This document shows, in pieces, positions 1-32,000 of a stretch of 32,000 nucleotides of DNA. The notes beneath the pieces are model-generated. The model searched no databases. It saw only the letters and a list, made by a program, of their open reading frames with translations, and was not told where the DNA came from. Location of the stretch: contig CP064962.1 of NCBI GenBank assembly GCA_016699145.1, positions 420,001 through 452,000 on the forward strand, written 5' to 3'. Both the position numbers and the translations under genes were made by a program. Position 1 is the stretch's first letter. Each line of letters starts with the position of its first letter. Source of the DNA: Candidatus Saccharimonadota bacterium. Lineage in GTDB: Bacteria > Patescibacteriota > Gracilibacteria > UBA1369 > 2-02-FULL-48-14.

Positions 1-125
1 AGATGAAAACTGCGTGTGAGCTTTTTCGTAGCTTCTTCATGCCTCCACTTTACACCACCACGAAGATGCGGGCACCCACTACATCCCTCGGGCTTACGCC
101 CGGGGAACTACGTCAGTTGATTAGA
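1..125 (-). mobile_element. IS200/IS605-family element, copy A, truncated by the window edge. Only the first 40 nt of tnpA (start codon at 38..40 on the minus strand) and the upstream end are present.
   Basis: Positions 1..125 are identical by eye to 4869..4993 and 6725..6849. They contain the imperfect hairpin CCCTCGGGC-TTAC-GCCCGGGG at 85..105. Confidence 0.85.
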
Positions 126-344
126 AATAATATGGTTAGAAAAAGAGCCATATTTCTCATCAAACTCTCGCCCCTTTATCTCATAGCGAGGACCTGGAGT
201 ATCCTCATCACGAAGTACTTCTGCAAATCGAGATCCATACGACCCCTTGGCTTCTTCAAGTAATCGACGGGCTTCTTCTTCGGATTTTCCTCTAGCAATC
301 AGAAGCTTTCTAGCCAGAGCATCTCTATATTCACTAGGGTTCAT
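126..344 (-). CDS. Hypothetical small protein whose 3' end is replaced by the IS200 copy A end. The ORF runs 108..344 and its last residues, SNQLT-stop, are IS-encoded.
   Basis: ORF 108..344 (78 aa) runs into the IS boundary at 125. The tail SNQLT* is identical to the tail of ORF 4976..5461, which abuts copy B. No family recognised. Confidence 0.5.
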
Positions 345-468
345 AGCGTTTCCTTAAATTTAAGCCTTCCCAGAATTATAACACTCCCTAAGCTATCTTT
401 CAATACAGGTAAGGTACAGAAGCTTCTTCCATGTACACTGCATCTACCACTATTCTTCTCATTTTGTT

Positions 469-497
469 TTGTTTCTGAAAACCACTGGTATTACAAT
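469..497 (+). promoter_or_regulatory. Putative sigma70-type promoter (TTGTTT, 17-nt spacer, TACAAT) upstream of the BNR-repeat gene
   Basis: Hexamers read directly at 469..474 and 492..497 with a 17-nt spacer. No other support. Confidence 0.3.
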
Positions 498-505
498 CAC
501 CAAGC

Positions 506-1675
506 TTGACTCCATTTTTCCCGTCTCACCACCCGACCTTGAACCCAAAAACCCTCATCATTGGAGCCTCTCTGCTAGGAAGCCTGGGCGTTTTAGCGGT
601 ATTTGTAGAACCGAATGCAGAGCCGAATCTAGATTCGACAGTGGAAGATGTGGCGGGCAGCCCCGAGCTGCTTTCCCTGGGGTTCAACAATGCCGAACAA
701 ATTGTGACGGACGAAGGGAGCAATGGCATCCACATGGCTTGGGTTGCGGACCAGCAACTGTTTTTTGTAAGCCGAAATGAAGAAGGCGTGCTCACAGCAA
801 AAAGCATGGCCGAGGGGAATATTCTGCTCCCTGCACTCGCTCAGTCAAAAAATCAGGTAGGCTTGGCTTGGGTAGAAAAAATCGACGGAGAAAATTTCGT
901 TCACGTGAGGATTTCACAAGACAGTGGAGAAAATTTTGGTGAGGCAAAAATACTGGGGTCGGGATCAGGAGTGTCTTTGCGTGCTTCTGGAGAACAGATG
1001 AGCCTGGCTTGGCACGAAAACGCAAGTCCACTGAGCTCAAAAATCATGCTGAGTGTGTGGGCTGAAAAGGAGTGGAGCGAGCCCATTCGTGTGGATGCTT
1101 CTACTCAGGCTCCCCTTTGGCCATCGGTGGCCATGGATGGCAGTGAACTCTACGTCACCTGGCGAGACAATCGTAACGGATACTACTCCATTTGGCTGCG
1201 TCGCTCCCTGGACGGAGGAAAAACTTGGGAAGAGGAACAGAACATCAGCAAAGCCATCAGCGGCGACCCTGACATCTGCCTTGGAGCGGAAAACACTGTT
1301 TGGCTGGCTCATCACGGAAAAGGCAACATCACCCTCAGGCAATCCACAGATGGTGGCGTGCATTTCAATCATGAAGAAAGCTTGGGAAGCGGCCACTTTG
1401 CGCACCTGAGTTGCAATAAGGAAACCGCAGCCATTGTGTGGGAAGACGGCGAAGCTGTGGCTTGGGCCTTCTACAAGAACGAGTTCAAAAAAATAGACGC
1501 GGGACAAATTCACGACGGCAAGACTGCAGCCGGCACCGCCTATCTCTCTCCAAAAAATGATTTTCTAGAAATTTTCTGGATAAAAATAACGGGGTCCACG
1601 CCATTATTGGGCAACTTACGCCATCAAAAAATATTCTTCAACACTTCCCAAACCCTCAAAAAAGACCTAAGTTAA
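506..1675 (+). CDS. BNR/Asp-box repeat (sialidase-like beta-propeller) protein with an N-terminal membrane anchor. The start is uncertain: TTG at 506 or in-frame TTG at 539 giving MNPKTLIIGASLLG...
   Basis: Repeated S-x-D-x-G-x-x-F/W motifs (SQDSGENF, SLDGGKTW, STDGGVHF). Hydrophobic N-terminal segment LIIGASLLGSLGVLAVFV. Confidence 0.7.
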   Translation: MTPFFPSHHPTLNPKTLIIGASLLGSLGVLAVFVEPNAEPNLDSTVEDVAGSPELLSLGFNNAEQIVTDEGSNGIHMAWVADQQLFFVSRNEEGVLTAKSMAEGNILLPALAQSKNQVGLAWVEKIDGENFVHVRISQDSGENFGEAKILGSGSGVSLRASGEQMSLAWHENASPLSSKIMLSVWAEKEWSEPIRVDASTQAPLWPSVAMDGSELYVTWRDNRNGYYSIWLRRSLDGGKTWEEEQNISKAISGDPDICLGAENTVWLAHHGKGNITLRQSTDGGVHFNHEESLGSGHFAHLSCNKETAAIVWEDGEAVAWAFYKNEFKKIDAGQIHDGKTAAGTAYLSPKNDFLEIFWIKITGSTPLLGNLRHQKIFFNTSQTLKKDLS

Positions 1676-1699
1676 ACACAGACCCTAGCCCAAAACTCC

Positions 1700-4078
1700 A
1701 TGAAGAAAAAAATCATTCTACTGCTCGCTTCCCTCAAAATTGTGATCTCTATTTTAAGTTTTTCTGCTCTCACTCAAGCGGAAAGCACTTTTTCAGATCT
1801 GGACTCCGAAGACCCCAGCCTCATCGCCATCGAAACCTTGGAAGACAACGGCGTGCTCCAAGGCTATCCAGATGGATCTTTTCGCTCCACCGACACCATC
1901 AATCGCGCTGAATTCATCAAAATGGTCGCAGAAGCTCAAGAGGACGACTTCAATGAATCCAACTGTTTCCCCGATGTGACAAGCGACTGGTACGCAAAAT
2001 ACGTCTGCTATGCCAAAACCGAAGGCTGGGTAGAAGGCTACGAAGATGGCTTGTTCCGACCTGCAAATCCCATCAATTTTGCCGAAGCCAGTAAAATCTT
2101 GGTCCGAGCCTTTGAACTCGAAGAAGACCCCACTCTCACCCCCTGGTACCGACCTCATGCCGAGGCTTTAGAAGACCTCGCAGCCATTCCCCCTTCTATC
2201 GGAGATTTTGAAAAAGAACTGATGCGCGGCGAAATGGCCGAAATGGTGTGGAGACTCAGCGAAGAAGAATACGAACTCGACTCCTTGACCTACGAAGATC
2301 TGGAAGGAAATTTAATCGCGCTGAACTCTTGTGAAGAACTGGAGGCACTTTTCCTCTCTGAACCCAGGGATTATTACTACACAGGCTACCCCGAGGAGGG
2401 GGATGCCGCCGATGTCAGTGCGACCCCCTCGGCTCCCACGGACTATTCCAGCACCAATGTGCAAGTGGAAGGCGTGGATGAGTTCGACATCATCAAAAAT
2501 GACGAGGAATACCTCTATACTTTGAAAGACAATCAGGTTCACATCCTAGACCTCTACCCCGCCGAAGCGATGAACACGGTGGCAACCCTCACCTTTGACG
2601 ATCTCTCTTTCACTCCCAGTCAAATGACGCTCAGTGAAAACCGCTTGGTGGTGGTGGGCAGTGAATACGATTACGACGGCACTTCTTTTCACAGCAATCG
2701 AACCGGAGTCTACATTTACGATGTCACCGATCCCTCTGAACCTTCTTTGCTGCGAGACCTGCATGTGGACGGTTATTATGAAAACGCTCGTCGCATTGAA
2801 GATGAGCTCTACTTGATCCTGAACAAAAACGCAGGCATGTACTGGGGCGACTACGACACCATGCCAACTCAAATTGCTGCCGAAGAGGTCTTGCCTCACC
2901 TCACCGATTCCCTCACTGGAGTGAGCCAAGAAATTGCTCCTTGTGAGGCCATTCGTTATATGCCTCGCACCACTCGCCTCAGCTATGTGATCACCCTGGC
3001 CATCCCTCTTGTTGAAGAAGATCCCGTGGATGCGGAAGTGTTCATTGGTTCCAGCGACAACCTTTACGTTTCCAACCAAAACATCTACCTCAGCAGAAGC
3101 ACCTATTCTTCTCCCAGCGACTATTACTACGACGCCTCCACAAGCAAGACTTTGATCCATCGAATCGCTTTGGATGAGGGCCAGATTGAGTACACAAGCA
3201 GTGGAAAAATTTCCGGCACGTTTTTGAATCAATTCAGCATGGACGAACATGAGGGCTATTTGCGAGTGGCCAGCCAAGTCTCTTCTGTCCAAGGCTCCCA
3301 AGGCTTGAGCAGTCGCCTCACGATTTTGGACGAAAATATGAATGCAGTGAGCAGCATCGCCAACCTGGCTCCCGGGGAAACCTTGCACGCCGCTCGCTTC
3401 ATGGGAGACCGCGGCTATCTAGTGACTTTCGAAAAAGTGGATCCTCTCTTTGCCTTTGACCTGTCAGACCCCCGCAACCCCGAGCTTTTGGGTGAATTGA
3501 AAATCCCAGGTTACAGCGATTATTTACATCCTTACGGGGACCATTATTTGATTGGATTTGGGAAAGACGTCACCAACGCCAGCGCCGAGCAGGAAGCCTT
3601 GCGTGAACTCAATTTCTCTTGGTATCAAGGCTTAAAAGTGGCTTTGTTTGATGTGGAGGATGTGAGCAACCCTCAGCAACTCTACAGTCTAGGCATCGGC
3701 GATCGCGGCACGGACTCCGAACTTTTATACGACCACAAAGCTCTGCTCTTCGATCCAATCAGCGGCCAATTGAGCTTCCCTGTGACTTTGGCACAGCACA
3801 CTGAGGAAAATCCTGACTCCAATGAATTCGGAGAAACAGCGTTCCAAGGGGCTTATTTCTACAGCATCGATCCTGAAAATGGCTTCCTTTATGAAGGCCG
3901 CGCCACCCATTACGAAGACGGCGCATTCGAAGACGGCTCTTATTACGCAAGCCGATCCGAAGAAAACTACATCAATCGCATCATTTACATTGGCGACACT
4001 TTCTACACCCTTTCCGAAGGCAAAGTGCGCGCCCTGAGCCGCGAAAGCTTAGAAGAGGTGGGAGAGGTGAGTTTGTAA
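1700..4078 (+). CDS. Secreted SLH-domain protein with a C-terminal beta-propeller domain (Beta_propel/PF09826-like)
   Basis: Signal peptide MKKKIILLLASLKIVISILSFSALTQA. Two SLH repeats (FSDLD..GVLQGYPDGSFRSTDTINRAEF; FPDVTSDWYAKYV..GWVEGYEDGLFRPANPINFAE). The motif TNVQVEGVDEFDIIKNDEEYLY is typical of the bacterial beta-propeller family. Confidence 0.8.
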   Translation: MKKKIILLLASLKIVISILSFSALTQAESTFSDLDSEDPSLIAIETLEDNGVLQGYPDGSFRSTDTINRAEFIKMVAEAQEDDFNESNCFPDVTSDWYAKYVCYAKTEGWVEGYEDGLFRPANPINFAEASKILVRAFELEEDPTLTPWYRPHAEALEDLAAIPPSIGDFEKELMRGEMAEMVWRLSEEEYELDSLTYEDLEGNLIALNSCEELEALFLSEPRDYYYTGYPEEGDAADVSATPSAPTDYSSTNVQVEGVDEFDIIKNDEEYLYTLKDNQVHILDLYPAEAMNTVATLTFDDLSFTPSQMTLSENRLVVVGSEYDYDGTSFHSNRTGVYIYDVTDPSEPSLLRDLHVDGYYENARRIEDELYLILNKNAGMYWGDYDTMPTQIAAEEVLPHLTDSLTGVSQEIAPCEAIRYMPRTTRLSYVITLAIPLVEEDPVDAEVFIGSSDNLYVSNQNIYLSRSTYSSPSDYYYDASTSKTLIHRIALDEGQIEYTSSGKISGTFLNQFSMDEHEGYLRVASQVSSVQGSQGLSSRLTILDENMNAVSSIANLAPGETLHAARFMGDRGYLVTFEKVDPLFAFDLSDPRNPELLGELKIPGYSDYLHPYGDHYLIGFGKDVTNASAEQEALRELNFSWYQGLKVALFDVEDVSNPQQLYSLGIGDRGTDSELLYDHKALLFDPISGQLSFPVTLAQHTEENPDSNEFGETAFQGAYFYSIDPENGFLYEGRATHYEDGAFEDGSYYASRSEENYINRIIYIGDTFYTLSEGKVRALSRESLEEVGEVSL

Positions 4079-4093
4079 ATTTGTAAATGCCGA

Positions 4094-4381
4094 TCAATTA
4101 GCCTTAGGCATAAAATCCACCAACCACCTTCCTAGTGCACCTCTATTCACCAAATTCTCTTGCCTCCAATGGCCTCCTCCCACAGTGACAGAAAAGTCTA
4201 GTCTTTGACCAGATTTCTTCGGGGTGACCAAATAGTTTCCAAGGGCCTGACTGAGTTCCGTGGAAAGCGCCGCAGAATACGGCGTAGGCACTGGAGCAGT
4301 CTGGTCACAAGGAACAGCTCCAAGGTAACTACCAGCATTTCTTATGCCATGAACAACTGCAGGTAAAATCGGCATAGACAC
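4094..4381 (-). CDS. Hypothetical protein or gene fragment (GTG start; ATG two codons downstream). The frame stays open upstream to the IS200 copy B boundary at 4444.
   Basis: ORF track entry. I translated 4382..4444 in the same frame and found no stop. No family recognised. Confidence 0.35.
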   Translation of the reverse strand: MSMPILPAVVHGIRNAGSYLGAVPCDQTAPVPTPYSAALSTELSQALGNYLVTPKKSGQRLDFSVTVGGGHWRQENLVNRGALGRWLVDFMPKAN

Positions 4382-4443
4382 ATCCCTATAAAGGTCAAAT
4401 CGTGATACCTTTCCTGACTCTCTAGGAACCCAATCGGCAGAAA

Positions 4444-4993
4444 ATGAACCTCCCCGAGCTTACGCTCGGGGTTTCAGCCTAGTTCAAGCTGCGCTTGGCC
4501 CGCATCTTCTTCGCCCTGTTGTTGGATATACTTTCGAATGACCTCCTCGTTAATCCCAACTGTGGAGGCAAAGTAACCTGCCGACCAAATACTTCTCGTC
4601 CCCCAGTACACTTTTCTAAGAAACGGAAACTTTATGTTCAACTCACGAGCTGTGTTGGCTTTTATTATTCTCACCACCTCTCCCACTGCTATTTGTGGAG
4701 GTATGGAAATTAAAATATGTACATGGTCTAAATCCGTGTTTACCTCTTTCACCACCAGTTCCGGATAGTACTTCGGAATATCCTTCATCACTTCCTGCAG
4801 AAAAGCCAACACACCTTCGTTGAATATCTTCCGACGGTATTTGGTCGGCCAAACTAAGTGATAGTCACAGATGAAAACTGCGTGTGAGCTTTTTCGTAGC
4901 TTCTTCATGCCTCCACTTTACACCACCACGAAGATGCGGGCACCCACTACATCCCTCGGGCTTACGCCCGGGGAACTACGTCAGTTGATTAGA
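4444..4993 (-). mobile_element. IS200/IS605-family insertion sequence, copy B (tnpA only, about 548-550 bp)
   Basis: Identical to 6300..6849 at an offset of 1856. Subterminal hairpins: CCCCGAGC-TTAC-GCTCGGGG at 4452..4471 and CCCTCGGGC-TTAC-GCCCGGGG with a bulged T at 4953..4973. Encodes a Y1 HUH transposase. The outermost 1-2 nt on the left are ambiguous. Confidence 0.9.
4474..4908 (-). CDS. tnpA: IS200/IS605-family Y1 (HUH) transposase TnpA
   Basis: 144 aa. Has the HUH motif (DHVHILISIPP) and the C-terminal catalytic Tyr context (RSIWSAGYFASTVG). N-terminus YHLVWPTKYRR is typical of the family. Confidence 0.92.
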   Translation of the reverse strand: MKKLRKSSHAVFICDYHLVWPTKYRRKIFNEGVLAFLQEVMKDIPKYYPELVVKEVNTDLDHVHILISIPPQIAVGEVVRIIKANTARELNIKFPFLRKVYWGTRSIWSAGYFASTVGINEEVIRKYIQQQGEEDAGQAQLELG

Positions 4994-5395
4994 AGTAGGA
5001 CAGTTTGGCGTATGCTCTAAACCAATAGGGAAGCGTAATCCAGAAGCAGAAGTTTGAAAACTCAAAAGGTCTGCTTTAAGTATACCTCTACCTTGTAAAG
5101 AATCTGCTAAAGTACGACGCACTGCCAACACTTCTCCCGCTACTCCTAGGCCACCTGATGTTAATGCACGCAGTACCTCCGTTTTACCAGTCGATTCTAT
5201 TCGATCCAATTCAGTCAAAAAAGCTGTCAAGGCTTCTGGATCAACCGAAGCGACACCTTTTCCTATTTTCAAAATACCAGTGGAATCGTCAAGAGAAGCA
5301 GCTTGTAATTTGTGTAACCACAGCGGAAGAGCAGTGCCTGCTTGAGTATAAATAGCGTGGACCCCTTCATTGGCTGTTGATATGATTTCAGACAT
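4994..5395 (-). CDS. Hypothetical protein with its 3' end disrupted by IS200 copy B. The likely ATG start is at 5395; the track ORF starts at TTG 5461.
   Basis: ORF 4976..5461 ends in the IS-encoded SNQLT*. If a 548-nt element is removed, the frame closes 7 codons later (..PNCPT-IFCRLGS*), so the insertion is probably near the native C-terminus. No family recognised. Confidence 0.5.
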
Positions 5396-5481
5396 TAATA
5401 AAATGGATGATAAGGTAAAAGAAAAAGAGTATAAACCTTTAAATTGAAATGTCAATGTCAAGAAAGTTCTAGCTTCAGCCT

Positions 5482-5503
5482 TAACCGCTTTCAGAAGCGG
5501 TTA
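5482..5503 (-). terminator. Perfect 9-bp hairpin (TAACCGCTT-TCAG-AAGCGGTTA) just downstream of the ATP-grasp gene stop
   Basis: Read directly from the sequence. There is no clear U-tract on the minus strand, so intrinsic-terminator function is uncertain. Confidence 0.3.
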
Positions 5504-6299
5504 TTACTATTTATGGATAGGTTCTAAATCAAAAAGTGGAGACCTAAGGCCTAAAACCTGAAGTTGTTCTATATTTGATCCAAGCGCCTCAGGTTGATCA
5601 AAAAGGACACCGCCATTCAACCAAACAGCCCCCTTTTGAGGAGAACAAGAAACAAGATTCAAAACCTGGGCAGGGTCTCCAAAACGAGCAACCGTAGCAA
5701 ATCGGTCCACAAACTCAGTCCAATCTCCTCTAAAGGCCCCACTGAAACACAAAAGAGATTTGCTACCAAACGAACCTTCATTCGATTGAAAAGTCTGAGC
5801 CATCGTGGCCGTCATTCGACAATTAAAATCTATAAAAAAGAAGTTGTCCTCTGCATCAATCAAAACATCCACCCCTCCCACTCCCAACCATCCTTTTTCT
5901 TTCAATTTAGGAAGAACATGCGTAAGCAAAACAGATTGAATCTGAGATAAAACCCCAGAAGATTCAGCCTCATTTCTAACAATCCCTCCTAAGTATTCTC
6001 CACTAGGAGCTGTTAACATAAATAGAGGAGTGGTGTAGAGTGAAGTTACTCTAACCCTAACGCCATGTACCAGATGCTAACGGATGAACAGTTCAAACTG
6101 ATCCAGCCTTATTTTCCAAAGCCCAGAAAGCCTGAAAAGATTCCACTGAAACGTTGCATGGATGCCATTTGTTATGTACTTAAAACAGGGTGCGCATGGA
6201 GACAAATGCCCTACGATTACAGAGAAAAAGAGAATGACTGGCACACGATTTATACAAGATACAAACGGTGGAGCGAATCTGGACTTTTTGGACAAATGC

Positions 6300-6849
6300 A
6301 TGAACCTCCCCGAGCTTACGCTCGGGGTTTCAGCCTAGTTCAAGCTGCGCTTGGCCCGCATCTTCTTCGCCCTGTTGTTGGATATACTTTCGAATGACCT
6401 CCTCGTTAATCCCAACTGTGGAGGCAAAGTAACCTGCCGACCAAATACTTCTCGTCCCCCAGTACACTTTTCTAAGAAACGGAAACTTTATGTTCAACTC
6501 ACGAGCTGTGTTGGCTTTTATTATTCTCACCACCTCTCCCACTGCTATTTGTGGAGGTATGGAAATTAAAATATGTACATGGTCTAAATCCGTGTTTACC
6601 TCTTTCACCACCAGTTCCGGATAGTACTTCGGAATATCCTTCATCACTTCCTGCAGAAAAGCCAACACACCTTCGTTGAATATCTTCCGACGGTATTTGG
6701 TCGGCCAAACTAAGTGATAGTCACAGATGAAAACTGCGTGTGAGCTTTTTCGTAGCTTCTTCATGCCTCCACTTTACACCACCACGAAGATGCGGGCACC
6801 CACTACATCCCTCGGGCTTACGCCCGGGGAACTACGTCAGTTGATTAGA
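6300..6849 (-). mobile_element. IS200/IS605-family insertion sequence, copy C, inserted inside the IS5-family transposase gene
   Basis: Identical to copy B across the element. Hairpins at 6308..6327 and 6809..6829. Confidence 0.9.
6330..6764 (-). CDS. tnpA: IS200/IS605-family Y1 (HUH) transposase TnpA (copy C)
   Basis: The 144-aa translation is identical to that of 4474..4908. Confidence 0.92.
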   Translation of the reverse strand: MKKLRKSSHAVFICDYHLVWPTKYRRKIFNEGVLAFLQEVMKDIPKYYPELVVKEVNTDLDHVHILISIPPQIAVGEVVRIIKANTARELNIKFPFLRKVYWGTRSIWSAGYFASTVGINEEVIRKYIQQQGEEDAGQAQLELG

Positions 6850-6939
6850 GCACTTGAAGTAGCAGATGTACTTCAAGTGCGAATAGCTTTCCTGGACAGT
6901 ACAACAAATAGAGCGCACCACAGTGCAGCGGGAGCCATG

Positions 6940-6947
6940 AAAAAAAG
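6940..6947 (+). other. A7G slippery heptamer: probable programmed -1 ribosomal frameshift site joining IS5 OrfA to OrfB
   Basis: The sequence is AAAAAAAG. The 0 frame ends 5 codons later (..MKKRGHKR*). The -1 frame is open from 6912 and reads ..KKGPQALGRSRGGYTTKIH, the conserved IS5-family junction. Confidence 0.6.
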
Positions 6948-8203
6948 GGGCCACAAGCGTTAGGCCGAAGTAGAGGTGGGTACACTACAAAAATTCACAT
7001 GATTGCTGGAGATCCAGATCATGGGATGCACTTTGTTTTAACAGGTGGTGAAGTGAGCGATGTGAAAGTTGGAAAACAAATTTTGAGAGATTATTCGTTT
7101 CCAAAAACAGTAGATCATTTGGCTATGGACAAAGGTTATTCATGCTACAAAGTTCTGGAGCTGTGCAAAGAAAAAGGCATAACTCCAGTCGTTCCTCCAA
7201 AGGCAAAAATGAAATTTCCGTGGGAATACAACAAGAACATTTATGCCTACCGCAACGAGATTGAACGCCTATTTCACCGAATGAAAAATCACAGAAGAAT
7301 TTCAACTCGCTATGACAAATTAGACCTGATGTATGCCTCCTTTATCTCCCTCTGCCTTGTGGCACTTTTACTCAAAGTCTTATGTTAACAGCTCCTAGGG
7401 CCTGTTTTTTCTTCTGAATAACCGAAGAAACCCATAGTCCCATCAGGGTGAATAAAAAACTTAACATCAAACTCTTTTTGTTTATCTACATATTCTTGAA
7501 CAACAATCGTACAATCTAAAGTAGAAAACTTAGCCTGTGCCTCAGTGAAATCATGTGGACCTCTACAAATCCTCACGCCATCACCCCTCCAGAAGAAGTG
7601 AGTTTTATGACACACGGATATTCAAAACGATGAGGAGCTGCTTGAGCAAAAGCAGAACCATTCTCATAACGAGCCATTTCTCTAATACGATATTCAGAAG
7701 GAACCAACTCTTCTAAATTTTTCTTGTCATTCAAATGCACCGTGACTTCAGGTTTAACCATATATTTATTCGCAAGACGAGGGTCCAAAAAAGGTTGAGC
7801 CATTACTAAACGACCATCTGGGGCATACCTAGCCAAAGCCTGGATAAGAATCTCATTACGTCGAGAAGGGTCCCTTACAGAATCAAGAGCCTGCGGAAGG
7901 ATAAGCTGTTGGTTTGGGCTTACTAAAGGAACTCCAAAATTTCCTGTCAAAGTCTCATAAACACCATTCTTTACAGAATTTGAATAAACGACAACCTTCA
8001 CGCCAGGTCCTGCACATACCATAGGTCGGCCAGCGACACACTCCTCATCTTCAGGTGAAGATTCATTTAAAAAATGAGAATCCCAACCAAAGGGAAATCC
8101 ATAAAAATACACAGTCTCTTTTGGGAAGACACGACCAAGGTGGGAAGGTTGTTTCATAACAATGATAATTTACAACATAATTTATATCTAGTCAACGCTC
8201 GCC

Positions 8204-8854
8204 CTAAGAAATCAACCCAATAATTAAAGGTTGGACTCCCAACACCGCTTTAAAAGTAAATTTAAGACCATAAGCAATCAAAATATAAGATCCTACTCGC
8301 ATCAGTTTTTTAAGCATCCACTGATGAAAAATATGCCGCACTATAAAGGTCAAACCAGCAATTCCAAAAGAAGCGAGTACACCACCCAAAGCCACGTTTG
8401 CAGAAAACCCATAAGGACTGATCTCATGCGCATGAGCACTGTACAAGCTGCCTACAACGACCAATGAAAAAACAATGGCCATAGGGTTAACCAAACACAT
8501 GAGTCCACCCTTTATAAAATCCGAATCAAAAAAACGCAACTTATGACGATGCATGTGCTGCAAACTACGTTTATGGGTGTGATCGTTCAAACTGTGATAT
8601 CCCATGCTCGTGAGCATATAAGCCGCCAAACACCACATGAGGGTTTGAACCCATGGGATTTGAATGAATTGAGCGGCACCTGTAGTGCCAAGCATCAAAT
8701 AACAAGCATCCACCAAAGTCGCTCCTAAAATAACCTGAGCTTGAAAGAAAAACCCTCGCCTAGGGTTGAGCCCCTCACGAATACCATAAAGAGTGATGGG
8801 CCCTATGATGAAACCCTGACTGAGTCCGAATAAAAATGCCTCCGGGAACAACAT
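8204..8854 (-). CDS. LysE/RhtB-family amino-acid (small-molecule) exporter
   Basis: 216 aa with about 6 TM segments. N-terminus FLFGLSQGFIIGPITLYGIREGL is typical of LysE-type translocators. Confidence 0.65.
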   Translation of the reverse strand: MLFPEAFLFGLSQGFIIGPITLYGIREGLNPRRGFFFQAQVILGATLVDACYLMLGTTGAAQFIQIPWVQTLMWCLAAYMLTSMGYHSLNDHTHKRSLQHMHRHKLRFFDSDFIKGGLMCLVNPMAIVFSLVVVGSLYSAHAHEISPYGFSANVALGGVLASFGIAGLTFIVRHIFHQWMLKKLMRVGSYILIAYGLKFTFKAVLGVQPLIIGLIS

Positions 8855-8908
8855 GTATTTTTGTTATCCCCTAAGTATACAGAATTACAGGAGAAAATTC
8901 AAGATTGT

Positions 8909-10099
8909 CTAGACCTCCTTGGGCTTGGTCCATTCAAAGATAAAGTGCTTGTCATACACCCCCTCTCCACCGCTGGATTTCCAGTGATAAGGCTGACGGA
9001 TTACTTTCACTTTTACTCCCAATTCTGCTTCAATATGCTTTCGAATCTGTTTCGCATCAGAATAAGGATGTTTTCCTTCAGTAACACGATTCTCAGTAGG
9101 GGTGTACACAATGTGCTGCAAAGGATCAGGAAGCTGCTCATCATCTTCCCCTGTATTGGGGAGCAAACACCCTAAGACAGCTTTTCCTCCAGGAACCAAG
9201 AACGCATTCATATTACGAATGAGCTGAGTTGGATCTGCCACACGATCAAGCACCAGGTTAGCAAGCACAATTCCAAATTGACTATTCAAAGCCTCTCCAA
9301 CTTGCCTGCGAAGTTCTGAGGTTTCAGCATCAATGGCACCCACTGCAATGTTTTGGGTTTCAGCTGCATTGCGTAAAGCAAACGTAGTACTACCATCGAT
9401 CCCTAAAGAACGTAGTCCATTATTGTCCACCAAGGTGTCCCACTCCGCTAGTTTCTGAGCAGCATTCCCACAACCAAGATCCAACATACGACGATTTTCA
9501 GGAGGAAGTTCACCTAAAAAACGTTCCGCAAGAAATCGGTAAAAGCTGGCATCGGAATTGTAGGTGTTTTCACGCCCTTCGAGAAAATAACGAAGAGCCC
9601 CTGCAATACGAGCCACCCCCGCTTCATTGTGACTCTTTGCATCGTAAAAATCCAACATGCGAGCATACTGGCCTCCTACTTCTCGCAAATGCTCAGGATC
9701 TTTCAAATGCTCTCCTATAAGCTCTCCCATCTGCCCTTCAGGAAGCTGAATGACCGGATTCCTGTCCCTAAGGTAAGCAATCATGGCTCCCACTCCCCCC
9801 TTGCGAATCTCAGCAAACTCTTCACGAACTCCTGTCCGAGCTTGTCGCATCAAATGACGTGCAAGTGCTCGATAAAAACTGGTTTCTTCACCAGAGTCCT
9901 TTAAGAAAGCGGCAAGCACGTCAGACAAAAGAGCTTCTCCATCTTCTTTCCCCTTACTTGCATCAATGCACTCTGAAAGAAGGACTGAACCCCCTTCAGA
10001 CGTTTCAACTATCGGGTTCTTAGTCATCAAATACTTTGCAATAGCATCCACGTCATGCGAACCTCGTCCAGATTCATTTTCTTCGAAAGGAAAACCCAT
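8909..10099 (-). CDS. Two-domain protein: unknown N-terminal domain (about 190 aa) plus a C-terminal class I SAM-dependent methyltransferase
   Basis: Motif I MLDLGCGNAA, motif II-like FGIVLANLVLDRVADP, and LVPGGKAVLG. It lacks the N6/N4 (D/N-PP-Y/F) and C5 (PCQ) DNA methyltransferase motifs. Confidence 0.65.
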   Translation of the reverse strand: MGFPFEENESGRGSHDVDAIAKYLMTKNPIVETSEGGSVLLSECIDASKGKEDGEALLSDVLAAFLKDSGEETSFYRALARHLMRQARTGVREEFAEIRKGGVGAMIAYLRDRNPVIQLPEGQMGELIGEHLKDPEHLREVGGQYARMLDFYDAKSHNEAGVARIAGALRYFLEGRENTYNSDASFYRFLAERFLGELPPENRRMLDLGCGNAAQKLAEWDTLVDNNGLRSLGIDGSTTFALRNAAETQNIAVGAIDAETSELRRQVGEALNSQFGIVLANLVLDRVADPTQLIRNMNAFLVPGGKAVLGCLLPNTGEDDEQLPDPLQHIVYTPTENRVTEGKHPYSDAKQIRKHIEAELGVKVKVIRQPYHWKSSGGEGVYDKHFIFEWTKPKEV

Positions 10100-10164
10100 A
10101 CTTTCTATGCTTTTACGATTAAGTCATCATAATATAAAATCGGACGAAAGTCAATAGACTCCCC

Positions 10165-11727
10165 TTACATTTCTCCTGAAGGAATACGCTTTTTTAGATC
10201 CAGATAGTCCATAATAGCTTCTGGCGTCCATTTCAAAAATTCTGGATCCCGTTCCACTTCGGTATAGAGCACTTTATAAATATCTACCACCATAGGGTTC
10301 ATCATCTCATAAAAAGTCACCTGCCTTGATAACTGAATAAATTCATCTAAAGCAAATTTATCATCATAAACCGCCATATCAATTCCAGTAGCAGGCAGCA
10401 GATCACCGGACTGAGTTTCTAAGAAAGAAACCACTGTCCCTCCCCCCGACATCTCCTTGGTCTGCAAGGGCTCAATGGCCCTAGCTTCTGCTTCTTCATC
10501 CACTTCTTTCAAAAGTCGCATCCAAGCCTGCTTGGTCTGAGTCAAATCACTCACTTGAGAAAAACCTCCCAAGCACTTATAACCATAATAACAAGCCGCC
10601 ATCACATAACAGAGCATCATTGAAGGGAAAATTTTCTTCATTTGTAGAGCCTTCGTAATCTCTTCCGGTGTATAGTCATACTGGTGCTCCCCATCCGGAC
10701 AAACCAGTTTGCCATCTTGAAGCACAAAACGAATGCGATGATTCTTACTATCCAGGCCCCAAAAGAAGTAGGTTCCTAAGTCTTTTTGCAGATCAAAAGC
10801 CCCTGGAATACCATTGAAGTACTGACGAGCGAGTTCCTGGTATTTTTTATCAAAGAGCAGCTTATACAAAAGCGAGTCAGGCTTGTTAAGATGAAATTTC
10901 ACCAAAAGCTCAGTCATCACCGTTTCAATGTCCAAATAAATCAGATTAGGAACGGCAGTTCCTTCCTTCTTAAAGAGTTCAGGCCAGAGTTTATAGTTGA
11001 TGATCGTGATTTGAGTACTGAGATCTGGAGCCGCTAGAACCTGTTCATCCAAAAAGAAATGATCAAGTAAACCCTTCACTCCTTCGGCTTTCTTAGTAAG
11101 CACTAGACCTTCTTGAACCTTACGAGCCAAAGCCTCCTTAGCGCGAAACACATCCTCTTTATTGAAAGCACGCGCATTGTAGACCACGGACATCTTCTCT
11201 TTATCAGGCAAAACAGGGAGGCGAATGAAATCTTCCGAACCTCGATTATTACCATGAAACACAATCCCACGGGGATAAGCGGAGGGGTTGTTAAGAGAAA
11301 CACTGGCAAAAGAAAGCACCATCATATACTTAAGCACTGGATCCGTTAACTCATGATAAGGCAAAACGGAGATGATATTGGAATTGATCCAGTAAGGGTG
11401 AGTGATGGGGCCATGGTGATCTGTTGTAGAGAGTACGTGATACTTGGCCAACTGAGCAGCAACTTCTTGAGCGACCGTAGGATTCAATCGTTGTTTCAAA
11501 AGGTCCTCCACTATCGAAATAAACTCCTTACGACGCTCATCTAAAGCCGGCATGGGATTGATATCCAAAAAACCGCGCGTGTACTCATAGAGACTCGAGC
11601 GGTTGCCGTGCTTTTCCATGATCTCCTTGAGAATCGGCGTACGTTCCCAAATGGCTTCCCATATTGGAAGTAGAGGGTCTGGGGTAGATGATTTAGAAGG
11701 GTCCGATTTGGAAGGTTCAAAGCTCAT
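10165..11727 (-). CDS. Hypothetical protein, 520 aa, no recognisable domain
   Basis: Long uninterrupted ORF with an ATG start, on the same strand and closely spaced with the flanking operon genes. I could not identify any motifs. Confidence 0.6.
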   Translation of the reverse strand: MSFEPSKSDPSKSSTPDPLLPIWEAIWERTPILKEIMEKHGNRSSLYEYTRGFLDINPMPALDERRKEFISIVEDLLKQRLNPTVAQEVAAQLAKYHVLSTTDHHGPITHPYWINSNIISVLPYHELTDPVLKYMMVLSFASVSLNNPSAYPRGIVFHGNNRGSEDFIRLPVLPDKEKMSVVYNARAFNKEDVFRAKEALARKVQEGLVLTKKAEGVKGLLDHFFLDEQVLAAPDLSTQITIINYKLWPELFKKEGTAVPNLIYLDIETVMTELLVKFHLNKPDSLLYKLLFDKKYQELARQYFNGIPGAFDLQKDLGTYFFWGLDSKNHRIRFVLQDGKLVCPDGEHQYDYTPEEITKALQMKKIFPSMMLCYVMAACYYGYKCLGGFSQVSDLTQTKQAWMRLLKEVDEEAEARAIEPLQTKEMSGGGTVVSFLETQSGDLLPATGIDMAVYDDKFALDEFIQLSRQVTFYEMMNPMVVDIYKVLYTEVERDPEFLKWTPEAIMDYLDLKKRIPSGEM

Positions 11728-11788
11728 AAAGGCTTTTGGGGTAGTATATTAAAATTCAACAAAAAAACAAGAGCCTAACTTTTTGAGG

Positions 11789-12514
11789 TCAGACTCTTAA
11801 AGAATATGGCTTAGCCCCCATCCCAGAACAGGGCTTCAATCCAAGCATTCGTAGATCAGTTGTAAGATCCAAAGAAGTGCCCAAACGTCCATGCACCAGT
11901 TTTGGCTCAGCAAGCTCCCCACTTCGATACAGTACAGCCGAGTCAGGTTCATCTTTCCAAGAATGCGCATAGCGAAGAGCTGAACGCTCATAGGCCCAAC
12001 GAGCCCGCCTGCGAGAAGCCTCTAAAGCTGGCTTGGTAGCATCCATAGCCTCTGAGACTAAATTGCGATGTCTAGAAGAAAATGCATGCACTAAACCTAA
12101 ATTTGATAAAGCAGCGTTGGAACGAACAAAAGCCGACTTCCAAGAACGAAGAGCATCAGCATAGTCTTCTAGTGCAGCAAAATGAGTAGGATCCTTGCGC
12201 CGAGCATCCAAAAGACGCAAACAGGTCACATAGGAAGCACCCTGCTGATCTAAATCTGGATGATGAAAAGGACGATCCACATGCATAGGAAAAAATTGAT
12301 CATAAATGGAATCCATACCTTCGACTATTTTCGTTTTACTGAAGACAAGAAGTTCAAAGCGTCGCAGCCAGTCCACAACTTCTCGAGAATTTTCCCGTAA
12401 AAAAGCGTCTACGCACAATGGTTCATCTGTACTGACTCGAAAACCTAACCCTTCTGGGAAATCTTCTCGATCTGATACAGGAACCAAAATAGACTCAGAA
12501 TATACCATCGTCAC
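11789..12514 (-). CDS. Hypothetical protein, about 240 aa (GTG at 12514 or ATG at 12508)
   Basis: ORF track entry on the same strand, 61 bp upstream of the 520-aa gene. No family recognised. Confidence 0.5.
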   Translation of the reverse strand: MTMVYSESILVPVSDREDFPEGLGFRVSTDEPLCVDAFLRENSREVVDWLRRFELLVFSKTKIVEGMDSIYDQFFPMHVDRPFHHPDLDQQGASYVTCLRLLDARRKDPTHFAALEDYADALRSWKSAFVRSNAALSNLGLVHAFSSRHRNLVSEAMDATKPALEASRRRARWAYERSALRYAHSWKDEPDSAVLYRSGELAEPKLVHGRLGTSLDLTTDLRMLGLKPCSGMGAKPYSLRV

Positions 12515-12611
12515 ATAAATAAAATGTAGCAGGATATCATAAACTATTTTAGTAATAACGCAAGGCGGACTGGCTCTGGTCTTTTTTTGACTTAGCCTCT
12601 AAACTAACCCC

Positions 12612-13001
12612 ATGATCCCTCTTTTGCCAAAAGCCATTGCTCAAAAGTACGGCATCGATTTTGCCATCGCCTTCGGCTCTCAAGTCAGCGGACAAACTCA
12701 TGCCGAAAGCGATCTGGACCTCGCGGTTCACAGTTCAAAGAATCCAAGCCTTAAAGAAGAACTCCACCTACTCAGCGAGCTCAGTGCTTTTTATTCAAAG
12801 GAGGTGGACTTGTGCTGGATCAATGAAAATGTCAGCGCCCTACTCTACGGAGAATGGGCAAAAAACAGTCAACTGCTCTACGGAAACGAAGAAGACTATC
12901 AAGTTTTCTGCATTGAAGCGCTCAAGAAATTCCTAGACTTTGAACCCTATTTCAAACTCCAGGAGCAAGCCTTACAAGAACGTTTACGTCAACTCAGCTA
13001 A
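12612..13001 (+). CDS. mntA: MNT-type nucleotidyltransferase, antitoxin of a HEPN/MNT (type VII-like) toxin-antitoxin pair
   Basis: The motif GSQVSGQTHAESDLDLAV matches the minimal nucleotidyltransferase signature G-S-x(n)-D-x-D. It lies directly upstream of a DUF86/HEPN gene. Confidence 0.75.
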   Translation: MIPLLPKAIAQKYGIDFAIAFGSQVSGQTHAESDLDLAVHSSKNPSLKEELHLLSELSAFYSKEVDLCWINENVSALLYGEWAKNSQLLYGNEEDYQVFCIEALKKFLDFEPYFKLQEQALQERLRQLS

Positions 13002-13006
13002 CACCT

Positions 13007-13432
13007 ATGCCAAATAAAAGTCTCATTCAAAGAAAAATTCAAGAAATTCTGAAGCAGCTTCTTTTTTTAGATGAATTGACTCGCGAAAATGCAATCGCCA
13101 TTTTAGACGATGAAAAAACCTTGTACCTGGCAGAACGAGTGATGGAAAGATTGATCGGCGCAGCCATCGACATCAACATGCATCTGCTTAAAGATTTGAA
13201 ACAAGAAATCCCAGCAAACTATCGAGATTCTTTTATTGGACTCTCCAAAATCAATGTTTTAAATGAAGCTTTCGCAAAACAAATCGCACACTCCATAGGT
13301 TTGCGCAACATTCTCATTCATGAATACCAACAGTTGATCAATGAAAAATTCTTTGAAGCCATGAAAGAAGCAAAAACCGATTATAAGACTTACACTGAAG
13401 CCATTCTTCACTTCCTCTCTCAACATCCGTGA
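13007..13432 (+). CDS. hepT: HEPN-domain (DUF86, HepT-like) toxin
   Basis: The R-x4-H-x-Y HEPN motif is present as RNILIHEY. The protein is 141 aa and is paired with MNT 5 nt upstream. Confidence 0.75.
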   Translation: MPNKSLIQRKIQEILKQLLFLDELTRENAIAILDDEKTLYLAERVMERLIGAAIDINMHLLKDLKQEIPANYRDSFIGLSKINVLNEAFAKQIAHSIGLRNILIHEYQQLINEKFFEAMKEAKTDYKTYTEAILHFLSQHP

Positions 13433-14505
13433 ACTTCCCGACCCGTCACTCCCGCTTTTGCGAACTCTTCCCGGGCGAAAAACCCTTTCGTTGGAAGCAA
13501 ATCGAAGAGGGGCTTTTTCAGGTTCAAAACAAGGGCTGGAAGGATCTCACCGGCCTCCCAAAAATCCTGCGAGAAACGCTAGAAAAAGAAGTCCCCTGGA
13601 TGAGTGGCGAGGCTCAAACCGTGCTCTGCTCCAGTCGCGGCGACACCTACAAAGTGCTGATCAAACTCGCGGATGGAAACCTCGTTGAAACCGTTCTGAT
13701 GGAAAATATGCGCGATCAATGGACCATCTGCGTCTCTTCCCAAGTCGGTTGTGCCATGCGTTGCGGCTTCTGTGCCACGGGTAAAATGGGCCTCACTCGC
13801 AGTCTCACGGCAGACGAAATCATGGATCAGTACCGGTTTTGGAAAAGCTTCCTCACCGAACATCCTCGCCTGCCTCAGCGCATCTCGAATGTGGTTTTTA
13901 TGGGCATGGGCGAACCGCTGGCCAATTATGAAAATGTAAAAAAAGCCATCCACACATGGCTGGCCTACACCGACCTCGGCCCCACCCACATCACCGTTTC
14001 CACCGTGGGCATCTTGCCTGTGCTCGAACAAATCCTCACCGACCCCGATTGGCCGGACACTCGCATCGCCATTTCGCTGCACAGCGCCGTACCCGAGACC
14101 CGCAAAGAAATCGTGCCCAGCTCTTTTGAAGGATTCATTCCCAAACTGCACGACTGGATCCGCAAGTACCAAAAAGTACACGGCAATCGCCGTCACCACC
14201 TGACCTTCGAGTACGTGATGCTCAAAAATGTGAACGACACCGAGCAGCACGCACGCGTGCTGGCCGACTTTGCTGCCGAGCTCGGAGACATCAAAATAAA
14301 CCTGATTCCCTACAATTTCACAGACATGGGCGTGGAACGCAGCAGCAACAACCAAATCCATCGCTTCAAAGACATCGTCGAAAAGGCAGGCGTCGAAATC
14401 ACCGTGCGCAAAACCATGGGTGACGACATCGCAGCAGCCTGCGGGCAACTCATTACTCTTGGCAGGAAGAATCTTTGTGATATTCTTCCGTCCGAAAATA
14501 TTTAA
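13429..14505 (+). CDS. rlmN: 23S rRNA/tRNA adenine-C2 methyltransferase RlmN (radical SAM)
   Basis: Motifs CVSSQVGCAMRCGFCATG (CxxxCxxC radical SAM cluster), GMGEPLANY, and a C-terminal AACGQL. The GTG start overlaps the hepT stop (GTGA). Confidence 0.9.
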   Translation: MNFPTRHSRFCELFPGEKPFRWKQIEEGLFQVQNKGWKDLTGLPKILRETLEKEVPWMSGEAQTVLCSSRGDTYKVLIKLADGNLVETVLMENMRDQWTICVSSQVGCAMRCGFCATGKMGLTRSLTADEIMDQYRFWKSFLTEHPRLPQRISNVVFMGMGEPLANYENVKKAIHTWLAYTDLGPTHITVSTVGILPVLEQILTDPDWPDTRIAISLHSAVPETRKEIVPSSFEGFIPKLHDWIRKYQKVHGNRRHHLTFEYVMLKNVNDTEQHARVLADFAAELGDIKINLIPYNFTDMGVERSSNNQIHRFKDIVEKAGVEITVRKTMGDDIAAACGQLITLGRKNLCDILPSENI

Positions 14506-14523
14506 CCGTTAACCCACACCCAA

Positions 14524-14817
14524 ATGGACCGTACCGATTACATTGAAGGACAACGCGAAAAACTCGAAGAATTTCGTGACCGACTCGACGAACTGGAAGA
14601 ACTGCTTGCAAGCAGCGATGAAGACGAAAATGATTCCGAAATGGAAACCATCAATGCACTGCGTCGCGACCTCGAGTCTTTGGACATGAGCCTCGACGAA
14701 ATCGAACAGGCAGACGATGAAAGTTTCGAAGAAGTACAAGCGGCTTACGAAGCCGAACGTGAAGAATTTGAAGAAGCCTTTGCCGAAGCCGAAGAAATGG
14801 TGGAAGCCCAGGATTAG
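14524..14817 (+). CDS. Highly acidic coiled-coil-like small protein (97 aa)
   Basis: ORF with very high Glu/Asp content (LEEFRDRLDELEELLASSDEDENDSEME..). No family recognised. Confidence 0.5.
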   Translation: MDRTDYIEGQREKLEEFRDRLDELEELLASSDEDENDSEMETINALRRDLESLDMSLDEIEQADDESFEEVQAAYEAEREEFEEAFAEAEEMVEAQD

Positions 14818-14849
14818 AAGCGTATACTTTGCTCACCTAACCACGCCTC

Positions 14850-15251
14850 ATGACGCTCAGCCTGCTCGCCCTGTTCATGCTCCCCATTTGCCTTGCCCTG
14901 GTGCTTTCTCCAAAAAACATGCACAAGGTCATTAAGGATTGGGCCAATTCACCCGCCCTTCTGTTCTTCAGCTCTCTTTTTCTCTTTTTATTTGCTCTCA
15001 TCATCGTGATCAGCACCGGCTTCAATCTACGATTTTGGCCACAAAGTGGCACAGCGGACTGGGCCTGGAATTCTCAAGTGATCCTCTCTTGGATCGCAGT
15101 ACTCATGGGGATCAAAGGTCTCGCAGCTTTTTTCCCAAAGCTCGTCAAATGGAGAATGCACTTCGTCACCGAAGAACTCCTCCCCCTATTCGGCTTTATG
15201 GGACTTCTATTTTGGCTGGGAATGGTGTATCTTGAAACCCAAGTCTTTTAG
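14850..15251 (+). CDS. Small integral membrane protein (4 predicted TM helices)
   Basis: Hydrophobic segments read in the translation. No family recognised. Confidence 0.5.
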   Translation: MTLSLLALFMLPICLALVLSPKNMHKVIKDWANSPALLFFSSLFLFLFALIIVISTGFNLRFWPQSGTADWAWNSQVILSWIAVLMGIKGLAAFFPKLVKWRMHFVTEELLPLFGFMGLLFWLGMVYLETQVF

Positions 15252-15308
15252 CACGCAGTAGCGTAGCGAACGCGCCTAAAAAGCAACCGTCGCGCAAGCG
15301 ACCCAAAT

Positions 15309-15917
15309 ATGCCCACAAAAACTTCTAAAAAATCTGGAAAATCCACAGAGCCGCTGGTCACGGGGGACATGCTCATCGGGGAGGTTTTAAACCTCTATCC
15401 TGACACGGCCGAAATCATGCAGGATTTTGGACTGCACTGCACCTCTTGCAGCGTGAATGTGTTTGAGCCCCTCAAAGCCGGCGCCATGAGTCATGGCATC
15501 GAAGAAGAAGTCGTGGATGAAATGATCCTGCGCATCAATGAACTCGCCGCAAGCAAACGTAAAGCCCCCGACGACGGCATTTATGTGACACAAAAGGCCG
15601 CCGAAAAAATCCGTGAATTCGCCAAAGCCGAAGATAAAGAAGGTTACGGACTGCGCATCAGTGCCAAAGACAATGGCGGACGTGAACCCGTCTACGCCAT
15701 GGACTTCCTCAAGGATGGTGAGGCCGGGGACACTCGCTTTGAATTTCACGGCGTGACCATCCACTTGGACCCCGAATCCCTGGGAAACCTGCTCGGCGCC
15801 GAAGTCGATTTCATTGAAAGCGCCTACGGCAGCGGTTTCAAAATCACCAACCCTCGCTTCACCAAAAAAGGCGGAGGCTGTGGATGTGGCTCCGGTGGAG
15901 GAGGCTGTGGATGCTAA
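15309..15917 (+). CDS. Fusion of a DUF1858-like redox-disulfide domain and a HesB/IscA-like Fe-S carrier domain, ending in a Gly/Cys tail
   Basis: N-terminus: IGEVLNLYPDTAEIMQDFGLHCTSCSV..LKAGAMSHGI. C-terminus: IYVTQKAAEKIREF..GYGLRISAKDNGG..FEFHGVTIHLDPES..GSGFKITNP, then GGGCGCGSGGGGCGC. Confidence 0.65.
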   Translation: MPTKTSKKSGKSTEPLVTGDMLIGEVLNLYPDTAEIMQDFGLHCTSCSVNVFEPLKAGAMSHGIEEEVVDEMILRINELAASKRKAPDDGIYVTQKAAEKIREFAKAEDKEGYGLRISAKDNGGREPVYAMDFLKDGEAGDTRFEFHGVTIHLDPESLGNLLGAEVDFIESAYGSGFKITNPRFTKKGGGCGCGSGGGGCGC

Positions 15918-15928
15918 TCCATTAGACC

Positions 15929-17932
15929 ATGCTGGCTCTCGCCTTCACCTTCTTTGCATACAGTGCCCTTGCGCGGACCCTCAGCCGACGCCTCGATGAA
16001 AGCGGCTCTGCCGCTTTGACAATCGCATTGCTATTCACGCTCATGATCGTGAGCGTGGAAGGACTCGGCACCTTCGGGCTCTTTTCACAAAACAGCCTAC
16101 TCGTGTGTAGCATCCTCGCACTCATGGGGGGCTTTTTCCTTCGACCCAAAGATGCACCCCTCCCCACGAACGGAAAGTTTTTTTACCTGCTGCTCGGTCT
16201 GCTCGCCACCTTGCCCGCGCTCATCCCTTCAGGTGAAACGGACAGCTTCGGCTACCACTTGCCCATCGTGAATCAACTGCTTGAAACGGGCAGCGTCTGG
16301 AACGTCTTCTTCGCGGGCTTCGTGGGGCCCAACACTTATTTCCCTGCGAATCATGAAGCCCTTCAAGCCTTCCTCGCAGCCTTCACCCACAACACCGAAG
16401 CAGGCTTCCTCGTGAACCTCAGTGCACTCGCCCTCTTCTTCTTCAGTCTTAAAGAAAGCCTTGGGACAAAAGCAGCCCCGCGCTTCTCCGCCCTTTTCGT
16501 GCTCGCCGCAACCTGTACGCCCTTCCTTTTTAAACAAATTGTCAACCAGCAAATCGACCTCTTCCTTTTCGGTGTATTCGGCAGCGCCCTGGCCTTTGCG
16601 GCAAGCAGCTTCTTGAACGGGAAAAAAGTGGACTTCACAAAGGCCTGCCTCCTGCTCGGACTCTGCCTCGGCTCGAAATACAACGCCCTTCCACAAGTGC
16701 TGGTGCTATTGCCCTTTTTGTTCGCCCTTGCAATCCACCAAAAACACCGCCTCCACGACTACGCATTTAACATCGGCCTCACTCTCACAGCAGGGCTTTT
16801 TTGGTACATACGCAACGCAGTGATCGCGGGCAACCCTCTCTATCCCTTTGGCATCAGCGCCGGGCCCATTCACTGGATCGGCCACAGCAGCTTCGTGCAA
16901 GAAACAGAAGGCAGCTCCTTGCTCTCGCACCTTCAGAGTGACGGCCTTCACAGCACCCTCCGGCACGTGCTTTCCAATGGCGAATTCCACAATGAATTGG
17001 GGATGACCGCCGTCTACCTCCTGACCGGAACCACAGTGCTGCTCGCGCTCAAACTGTTTAGCCGAAGCCACCGAACTCGCATGCTCAGCTTCGCCCTACT
17101 CGCCATCGCCGCCGGAGAACTGCTCTACTACCTCAGCGCTCCCTACACCTTCACGCTCTGGAACCAAACCATCCGCTACGCGAGCCCCCTCTTTGCCCTC
17201 GTGCCCGTAGCGCTCATGTTTTGCGCCTCCACGCCCAAAAGGCAGTCCTTCCTTGGACTCTTCGCTCTGGTCTTCATCGGCAGCCAACTCAGCTCCAGCT
17301 TCCTCAGCAAGGATCACGTACAGACCTTGCTACTGGATCAATTTCACGCACACCCTTTCCTCATTTTCAGCCCCTTACTGCTCGCCTTCACACTCTCGAT
17401 CTTCCTCACGTCTAAAAAAACCCCGCAAACCACGCTGTTTCGCCTCGCCATCGCCAGTCTGCTCGTGAGCCTCTTCACAACCACCGTGGTACCTCAACTC
17501 AAAACGCCCAGTGGAGAAGCGAGCACTCTCACCGAAGACGCCTACCTTTCCGTAGATTTGCCAGGCTACAAGATGTTGCTTCCATTTTTAGAACTGCTCC
17601 GCCCACAGCCCAAAGGTAGCATCGCTTTAACTGGCCTCACGCCTTACGCGCTCTTCGAAAAAGAAGGCTTCACAGCAGTTTACATCAACACCGATGGCTG
17701 CCTCACCTGCACCTATCCGGACTACCGCAGCAAAAGCGCCTCCATCCGCACGGCACCCAACGAAGCCGCATGGAAAGCCGCACTCGCAACCGAGGACATC
17801 GCCTACCTGCTCGTCTCCACCACCTACGAACCCACGATCGTGATGCACGAAAAAACCTGGGCCGACACAGATCTCGAACACTTTGAACTGCTGCTACAAA
17901 AAGGACCGCTGAGTCTCTACCGCCTACGCTGA
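15929..17932 (+). CDS. Large polytopic membrane protein, probably a GT-C-type (ArnT/PMT-like) glycosyltransferase
   Basis: 667 aa, about 14 hydrophobic segments followed by a soluble C-terminal domain. It is convergent with, and overlaps by 16 nt, a polyprenyl-phosphate GT2 gene. The family assignment rests on architecture and context only. Confidence 0.5.
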   Translation: MLALAFTFFAYSALARTLSRRLDESGSAALTIALLFTLMIVSVEGLGTFGLFSQNSLLVCSILALMGGFFLRPKDAPLPTNGKFFYLLLGLLATLPALIPSGETDSFGYHLPIVNQLLETGSVWNVFFAGFVGPNTYFPANHEALQAFLAAFTHNTEAGFLVNLSALALFFFSLKESLGTKAAPRFSALFVLAATCTPFLFKQIVNQQIDLFLFGVFGSALAFAASSFLNGKKVDFTKACLLLGLCLGSKYNALPQVLVLLPFLFALAIHQKHRLHDYAFNIGLTLTAGLFWYIRNAVIAGNPLYPFGISAGPIHWIGHSSFVQETEGSSLLSHLQSDGLHSTLRHVLSNGEFHNELGMTAVYLLTGTTVLLALKLFSRSHRTRMLSFALLAIAAGELLYYLSAPYTFTLWNQTIRYASPLFALVPVALMFCASTPKRQSFLGLFALVFIGSQLSSSFLSKDHVQTLLLDQFHAHPFLIFSPLLLAFTLSIFLTSKKTPQTTLFRLAIASLLVSLFTTTVVPQLKTPSGEASTLTEDAYLSVDLPGYKMLLPFLELLRPQPKGSIALTGLTPYALFEKEGFTAVYINTDGCLTCTYPDYRSKSASIRTAPNEAAWKAALATEDIAYLLVSTTYEPTIVMHEKTWADTDLEHFELLLQKGPLSLYRLR

Positions 17933-19068
17933 TCCGAGTCACGAAGGATCTGCACAAAGAAACTCGCAAAGCACGTTTGGATGCCGAGGATCATCAGTGT
18001 GGACGTGAGCGCCAGCAGGTTCGCCTCATTCAGATTTTTGAAGCCCGCTTGGATCCATTCATAGACCACAAAAACGTCGCAGCCAAAACCGACAGCAAAG
18101 AGGAGCAGCCCAAGCACAAGACCCCGTTCCAAACTGAAACACTTATAAAAAGAGGCAAGCGTGGTGTCTTTGAATTGAAAGGGCTGGGTCTGAGCAAAAG
18201 CCCGCGCCTGCATGCCTGTGATCAGAAGTTGATAGCCAAGAATCGCAAGCAAACTTCCAAGCAAGGATGAGTGCGTATCGAAGACGATGCCCGACACTTC
18301 CACCGGCCCACGGAACAAGATCAGCATCAAAAAAAATCCAAGCACCATGAAGGCGAGTCCCGGCACAAGAAACAAATACTTGGGACTGTAAAGAAACATG
18401 AATTTGAGGTGCCTCCAACCATCACTCCAGGTGTTCAAATGCGGCGGACGGTTGCGCTTATCTTTATATAAAGTGATGGGAATTTCCTTGATTTTCAAAT
18501 GCAAAAGCCCACTTTTGATGAGCATTTCAGATGCAAACTCCATGCCCTGTGAACTGAGCCGCAGCCGCTCGAAGGCTTCTTTGGTGAGGCAGCGCATGCC
18601 CGAGTTGCAGTCAGAAATTTTGAGCTTAAACAAACGGTTCAACAAAAAGGTGAGAACCGGCGTGCCCAAGTAACGATGCAAAAAGGGCATGGCTCCAGGC
18701 TCAATTCGACCCTTGAGACGCGTGCTCATCACCAGGTCGTAACCCTTTTCAATCTCCTCCAAAAAAGGATCGATTTCCTCAAAGTTGTAAGAGTCGTCGG
18801 CATCGCCCATCAGTAAACACTTGCCCCGTGCCGCTTGCATACCTGCGATGAGAGCGCAGCCGTAACCGCGCTGAGGCACATGCACGACGCGCGCTCCGAG
18901 CTCCTCCGCGATTGCAATGCTACGATCGGTGGATCCGTTGTCCGCCACAATCACTTCACCCTCAATTCCAAGACGCTTCAAAGAGGCCTTAGCTTTTTTC
19001 ACCACAAGGCCGAGCGTCTGCTCTTCGTTCAAACACGGGATGACAATAGAAAGCATCATGGCCCTCAT
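17917..19068 (-). CDS. Family 2 glycosyltransferase with C-terminal TM helices (polyprenyl-phosphate sugar synthase, ArnC/GtrB/DPM1-like)
   Basis: Motifs SIVIPCLNEEQTL, ADNGSTDRS and GDADDSY (DxD), followed by 4 C-terminal TM segments. Confidence 0.8.
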   Translation of the reverse strand: MRAMMLSIVIPCLNEEQTLGLVVKKAKASLKRLGIEGEVIVADNGSTDRSIAIAEELGARVVHVPQRGYGCALIAGMQAARGKCLLMGDADDSYNFEEIDPFLEEIEKGYDLVMSTRLKGRIEPGAMPFLHRYLGTPVLTFLLNRLFKLKISDCNSGMRCLTKEAFERLRLSSQGMEFASEMLIKSGLLHLKIKEIPITLYKDKRNRPPHLNTWSDGWRHLKFMFLYSPKYLFLVPGLAFMVLGFFLMLILFRGPVEVSGIVFDTHSSLLGSLLAILGYQLLITGMQARAFAQTQPFQFKDTTLASFYKCFSLERGLVLGLLLFAVGFGCDVFVVYEWIQAGFKNLNEANLLALTSTLMILGIQTCFASFFVQILRDSDQRRR

Positions 19069-20042
19069 TAAAGCGTAAGATGGCGCTTTTCAAAAGCCCA
19101 GGCACTCTCGATCATATCCTGCAGATTTTTCGTCGCCTTCCAACCCAGCAGCTCTCGGGCCTTATCACAGGACGCCAGAAGGTTTGGAACATCACCCGAA
19201 CGAGGCTCGCACTCCCGGATACGAGCTGCCGTGCCCATCACGCGGGCGCAAAGTTTCACCACCTCCAAAACCGAATGACTTGTCTCTGTGCCCAGGTTCA
19301 CAAAAGCGTTCTCATGCCCGGCAACCAAGTACTCCAGCCCCAATCGATGCGCTTCCGCGATATCCGTCACGTGAAGGTAGTCGCGCAGACAAGTGCCATC
19401 CGGCGTATCGTAGTCGGTGCCATAGACTTCCACCGCTTCATTTTTACTCAGCTTCTTAAAGACCGAGCGGATGAGGTGCGTCTCGGGCTCGTGCAACTCG
19501 CCATAACGTGCATCCGCCGAAGCTCCAGCCGCATTGAAGTAACGAAAGGACAAAAATCGTAAGCCACGCGTCTCATACTCGCTGAGCAAATCTTCAAAAA
19601 CCATCTTCGTTTTGCCATACACCGACACCGGCTCTCGCACATGTTGCTCCGTGATCGGTAAGGTCAGTGGCACCCCATACACCGAAGCTGACGAGGAAAA
19701 AATCAGGCGAGCGCACTCGTGCGCGAGCATCACCTCCAGTAAAACGCGTCCTGCCTCCACATTGTTGATGGCATATTTCTCCGGCTCAGACTGCGACTCC
19801 ACGACCACGCTCAAGGCCGCTAAATGAAAGACTGCTTCAAAAGCATGGCGTGCAAAAACAGAATCCAAAAGGGCACGATCCTGCAAAGAGCCTTCATAAA
19901 AAATCGCATCTGGGTGAAGCAGCTCGCGGTGACCCGTACTCAAATTGTCGACGATCACCACGTGGTAGCCCGCCTCAATGAGCATCGCCACCAAGTTCGA
20001 TCCAATATAACCCGCGCCACCGGTGACAAGAAGCTCCTTCAT
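19068..20042 (-). CDS. galE: UDP-glucose 4-epimerase
   Basis: Rossmann motif VTGGAGYIGSN, catalytic YGKTK (YxxxK). 324 aa. Confidence 0.85.
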   Translation of the reverse strand: MKELLVTGGAGYIGSNLVAMLIEAGYHVVIVDNLSTGHRELLHPDAIFYEGSLQDRALLDSVFARHAFEAVFHLAALSVVVESQSEPEKYAINNVEAGRVLLEVMLAHECARLIFSSSASVYGVPLTLPITEQHVREPVSVYGKTKMVFEDLLSEYETRGLRFLSFRYFNAAGASADARYGELHEPETHLIRSVFKKLSKNEAVEVYGTDYDTPDGTCLRDYLHVTDIAEAHRLGLEYLVAGHENAFVNLGTETSHSVLEVVKLCARVMGTAARIRECEPRSGDVPNLLASCDKARELLGWKATKNLQDMIESAWAFEKRHLTL

Positions 20043-20413
20043 GCACGATGACGAAAAAGAATAAAATTATAGACCGTGAAATTGATGAGCGCGCTGAGAC
20101 CAAACGAAGCAAGCTGCGCCAGCACACTCCATGGAAGTAGCGCCGCAAACCACACATTGAAGTGCGCGAAGGCAAACATCATCAGTACATTATAAAGGAC
20201 AAACTCTGCAAAGAGCCGCGAGTTTTTTTTAGCAAAGTTGCGTCGCGTGAAGGTCCACTTTTTATTGAGCAAAAAGCTGCTCACAATTCCACAGCCGTAG
20301 CCGAGCACCGATGCCACATACAAAGGAAGTCCGTTCCACAGCCCCACATTGAGCACCACAAACGTAATGGAAAAACTGAATAAACCCGCAGCTGCAAACT
20401 TCAAAAAATGCAT
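20039..20413 (-). CDS. GtrA-family membrane protein (lipid-linked sugar translocation)
   Basis: 124 aa, 4 TM segments. It overlaps the galE start by 4 nt, and its position upstream of a GT2 gene is typical of GtrA. Confidence 0.65.
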   Translation of the reverse strand: MHFLKFAAAGLFSFSITFVVLNVGLWNGLPLYVASVLGYGCGIVSSFLLNKKWTFTRRNFAKKNSRLFAEFVLYNVLMMFAFAHFNVWFAALLPWSVLAQLASFGLSALINFTVYNFILFRHRA

Positions 20414-20548
20414 GGACGTAGCTTAGCCGAAAAGGTCTCAACCCACAAATTCAAGCCATAACCCCCCCCTCAGATCACCCAATCTGGAACACATTTCCTA
20501 CGCGGAAAACAATTCAAAAACCGTCAATTGTTTTCAATAACATTTGCT

Positions 20549-20577
20549 TTGACGGCCTTTCATATTTTCGATAACTT
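20549..20577 (+). promoter_or_regulatory. Putative promoter of nrdJ (TTGACG, 17-nt spacer, TAACTT)
   Basis: Hexamers read at 20549..20554 and 20572..20577. The -10 element is weak. Confidence 0.25.
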
Positions 20578-20597
20578 GTGGACTACCGAAGTAAGAC

Positions 20598-20613
20598 GCA
20601 CAACATATTGTGC
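20598..20613. promoter_or_regulatory. Putative NrdR box 1 (GCACAACATATTGTGC)
   Basis: Near-perfect 16-bp palindrome matching the NrdR operator consensus acaCwAtATaTwGtgt at 11 of the 12 core positions. It lies about 95 nt upstream of the nrdJ start. Confidence 0.55.
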
Positions 20614-20629
20614 CATTCTCCCCCTTCGA

Positions 20630-20645
20630 CCCCAATATACACTTC
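20630..20645. promoter_or_regulatory. Putative NrdR box 2, a weaker half-site-quality match (CCCCAATATACACTTC)
   Basis: The left half and centre (CAATATA) match the consensus; the right half is poor. The centre-to-centre distance to box 1 is 32 bp, the spacing typical of tandem NrdR boxes. Confidence 0.35.
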
Positions 20646-20707
20646 CCACGGACTCCACCTCCTTCCGCGCGGTTTTAGTTCTTTATTTCCCCATTTTTCC
20701 CACGCGT

Positions 20708-22621
20708 ATGGCTCAATCCATCACTTTACCCGATCCAGTAGCAGCTCAAAACGAAGAACACAGCCAAAAATCAGAGATTCGTCGCCCCCAAGAAGGCAAA
20801 TCCAACTCTTCCAAGGGAATTCGCATGAAACGTCGCTTCACCCAAGCCGGCCTCGACGCCTTTGACATGATGGACTACGACCTGCGCGAATCCCGCATCA
20901 AGGAGCCAAGTGGTAAAATCGTCTTCGAAATGACCAAGGTGGAAGTGCCCACAAGCTGGTCCCAACTCGCAACCGACATCATCGCTCAAAAGTACTTCCG
21001 AAAACGTGGAGTGCCCGGAACCGAACACGAAGTCAGCGCCAAACAAACCGTGCACCGCATCGCACACACCGTGCGCACTTTTGGAATGGAACACGGCTAT
21101 TTTGCCAGCGAAGAAGATGCCGAAAGCTTCGAGCAAGAACTCAAATACATGCTCATCACCCAACGTGGGGCGTTCAACTCCCCCGTATGGTTCAATTGCG
21201 GACTTTTCCATGAATACGGAGTGACGGGAGATGGAGGCAACTACGCCTGGGATTTTGCCAAAGGCGCCGTCGTAGAAATCGACAACGCCTACGCTCGCCC
21301 TCAATGCAGTGCTTGCTTCATCCAAAAAGTGGACGATTCCCTCATGGGCATTTTTGACCTCGCCAAAAACGAAGCCAAACTCTTCAAATATGGGTCTGGA
21401 ACCGGTTCCAACTTCTCAAATCTCCGCTCCAAGTACGAAATCCTCTCGGGAGGAGGCATCTCTTCCGGACTCATGTCCTTCCTCGAAGTTTTAGACCGTG
21501 GAGCCGGAGCCATTAAATCTGGAGGAACCACTCGTCGCGCCGCCAAAATGGTGGTGGTGGATGTGGATCACCCCGAAATCAAAGACTTCGTAAACTGGAA
21601 AGTAGAATCCGAAAAAAAGGCTCGCGCCCTCATCGCCGCCGGTTACGACAGCGACTGGCGTGGAGAAGCTTACCACACCGTTTCTGGACAAAACTCCAAC
21701 AACTCCGTGCGTGTGACCGATGAATTCATGCACGCCGTAGAAAAGAATGAAAAATTCTGGACCAAACGCCGCACCGACGGAAAACCTCATGAAGAAATGG
21801 ATGCGCAAGCGCTTTTCGATGAAATCTGTAAGGCCGCTTGGGGCTGTGCCGATCCCGGACTTCAATTCGACACCACCATCAACGACTGGCACACCAGCCC
21901 TGTGAGCGGACGCATCAACGGCTCCAACCCCTGCTCCGAATACATGTTCCTCGACGACACAGCCTGCAACCTCGCCTCACTCAACTTGGTGAAGTTCATG
22001 AATGAAGACGGCAGTTTCGACATCGCCGCCTATCGCCACGCCGTGGAAATTTTCTTCCTCGCTCAAGAAATCCTCGTAGACCTCTCTTCTTACCCCACCG
22101 ATCGCATCGCCCAAAACAGCCACGACTTTCGTCCGCTGGGACTCGGCTACGCCAATCTTGGTACCCTACTCATGACCAGCGGCATCGCCTACGACAGCGA
22201 CGAAGGACGCGCCATCGCGGCCGCCCTCACCGCTATTATGCACTGCCACGCGAACGTCATGTCCGCTGAAATCGCCAAGGTGGTGGGTCCCTTTGCCGCC
22301 TACGAAAAGAACCGCGAACCCATGCTCAAAGTGATGCGCATGCATGAAGAAGCCGCCAAAGCCATCAACAAAAAGCTCTGCCCTGCAGACCTCTACGAAG
22401 CCGCTGTGGAAGACGCAGCCCTCGCCATTGAAAAAGGAGAAAAATACGGCTACCGCAACGCGCAAGCCACCGTGCTCGCCCCCACCGGAACCATCGGGCT
22501 TTTGATGGACTGCGACACCACTGGTGTGGAACCTGAATTCTCCATCGTAAAATGGAAAAAACTCGCCGGAGGAGGACACTTCAAGATCATCAACAAATCC
22601 ATCCCCAGTGCCCTCGAATGA
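20708..22621 (+). CDS. nrdJ: Class II (adenosylcobalamin-dependent) ribonucleotide reductase, N-terminal and catalytic part
   Basis: Motifs WSQLATDIIAQKYFRK, SACFIQ, GSGTGSNFSNLR, SNPCSEY, CNLASLNL. I chose the ATG at 20708 (MAQSITLP..) because the track ORF from 20528 covers the CT-rich leader. Confidence 0.85.
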   Translation: MAQSITLPDPVAAQNEEHSQKSEIRRPQEGKSNSSKGIRMKRRFTQAGLDAFDMMDYDLRESRIKEPSGKIVFEMTKVEVPTSWSQLATDIIAQKYFRKRGVPGTEHEVSAKQTVHRIAHTVRTFGMEHGYFASEEDAESFEQELKYMLITQRGAFNSPVWFNCGLFHEYGVTGDGGNYAWDFAKGAVVEIDNAYARPQCSACFIQKVDDSLMGIFDLAKNEAKLFKYGSGTGSNFSNLRSKYEILSGGGISSGLMSFLEVLDRGAGAIKSGGTTRRAAKMVVVDVDHPEIKDFVNWKVESEKKARALIAAGYDSDWRGEAYHTVSGQNSNNSVRVTDEFMHAVEKNEKFWTKRRTDGKPHEEMDAQALFDEICKAAWGCADPGLQFDTTINDWHTSPVSGRINGSNPCSEYMFLDDTACNLASLNLVKFMNEDGSFDIAAYRHAVEIFFLAQEILVDLSSYPTDRIAQNSHDFRPLGLGYANLGTLLMTSGIAYDSDEGRAIAAALTAIMHCHANVMSAEIAKVVGPFAAYEKNREPMLKVMRMHEEAAKAINKKLCPADLYEAAVEDAALAIEKGEKYGYRNAQATVLAPTGTIGLLMDCDTTGVEPEFSIVKWKKLAGGGHFKIINKSIPSALE

Positions 22622-23735
22622 GCAAATCGAAGAAATCAAAGCACACCTTGAAAAGGCCAAAACCATCGACGAATGGACGCCACACATCTCTCCAAAAGCG
22701 CTCATGTCTAAGGGTCTCAGCACACAACAAATCCAAGAAGCTCGCCTTTACTTCGAAGGCGCCCAAACACTGGAAGGTGCCCCTCACCTCAAAGAAGAAG
22801 ATCTCGCCGTGTTCGACTGCGCCAACAAGTGCGGAAACGGCAAGCGCTACATCGCCCCTCTCGGGCACGTGAAGATGATGGCCGCTGTGCAACCCTTCCT
22901 CTCCGGAGCCATTTCCAAGACCGTAAACCTACCCAACGAAGCGACCGTGCAGGACATTAAAGACACCTATTTTGAATCCTGGAAGCTGGGCCTCAAAGCC
23001 ATCGCCCTCTACCGCGACGGATGCAAGCAGTCTCAAGCCCTGAACACCAAGAGTGACTCCAAGATGGCAGATGAAGCCGCTGCTGAAGGAGTGAGCGGGC
23101 CTCTCCGTGGAACCAAACTACAAATGCCTGTGAAACGCCGTGGCATCACTGTGGAAGCGAGCATCGCCGGACAAAAGATGTTCCTCCGCACCGGTGAATA
23201 CGACGACGGCAAGCTCGGAGAAATCTTCATCGACACCTTTAAGGAAGGGGCTTCCTACCGCAGCCTGCTCAACTGTTTCGCCGTAGCCATTTCCGTGGGC
23301 CTTCAATACGGAGTGCCTCTTGAAAAATACGTGGACAACTTCACCTTCACTCGCTTCGAACCGAGCGGATTCACAACTCACCCCAACGTACGCACCGCCA
23401 CCTCTATTGTCGACTTCATCTTCAGAGTGCTCGGCATGGAATACCTCGGTCGTACCGACTTCGTGCACGTGGCCCCCAAGACCACTCAACTGGATGAAAG
23501 TCGCTCCCGCAGCCGCATCACCGAAGCGATCATGGGCGAAGCCGCCGTGGCCGCCGCAGACAATGCAAGCCCTCTTTCCACCCAGGCTCAAACCGCTGCC
23601 GACGACGGCCTCACAAAACAACTCGCCGGCATGATGGGCGACGCCCCTCTCTGCAACACTTGCGGACACGTGACCGTGCGCAACGCAACCTGTTACAAAT
23701 GTCTCAACTGCGGCAACAGCATGGGCTGCAGCTGA
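22608..23735 (+). CDS. nrdJ: Class II ribonucleotide reductase, C-terminal part, in the +1 frame relative to the first ORF with a 14-nt overlap and a GTG start
   Basis: Motifs FDCANKCGNGKRYIAPLGHVKMMAAVQPFLSGAISKTVNLPNEATV and ALYRDGCKQSQ, plus the C-terminal zinc-ribbon CNTCGH..CYKCLNCGNSMGCS. Confidence 0.85.
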   Translation: MPSNEQIEEIKAHLEKAKTIDEWTPHISPKALMSKGLSTQQIQEARLYFEGAQTLEGAPHLKEEDLAVFDCANKCGNGKRYIAPLGHVKMMAAVQPFLSGAISKTVNLPNEATVQDIKDTYFESWKLGLKAIALYRDGCKQSQALNTKSDSKMADEAAAEGVSGPLRGTKLQMPVKRRGITVEASIAGQKMFLRTGEYDDGKLGEIFIDTFKEGASYRSLLNCFAVAISVGLQYGVPLEKYVDNFTFTRFEPSGFTTHPNVRTATSIVDFIFRVLGMEYLGRTDFVHVAPKTTQLDESRSRSRITEAIMGEAAVAAADNASPLSTQAQTAADDGLTKQLAGMMGDAPLCNTCGHVTVRNATCYKCLNCGNSMGCS

Positions 23736-23766
23736 TGCAAGCTTGACGAAATCCTTAAACCAACGA

Positions 23767-23800
23767 AAAGAGGGCCCCTTCTCCACGACGGGCTCTCTTT
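23767..23800 (+). terminator. Hairpin downstream of nrdJ with an 11-bp stem (including one G-U pair) and a 12-nt loop
   Basis: AAAGAGGGCCC-cttctccacgac-GGGCTCTCTTT, read directly. The T residues lie inside the 3' arm rather than after it. Confidence 0.35.
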
Positions 23801-23802
23801 AA

Positions 23803-24017
23803 ACGTGAATCTTGAAACCTACTCTATGGCTTCATAGAGCCAATCTCCTGGATTTTAGCAATTCAAAAAGATAGCTCTTGCTCTTCACCAATTCCTATTT
23901 TACAGGTTAAAACCCCTCCCCGGGGAGGGGTTTACAGATCAAGTTTTTCAAAAATCAAACGAATGTATTTCCTTACCCCTAACTCCTAAACTGAAACTGC
24001 GGTTTCAAGATTCACGT
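23803..24017. repeat. 215-bp unit bounded by perfect 17-bp inverted repeats, with a central GC-rich palindrome (MITE-like element or large structured intergenic RNA)
   Basis: ACGTGAATCTTGAAACC at 23803..23819 is the exact reverse complement of 24001..24017. The central palindrome AAACCCCTCC-CCGG-GGAGGGGTTT lies at 23910..23933. Confidence 0.5.
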
Positions 24018-24065
24018 CTATCAGTTGAGATTTACAAAACCAAATAAAAATTGTATAATACAAGG

Positions 24066-24635
24066 ATGGAGAAGCCAAAACCAGCAACAGAACCCTTCCT
24101 GACAAGACCTGACGGATTGAGTCCTGAGCTCAAAGAGTTGTATCTGGCGAGAAATTGCGCTTGCTTGGAATTAGCATATTTTATTTCAGATTGCATTCTT
24201 CAGCAAACAGACGTTAGCCCCACTCTCTACCCTCCTACCACCATACCTTCTCGTCCGATGGAGGAAGACGAGTGGGAAATTGTCATTAAGAAGGACCCGC
24301 ACGCAAGAAGTTCGAACGTCCGACTGTATATTCAATGGCATCCTCACTCAAAACGCGCCAACGATGTAGTACATCTCAAGATACAGGCCAATGCCGCAAC
24401 AAGATTCGGGGCACAAATCAGAGAATATTTAATAAAACATCTCTTTCCTGCCCTTGGCATAGAAGTTGAAACACCTCCGCCGCCAGTAGAAATCAGAAAA
24501 GAAACGGCCAGCACAATTGAGCTAAAAGACCCAGCAGTTTTAGCAGAAATAAAAGAGAGAATTCGGGCTTTAACAGAAGCCCATAATAAGTTCATCACAG
24601 CCCGAGAAAAGGAGAAACATGGATCTTTGACCTGA
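24066..24635 (+). CDS. Hypothetical protein (about 189 aa from ATG 24066; the track ORF starts at 24051)
   Basis: ORF track entry. No family recognised. Confidence 0.45.
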   Translation: MEKPKPATEPFLTRPDGLSPELKELYLARNCACLELAYFISDCILQQTDVSPTLYPPTTIPSRPMEEDEWEIVIKKDPHARSSNVRLYIQWHPHSKRANDVVHLKIQANAATRFGAQIREYLIKHLFPALGIEVETPPPPVEIRKETASTIELKDPAVLAEIKERIRALTEAHNKFITAREKEKHGSLT

Positions 24636-24685
24636 TCAGCTTGACCTTTTAGAGCTTTATCCCTACAATCCCACTACCTTTTGTT

Positions 24686-24838
24686 ATGAACAACAACAGC
24701 AAAACTCACAATATTGTAGACCAACCCGCTTGGAGACCTAAATCCAAGCAGTGGAAGCGTCGAAACAAGGCCAAAGCTCGTCCTGGAGCCGAAGCCCGCT
24801 ATGGAGCTCTTCGAGCCGCCCTCTTGAAAGGGGCCTAA
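24686..24838 (+). CDS. Possible small, highly basic protein (50 aa), below the ORF-track size cutoff
   Basis: I translated it by hand as MNNNSKTHNIVDQPAWRPKSKQWKRRNKAKARPGAEARYGALRAALLKGA*. It has an ATG start and sits in the gap upstream of ftsQ. Confidence 0.3.
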   Translation: MNNNSKTHNIVDQPAWRPKSKQWKRRNKAKARPGAEARYGALRAALLKGA

Positions 24839-24859
24839 ATCCTTTTTTTGCCCACGCCC

Positions 24860-25837
24860 ATGGGATTTTTTTCGTCCCTACTCAGGGGCAAACCTCGGAC
24901 CTATTCTTCCAATTTTTCGAGCTACCGGTCCCTTCGAAGTGGACAACGCAAGCCCTTTGAGCCCAAACAAAGCCCTGCGGAACGCAAAAAACAAGGAGGC
25001 TTTTTTTACAAAGCAATACGCGTCTTAAAAATCTTCGCTGTCTTCGCCCTCGTGAGCGGATTGGCCTACCTCAGCTTTTTCACTTCCCTCTTTGAAATCC
25101 AAAAAATCGAGGTCACAGGCAACGAGGCCACGGCAGCAGAGCAAAGCACGCTCAACGAAAGCTTACAAGAACATTTGGGCAGAAACCTACTCATCTTCAA
25201 AACAAGGGAATTGGAGCAAAAACTCTTCGAAGAATACCCTTATTTAAGAAAATTGAACGTGGGACGAGATTTCTTCCACACTCTAACCGTAAATTTAGAA
25301 ACCTATGAAAACCTGGCCAACGTTCGTGTGGATTTTGAAAACGGCACTCAGCAGCTCTACGTGGTGAATGAACTGGGATTCGTATCGGGCACCGGCAGCA
25401 GCACCGAAAACTTGCCCACCTTGGTGATGGATGTCACAGGAACCGATTTGGACTGGACCGCACTCGAAACACTAGAAAGCGAAGAAAGCCCCGAGACCAC
25501 AGAAGGTCCAGAACCCATAAAAGGCTTCCTCTTGAACCAAGAATTGATTGAAGCGGAAGTGCTTAAAAAATTGCTCAAAGCCACCGAGGATTTCGAGGGC
25601 AAATTCAACATGCAAATCCTGGAAATTCATTACTTGAAACAAGCCCGCGAACTCCATCTGGTCACTGAGCGTTATTTCACCGTATGGATCGACCTCACTC
25701 AAGACCCGGCCTTGCAACTGGCCAAATTGAAAAAAGCGCTGAGCACTCTCAATATTTACGAGGCCGACCTCGAATACATCGACTTGAGAATTTCTGGACA
25801 GAACGGCGAAAAAGTAATATACAAATCCCATGACTAA
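24860..25837 (+). CDS. ftsQ: Cell division protein FtsQ/DivIB-like (basic cytoplasmic N-terminus, one TM segment, POTRA domain)
   Basis: TM segment IFAVFALVSGLAYLSFF followed by the POTRA-like FEIQKIEVTGNE.. The length and architecture fit FtsQ. The start is ATG 24860 or TTG 24848. Confidence 0.6.
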   Translation: MGFFSSLLRGKPRTYSSNFSSYRSLRSGQRKPFEPKQSPAERKKQGGFFYKAIRVLKIFAVFALVSGLAYLSFFTSLFEIQKIEVTGNEATAAEQSTLNESLQEHLGRNLLIFKTRELEQKLFEEYPYLRKLNVGRDFFHTLTVNLETYENLANVRVDFENGTQQLYVVNELGFVSGTGSSTENLPTLVMDVTGTDLDWTALETLESEESPETTEGPEPIKGFLLNQELIEAEVLKKLLKATEDFEGKFNMQILEIHYLKQARELHLVTERYFTVWIDLTQDPALQLAKLKKALSTLNIYEADLEYIDLRISGQNGEKVIYKSHD

Positions 25838-26393
25838 CACGGAACAGCTCAGTAAAATCCTTCGCTTGATCCACGCAGCCGAAGCTTCTTTGAAGTCAGC
25901 CCGCGAACTGCTCGGAGAAATCTCGCCTGAAACGGTGACAAACGAACCTCGCCTGCAAGTGAGTGACGCCAAAAGTTACGACGCCGGTGAAAGTCAAATT
26001 GTGGAAGGCACTTTCGACGGTCAAGGCATGATCGGTCCAAACGACAAAAACTACCCTGTCCCCGCCAACTACGCCAGCAAATCCAAACTGGTGGAGGGCG
26101 ACCGACTCAAGCTGACCATTTTGCCCAACGGCACCTTTTTGTACAAACAAATCGCACCCATCGATCGAGAATTTCTGCGTGGCACTTTGAACCGCGAAGA
26201 CGGCCAATACAAGGTGGTGGCCAATGGAAAAAGCTACCGCGTGCTACTCGCTTCCGTCACCTACTACAAAGGAAACGTGGGCGATGAAGTGACGCTCATC
26301 GTGCCCAAAAACCGCGAATCGGCCTGGGGAACTTTGGAGGCGGTGCTGCCTCAAAGCGAAGGAGCGGAAGTCAGTGAAGCGGACAGTTTTTAG
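25830..26393 (+). CDS. Hypothetical protein (187 aa). Its start overlaps the ftsQ stop by 8 nt.
   Basis: ORF track entry with translational coupling to ftsQ. No family recognised. Confidence 0.5.
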   Translation: MTNTEQLSKILRLIHAAEASLKSARELLGEISPETVTNEPRLQVSDAKSYDAGESQIVEGTFDGQGMIGPNDKNYPVPANYASKSKLVEGDRLKLTILPNGTFLYKQIAPIDREFLRGTLNREDGQYKVVANGKSYRVLLASVTYYKGNVGDEVTLIVPKNRESAWGTLEAVLPQSEGAEVSEADSF

Positions 26394-26464
26394 AGACCAT
26401 CTCCAACCAGAAGCCGATTGACCCAAACCTCGATTCGGTCTACTCTAAAACAAAATTTCGACCC

Positions 26465-27370
26465 ATGGACAACAATCCCATCAGTCTCACTCAAGCTTTA
26501 AACCACATTCAATCCTGGCTCAACGCCGGCGAATACGACAAAGTGATTCAAGGCTGTTCCGAAATCTTAGAGATGGAGCCCGAAAATTCACGCGCCCTTG
26601 CGCTCATGAAAATGGCGGAACAACGCCGTCACGAAGCCACCATGGCTCCAAGCAGTGCCCCTCAAAATGGCACTCCCCTAGCTCCCAACAACGACCCTCT
26701 TGCCAATCTGCAAGTGGAGGAACGCCAGGAAGCCAATGAAGCCCGTCCCCCTTTCGAAGCCATGCCAGCCCCAAGTGCAGCCACAAGTCGAGAAAGCGCT
26801 GTCCCCTTGCGCGAAGAATTCAACGAAAGCTTGGATAAGCGCAAACTCTTTTTGGCCATGCTCGTTCCAGCAGTGCTGGTGGTGGTGCTGGGTGGAAGCC
26901 TCATTTGGTACCTTGCCGATCGAGAACGAAACGAGACCATTGCTGGCAACGGGAACTCAGACGTGAATCAATCCGTACCTGTAGACACAGCCTATTTAGA
27001 TGACAATGAAGAGCGAGTGGAACAAATGACCGCCATCAGCAGCGTCATTGAAGCGTACCGCCAAAACAAAGGGAAATACCCCGAAGCGGACGATTTAGAA
27101 CGCATTCTTGTGGAAAGTGATGAATTCAGCGAAGTGCCCAGCGATCCCAAACAAGGTGAGGTGGATGTCGAAGGCAAACCTTTCGGTTATATGTATGCAG
27201 TTTATGACAGCAAGTTTGGGAAATCCAACCAGTACTACATCCTCTCGGCCCTCTTTGAAGACAGCAAAGGAGTGGGTTACGAATGGAACGTGGGTGAAAG
27301 CGTAAAAAATTACGAAAACTACCGTGACATTGCTCAAGACAATGTGAGTTTCATTGGCAGCAGCAAATAA
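26465..27370 (+). CDS. Membrane-anchored protein with a TPR-like N-terminus, a Pro/Ala-rich linker, one TM segment, and a pseudopilin-like C-terminal globular domain
   Basis: TM segment LFLAMLVPAVLVVVLGGSLIWYL. The C-terminus (..YRQNKGKYPEADDLERIL..VPSDPKQ..GYMYAVYDS..YYILSALFED) resembles the variable globular domain of type IV pilins/pseudopilins but lacks the N-terminal prepilin motif. Confidence 0.45.
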   Translation: MDNNPISLTQALNHIQSWLNAGEYDKVIQGCSEILEMEPENSRALALMKMAEQRRHEATMAPSSAPQNGTPLAPNNDPLANLQVEERQEANEARPPFEAMPAPSAATSRESAVPLREEFNESLDKRKLFLAMLVPAVLVVVLGGSLIWYLADRERNETIAGNGNSDVNQSVPVDTAYLDDNEERVEQMTAISSVIEAYRQNKGKYPEADDLERILVESDEFSEVPSDPKQGEVDVEGKPFGYMYAVYDSKFGKSNQYYILSALFEDSKGVGYEWNVGESVKNYENYRDIAQDNVSFIGSSK

Positions 27371-27383
27371 AATCGAGTGGAAA

Positions 27384-28355
27384 ATGGCTTTCTCGTGGAA
27401 CAACTTAAAACGTCCCATTCTGGCGCTGGCCCCCATGGCAGGCTACACCGATACCGCCTATCGTCAGCTCATCAAAGGCATTGAGCCGCGCGTCATTTGC
27501 TTCACCGAGTTCACCAGCGCCGACGGCCTGGTCTACGGCAGCAAAATGACCTTAAAACAACTGGACTTCAACCCGAACGAAGAGCGCCCTTTGGTGGCTC
27601 AAATTTTTGGGAAGAAGCCTGAGCATTTCGCCAAAGCCGCCAAAATCATCGAAGAGATGGGCATCGATGCCATCGACATCAACATGGGCTGTCCTGCAAA
27701 AAAAGTGGTGTCCAGTGACCACGGCAGCGCCCTTTTAAAAAAACCTTGCCGCGCGATAGAACTGGTGGAAGCCACGGTGAAAGCCACTCAAGTTCCGGTA
27801 TCTGTAAAAACACGCATTGGCTCGGATCAATTGGATCTACCCTGGTTCGTTCAATTTTGCAAAGACCTCGAAAGCGCCGGCATTCAACTGCTCACCATCC
27901 ACGGTCGCACGGCCAAACAAATGTACACCGGTAAAGCCGACTGGGAACCCATTTACGAGGTGAAACGGAATCTAAAAATCCCAGTGATTGGGAATGGAGA
28001 CATTCGCAGCGTGGCCGATGCTCGTGAAAAACTCGGCAACCTAGATGGCGTGATGGTGGGTCGCGGCACCATGGGCAACCCCTGGCTCATGGCTGAAATT
28101 GCGGCAGATTTTTACGGCGAAACCTATGTGCCTCCCAAAACGTTTCAAGAAAAATTGCCCACCTATTTGCGCCACGCAGAGCTTTTGGCAGAATACAAAG
28201 GCGAAGAACATGGCATGAAAGAAATGCGCAAACATTTCGTGAATTTGATCCGCGGTTTCGATGGCGCGAGCGAGGCTCGCGCCCAAGTCGTGCAAATTTC
28301 CACTTTAGAAGAAGCCAAACGCGTGCTGAGTGCCTTGGCTGAATGCCAAAAATAA
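27384..28355 (+). CDS. dus: tRNA-dihydrouridine synthase
   Basis: Motifs LAPMAGYTDTAYRQL, IDINMGCPAKKV and HGRT. The ATG at 27384 is preferred over the track start at 27354. Confidence 0.85.
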   Translation: MAFSWNNLKRPILALAPMAGYTDTAYRQLIKGIEPRVICFTEFTSADGLVYGSKMTLKQLDFNPNEERPLVAQIFGKKPEHFAKAAKIIEEMGIDAIDINMGCPAKKVVSSDHGSALLKKPCRAIELVEATVKATQVPVSVKTRIGSDQLDLPWFVQFCKDLESAGIQLLTIHGRTAKQMYTGKADWEPIYEVKRNLKIPVIGNGDIRSVADAREKLGNLDGVMVGRGTMGNPWLMAEIAADFYGETYVPPKTFQEKLPTYLRHAELLAEYKGEEHGMKEMRKHFVNLIRGFDGASEARAQVVQISTLEEAKRVLSALAECQK

Positions 28356-28386
28356 GGTATACTTACAAAGATTGAACCCCTACGCC

Positions 28387-28830
28387 ATGGTTCGAAAATT
28401 CCTCGCCACCGCCTTGCTCAGTTTAACTTTGAGCTTCGTGCAACCCGCTATGGTCTCTGCCGAAACCACGAGCAACTTCAATGTGTTTGATGTGTTCAGT
28501 ATCGACGAAGAAGAAGATACAACGACTGGAAAGAGCACCATCAACGGCAGCACCACCATCAGTGATAATATCAAAGATTACGCAAAGGAACACACCGGCG
28601 GCAACGTCCCCATGGCCATCATTATGCGAGCCATCAATGTACTGATGCTGCTCATCGGTACTTTTGCTTTTTTGGTCATTTTTTACAGCGGCGTCTTGCT
28701 GGTCACCGCCAACGGAGATGAAGGAAAATTGGAAAAAGGAAAAGGCATGATTGTGCCCGCCATTTTAGGCTTGGTCTTTGCCTTTTTAGCCTATTACATC
28801 ACCGTCTTTATTCAATCGTTTTTCTACTGA
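28387..28830 (+). CDS. VirB2/TrbC-like (T4SS-pilin-like) secreted TM-hairpin protein, paralog 1
   Basis: Signal peptide MVRKFLATALLSLTLSFVQPAMVSA, then the C-terminal module ..LLIGTFAFLVIFYSGVLLVTANGDEGKLEKGKGMIVPAILGLVFAFLAYYI.. Confidence 0.6.
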   Translation: MVRKFLATALLSLTLSFVQPAMVSAETTSNFNVFDVFSIDEEEDTTTGKSTINGSTTISDNIKDYAKEHTGGNVPMAIIMRAINVLMLLIGTFAFLVIFYSGVLLVTANGDEGKLEKGKGMIVPAILGLVFAFLAYYITVFIQSFFY

Positions 28831-29627
28831 TGCGTCTCTTTGCCCTCCTCATTCTCGCTCCTTGTCTATGGATGTTCAGCATTGCACCCATCGCCTTCGC
28901 CGACACCATGAATTTAGGGGTTTGTAACTTTGGGATGCTAGGGATACAAGGCAGTCCCACCAGCAGCACCGGGCAAGCCCTGAGTGAAGAGGTCACACAA
29001 AAATCGAACGAATATGAGACGCGCTACACAGAAGCCTACAATCCCCCCTCCACACAAGAAAATTCAGAAGCTGAAACAGATACCAATTATTGTGGACAAA
29101 ACAATCCCGCCACCGGAATGATTGAAAAAGGAGATTGCACCAGTCAAGTGATCACTGAAATTTCAGAAGTGGTCAGCAGTGCCACTCTTGACGGAGACCA
29201 AAACGAAGACCGCATCATCAACCTCTATCAAGGCCTCTGCTGCCTTTCTTACAACACCGAGGTCACAACTTGTTATGAAACTCGCACTTTCTACACCGAA
29301 ACGCTCAACGAATGTAAGGCCATAGAAAACGGCGCCAACACCCTAGGCGAAAGGACCAACTGCCAACTGCAACAATGGCTCATCGCTGACACCGGAATGG
29401 GCATTTTGAAGCTGTATGTAAAACAAATTTTCACCTTTGGCGCCTTCTTGGTGGGCTCCATGGCCGTGACCACCATCATTTTGAATGGCGTGCGCATCAG
29501 CGCCACGGGCGTCAGCGGCGACATTTCAGAAGCCAAACAAAAAATCACTCAAGCTCTTTCGGGAATCATTCTGCTTTTCCTTTCGGCGTTGATCCTCTAC
29601 AGCATTAATCCTGACTTCTTCGGCTGA
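28830..29627 (+). CDS. VirB2/TrbC-like secreted TM-hairpin protein, paralog 2, with an 8-Cys ectodomain
   Basis: Signal peptide ending ..IAFA|D. The ectodomain has 8 cysteines. C-terminal module: FGAFLVGSMAVTTIILNGVRISATGVSGDISEAKQKITQALSGIILLFLSALILY. The start overlaps the upstream stop (TGATG). Confidence 0.55.
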   Translation: MRLFALLILAPCLWMFSIAPIAFADTMNLGVCNFGMLGIQGSPTSSTGQALSEEVTQKSNEYETRYTEAYNPPSTQENSEAETDTNYCGQNNPATGMIEKGDCTSQVITEISEVVSSATLDGDQNEDRIINLYQGLCCLSYNTEVTTCYETRTFYTETLNECKAIENGANTLGERTNCQLQQWLIADTGMGILKLYVKQIFTFGAFLVGSMAVTTIILNGVRISATGVSGDISEAKQKITQALSGIILLFLSALILYSINPDFFG

Positions 29628-30418
29628 TGAAAAAACTACTGCTCACCTTGCTCATGGTCCTCACCTTAGCGGTCCCTCTGGCCACCGCTGCGGTCACAGA
29701 AGTGCCCCTCATTCCGGCGCCGGACTTTTTGCCCACCCCTCCTCCAGAAACCACGGGTGGCCTACTTCAAGATTACGTACTGGACACGGCGGTGCCCAAA
29801 GCCATCAACATCGGCATTGGAATTTTAGCCCTCACCGCCTTCATGGGCATCCTCATTGCGGCAATTCAAATGCTCACGGCTTATGGAGACGAAACTAAAA
29901 TCGGACGCGGAAAAACCAACCTGCGTTACAGCATACTCGGCCTCATCATTGTGATGCTTTCTTATGCCCTTGTTTCTATTGTGGTTTCGGTGGCTCTGCC
30001 TCAAGAAAGCGAAACCTCTTGGATTCCCTCTGCCTACGCCGTGGACGTGGAACGGGACCCCAGCATTCTTTTGCCCGACGTGGAAACGCTGATCGAAAGC
30101 CATGATGAGCAAGGACGAGTCTCCTTGCCCAGCGGAGATTTTCTTGGAGAAATTGTGCCCGCCGTGGTCACCAACATCCTATATTTTGTGGGCTTTTTGC
30201 TCTTCATTGCCTTGCTTTATGGTGGCGTCCTCATTGTGATTGGACGAGGAAATGAAGAAGAAATCACTAAGGCAAAAACCATCGTCCTTTACGCATCCAT
30301 TGCGCTAGGCTTGGTCTCTTTGGGCTACGCCATTGTTTATGGCATCGTGACGCTCAACTTCAATCAAGACAGCAGCACCACTACAGACGACGCTTTTACC
30401 GAAATGCAAAATGAATAA
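29627..30418 (+). CDS. VirB2/TrbC-like secreted protein, paralog 3, carrying two TM-hairpin modules
   Basis: Signal peptide MKKLLLTLLMVLTLAVPLATA. Module a: ILALTAFMGILIAAIQMLTAYGDETKIGRGKTNLRYSILGLIIVMLSYALV. Module b: FVGFLLFIALLYGGVLIVIGRGNEEEITKAKTIVLYASIALGLVSLGYAIV. The start overlaps the upstream stop (TGATG). Confidence 0.55.
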   Translation: MKKLLLTLLMVLTLAVPLATAAVTEVPLIPAPDFLPTPPPETTGGLLQDYVLDTAVPKAINIGIGILALTAFMGILIAAIQMLTAYGDETKIGRGKTNLRYSILGLIIVMLSYALVSIVVSVALPQESETSWIPSAYAVDVERDPSILLPDVETLIESHDEQGRVSLPSGDFLGEIVPAVVTNILYFVGFLLFIALLYGGVLIVIGRGNEEEITKAKTIVLYASIALGLVSLGYAIVYGIVTLNFNQDSSTTTDDAFTEMQNE

Positions 30419-30839
30419 ATCTCTCTTCAAAAAAATCTTGCTGAGCATAATGGCCAGTGCCCTGTTCTGGAGTCTGACTCAAGGCGCTTGGGCAGTCATA
30501 CAAATTCCAGACATTACACGCCCCGACAACCTGCCAGGTTTCGAACCCATCGACACGGAAAACTCCGAGCACCCTGAACTCAATGCCACCCAAAACATCA
30601 TTCTTTTTGTGGGAAGCATGGTGAGCCAAGTTTTGCTCTTTATGGCGACCATCGCCATTATTTTTGTGATTTTAGCCGGAGCCAATTACATCTTTGCCTT
30701 TGGTAAAGACGAACGCATCGAACGTGGAAAACGCGGAGTGTTTTGGTCTTTGGCCGGACTCATCATCATCCTTCTTTCTTACTCCGTTGTACAAGGCGTC
30801 ATCTCTCTGATCTTACAAGTGGACTTTTCCACAAGATAA
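30411..30839 (+). CDS. VirB2/TrbC-like secreted TM-hairpin protein, paralog 4
   Basis: Signal peptide ..SLTQGAWA, then the module LLFMATIAIIFVILAGANYIFAFGKDERIERGKRGVFWSLAGLIIILLSYSVV. It overlaps the upstream gene by 8 nt (ATGAATAA). Confidence 0.6.
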   Translation: MNKSLFKKILLSIMASALFWSLTQGAWAVIQIPDITRPDNLPGFEPIDTENSEHPELNATQNIILFVGSMVSQVLLFMATIAIIFVILAGANYIFAFGKDERIERGKRGVFWSLAGLIIILLSYSVVQGVISLILQVDFSTR

Positions 30840-30874
30840 CATTAGGATTGGCGTGTTTATTTTTATTCTATCTT

Positions 30875-31231
30875 ATGAAAAACCTCACGTTTTTAGTCCT
30901 CGCCACCCTCGCCTTGACTGCTTGCAGCAGCGGCCAAAGTAAAACCGACCAAGCCGGCATCGCCATGGCTCAAGTCAGCTGCCTGCTTTTCGACGAAAGC
31001 GTCACCTTCGATCAAATCACTCAAAAAAGCGATGAATTCTTGAAAGAACAGGGCTGGGAAAGCTTGGATGATTTCGACGCCTACCTCAGTTCCATCAAAG
31101 GCACGGCAGACGCACAGGCCATCAAAACAGCAGCCTTAGACAGCATGTCAGAATCCTGCAAAGAAGGCATCGCCGAAGTGGGAGGAACTCCCGAAGAATT
31201 CATGGATGCCATGTTGGAAGTCCAAGAATAA
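30875..31231 (+). CDS. Small lipoprotein
   Basis: MKNLTFLVLATLALTAC: signal peptide with the lipobox L-T-A-C. I chose the ATG at 30875 over the longer track ORF, which overlaps the previous gene. Confidence 0.55.
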   Translation: MKNLTFLVLATLALTACSSGQSKTDQAGIAMAQVSCLLFDESVTFDQITQKSDEFLKEQGWESLDDFDAYLSSIKGTADAQAIKTAALDSMSESCKEGIAEVGGTPEEFMDAMLEVQE

Positions 31232-31233
31232 TT

Positions 31234-32000
31234 TCACTCCGCCATTGGAGGGAATAGCGCTTCCTGCAAAAGCAGATGGTCTTCGCCAAGTTGCAGCAGC
31301 ATCTTGTGTGACGCATCTGGAATCACAGACGCCAGCATCCTTCCAAGTTCACGACACACGACAATCAAATTGCCAAGCACGCTTTCGAGGCGTGCTTTGT
31401 CGGTCTTGGCCAATTCCCACGGTTTTTCTTGATCCACATACAAATTTGCGGCTCGAGCGAGTTCCATCACCGATTCCAATGCCCCTTTGATATCGAAACT
31501 CAAAAAACCTTCATGAAAACCTTTCCACGCCTTATCGATGGAATCTTGAAGCTTGCCATCCCCTTGAGGCACCTTTCCTTCAAAATGCTTAAGGGCCAAA
31601 GTCAAAACGCGGCGCAGCAAGTTGCCTAAGGTGTTTTGCAGTTCATCTTTATAAACTGTTTTAAAGCGTTCTTGTGAAAAATCTCCGTCTCCATCGCTGG
31701 GAATTTCACGCAACAAATAATAACGAACGGCATCCACTCCGTAACGGTCCACCAATTCCATGGGGTTCACCACATTGCCCAAAGTTTTACTCATCTTCTG
31801 ACCTTCGCTGGTCACAAAACCGTGCACATAAACCGCTTTGGGCAAAGGCAGCTGCGCGGCCATCAGCATCCCAATCCAAATTCCACAGTGAAAACGAATG
31901 ATGTCCTTGCCAATCAAATGCACATCCGCCGGCCAAAACTTTTTCCACTTTGCATCGTCATCCGCATAACCGAGCGCCGTTAAATAATTGGTGAGCGCAT
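31234..32000 (-). CDS. metG: Methionyl-tRNA synthetase, C-terminal portion. The gene continues beyond the window end.
   Basis: KMSKS motif present as KMSKTLGNVV; also HLIGKDIIRFH. The frame remains open upstream of 31923 (..TNYLTALGYADDDAKWKKFWPADV). Confidence 0.9.
   Translation of the reverse strand, partial: ALTNYLTALGYADDDAKWKKFWPADVHLIGKDIIRFHCGIWIGMLMAAQLPLPKAVYVHGFVTSEGQKMSKTLGNVVNPMELVDRYGVDAVRYYLLREIPSDGDGDFSQERFKTVYKDELQNTLGNLLRRVLTLALKHFEGKVPQGDGKLQDSIDKAWKGFHEGFLSFDIKGALESVMELARAANLYVDQEKPWELAKTDKARLESVLGNLIVVCRELGRMLASVIPDASHKMLLQLGEDHLLLQEALFPPMAE

Follow-up and report, generated by a model that had tools for sequence, protein, structure and literature searches.

Clusters of the bacilysin, rhizocticin and dapdiamide type bring together one or more ligases, tailoring enzymes and exporters, accompanied by variable accessory hydrolases or decarboxylases. 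At the level of single enzymes, BshC is a putative cysteine ligase whose reaction has never been reconstituted; it is required for bacillithiol production, and mutants accumulate GlcN-Mal (PMC5790435). NmbA, a class I SAM methyltransferase with a specialised cap domain, acts on the BshC product (PMC12719100), and structure 7R8P is that of the L-Asp-L-Met ligase LdmS, whose gene shares an operon with that of an M20D peptidase (PMC9486568).

How does the present locus compare? Within the 32,000-nt stretch of DNA analysed as a whole (the window), part of a Candidatus Peregrinibacteria/Peribacteria genome, ORF calling recovers a run of five minus-strand genes from 12514 down to 5507, just as an earlier, sequence-only reading had described them. 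We tentatively read this run as a chromosomal locus for the ATP-dependent making of an amide-linked, amino-acid-derived small molecule, which would be methylated and then moved across the membrane.

Organisation of the locus

The features of the window to which we refer below are, from left to right:

1-129: IS200 copy, cut by the window edge
4444..4997, minus strand: IS200-type element, left bound of the low-GC region
4976..5461, minus strand: 161-aa ORF (p161) with a TTG start, downstream of the ATP-grasp gene and on the same strand
5507..6006, minus strand: C-terminal part of the ATP-grasp gene
6007..7394, plus strand: IS5-family element, interrupting the ATP-grasp gene
6300..6853, minus strand: IS200-type element that encodes a 144-aa Y1 transposase and lies within the IS5 element
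7399..8157, minus strand: N-terminal part of the ATP-grasp gene (LdmS-like ligase), lacking 1 nt of the G-run 7584-7587
8204..8854, minus strand: 216-aa LysE/RhtB-family translocator (PF01810)
8909..10099, minus strand: 396-aa class I SAM methyltransferase of a rare family, methyltransferase domain ~192-316
10165..11727, minus strand: 520-aa member of an unannotated family found across CPR, with a predicted BshC-like fold and a putative role as ATP-dependent amino-acid ligase
11768..11799, minus strand: terminator-like hairpin, between the 241-aa and 520-aa genes
11789..12514, minus strand: 241-aa protein of a very rare family (NCBI start ATG 12508, giving 239 aa)
12612..13432, plus strand: type VII toxin-antitoxin pair MntA/HepT, separating the 241-aa gene from rlmN
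13429..14505, plus strand: rlmN-like radical-SAM gene, the synteny anchor of the locus

In order from the 241-aa gene, the intergenic gaps measure 61, 65, 54 and 46 nt. A consensus scan placed promoter-like sites before three of the five genes, and the hairpin (12-bp stem plus T-run), seen in the consensus scan only, overlaps the stop codon of the 241-aa gene; given gaps of 46-65 nt and these promoter- and terminator-like sites, a single operon is a candidate arrangement only. p161, whose GC3 (0.27) is the lowest of the region, is possibly part of the same unit, and none of the relative loci that we compared carried a homologue of it.

Properties of the encoded proteins

The 520-aa and 241-aa proteins had been taken for two orphans. 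For the former, this label does not hold: a homologue search found more than 200 relatives spread across CPR phyla, and the copy in the window is an ordinary family member that retains 37 of the 37 family-invariant residues. It appears to be the genome's sole copy of a near-universal CPR family, because no other listed homologue came from the 1,338,973-bp contig. In a Foldseek search of the PDB, the predicted structure (pLDDT 92.4) has BshC 4wbd as its sole significant fold match, with E 2.4e-5, a probability of 1.00, 401 aligned columns, a TM of 0.44 and 11% identity; the runner-up has E>2. Neither Pfam at E<=0.01 nor the NCBIfam BshC model gave a hit to the window protein, and a sequence-profile search of the PDB with it did not recover 4wbd. 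From this one fold match, we infer a putative ATP-dependent amino-acid ligase.

The 241-aa protein comes nearer to being an orphan, with 2 close and ~10 distant relatives found. Its family keeps H78-x-D80, T110, H184/W186 and H208-G-R invariant. Structure and profile searches of the two previously unrecognised proteins thus differed in outcome, with a candidate BshC-like fold for the 520-aa protein and no Pfam or PDB match for the 241-aa protein, whose AF2 model was unusable (pLDDT 37). As a candidate identity for the latter, a TauD/TfdA Fe(II)/2-oxoglutarate dioxygenase was rejected on the strength of these missing matches and of an hhalign probability of 0.1 against E. coli TauD.

The methyltransferase matches PF13489 (32.1 bits, cutoff 27) and PF08241 (25.2 bits, cutoff 21.2) over residues 192-316. 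Its family has six known members, counting the window's own copy and a distant one in locus L075, and the motif LDLGCGNA, a DxGxGxG-like SAM-binding motif, is invariant throughout. A conserved cap spans residues ~89-190, and an additional N-terminal stretch of ~65-90 residues is confined to window-type copies. The 216-aa translocator matches PF01810 over residues 16-200 (E 2.7e-16, 60.1 bits, cutoff 25.6), while the NCBIfam models for particular substrates (LysE, RhtB/C) fall far short of their cutoffs.

Reconstructed, the ATP-grasp protein is 418-419 aa long and matches CPSase_L_D2, RimK and ATP-grasp_3 (PF02786, PF08443, PF02655) over 171-323. LdmS is its nearest PDB entry (7r8p, E 1.1e-9) and its nearest NCBIfam model (NF047900, E 4.5e-20); the 71.7 bits obtained against a 475-bit cutoff indicate that the protein is not an LdmS ortholog.

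This gene had been described as inactivated twice, and two lesions are indeed seen. The first is the IS5-family insertion that splits it, with perfect 19-nt inverted repeats (6003-6021 and 7380-7398) whose outermost 4 nt are the CTAG target-site duplication (6003-6006, 7395-7398); the IS200-type element nested within matches the copy at 4444-4997 at 100% and 97-99% over two aligned blocks. The second is the loss of one G from a G-run (CCCC on the plus strand, 7584-7587) within the glycine-rich loop, where the alignment pairs SSGG(G)DGVRIC with the SSGAGDGVRIC of an intact homologue in locus L007. This frameshift could be an assembly error, since a C-run is also where the window's class II RNR gene is split. 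With four of the five genes intact, the visible damage is confined to the ATP-grasp branch. The earlier verdict that the pathway is probably no longer functional therefore overreaches: the other four ORFs are uninterrupted, the 520-aa protein keeps its invariant residues and one of the two lesions may be an artefact. Moreover, four loci of relatives (L006, L075, L025 and L084) hold combinations of the 520-aa, methyltransferase and LysE genes in contexts where no ATP-grasp gene was seen.

Recurrence of the gene neighbourhood and a possible pathway

Alongside the gene content, lesions and homologies set out above, we observed synteny with several relatives. Locus L009 carries the 241-aa gene (59% identity) followed by the 520-aa gene (85%), and L006 the 520-aa gene (78%) followed by the methyltransferase (67%) and LysE (88%). 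The two combined show that the order 241-aa, 520-aa, methyltransferase, LysE is kept across close relatives. Further away, in L075, a distant full-length methyltransferase homologue (28% identity to that of the window, hhalign 98.8%) comes immediately after a 520-aa gene whose identity is as low as 44%. Of four informative contexts, three have the 520-aa gene immediately upstream of the rare methyltransferase, among them those in L006 and L075. LysE adjoins the 520-aa gene in L025 (56-57%) and stands in the order LysE, Ddl, 520-aa in L084 (45%). In L007, the methyltransferase (67%) neighbours an ATP-grasp gene (38%), in the order ATP-grasp, PLP decarboxylase, methyltransferase, FGase-like; L028 and L037 read MFS, FGase-like, 520-aa, methyltransferase of another type, (hydroxylase), unknown gene, M20, ATP-grasp, rlmN. 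At least one partner family sits beside the 520-aa gene in all five loci with an rlmN context (L025, L028, L032, L037 and L062). Partial linkage thus recurs in other genomes; the complete five-gene cluster was not recovered on a single contig outside this genome. Several of the linked examples stem from related genomes and hence are not independent.

The sequence-only reading had seen in the combination of a ligase, a methyltransferase and an exporter the logic of a small-molecule pathway, and this logic is strengthened by the nearness of the ATP-grasp protein to LdmS and by the predicted BshC-like fold of the 520-aa protein. We infer enzymatic roles, a single shared pathway, a direction of transport and a kind of product from these likenesses as follows. 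The 520-aa protein would act as an ATP-dependent ligase joining an amino acid to an amine acceptor; the rare methyltransferase that travels with it would methylate the product, and LysE (MFS in relatives) would move the methylated product across the membrane. The ATP-grasp enzyme would be an LdmS-like L-amino-acid ligase, partnered in relatives by an M20 peptidase or a LysA-like PLP decarboxylase. The final product might resemble a dipeptide; it might also be an acceptor that carries an aminoacyl group and that is possibly linked to the cell envelope. In the present genome, the IS5-family insertion has knocked out the ATP-grasp branch, with the 241-aa, 520-aa, methyltransferase and LysE genes intact.

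Alternatively, these genes may be neighbours that share no pathway, the 520-aa protein being a housekeeping, envelope-associated enzyme, LysE a general valve for amino-acid efflux, the methyltransferase and ATP-grasp protein independent accessories, and the gene order a matter of the shared ancestry of close relatives and not of function. The CPR-wide 520-aa family mostly occurs without these partners, which are absent at ~70 of 80 loci, where the neighbours are enolase/DHH/IF-2, Ddl, PBP2 or an MprF-C-like gene; the commonest immediate neighbours are Ddl (5/80), PBP2 (5-6/80), an LPG_synthase_C-like gene (6/80) and DHH/IF-2/enolase. L006 and L009 count as close relatives (identity 78-85% for 520-aa, 82% for the rlmN fragment), and the intergenic gaps with their promoter-like and terminator-like sites also fit independent genes. 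Among nine ATP-grasp loci from metagenomes, none had the 520-aa, methyltransferase or LysE gene within 10 kb, and six consisted of the ATP-grasp and PLP decarboxylase pair alone. Against this stands the rare methyltransferase following the 520-aa gene in the two distant lineages of L075 and the window, LysE lying beside the 520-aa gene in three lineages with differing arrangements, and the FGase-like, methyltransferase, ATP-grasp and transporter genes recurring reshuffled in L007, L008, L028 and L037. Such recurrence across lineages and in changed order is a pattern typical of functional linkage, and we consider an absence of any shared pathway somewhat unlikely.

An ancestral place on the chromosome

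The locus had been read as an acquired island, flanked by IS copies and a toxin-antitoxin pair. Composition does set it apart, bearing out the description of a GC-poorer segment: GC is 43.1% in 5000-13450 versus 50.7% in the remainder of the window, GC3 of the cluster genes is 0.29-0.45 versus 0.51-0.69 for housekeeping genes (the C-terminal fragment of the ATP-grasp gene, at 0.54, being the exception), and codon-usage distance is 0.21-0.29 versus mostly 0.09-0.15, with these shifts extending across 4976-13432. The AT-shift is moreover peculiar to this genome, the cluster genes of L009 having a GC3 of 0.50-0.59, similar to that of its rlmN fragment (0.52). The IS200 and IS5-family copies and MntA/HepT are likewise all present. 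Taken by themselves, these features would suit a recently acquired foreign island, bounded by the IS copies and the toxin-antitoxin pair and now decaying.

The chromosomal neighbourhood contradicts this view. In L025, L028, L032, L037 and L062 as well, the 520-aa locus is flanked by rlmN, a small ORF, p133, an Fe-S gene and RNR. In L009, rlmN and the 241-aa gene are direct neighbours and lack the intervening toxin-antitoxin pair, from which it follows that MntA/HepT was inserted into an existing junction. Consistently, the 520-aa protein has diverged from that of L009 (85% identity) to a similar degree as the flanking rlmN fragment (82%), its gene is apparently the genome's sole copy of the family, and the equivalent genes of L028 are also lower in GC3 than their flanks. 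We found no tRNA gene and no island-flanking direct repeats in the window, where the sole repeats are the IS copies themselves, and no integrase among its annotated ORFs. The locus occupies an ancestral chromosomal place next to rlmN and is retained in several Peribacteria (CPR) with variable gene content; the IS elements and the toxin-antitoxin pair are later insertions and not island borders. Recent acquisition is therefore improbable.

Comparison with known systems

A bacillithiol-like thiol pathway with N-methylation, in which an acceptor would receive cysteine through the BshC-like protein and the neighbouring methyltransferase would act as NmbA, a dedicated class I enzyme, does in making N-methyl-bacillithiol (PMC12719100), could draw on the sole significant fold match and on the recurring adjacency of the two genes, yet is highly improbable in view of a window methyltransferase whose PDB matches at E<=1 are generic class I enzymes with no NmbA chain among them, of bshA (GT4) and bshB (deacetylase) being neither among the annotated genes of the window nor recurrent neighbours in 80 520-aa loci, of the absence of a Pfam BshC signal at E<=10 in 60 family members, and of a literature search that, among the papers it covered, gave none connecting bacillithiol with CPR.

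A broader proposal extends our tentative reading of a methylated, exported product to the whole 520-aa family: CPR-wide BshC-like ligases, with Ddl, PBP2 and an MprF-C-like aminoacyl transferase as recurrent neighbours, that would aminoacylate a cell-envelope or small-molecule acceptor and that, in one Peribacteria lineage, would have become wired to a dedicated methyltransferase, to an LdmS-like ligase and to a LysE/MFS transporter, making and exporting a methylated amino-acid conjugate. As a whole this is unlikely. If true, it would mean that organisms regarded as nearly devoid of biosynthetic capacity have a native pathway for a small molecule, and the 520-aa family could offer a second, more tractable handle on the BshC reaction type.

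Like BshC (B. subtilis YllA, 4WBD), the 520-aa protein is soluble, of similar length (520 versus 540 aa) and without close sequence relatives of known mechanism. The two differ in distribution, BshC occurring in Firmicutes/Chlorobi and the 520-aa family in CPR, and in context, with pantothenate genes beside BshC and Ddl, PBP2 and MprF-C-like genes, and no bshA/bshB, beside the 520-aa gene. The window methyltransferase resembles NmbA by analogy only, in lying directly downstream of a BshC-like gene; in sequence, the two have no detectable similarity. For LdmS (S. aureus; 7R8P/7R8Q), the adjacency of M20 peptidase and ligase genes in L028 and L037 resembles the hmrA/ldmS operon, whereas the ATP-grasp gene of relatives mostly pairs with a LysA-like PLP decarboxylase and that of the window is disrupted. 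In contrast to the clusters of the bacilysin, rhizocticin and dapdiamide type, the window locus lies in a reduced CPR genome, at a conserved position, with an anchor gene that is lineage-wide and not sporadic; what it has in common with them is a logic that unites, alongside variable accessory hydrolases and decarboxylases, one or more ligases, a tailoring methyltransferase and a dedicated exporter.

Gene content, composition and mobile elements

The window derives from a member of Candidatus Peregrinibacteria (Peribacteria-type CPR). A sequence-only reading had proposed an acquired, decaying five-gene cluster for the synthesis and export of a small molecule, and all five minus-strand ORFs are indeed present where it placed them, with gaps of 46-65 nt. 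The 520-aa and 241-aa proteins are 100% identical to NCBI proteins IPG41_02335 and IPG41_02340, respectively, while Pfam and NCBIfam assign a class I SAM methyltransferase (MTase) domain to residues 192-316 of the 396-aa protein and confirm a LysE translocator downstream of it. The insertion sequence (IS) copies and toxin-antitoxin pair reported around these genes were likewise found:

1-129, IS200-type element, cut by the window edge
4444-4997, IS200-type element
5507-8157, minus strand, ATP-grasp gene, in pieces
6007-7394, IS5-family element, defined by a perfect 19-nt inverted repeat (6003-6021 / 7380-7398)
6300-6853, IS200-type element, nested within the IS5-family element
8204-8854, minus strand, LysE gene
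8909-10099, minus strand, 396-aa MTase
10165-11727, minus strand, 520-aa protein
11789-12514, minus strand, 241-aa protein
12612-13432, MntA/HepT toxin-antitoxin pair

The three IS200-type copies are near-identical and lie within 7 kb, one of them inside the IS5-family element, and thus point to recent IS activity in this ~1.3-Mb CPR genome. No Rfam element or tRNA falls within 4400-13600, and E. coli genomes yielded no megablast match to 5000-13500; an enterobacterial (Yersinia-like) origin, which the IS200 copies had suggested, was rejected.

As anticipated, the region is poorer in GC than the rest of the window (43.1% in 5000-13450 versus 50.7%), GC3 is 0.29-0.45 in most cluster genes as opposed to 0.51-0.69 in housekeeping genes, and codon usage is shifted too. 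The GC3 minimum of the region (0.27) belongs to a 161-aa ORF with a TTG start (4976-5461), on the same strand downstream of the ATP-grasp gene; it matches DUF6086 below threshold only, has no homolog in any fetched locus, and could be a further member of the cluster or not a real gene. Next to the low-GC region, but outside it, lie two probable cell-surface proteins: one of 792 aa that combines SLH domains with a full beta-propeller domain (1700-4078; PF09826, E 1.9e-155) and, adjoining it, a BNR-repeat protein (506-1675). Elsewhere in the window (28330-30418), downstream of a dihydrouridine synthase gene, an unannotated 265-aa ORF sits between two proteins with T4SS-pilin-like domains (PF18895).

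The 520-aa protein belongs to a widespread CPR family

Far from being an orphan, as first supposed, the 520-aa protein has at least 207 homologs (44-52% identity among the best 120; 35-39% in a subgroup) in Peregrinibacteria, Magasanikbacteria, Kerfeldbacteria, Gracilibacteria and other Patescibacteria. No Pfam domain was detected in the homologs found. The window's own copy is unremarkable, with a mean identity of 46.8% compared to a family mean of 50.7% and all invariant residues kept. Among the matches listed there is no further homolog from the same contig, and the gene is probably the sole copy in its genome. Typical 520-aa genes (44-49% identity) also occur on contigs titled Gammaproteobacteria (L048, L055, L064, L065, L067, L070) or Woesearchaeota (L074); these are probably mislabelled CPR bins, or else the family could have a wider range.

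An AlphaFold model built from a 60-sequence alignment with 37 invariant columns was confident (pLDDT 92.4, pTM 0.91). Foldseek returned a single significant match in the PDB, B. subtilis BshC (4wbd; E 2.4e-5, probability 1.00), aligned over 401 columns at a TM score of 0.44 and 11% identity, the next match having E>2. BshC, defined genetically, is the putative cysteine ligase in the synthesis of bacillithiol; its reaction has never been reconstituted (PMC5790435). Because PDB profile and Pfam searches lent no sequence-level support to membership of the BshC family, we regard the modelled protein as putatively BshC-like, and in fold only.

The neighbourhood is conserved in several forms

Are these genes found together elsewhere? 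Our search of other genomes and metagenomes recovered a conserved neighbourhood, in several different forms. Order and orientation are as in the window for the 241-aa (59% identity) and 520-aa (85%) genes in locus L009, and for the 520-aa (78%), MTase (67%) and LysE (88%) genes in L006. In L007, an ATP-grasp homolog (38%) and a convergent LysA-like PLP decarboxylase are followed by the MTase (67%) and then an FGase-like amidohydrolase; L008 likewise has the MTase, then the FGase-like gene. A survey of 80 genomic loci around the 520-aa gene added L075: here a 520-aa gene of just 44% identity is followed directly, on the same strand, by a distant but true relative of the window's MTase (hhalign 98.8%, 28% identity across 269 aligned columns). 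Of 4 informative contexts, 3 thus have the 520-aa gene immediately before this rare MTase. In L025, LysE homologs (56-57%) flank the 520-aa gene divergently, and L084 has the order LysE, D-Ala-D-Ala ligase (Ddl), 520-aa gene. L028 and L037 share a block of MFS, FGase-like, 520-aa, a different N-terminally extended MTase, an unknown protein, M20 peptidase, LdmS-like ATP-grasp and rlmN.

In L037 only, a biopterin-dependent aromatic amino-acid hydroxylase (12740-13570) follows the MTase of this block, two genes from the 520-aa gene. At locus L003/L004 of Kerfeldbacteria (L003 6722-9674), a pterin-4a-carbinolamine dehydratase immediately precedes the 520-aa gene, a P5CR-like reductase is also present, and dehydratase homologs occur in L052 and L056 as well; a recurring tie to pterin-dependent hydroxylation is possible.

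Across the survey, Ddl is immediately adjacent to the 520-aa gene on the same strand in 5 of 80 loci, PBP2 is convergent with it in 5-6, an LPG_synthase_C (MprF C-terminal-like) gene follows it immediately in 6, and an unknown 423-aa protein stands beside it in 8. Some 12-17 of the 80 show a ThrRS-Lgt-enolase-[520]-DHH-IF-2 context. Partner genes such as the MTase, LysE and ATP-grasp are absent from ~70 of the 80, and no second complete five-gene cluster was found elsewhere. Moreover, a number of the positive examples are not independent, since their genomes are related. These observations favour the main rival explanation, namely that the cluster genes are merely syntenic neighbours; yet the adjacency of 520-aa gene and MTase is kept in L075 at deep divergence, and we consider mere neighbourhood somewhat unlikely.

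An ancestral locus with later insertions

The atypical composition would fit a recently acquired foreign island, as was originally proposed, but synteny with relatives identifies the locus as ancestral. In L025, L028, L032, L037 and L062, the 520-aa gene occupies the neighbourhood that flanks the window cluster, comprising rlmN (58-80% identity), a small ORF, p133, an Fe-S/DUF1858 gene (mostly 58-79%) and ribonucleotide reductase (RNR; 69-84%). In L009, the N-terminus of rlmN (82% identical) lies upstream of the 241-aa gene, divergent and abutting, with no MntA/HepT between; the toxin-antitoxin pair and the IS elements therefore entered a locus that already existed. The AT-shift is peculiar to the window genome: GC3 of the L009 cluster is 0.50-0.59 (0.52 in its rlmN fragment), and the equivalent genes in L028 show a milder depression. 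Its source could be relaxed selection on codon use, a mutation pattern that is locally biased, or allelic replacement by a relative with lower GC content; a foreign island is improbable.

Lesions and identity of the ATP-grasp gene

CTAG stands outermost on either side of the IS5-family element and represents the target-site duplication. In silico excision of the element and one CTAG rejoined the ATP-grasp gene, leaving one frameshift at the glycine-rich loop: a single G is missing from a G-run (CCCC on the plus strand, 7584-7587) relative to the intact L007 homolog (…SSGAGDGVRIC…). The gene had been described as inactivated twice. This is correct as read, and the IS insertion is unambiguous, but the frameshift may be a homopolymer indel error and calls for caution because the window RNR is also split at a C-run. 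This class II (B12-dependent) RNR (20528-23735) consists of two ORFs in different frames with a 14-nt overlap (20528-22621, 22608-23735); they join close to a CCCC run, and the whole is ~38 residues short of the single 1056-aa ORF in L037, reflecting either an assembly indel error or a truly split or damaged essential gene. MetRS, at the end of the window, had also seemed frameshifted, but on checking it proved not to be.

The reconstructed protein (418-419 aa) matches ATP-grasp Pfam models. Its closest solved relative is 7r8p (E 1.1e-9), an S. aureus L-Asp-L-Met ligase that shares an operon with an M20D peptidase (PMC9486568), and its top NCBIfam model is LdmS (E 4.5e-20). As the latter match reaches 71.7 bits against a 475-bit cutoff, the window protein is, judged by its sequence, an L-amino-acid-ligase-like enzyme and not an LdmS ortholog. 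Among nine metagenomic ATP-grasp loci, six have a convergent PLP decarboxylase and none has, within 10 kb, a gene for the 520-aa protein, the MTase or LysE; a search of the window for a remnant of a PLP decarboxylase or FGase-like gene found none.

A slot beside PBP2 and an M16 peptidase holds the ATP-grasp gene with a LysA-like decarboxylase in L018 (9875-16355) and the 520-aa gene in L083 and L085-L088 (~10001-15200); a single envelope-related locus may be occupied by either one or the other. ATP-grasp and PLP decarboxylase are 76-77% identical between L007 and L018, whereas the MTase and FGase-like genes accompany them in L007 only and PBP2 in L018. It follows that the MTase and FGase-like genes come and go together as a small module.

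Two rare protein families

The MTase family has only 4 other members among 5.8 billion proteins, and a scan of JGI metagenomes with its alignment found nothing. In the PDB, the window MTase matches generic class I enzymes with no NmbA among them, which leaves an NmbA-like reading unsupported and a pathway to a methylated bacillithiol-like thiol, to which a BshC-like fold might otherwise point, very improbable. MT372, the MTase of L037, is not a homolog.

The 241-aa protein is the near-orphan it was taken for: it has 2 close homologs, ~10 distant ones emerged when 1.84 billion representatives were searched exhaustively with a profile, Pfam and PDB gave no match, and the predicted structure (pLDDT 37) is unusable. 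Invariant residues are H78-x-D80, T110, H184/W186 and H208. The HxD...H pattern evoked a TauD/2-oxoglutarate oxygenase, but hhalign against E. coli TauD gave a probability of 0.1, with no PDB or Pfam signal. A 218-aa protein in L037 is not a family member.

Discussion

What might this locus do? Tentatively, we propose that it links amino acids in an ATP-dependent reaction and methylates and transports the product. On this view, amide bonds would be made by the BshC-like 520-aa protein and the LdmS-like ATP-grasp enzyme; the MTase would modify what they produce, and LysE, or MFS in relatives, would carry it through the membrane, with FGase-like and M20 hydrolases, PLP decarboxylase and hydroxylase as optional accessories in relatives. 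Beyond this locus, the 520-aa family recurs next to Ddl, PBP2 and the MprF-C-like transferase, which suggests that the acceptor could have a tie to the cell envelope. A more doubtful extension is that the family as a whole, across CPR, comprises BshC-like aminoacyl ligases whose target is the envelope or an exported metabolite. The pathway had also been thought no longer functional; the ATP-grasp branch is the only part visibly broken here, so such a loss is not established.

In CPR bacteria (Patescibacteria), whose genomes are tiny, most conserved proteins specific to the lineage lack an assigned function. One such family now has a fold-level hypothesis—a BshC-like ligase—and recurrent partners (D-Ala-D-Ala ligase, PBP2, MprF-C-like transferase, the rare MTase, LysE), as well as a specific locus that seems to tie it to the ligation of amino acids, to methylation and to transport. 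It may also aid work on BshC, the chemistry of which has so far resisted reconstitution. If the linkage is functional, CPR cells would encode their own envelope modification or metabolite exchange, which bears on episymbiont-host interaction; if not, the correction remains that this is an ancestral locus peppered with IS and toxin-antitoxin insertions rather than a foreign island. Clusters combining a ligase, tailoring enzymes and an exporter are of a kind already known. New here are the CPR setting, the lineage-wide, putatively BshC-like anchor gene and its set of partners.

Follow-up and report, generated by a model that had tools for sequence, protein, structure and literature searches.

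Arrays in which divergent VirB2-like pilins follow one another in tandem are an established feature of the Patescibacteria. They were described between 2023 and 2025 (PMC10633639, PMC12102498, PMC12857230), a survey has covered 441 of them (Quinonero-Coronel et al. 2025), and a six-pilin array is reported to be essential in Ca. Southlakia epibionticum ML1 (PMC12102498, PMC10633639, PMC12857230). The Pfam family PF18895 (T4SS_pilin) is greatly expanded in Patescibacteria, according both to the published account (PMC12102498) and to the family survey made in the present analysis, which bears out the expectation, voiced in a preliminary description of the locus discussed here, that such pilin-like families have expanded in small-genome uncultivated bacteria. 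That description had also called a filament or membrane complex of diversified pilin-like subunits a plausible but uncharacterised system; because Patescibacteria arrays of divergent VirB2-like pilins have been published, the kind was already known. The text of the array survey that was available contains no analysis of the linkage between type IV coupling proteins (T4CPs) and pilins (Quinonero-Coronel et al. 2025). A second point of reference is provided by the archaeal Ced/Ted DNA import systems, which combine a CedB/TedB ATPase with the two-TM pilins CedA1, CedA2 and TedC and the polytopic CedA/TedA protein; they are chromosomal, 'domesticated' and devoid of a relaxase, and the TedC pilin is processed by signal peptidase I (PMC9905601).

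The array considered here lies between dus and metG in the window, that is, the whole stretch of 32,000 nt (32 kb) that was analysed (Table 1). Four chained genes, P1 to P4, each encode a signal peptide, an ectodomain and a pair of hydrophobic helices with a short charged loop between them; P3 has two such pairs, which makes five hairpin modules. P1 and P2, and likewise P2 and P3, overlap by 1 nt at TGATG, P3 and P4 overlap by 8 nt at ATGAATAA, and a small lipoprotein gene (P5) comes next. All these features had been recognised in the preliminary description, which placed the lipoprotein gene without coordinates, and are present in the sequence, and its statement that VirB4, VirB6 and VirD4 genes are missing from the 32 kb window also holds, both in Pfam scans and in tblastn searches with the ATPase of related loci. 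The hydrophobic N-terminal signals of P1–P4 are of the SPase I type with AxA-type cleavage sites (VSA/E, AFA/D, ATA/A and AWA/V, respectively), and none of the four proteins matched PF07963 (N_methyl, class III signal peptide) in the Pfam scan. The mature proteins measure ~122 aa (P1), ~240 aa (P2 and P3) and ~114 aa (P4). A frameshift suspected in metG was ruled out, as the gene merely continues past the window end. The genome also has a split ribonucleotide reductase gene, whose frameshift lies near short C runs and may be a sequencing error, as well as nested IS elements.

Table 1. Features of the array and its flanks (positions in the 32,000-nt window)
Feature	Position	Strand	Evidence
dus (tRNA dihydrouridine synthase)	27354..28355	+	Pfam PF01207, 280 bits
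Promoter-like element TTGGCT-N17-TATACT, across the deletion junction	28335..28363	+	Consensus scan
ATPase-gene remnant (last ~20 nt, GGTATACTTACAAAGATTGA, = ...RYTVKD*) and ATPase–P1 spacer	28356..28386	+	DNA alignment to L005, L006, L007, L010
P1, 147 aa: signal peptide, short acidic ectodomain, one hairpin module	28387..28830	+	PF18895, 29 bits; orthologue alignment
P2, 265 aa: signal peptide, ~165 aa 8-Cys ectodomain, one hairpin module	28830..29627	+	PF18895, 19.4 bits (whole protein)
P3, 263 aa: signal peptide, two hairpin modules, acidic C-terminal tail	29627..30418	+	PF18895, 39 bits, 2 stretches
P4, 142 aa: signal peptide, short conserved N-terminal segment, one hairpin module	30411..30839	+	PF18895, 21.1 bits; orthologue alignment
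P5, small lipoprotein, lipobox LTAC and 2 further Cys	30875..31231	+	Sequence; orthologue alignment
metG (methionyl-tRNA synthetase), 3' part, continues past window end	31234..32000	-	Pfam; frame open to window end

The five modules align in register, with a loop consensus of about G-[DN]-E-x-K-[IL]-x-[KR]-[GA]-K. The loop motif proposed earlier describes four of the five loops well; the atypical loop of P2 (GVSGDISEAKQK) deviates. HMMs built from the orthologues of one paralogue score 19–78 bits on the other paralogues; given these cross-matches and the PF18895 match of every module, the paralogy of the modules is, on profile evidence, not due to chance. As whole proteins, P1 (29.0 bits) and P3 (39.1 bits) exceed the PF18895 gathering score of 26.6 bits, while P2 (19.4 bits) and P4 (21.1 bits) fall below it and match through their isolated modules. 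When 28 isolated modules from the window and related loci were compared with the family, the window's five included, all 28 matched at E ≤ 1 (best 4.4e-11). The TrbC/VirB2 family PF04956 is matched by six of these 28 modules (best E 1.9e-5) and by none of the window's own whole proteins at E ≤ 1. P1, P3 and P4 also match NCBIfam NF045849 (Mycoplasma ICE pilin-like, Mbov_0395 family) weakly, with 19–30 bits against a cutoff of 40 bits, and these matches extend along all 80 residues of the model (E 4e-7 to 1e-3). By their PF18895 matches the array proteins belong to the T4SS_pilin family. Alignment of the module profile with A. tumefaciens VirB2 and F TraA in hhalign gave probabilities of 0.1–0.2%, sequence and profile searches of the PDB with the pilin-like proteins found no pilin, and Foldseek searches with the complete models of P3 and P2 returned no significant match (best E for P2 0.3 against the PDB). 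The VirB2/TrbC-like assignment of the preliminary description is partly supported, through the family profiles; since neither profile nor fold comparisons detected a direct resemblance to solved VirB2 or TraA, the 'pilin' label rests on Pfam membership and architecture, not on proven homology to a filament-forming pilin.

The subunits differ from one another outside their hairpins. P1 ends in a conserved QSFFY, and the N-terminal segment of P4 reads IQxPDxxRPxNLP. P2 has nine cysteines, one in the signal peptide and eight in the ectodomain, and the latter, already counted in the preliminary description, are invariant in 22 homologues; the AlphaFold2 (AF2) model of P2 (pLDDT 78.5, pTM 0.67) predicts an alpha/beta fold for the ectodomain. 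P3 has about 125 orthologues (identity 42–100%), and its two modules, modelled by AF2 as helices 44–84/89–123 and 172–205/210–242, are joined by a conserved external linker of ~45 aa (...QGRVSLPSGDFLGEIVPA...); in a distant lineage (L109, L110, L112, L115–L118) they are separate genes.

P1–P4 and the lipoprotein have one-to-one orthologues in related loci, in fixed order, with the -1/-4/-8 nt overlaps kept in 16 of 18 loci and metG as the convergent neighbour in all lineages examined. Copy-number variation of the paralogues was not found among 20+ loci, and order and number hold even across lineages whose ATPases are only 43% identical. The preliminary description had taken the overlaps to imply fixed stoichiometry, and their conservation across relatives together with that of the gene order fits such a complex. 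Pilin arrays of Patescibacteria, like the VirB2 paralogues of Bartonella and Anaplasma, have been proposed to serve antigenic or host-range variation (PMC12102498). Applied to this locus, the array would be a set of interchangeable major pilins of which one or a few are in use at once, and it is compatible with this proposal that the window's modules are only 18–29% identical to one another and that hairpins are less variable than ectodomains in the orthologue alignment. However, the orthology of each individual paralogue, the fixed order and the conserved overlaps argue for heteromeric assembly over antigenic variation, as do the invariant copy number and the qualitative differences between paralogues (Cys-rich domain, tandem module, short form), and we consider interchangeable pilins improbable here.

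In 22 related loci (9 + 13) a dedicated soluble VirD4/HerA-like ATPase is encoded directly between dus and P1, so that the cassette of relatives reads soluble P-loop ATPase (VirD4/TraD/HerA superfamily), P1–P4, lipoprotein. Orthologues of the ATPase (>1100 bits) always have P1–P5 directly after them; its paralogues (400–500 bits) are almost never adjoined by pilin modules. In four protein clusters (P0127, P0149, P0153 and P0161) the C-terminus of the ATPase is fused to the P1 orthologue. The Pfam matches of the ATPase comprise TrwB_AAD_bind, TraG-D_C and T4SS-DNA_transf, with 47.3 bits for PF10412 (TrwB_AAD_bind; gathering score 20.5) and 24 bits for PF12696 (gathering score 22). The protein thus has a T4CP-type P-loop domain with Walker A and Walker B motifs (Walker A GKTGMGKS; D544 and E545 invariant), preceded by a unique N-terminal domain of ~280 aa. 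Hydropathy analysis found no TM segment (maximum 19-residue Kyte-Doolittle value 1.39), PDB matches to HerA and TrwB are weak and lie mainly in the P-loop region, and NCBIfam CedD is matched over the P-loop only, with a score of 34.5 bits (cutoff 600), which leaves the ATPase outside the Ced family. Precomputed Pfam annotation shows no VirB4, VirB6 or VirB8 within +/-10 kb in six relatives. One other locus, L093, has an intact array and lacks the ATPase, and the array of a distant lineage also occurs without it. A T2SSE ATPase beside this distant-lineage array, first taken for VirB11, was rejected as such because NCBIfam identifies it as PilT (TIGR01420, 447 bits; 7-nt gap to P1), and it was therefore assigned to the neighbouring type IV pilus (T4P) genes.

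The lack of machinery noted in the preliminary description is thus not inherent in the system. From the alignments, a deletion of ~2.1 kb has removed the ATPase gene from the window's genome, and the array looks orphaned in the window only because the preceding ATPase gene was lost in this way. The endpoints lie between imperfect ~20-nt repeats in the 3' ends of dus (VAEKLK) and of the ATPase gene (VEEKLK). The left edge of the deletion is the 3' end of dus, which is shorter than in sister genomes and has a changed sequence (...EEAKRVL-SALAECQK* vs ...EEAKRVL-NEVAEKLKDAHVVDTPTTFFKE*; eight orthologues aligned), and about 20 nt of the ATPase 3' end are kept, within a local alignment to L007 that covers 28349–28377. 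In tblastn searches of the whole window with the relatives' ATPase no copy or pseudogene was found elsewhere; suggestively, the list of ATPase homologues also includes no orthologue from the window's own contig. The matches listed in a profile search of genome contigs with the ATPase are mostly paralogues. The record is a MAG (IPG41, Candidatus Peregrinibacteria), and the possible sequencing error in ribonucleotide reductase would likewise be in keeping with a gap that arose as an artefact during assembly or binning, or that belongs to a deletion variant in the minority. Such an origin is highly improbable: the junction is clean and bounded by repeats, dus is altered yet open and the ATPase tail is kept, a pattern that neither repeat collapse nor homopolymer errors would leave, and the contig is 1.34 Mb long.

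The kept ATPase tail includes the -10 box of a promoter-like element. In relatives its equivalent, TTGAAG-N17-TATA[AC]T, is embedded in the final codons of the ATPase gene; it is conserved, with its synonymous sites fixed, at about 20 orthologous loci and lies 8–43 nt or more upstream of P1. This candidate promoter is a consensus match whose bases also encode conserved residues, and the consensus scan found no more such sites in the region than chance would give.

P5, the conserved sixth member of the cassette, has no significant match to a Pfam or NCBIfam family and is unusually diverged in the window's genome, with an identity to outgroups of 0.31 vs 0.51–0.55 for sister lineages. P4 is slightly diverged, and P1–P3 show no rate acceleration relative to the sister lineages. 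The divergence of P5 could mark the onset of decay, and in combination with the ATPase deletion, the slight divergence of P4 and other damage to the genome (the split ribonucleotide reductase, nested IS elements) it might suggest a non-functional leftover on its way to pseudogenisation. We give this little credence, since all five ORFs are intact, the signal peptides, invariant cysteines, loop motifs, overlaps and promoter-like element are retained, P1–P3 evolve no faster than in sisters, and arrays without this ATPase exist independently, intact at L093 and also in the distant lineage.

On balance we lean towards the view that this locus carries the pilin-like portion of a chromosomal cassette that is conserved in Peregrinibacteria/Gracilibacteria (Patescibacteria), that the ATPase was deleted here, and that the products form a heteromeric assembly. 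After signal-peptide cleavage each module would span the membrane as an N-out/C-out hairpin whose K/R-bearing loop faces the cytoplasm. The ATPase may dock on these loops, on P1 first, and extract or organise the subunits into one heteromeric surface structure of fixed stoichiometry, either a short T4SS-type pilus or stalk, or a channel. The bulk of the structure would consist of P1 and P4, P2 would display its disulfide-rich ectodomain in an adhesin or tip role, and the double-module P3 might act as a VirB6/CedA-like base. In the window, the array would be driven by the conserved promoter-like element in the ATPase 3' end, still present after the deletion, and is probably still expressed; another ATPase could act in trans, be it a paralogue or that of a VirB4 system in the genome, or the array could keep an ATPase-independent membrane role.

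It is also conceivable, if unlikely, that P1–P4 are not filament subunits but a permanent integral-membrane platform or channel akin to VirB3/VirB6, which might even serve the neighbouring T4P machinery. Genes for PilN, PilO, PilC and N_methyl pilins lie just past metG in every relative examined, a bona fide PilT adjoins P1 in the distant lineage, polypeptides with up to eight tandem modules exist and are awkward for a helical homopolymer, the N-termini of VirB6 and CedA are homologous to pilins (PMC9905601), and solved pilins show no similarity to the array proteins. Against this, the array and the T4P genes occupy opposite strands with metG in between, synteny need not mean shared function in streamlined genomes, the ATPase that accompanies the array in the closer lineages is VirD4/HerA-like and not a T4P ATPase, and PF18895/TrbC membership favours the VirB2 lineage. 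A defence system was rejected because the locus is syntenic in the core genome (the ATPase weakly matches PADLOC mad8/HerA at 61 bits, P1–P5 match none), and so was a mobile element, because tblastn with P3 gave no hit among 72,556 plasmids and 50,697 phages and the flanks are conserved housekeeping genes.

The heteromeric reading can be extended, tentatively and against the odds, by analogy with Ced/Ted: the six-gene unit might be a self-contained, undescribed minimal T4SS derivative of Peregrinibacteria/Gracilibacteria, composed of a soluble VirD4/HerA-like ATPase, four specialised VirB2-like subunits (five hairpins, one disulfide-rich head) and a lipoprotein, which would need neither VirB4 nor VirB6 to form a heteromeric conduit at the surface and whose cognate motor would be dispensable. 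If so, the intact, constrained arrays that lack the ATPase (the window and L093) would show a motor-independent function of a hairpin assembly. Judged from sequence, the cassette reveals no new class of system, and its function we infer; new are the fixed one-to-one orthologous set, the dedicated ATPase with its P1 fusions, and the ATPase deletion with its remnant. VirB2-like pilins of monoderm, ultra-small epibiotic bacteria are a current puzzle of T4SS research, being essential in Southlakia, and the cassette offers a natural case for a heteromeric assembly of fixed composition as opposed to the antigenic-variation reading of the literature. Patescibacteria encode about two 'orphan' T4CP-like ATPases per genome, rarely near virB4; the cassette ties pilin-like proteins to one of them, a link supported by the gene fusions. 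Natural ATPase-deletion genotypes could, moreover, act as comparative 'knock-outs' in unculturable organisms.

How, then, does the locus relate to known systems? With VirB2, TrbC and TraA the array proteins share a cleavable signal peptide, a two-helix hairpin with a short basic loop (hydropathy, alignment and AF2) and the predicted N-out/C-out topology. Mature VirB2 and TraA are ~70 aa (~65–75 aa) long and essentially the hairpin alone, whereas the array subunits are larger, carry additional ectodomains of 40–165 aa and include a tandem; VirB4, VirB5 and VirB6 are not linked to the array, and the host is monoderm. A T4SS gene cluster would hold VirB4 with VirB6/VirB3/VirB8-type components, and these are lacking from the 32 kb window and from +/-10 kb in six relatives. 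Type IV pilins differ in that P1–P4 are of SPase I type, and the N_methyl pilins of relatives are separate genes past metG. The relatives' ATPase has the P-loop domains of T4CPs (VirD4/TrwB/TraD) but not their N-terminal transmembrane domain, membrane attachment being supplied in four clusters by the P1 fusion. VirB3–VirB4 fusions anchor their ATPase to the membrane, and the ATPase of relatives is likewise fused to a two-helix membrane protein; unlike in VirB3–VirB4 fusions and T4CPs, the fusion is C-terminal and to a pilin-like protein. The Mycoplasma ICE protein is a similar small 'pilin-like' hairpin from a monoderm MPF-FATA-type system, but its gene occurs singly, as part of a complete ICE. 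The likeness to Ced/Ted is one of architecture only (one HerA/VirB4-superfamily ATPase, several two-helix membrane proteins and a larger pilin-module protein): no sequence relationship was shown, and the best scores of the cassette ATPase are with models of T4CPs and not of VirB4. The Patescibacteria T4SS arrays (Southlakia; the 'Sec-secreted array' of TM7x) share with the locus PF18895, tandem genes, Sec signal peptides, paralogue divergence (about 25% identity), chromosomal location, a monoderm ultra-small host and the absence of a relaxase nearby. In Saccharibacteria the arrays are embedded in a VirB4/VirB3/VirB6 cluster, whereas the present cassette has none of these within 10 kb; in relatives it is headed by its own soluble VirD4/HerA-like ATPase, and its paralogues form a fixed, individually orthologous set with double-module and Cys-rich subunits, followed by a lipoprotein.

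The four pilin-like genes P1 to P4 lie on the forward strand exactly where the preliminary description had placed them (see table), chained by overlaps of 1, 1 and 8 nt (junctions TGATG, TGATG and ATGAATAA) and followed by the small lipoprotein gene (P5) that it had also reported. In each protein an SPase-I type signal peptide precedes a hydrophilic external segment and a module of two long hydrophobic helices with a short charged loop between them; P3 has two such modules, and all five can be aligned in register, in agreement with the earlier count. The loop motif proposed previously is close to the consensus of the aligned modules, approximately G-[DN]-E-x-K-[IL]-x-[KR]-[GA]-K, but the P2 loop is an outlier (GVSGDISEAKQK). 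All eight cysteines described for the P2 ectodomain are present and invariant across 22 homologues. HMMs built from the orthologues of one paralogue match other paralogues with 19-78 bits, thus the paralogy of P1-P4 is real. The other 28 kb of the window comprise housekeeping genes, IS elements and one toxin-antitoxin pair, and Pfam scans and tblastn with the relatives' ATPase found no T4SS component there, which bears out the reported lack of secretion machinery in the window.

Coordinates of the array genes in the window and of neighbouring genes in related loci
Feature	Position	Strand	Remark
P1	28387-28830	+	ORF
P2	28830-29627	+	ORF
P3	29627-30418	+	ORF
P4	30411-30839	+	ORF
Lipoprotein gene	30875-31231	+	follows array; start MKNLTFLVLATLALTAC
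Type IV pilus block	L001 13293-18360, L003 14860-19628, L005 9450-14438, L006 10008-15038, L007 6003-10872	-	
pilT abutting five-gene array	L109 5561-9147, L110 2015-5559, L111 5689-9220		TIGR01420, 447 bits (L111)

The Pfam family PF18895 (T4SS_pilin) is matched by P1-P4, with P1 and P3 exceeding the gathering score, and by 28 of 28 isolated modules from the window and related loci; six of these 28 also match PF04956 (TrbC/VirB2; best E 1.9e-5). The NCBIfam Mycoplasma-ICE 'pilin-like conjugal transfer protein' model gives weak matches for P1, P3 and P4. P3, which is 100% identical to NCBI protein IPG41_02440 encoded on a contig of 1,338,973 bp in a Candidatus Peregrinibacteria MAG, belongs to a huge superfamily but a narrow type, since its profile retrieved 19,924 cluster representatives at E<=1e-3 and 37 at E<=1e-30. 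The AlphaFold2 model of P3 (47-sequence alignment) consists of a signal helix and two helical hairpins (44-84/89-123 and 172-205/210-242; pLDDT ~80-90) with a low-confidence linker between them, while that of P2 (22 sequences; pLDDT 78.5, pTM 0.67) places an alpha/beta ectodomain atop the hairpin. Foldseek found no significant match in the PDB for either model, and the module profile showed no similarity to validated VirB2 and TraA sequences. Judged by sequence, membership of P1-P4 in PF18895 is therefore solid, whereas homology to the filament-forming VirB2 is something we infer, with support from the partial PF04956 matches. The VirB2/TrbC assignment made earlier stands at the level of Pfam; the profile and fold comparisons detected no direct similarity to solved pilins.

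Related loci were collected around P3 orthologues, around ATPase orthologues in GTDB genomes and on metagenome contigs found by the P3 profile, and were annotated with purpose-built HMMs. Their usual order is ribonucleotide reductase ... FtsQ-like ... dus, a 680-700 aa ATPase, P1-P2-P3-P4, a 117-120 aa lipoprotein and metG, the last on the strand opposite to the array and with type IV pilus genes beyond. P1-P4, the lipoprotein and metG keep this order, and the array in relatives is headed by an ATPase, immediately 5' of P1 in at least 22 loci (L001, L003-L010 and 13 metagenome loci). Among the matches listed and checkable, orthologous ATPases (>1100 bits) have P1-P5 downstream in every case; the paralogues of this ATPase in those genomes (400-500 bits, N-terminal PF26449) almost never adjoin pilin modules among the matches listed. 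One of the few that do is found on the Ca. Altimarinota chromosome OZ246423.1 (L025), with three tandem pilin-like genes (6940-8233) ~1.4 kb upstream. The otherwise universal abutment of P1 and P2 is broken in L004 by a 396 aa ORF on the opposite strand (7787-8977, -) that has no Pfam match.

The cassette ATPase matches TrwB_AAD_bind (47 bits), DUF87/HerA, TraG-D_C and T4SS-DNA_transf, and contains a Walker A motif (GKTGMGKS), an invariant D544/E545 pair and a private N-terminal domain of ~280 aa; hydropathy reveals no TM segment, and in the PDB it matches HerA and TrwB weakly and chiefly around the P-loop. In four protein clusters the ATPase is fused to P1, its C-terminus continuing directly into the P1 Met and signal peptide, a workable topology that would anchor the ATPase at the membrane.

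Where relatives carry this gene, the window has 31 nt between the end of dus (28355) and P1; in the alignment these correspond to the final ~20 nt of the ATPase ORF of sister genomes (GGTATACTGTTAAGGATTAG = ...RYTVKD-stop) and the ATPase-P1 spacer. The window dus lacks the sister C-terminus (...NEVAEKLKDAHVVDTPTTFFKE) and terminates ...SALAECQK-stop. In the sisters, an imperfect direct repeat of ~20 nt is shared by the 3' ends of dus (GTGGCTGAGAAACTCAAAGA, VAEKLK) and of the ATPase gene (GTTGAAGAAAAGCTCAAAAA, VEEKLK), and the window sequence changes from the dus copy to the ATPase copy exactly at this repeat. Given the switch of repeat copy and the retained ATPase tail, the simplest reading is that a repeat-mediated deletion of ~2.1 kb removed the ATPase gene from the window lineage; none of the ATPase homologues listed is an orthologue from the window's own contig. 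The absence of machinery reported earlier is then a lineage-specific loss with a visible scar. A promoter-like motif (TTGAAG-N17-TATA[AC]T) sits within the last ATPase codons (V-E-E-K...R-Y-N/T) at essentially every orthologous locus, preceding P1 by 8-43 nt or more, and its synonymous positions do not vary (GTT for Val, AGG for Arg). The window has kept the -10 box through the deletion, with TTGGCT at 17 nt spacing (28335-28363), which suggests that the array has its own putative promoter, a consensus match only, that survived.

The array itself has remained intact in the window: its reading frames, signal peptides, cysteines, loop motifs and gene overlaps are all preserved. A relative-rate comparison of the window with four sister lineages (L005, L006, L010 and L007), based on identity to five outgroups, revealed no acceleration of P1 (0.46 vs 0.41-0.45 in sisters), P2 (0.45 vs 0.42-0.46) or P3 (0.59 vs 0.56-0.58) in the window lineage. 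P4 is slightly lower (0.565 vs 0.60-0.62), the metG fragment modestly lower (0.67 vs 0.72-0.73) and the lipoprotein markedly diverged (0.31 vs 0.51-0.55); the flanking dus, 187-aa ORF, 301-aa ORF and FtsQ-like gene behave normally. Locus L093 has dus, an unrelated 233 aa ORF, P1-P5 and metG with no ATPase, which suggests that the ATPase was lost on more than one occasion. A more distant lineage (32-37% P3 identity) has an array of five single-module genes, P3 being split in two, that still abuts metG; PilT takes the place of the cassette ATPase upstream of this array, and no lipoprotein homologue was detected in its arrays (L109, L110, L111).

Directly beyond metG, every relative has a type IV pilus block encoding PilN, PilO, PilC/T2SSF, two to three N_methyl pilins and a ~330-360 aa protein without assignment. 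T4SS_pilin array and type IV pilus genes are thus conserved neighbours, and the block is not visible in the window because the window end falls inside metG.

Elsewhere in the window, a frameshift near 22610-22620 (...KSIPSALE-stop, then ...NEQIEEIK in the other frame) divides the class II ribonucleotide reductase (20528-23735, +), a single ~1000 aa gene in relatives, between the overlapping ORFs 20528-22621 and 22608-23735. Either the gene is truly a pseudogene or short runs of C nearby led to a sequencing error. Nested insertion sequences occupy 4474-7388, where two IS200/Y1 transposase ORFs (4474-4908 and 6330-6764, -) have identical Pfam scores and the second splits an IS4/5-type transposase (DUF4096 6065-6397, DDE 6999-7388). 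The toxin-antitoxin pair (12612-13432, +) combines an MNT-like nucleotidyltransferase (PF18765) with a HepT ribonuclease and is followed by a radical SAM gene (13429-14505). SLH domains and a beta-propeller (PF09826, 519 bits) mark the 792 aa product of 1700-4078 (+) as a surface protein anchored in the S-layer, here encoded by a CPR genome; upstream of it lies a BNR/sialidase-like ORF (506-1675). ORFs 15929-17932 (+, 667 aa) and 10165-11727 (-, 520 aa) match no Pfam family at E<=1e-3, the former lying in a high-GC stretch (0.55-0.56) at 16-18 kb with strongly negative GC-skew.

Arrays of this general kind are known. Essential predicted pilins occur within the T4SS cluster of Ca. Southlakia epibionticum (Wang et al. 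2023, PMC10633639), whose six sequence-divergent pilins a 2025 review called 'remarkable' for a monoderm (PMC12857230). A search of 3,035 Patescibacteria genomes with PF04956 and PF18895 found 441 arrays of 2-11 VirB2-like genes with ~25% identity inside arrays, for which host-range or antigenic variation was suggested; VirD4-like T4CP homologues (n=5,713) were near virB4 in only 148 cases, and in the class Gracilibacteria T4SS parts were scattered and VirB6 undetectable (Quinonero-Coronel et al. 2025, PMC12102498). That a CPR genome encodes several divergent VirB2-like proteins in tandem is thus not new in itself. Apparently new relative to this literature are the dedicated cassette of T4CP-like ATPase, four paralogues and lipoprotein, the ATPase-P1 fusions and the natural ATPase-less variants.

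A fixed, individually orthologous and translationally coupled four-subunit set argues for P1-P4 forming one heteromeric assembly rather than alternative pilins. The signal peptide, acidic external segments and K/R-bearing loops would place the module loops on the cytoplasmic side, within reach of a soluble hexameric-type ATPase, and the ATPase-P1 fusions suggest that P1 is the subunit on which it docks. The ATPase may then build the subunits into a short pilus, stalk or conduit, with P1/P4 as the bulk, P2 as a disulfide-rich head, the tandem P3 as a base-like element and the lipoprotein as an envelope accessory. Neighbouring hairpins can be covalently linked, as in 'polypilins' such as P0278 (820 aa), P0287 (583 aa), P0285, P0296 and others, where 6-8 matched T4SS_pilin modules, each with a GGNEE..KK-type loop, follow in tandem in one polypeptide. 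Up to eight linked modules are no less compatible with a bundle or ring than with a helical fibre, which makes a static membrane complex a serious rival. VirB2 is extracted by T4SS ATPases, and it is by analogy with this process and with the Ced/Ted systems that we propose an ATPase-driven assembly of P1-P4. The Ced/Ted systems combine an ATPase, 2-TM pilins and a pilin-derived polytopic protein (PMC9905601), to which the ATPase, the two-helix pilin-like proteins and the tandem P3 of the cassette can be likened.
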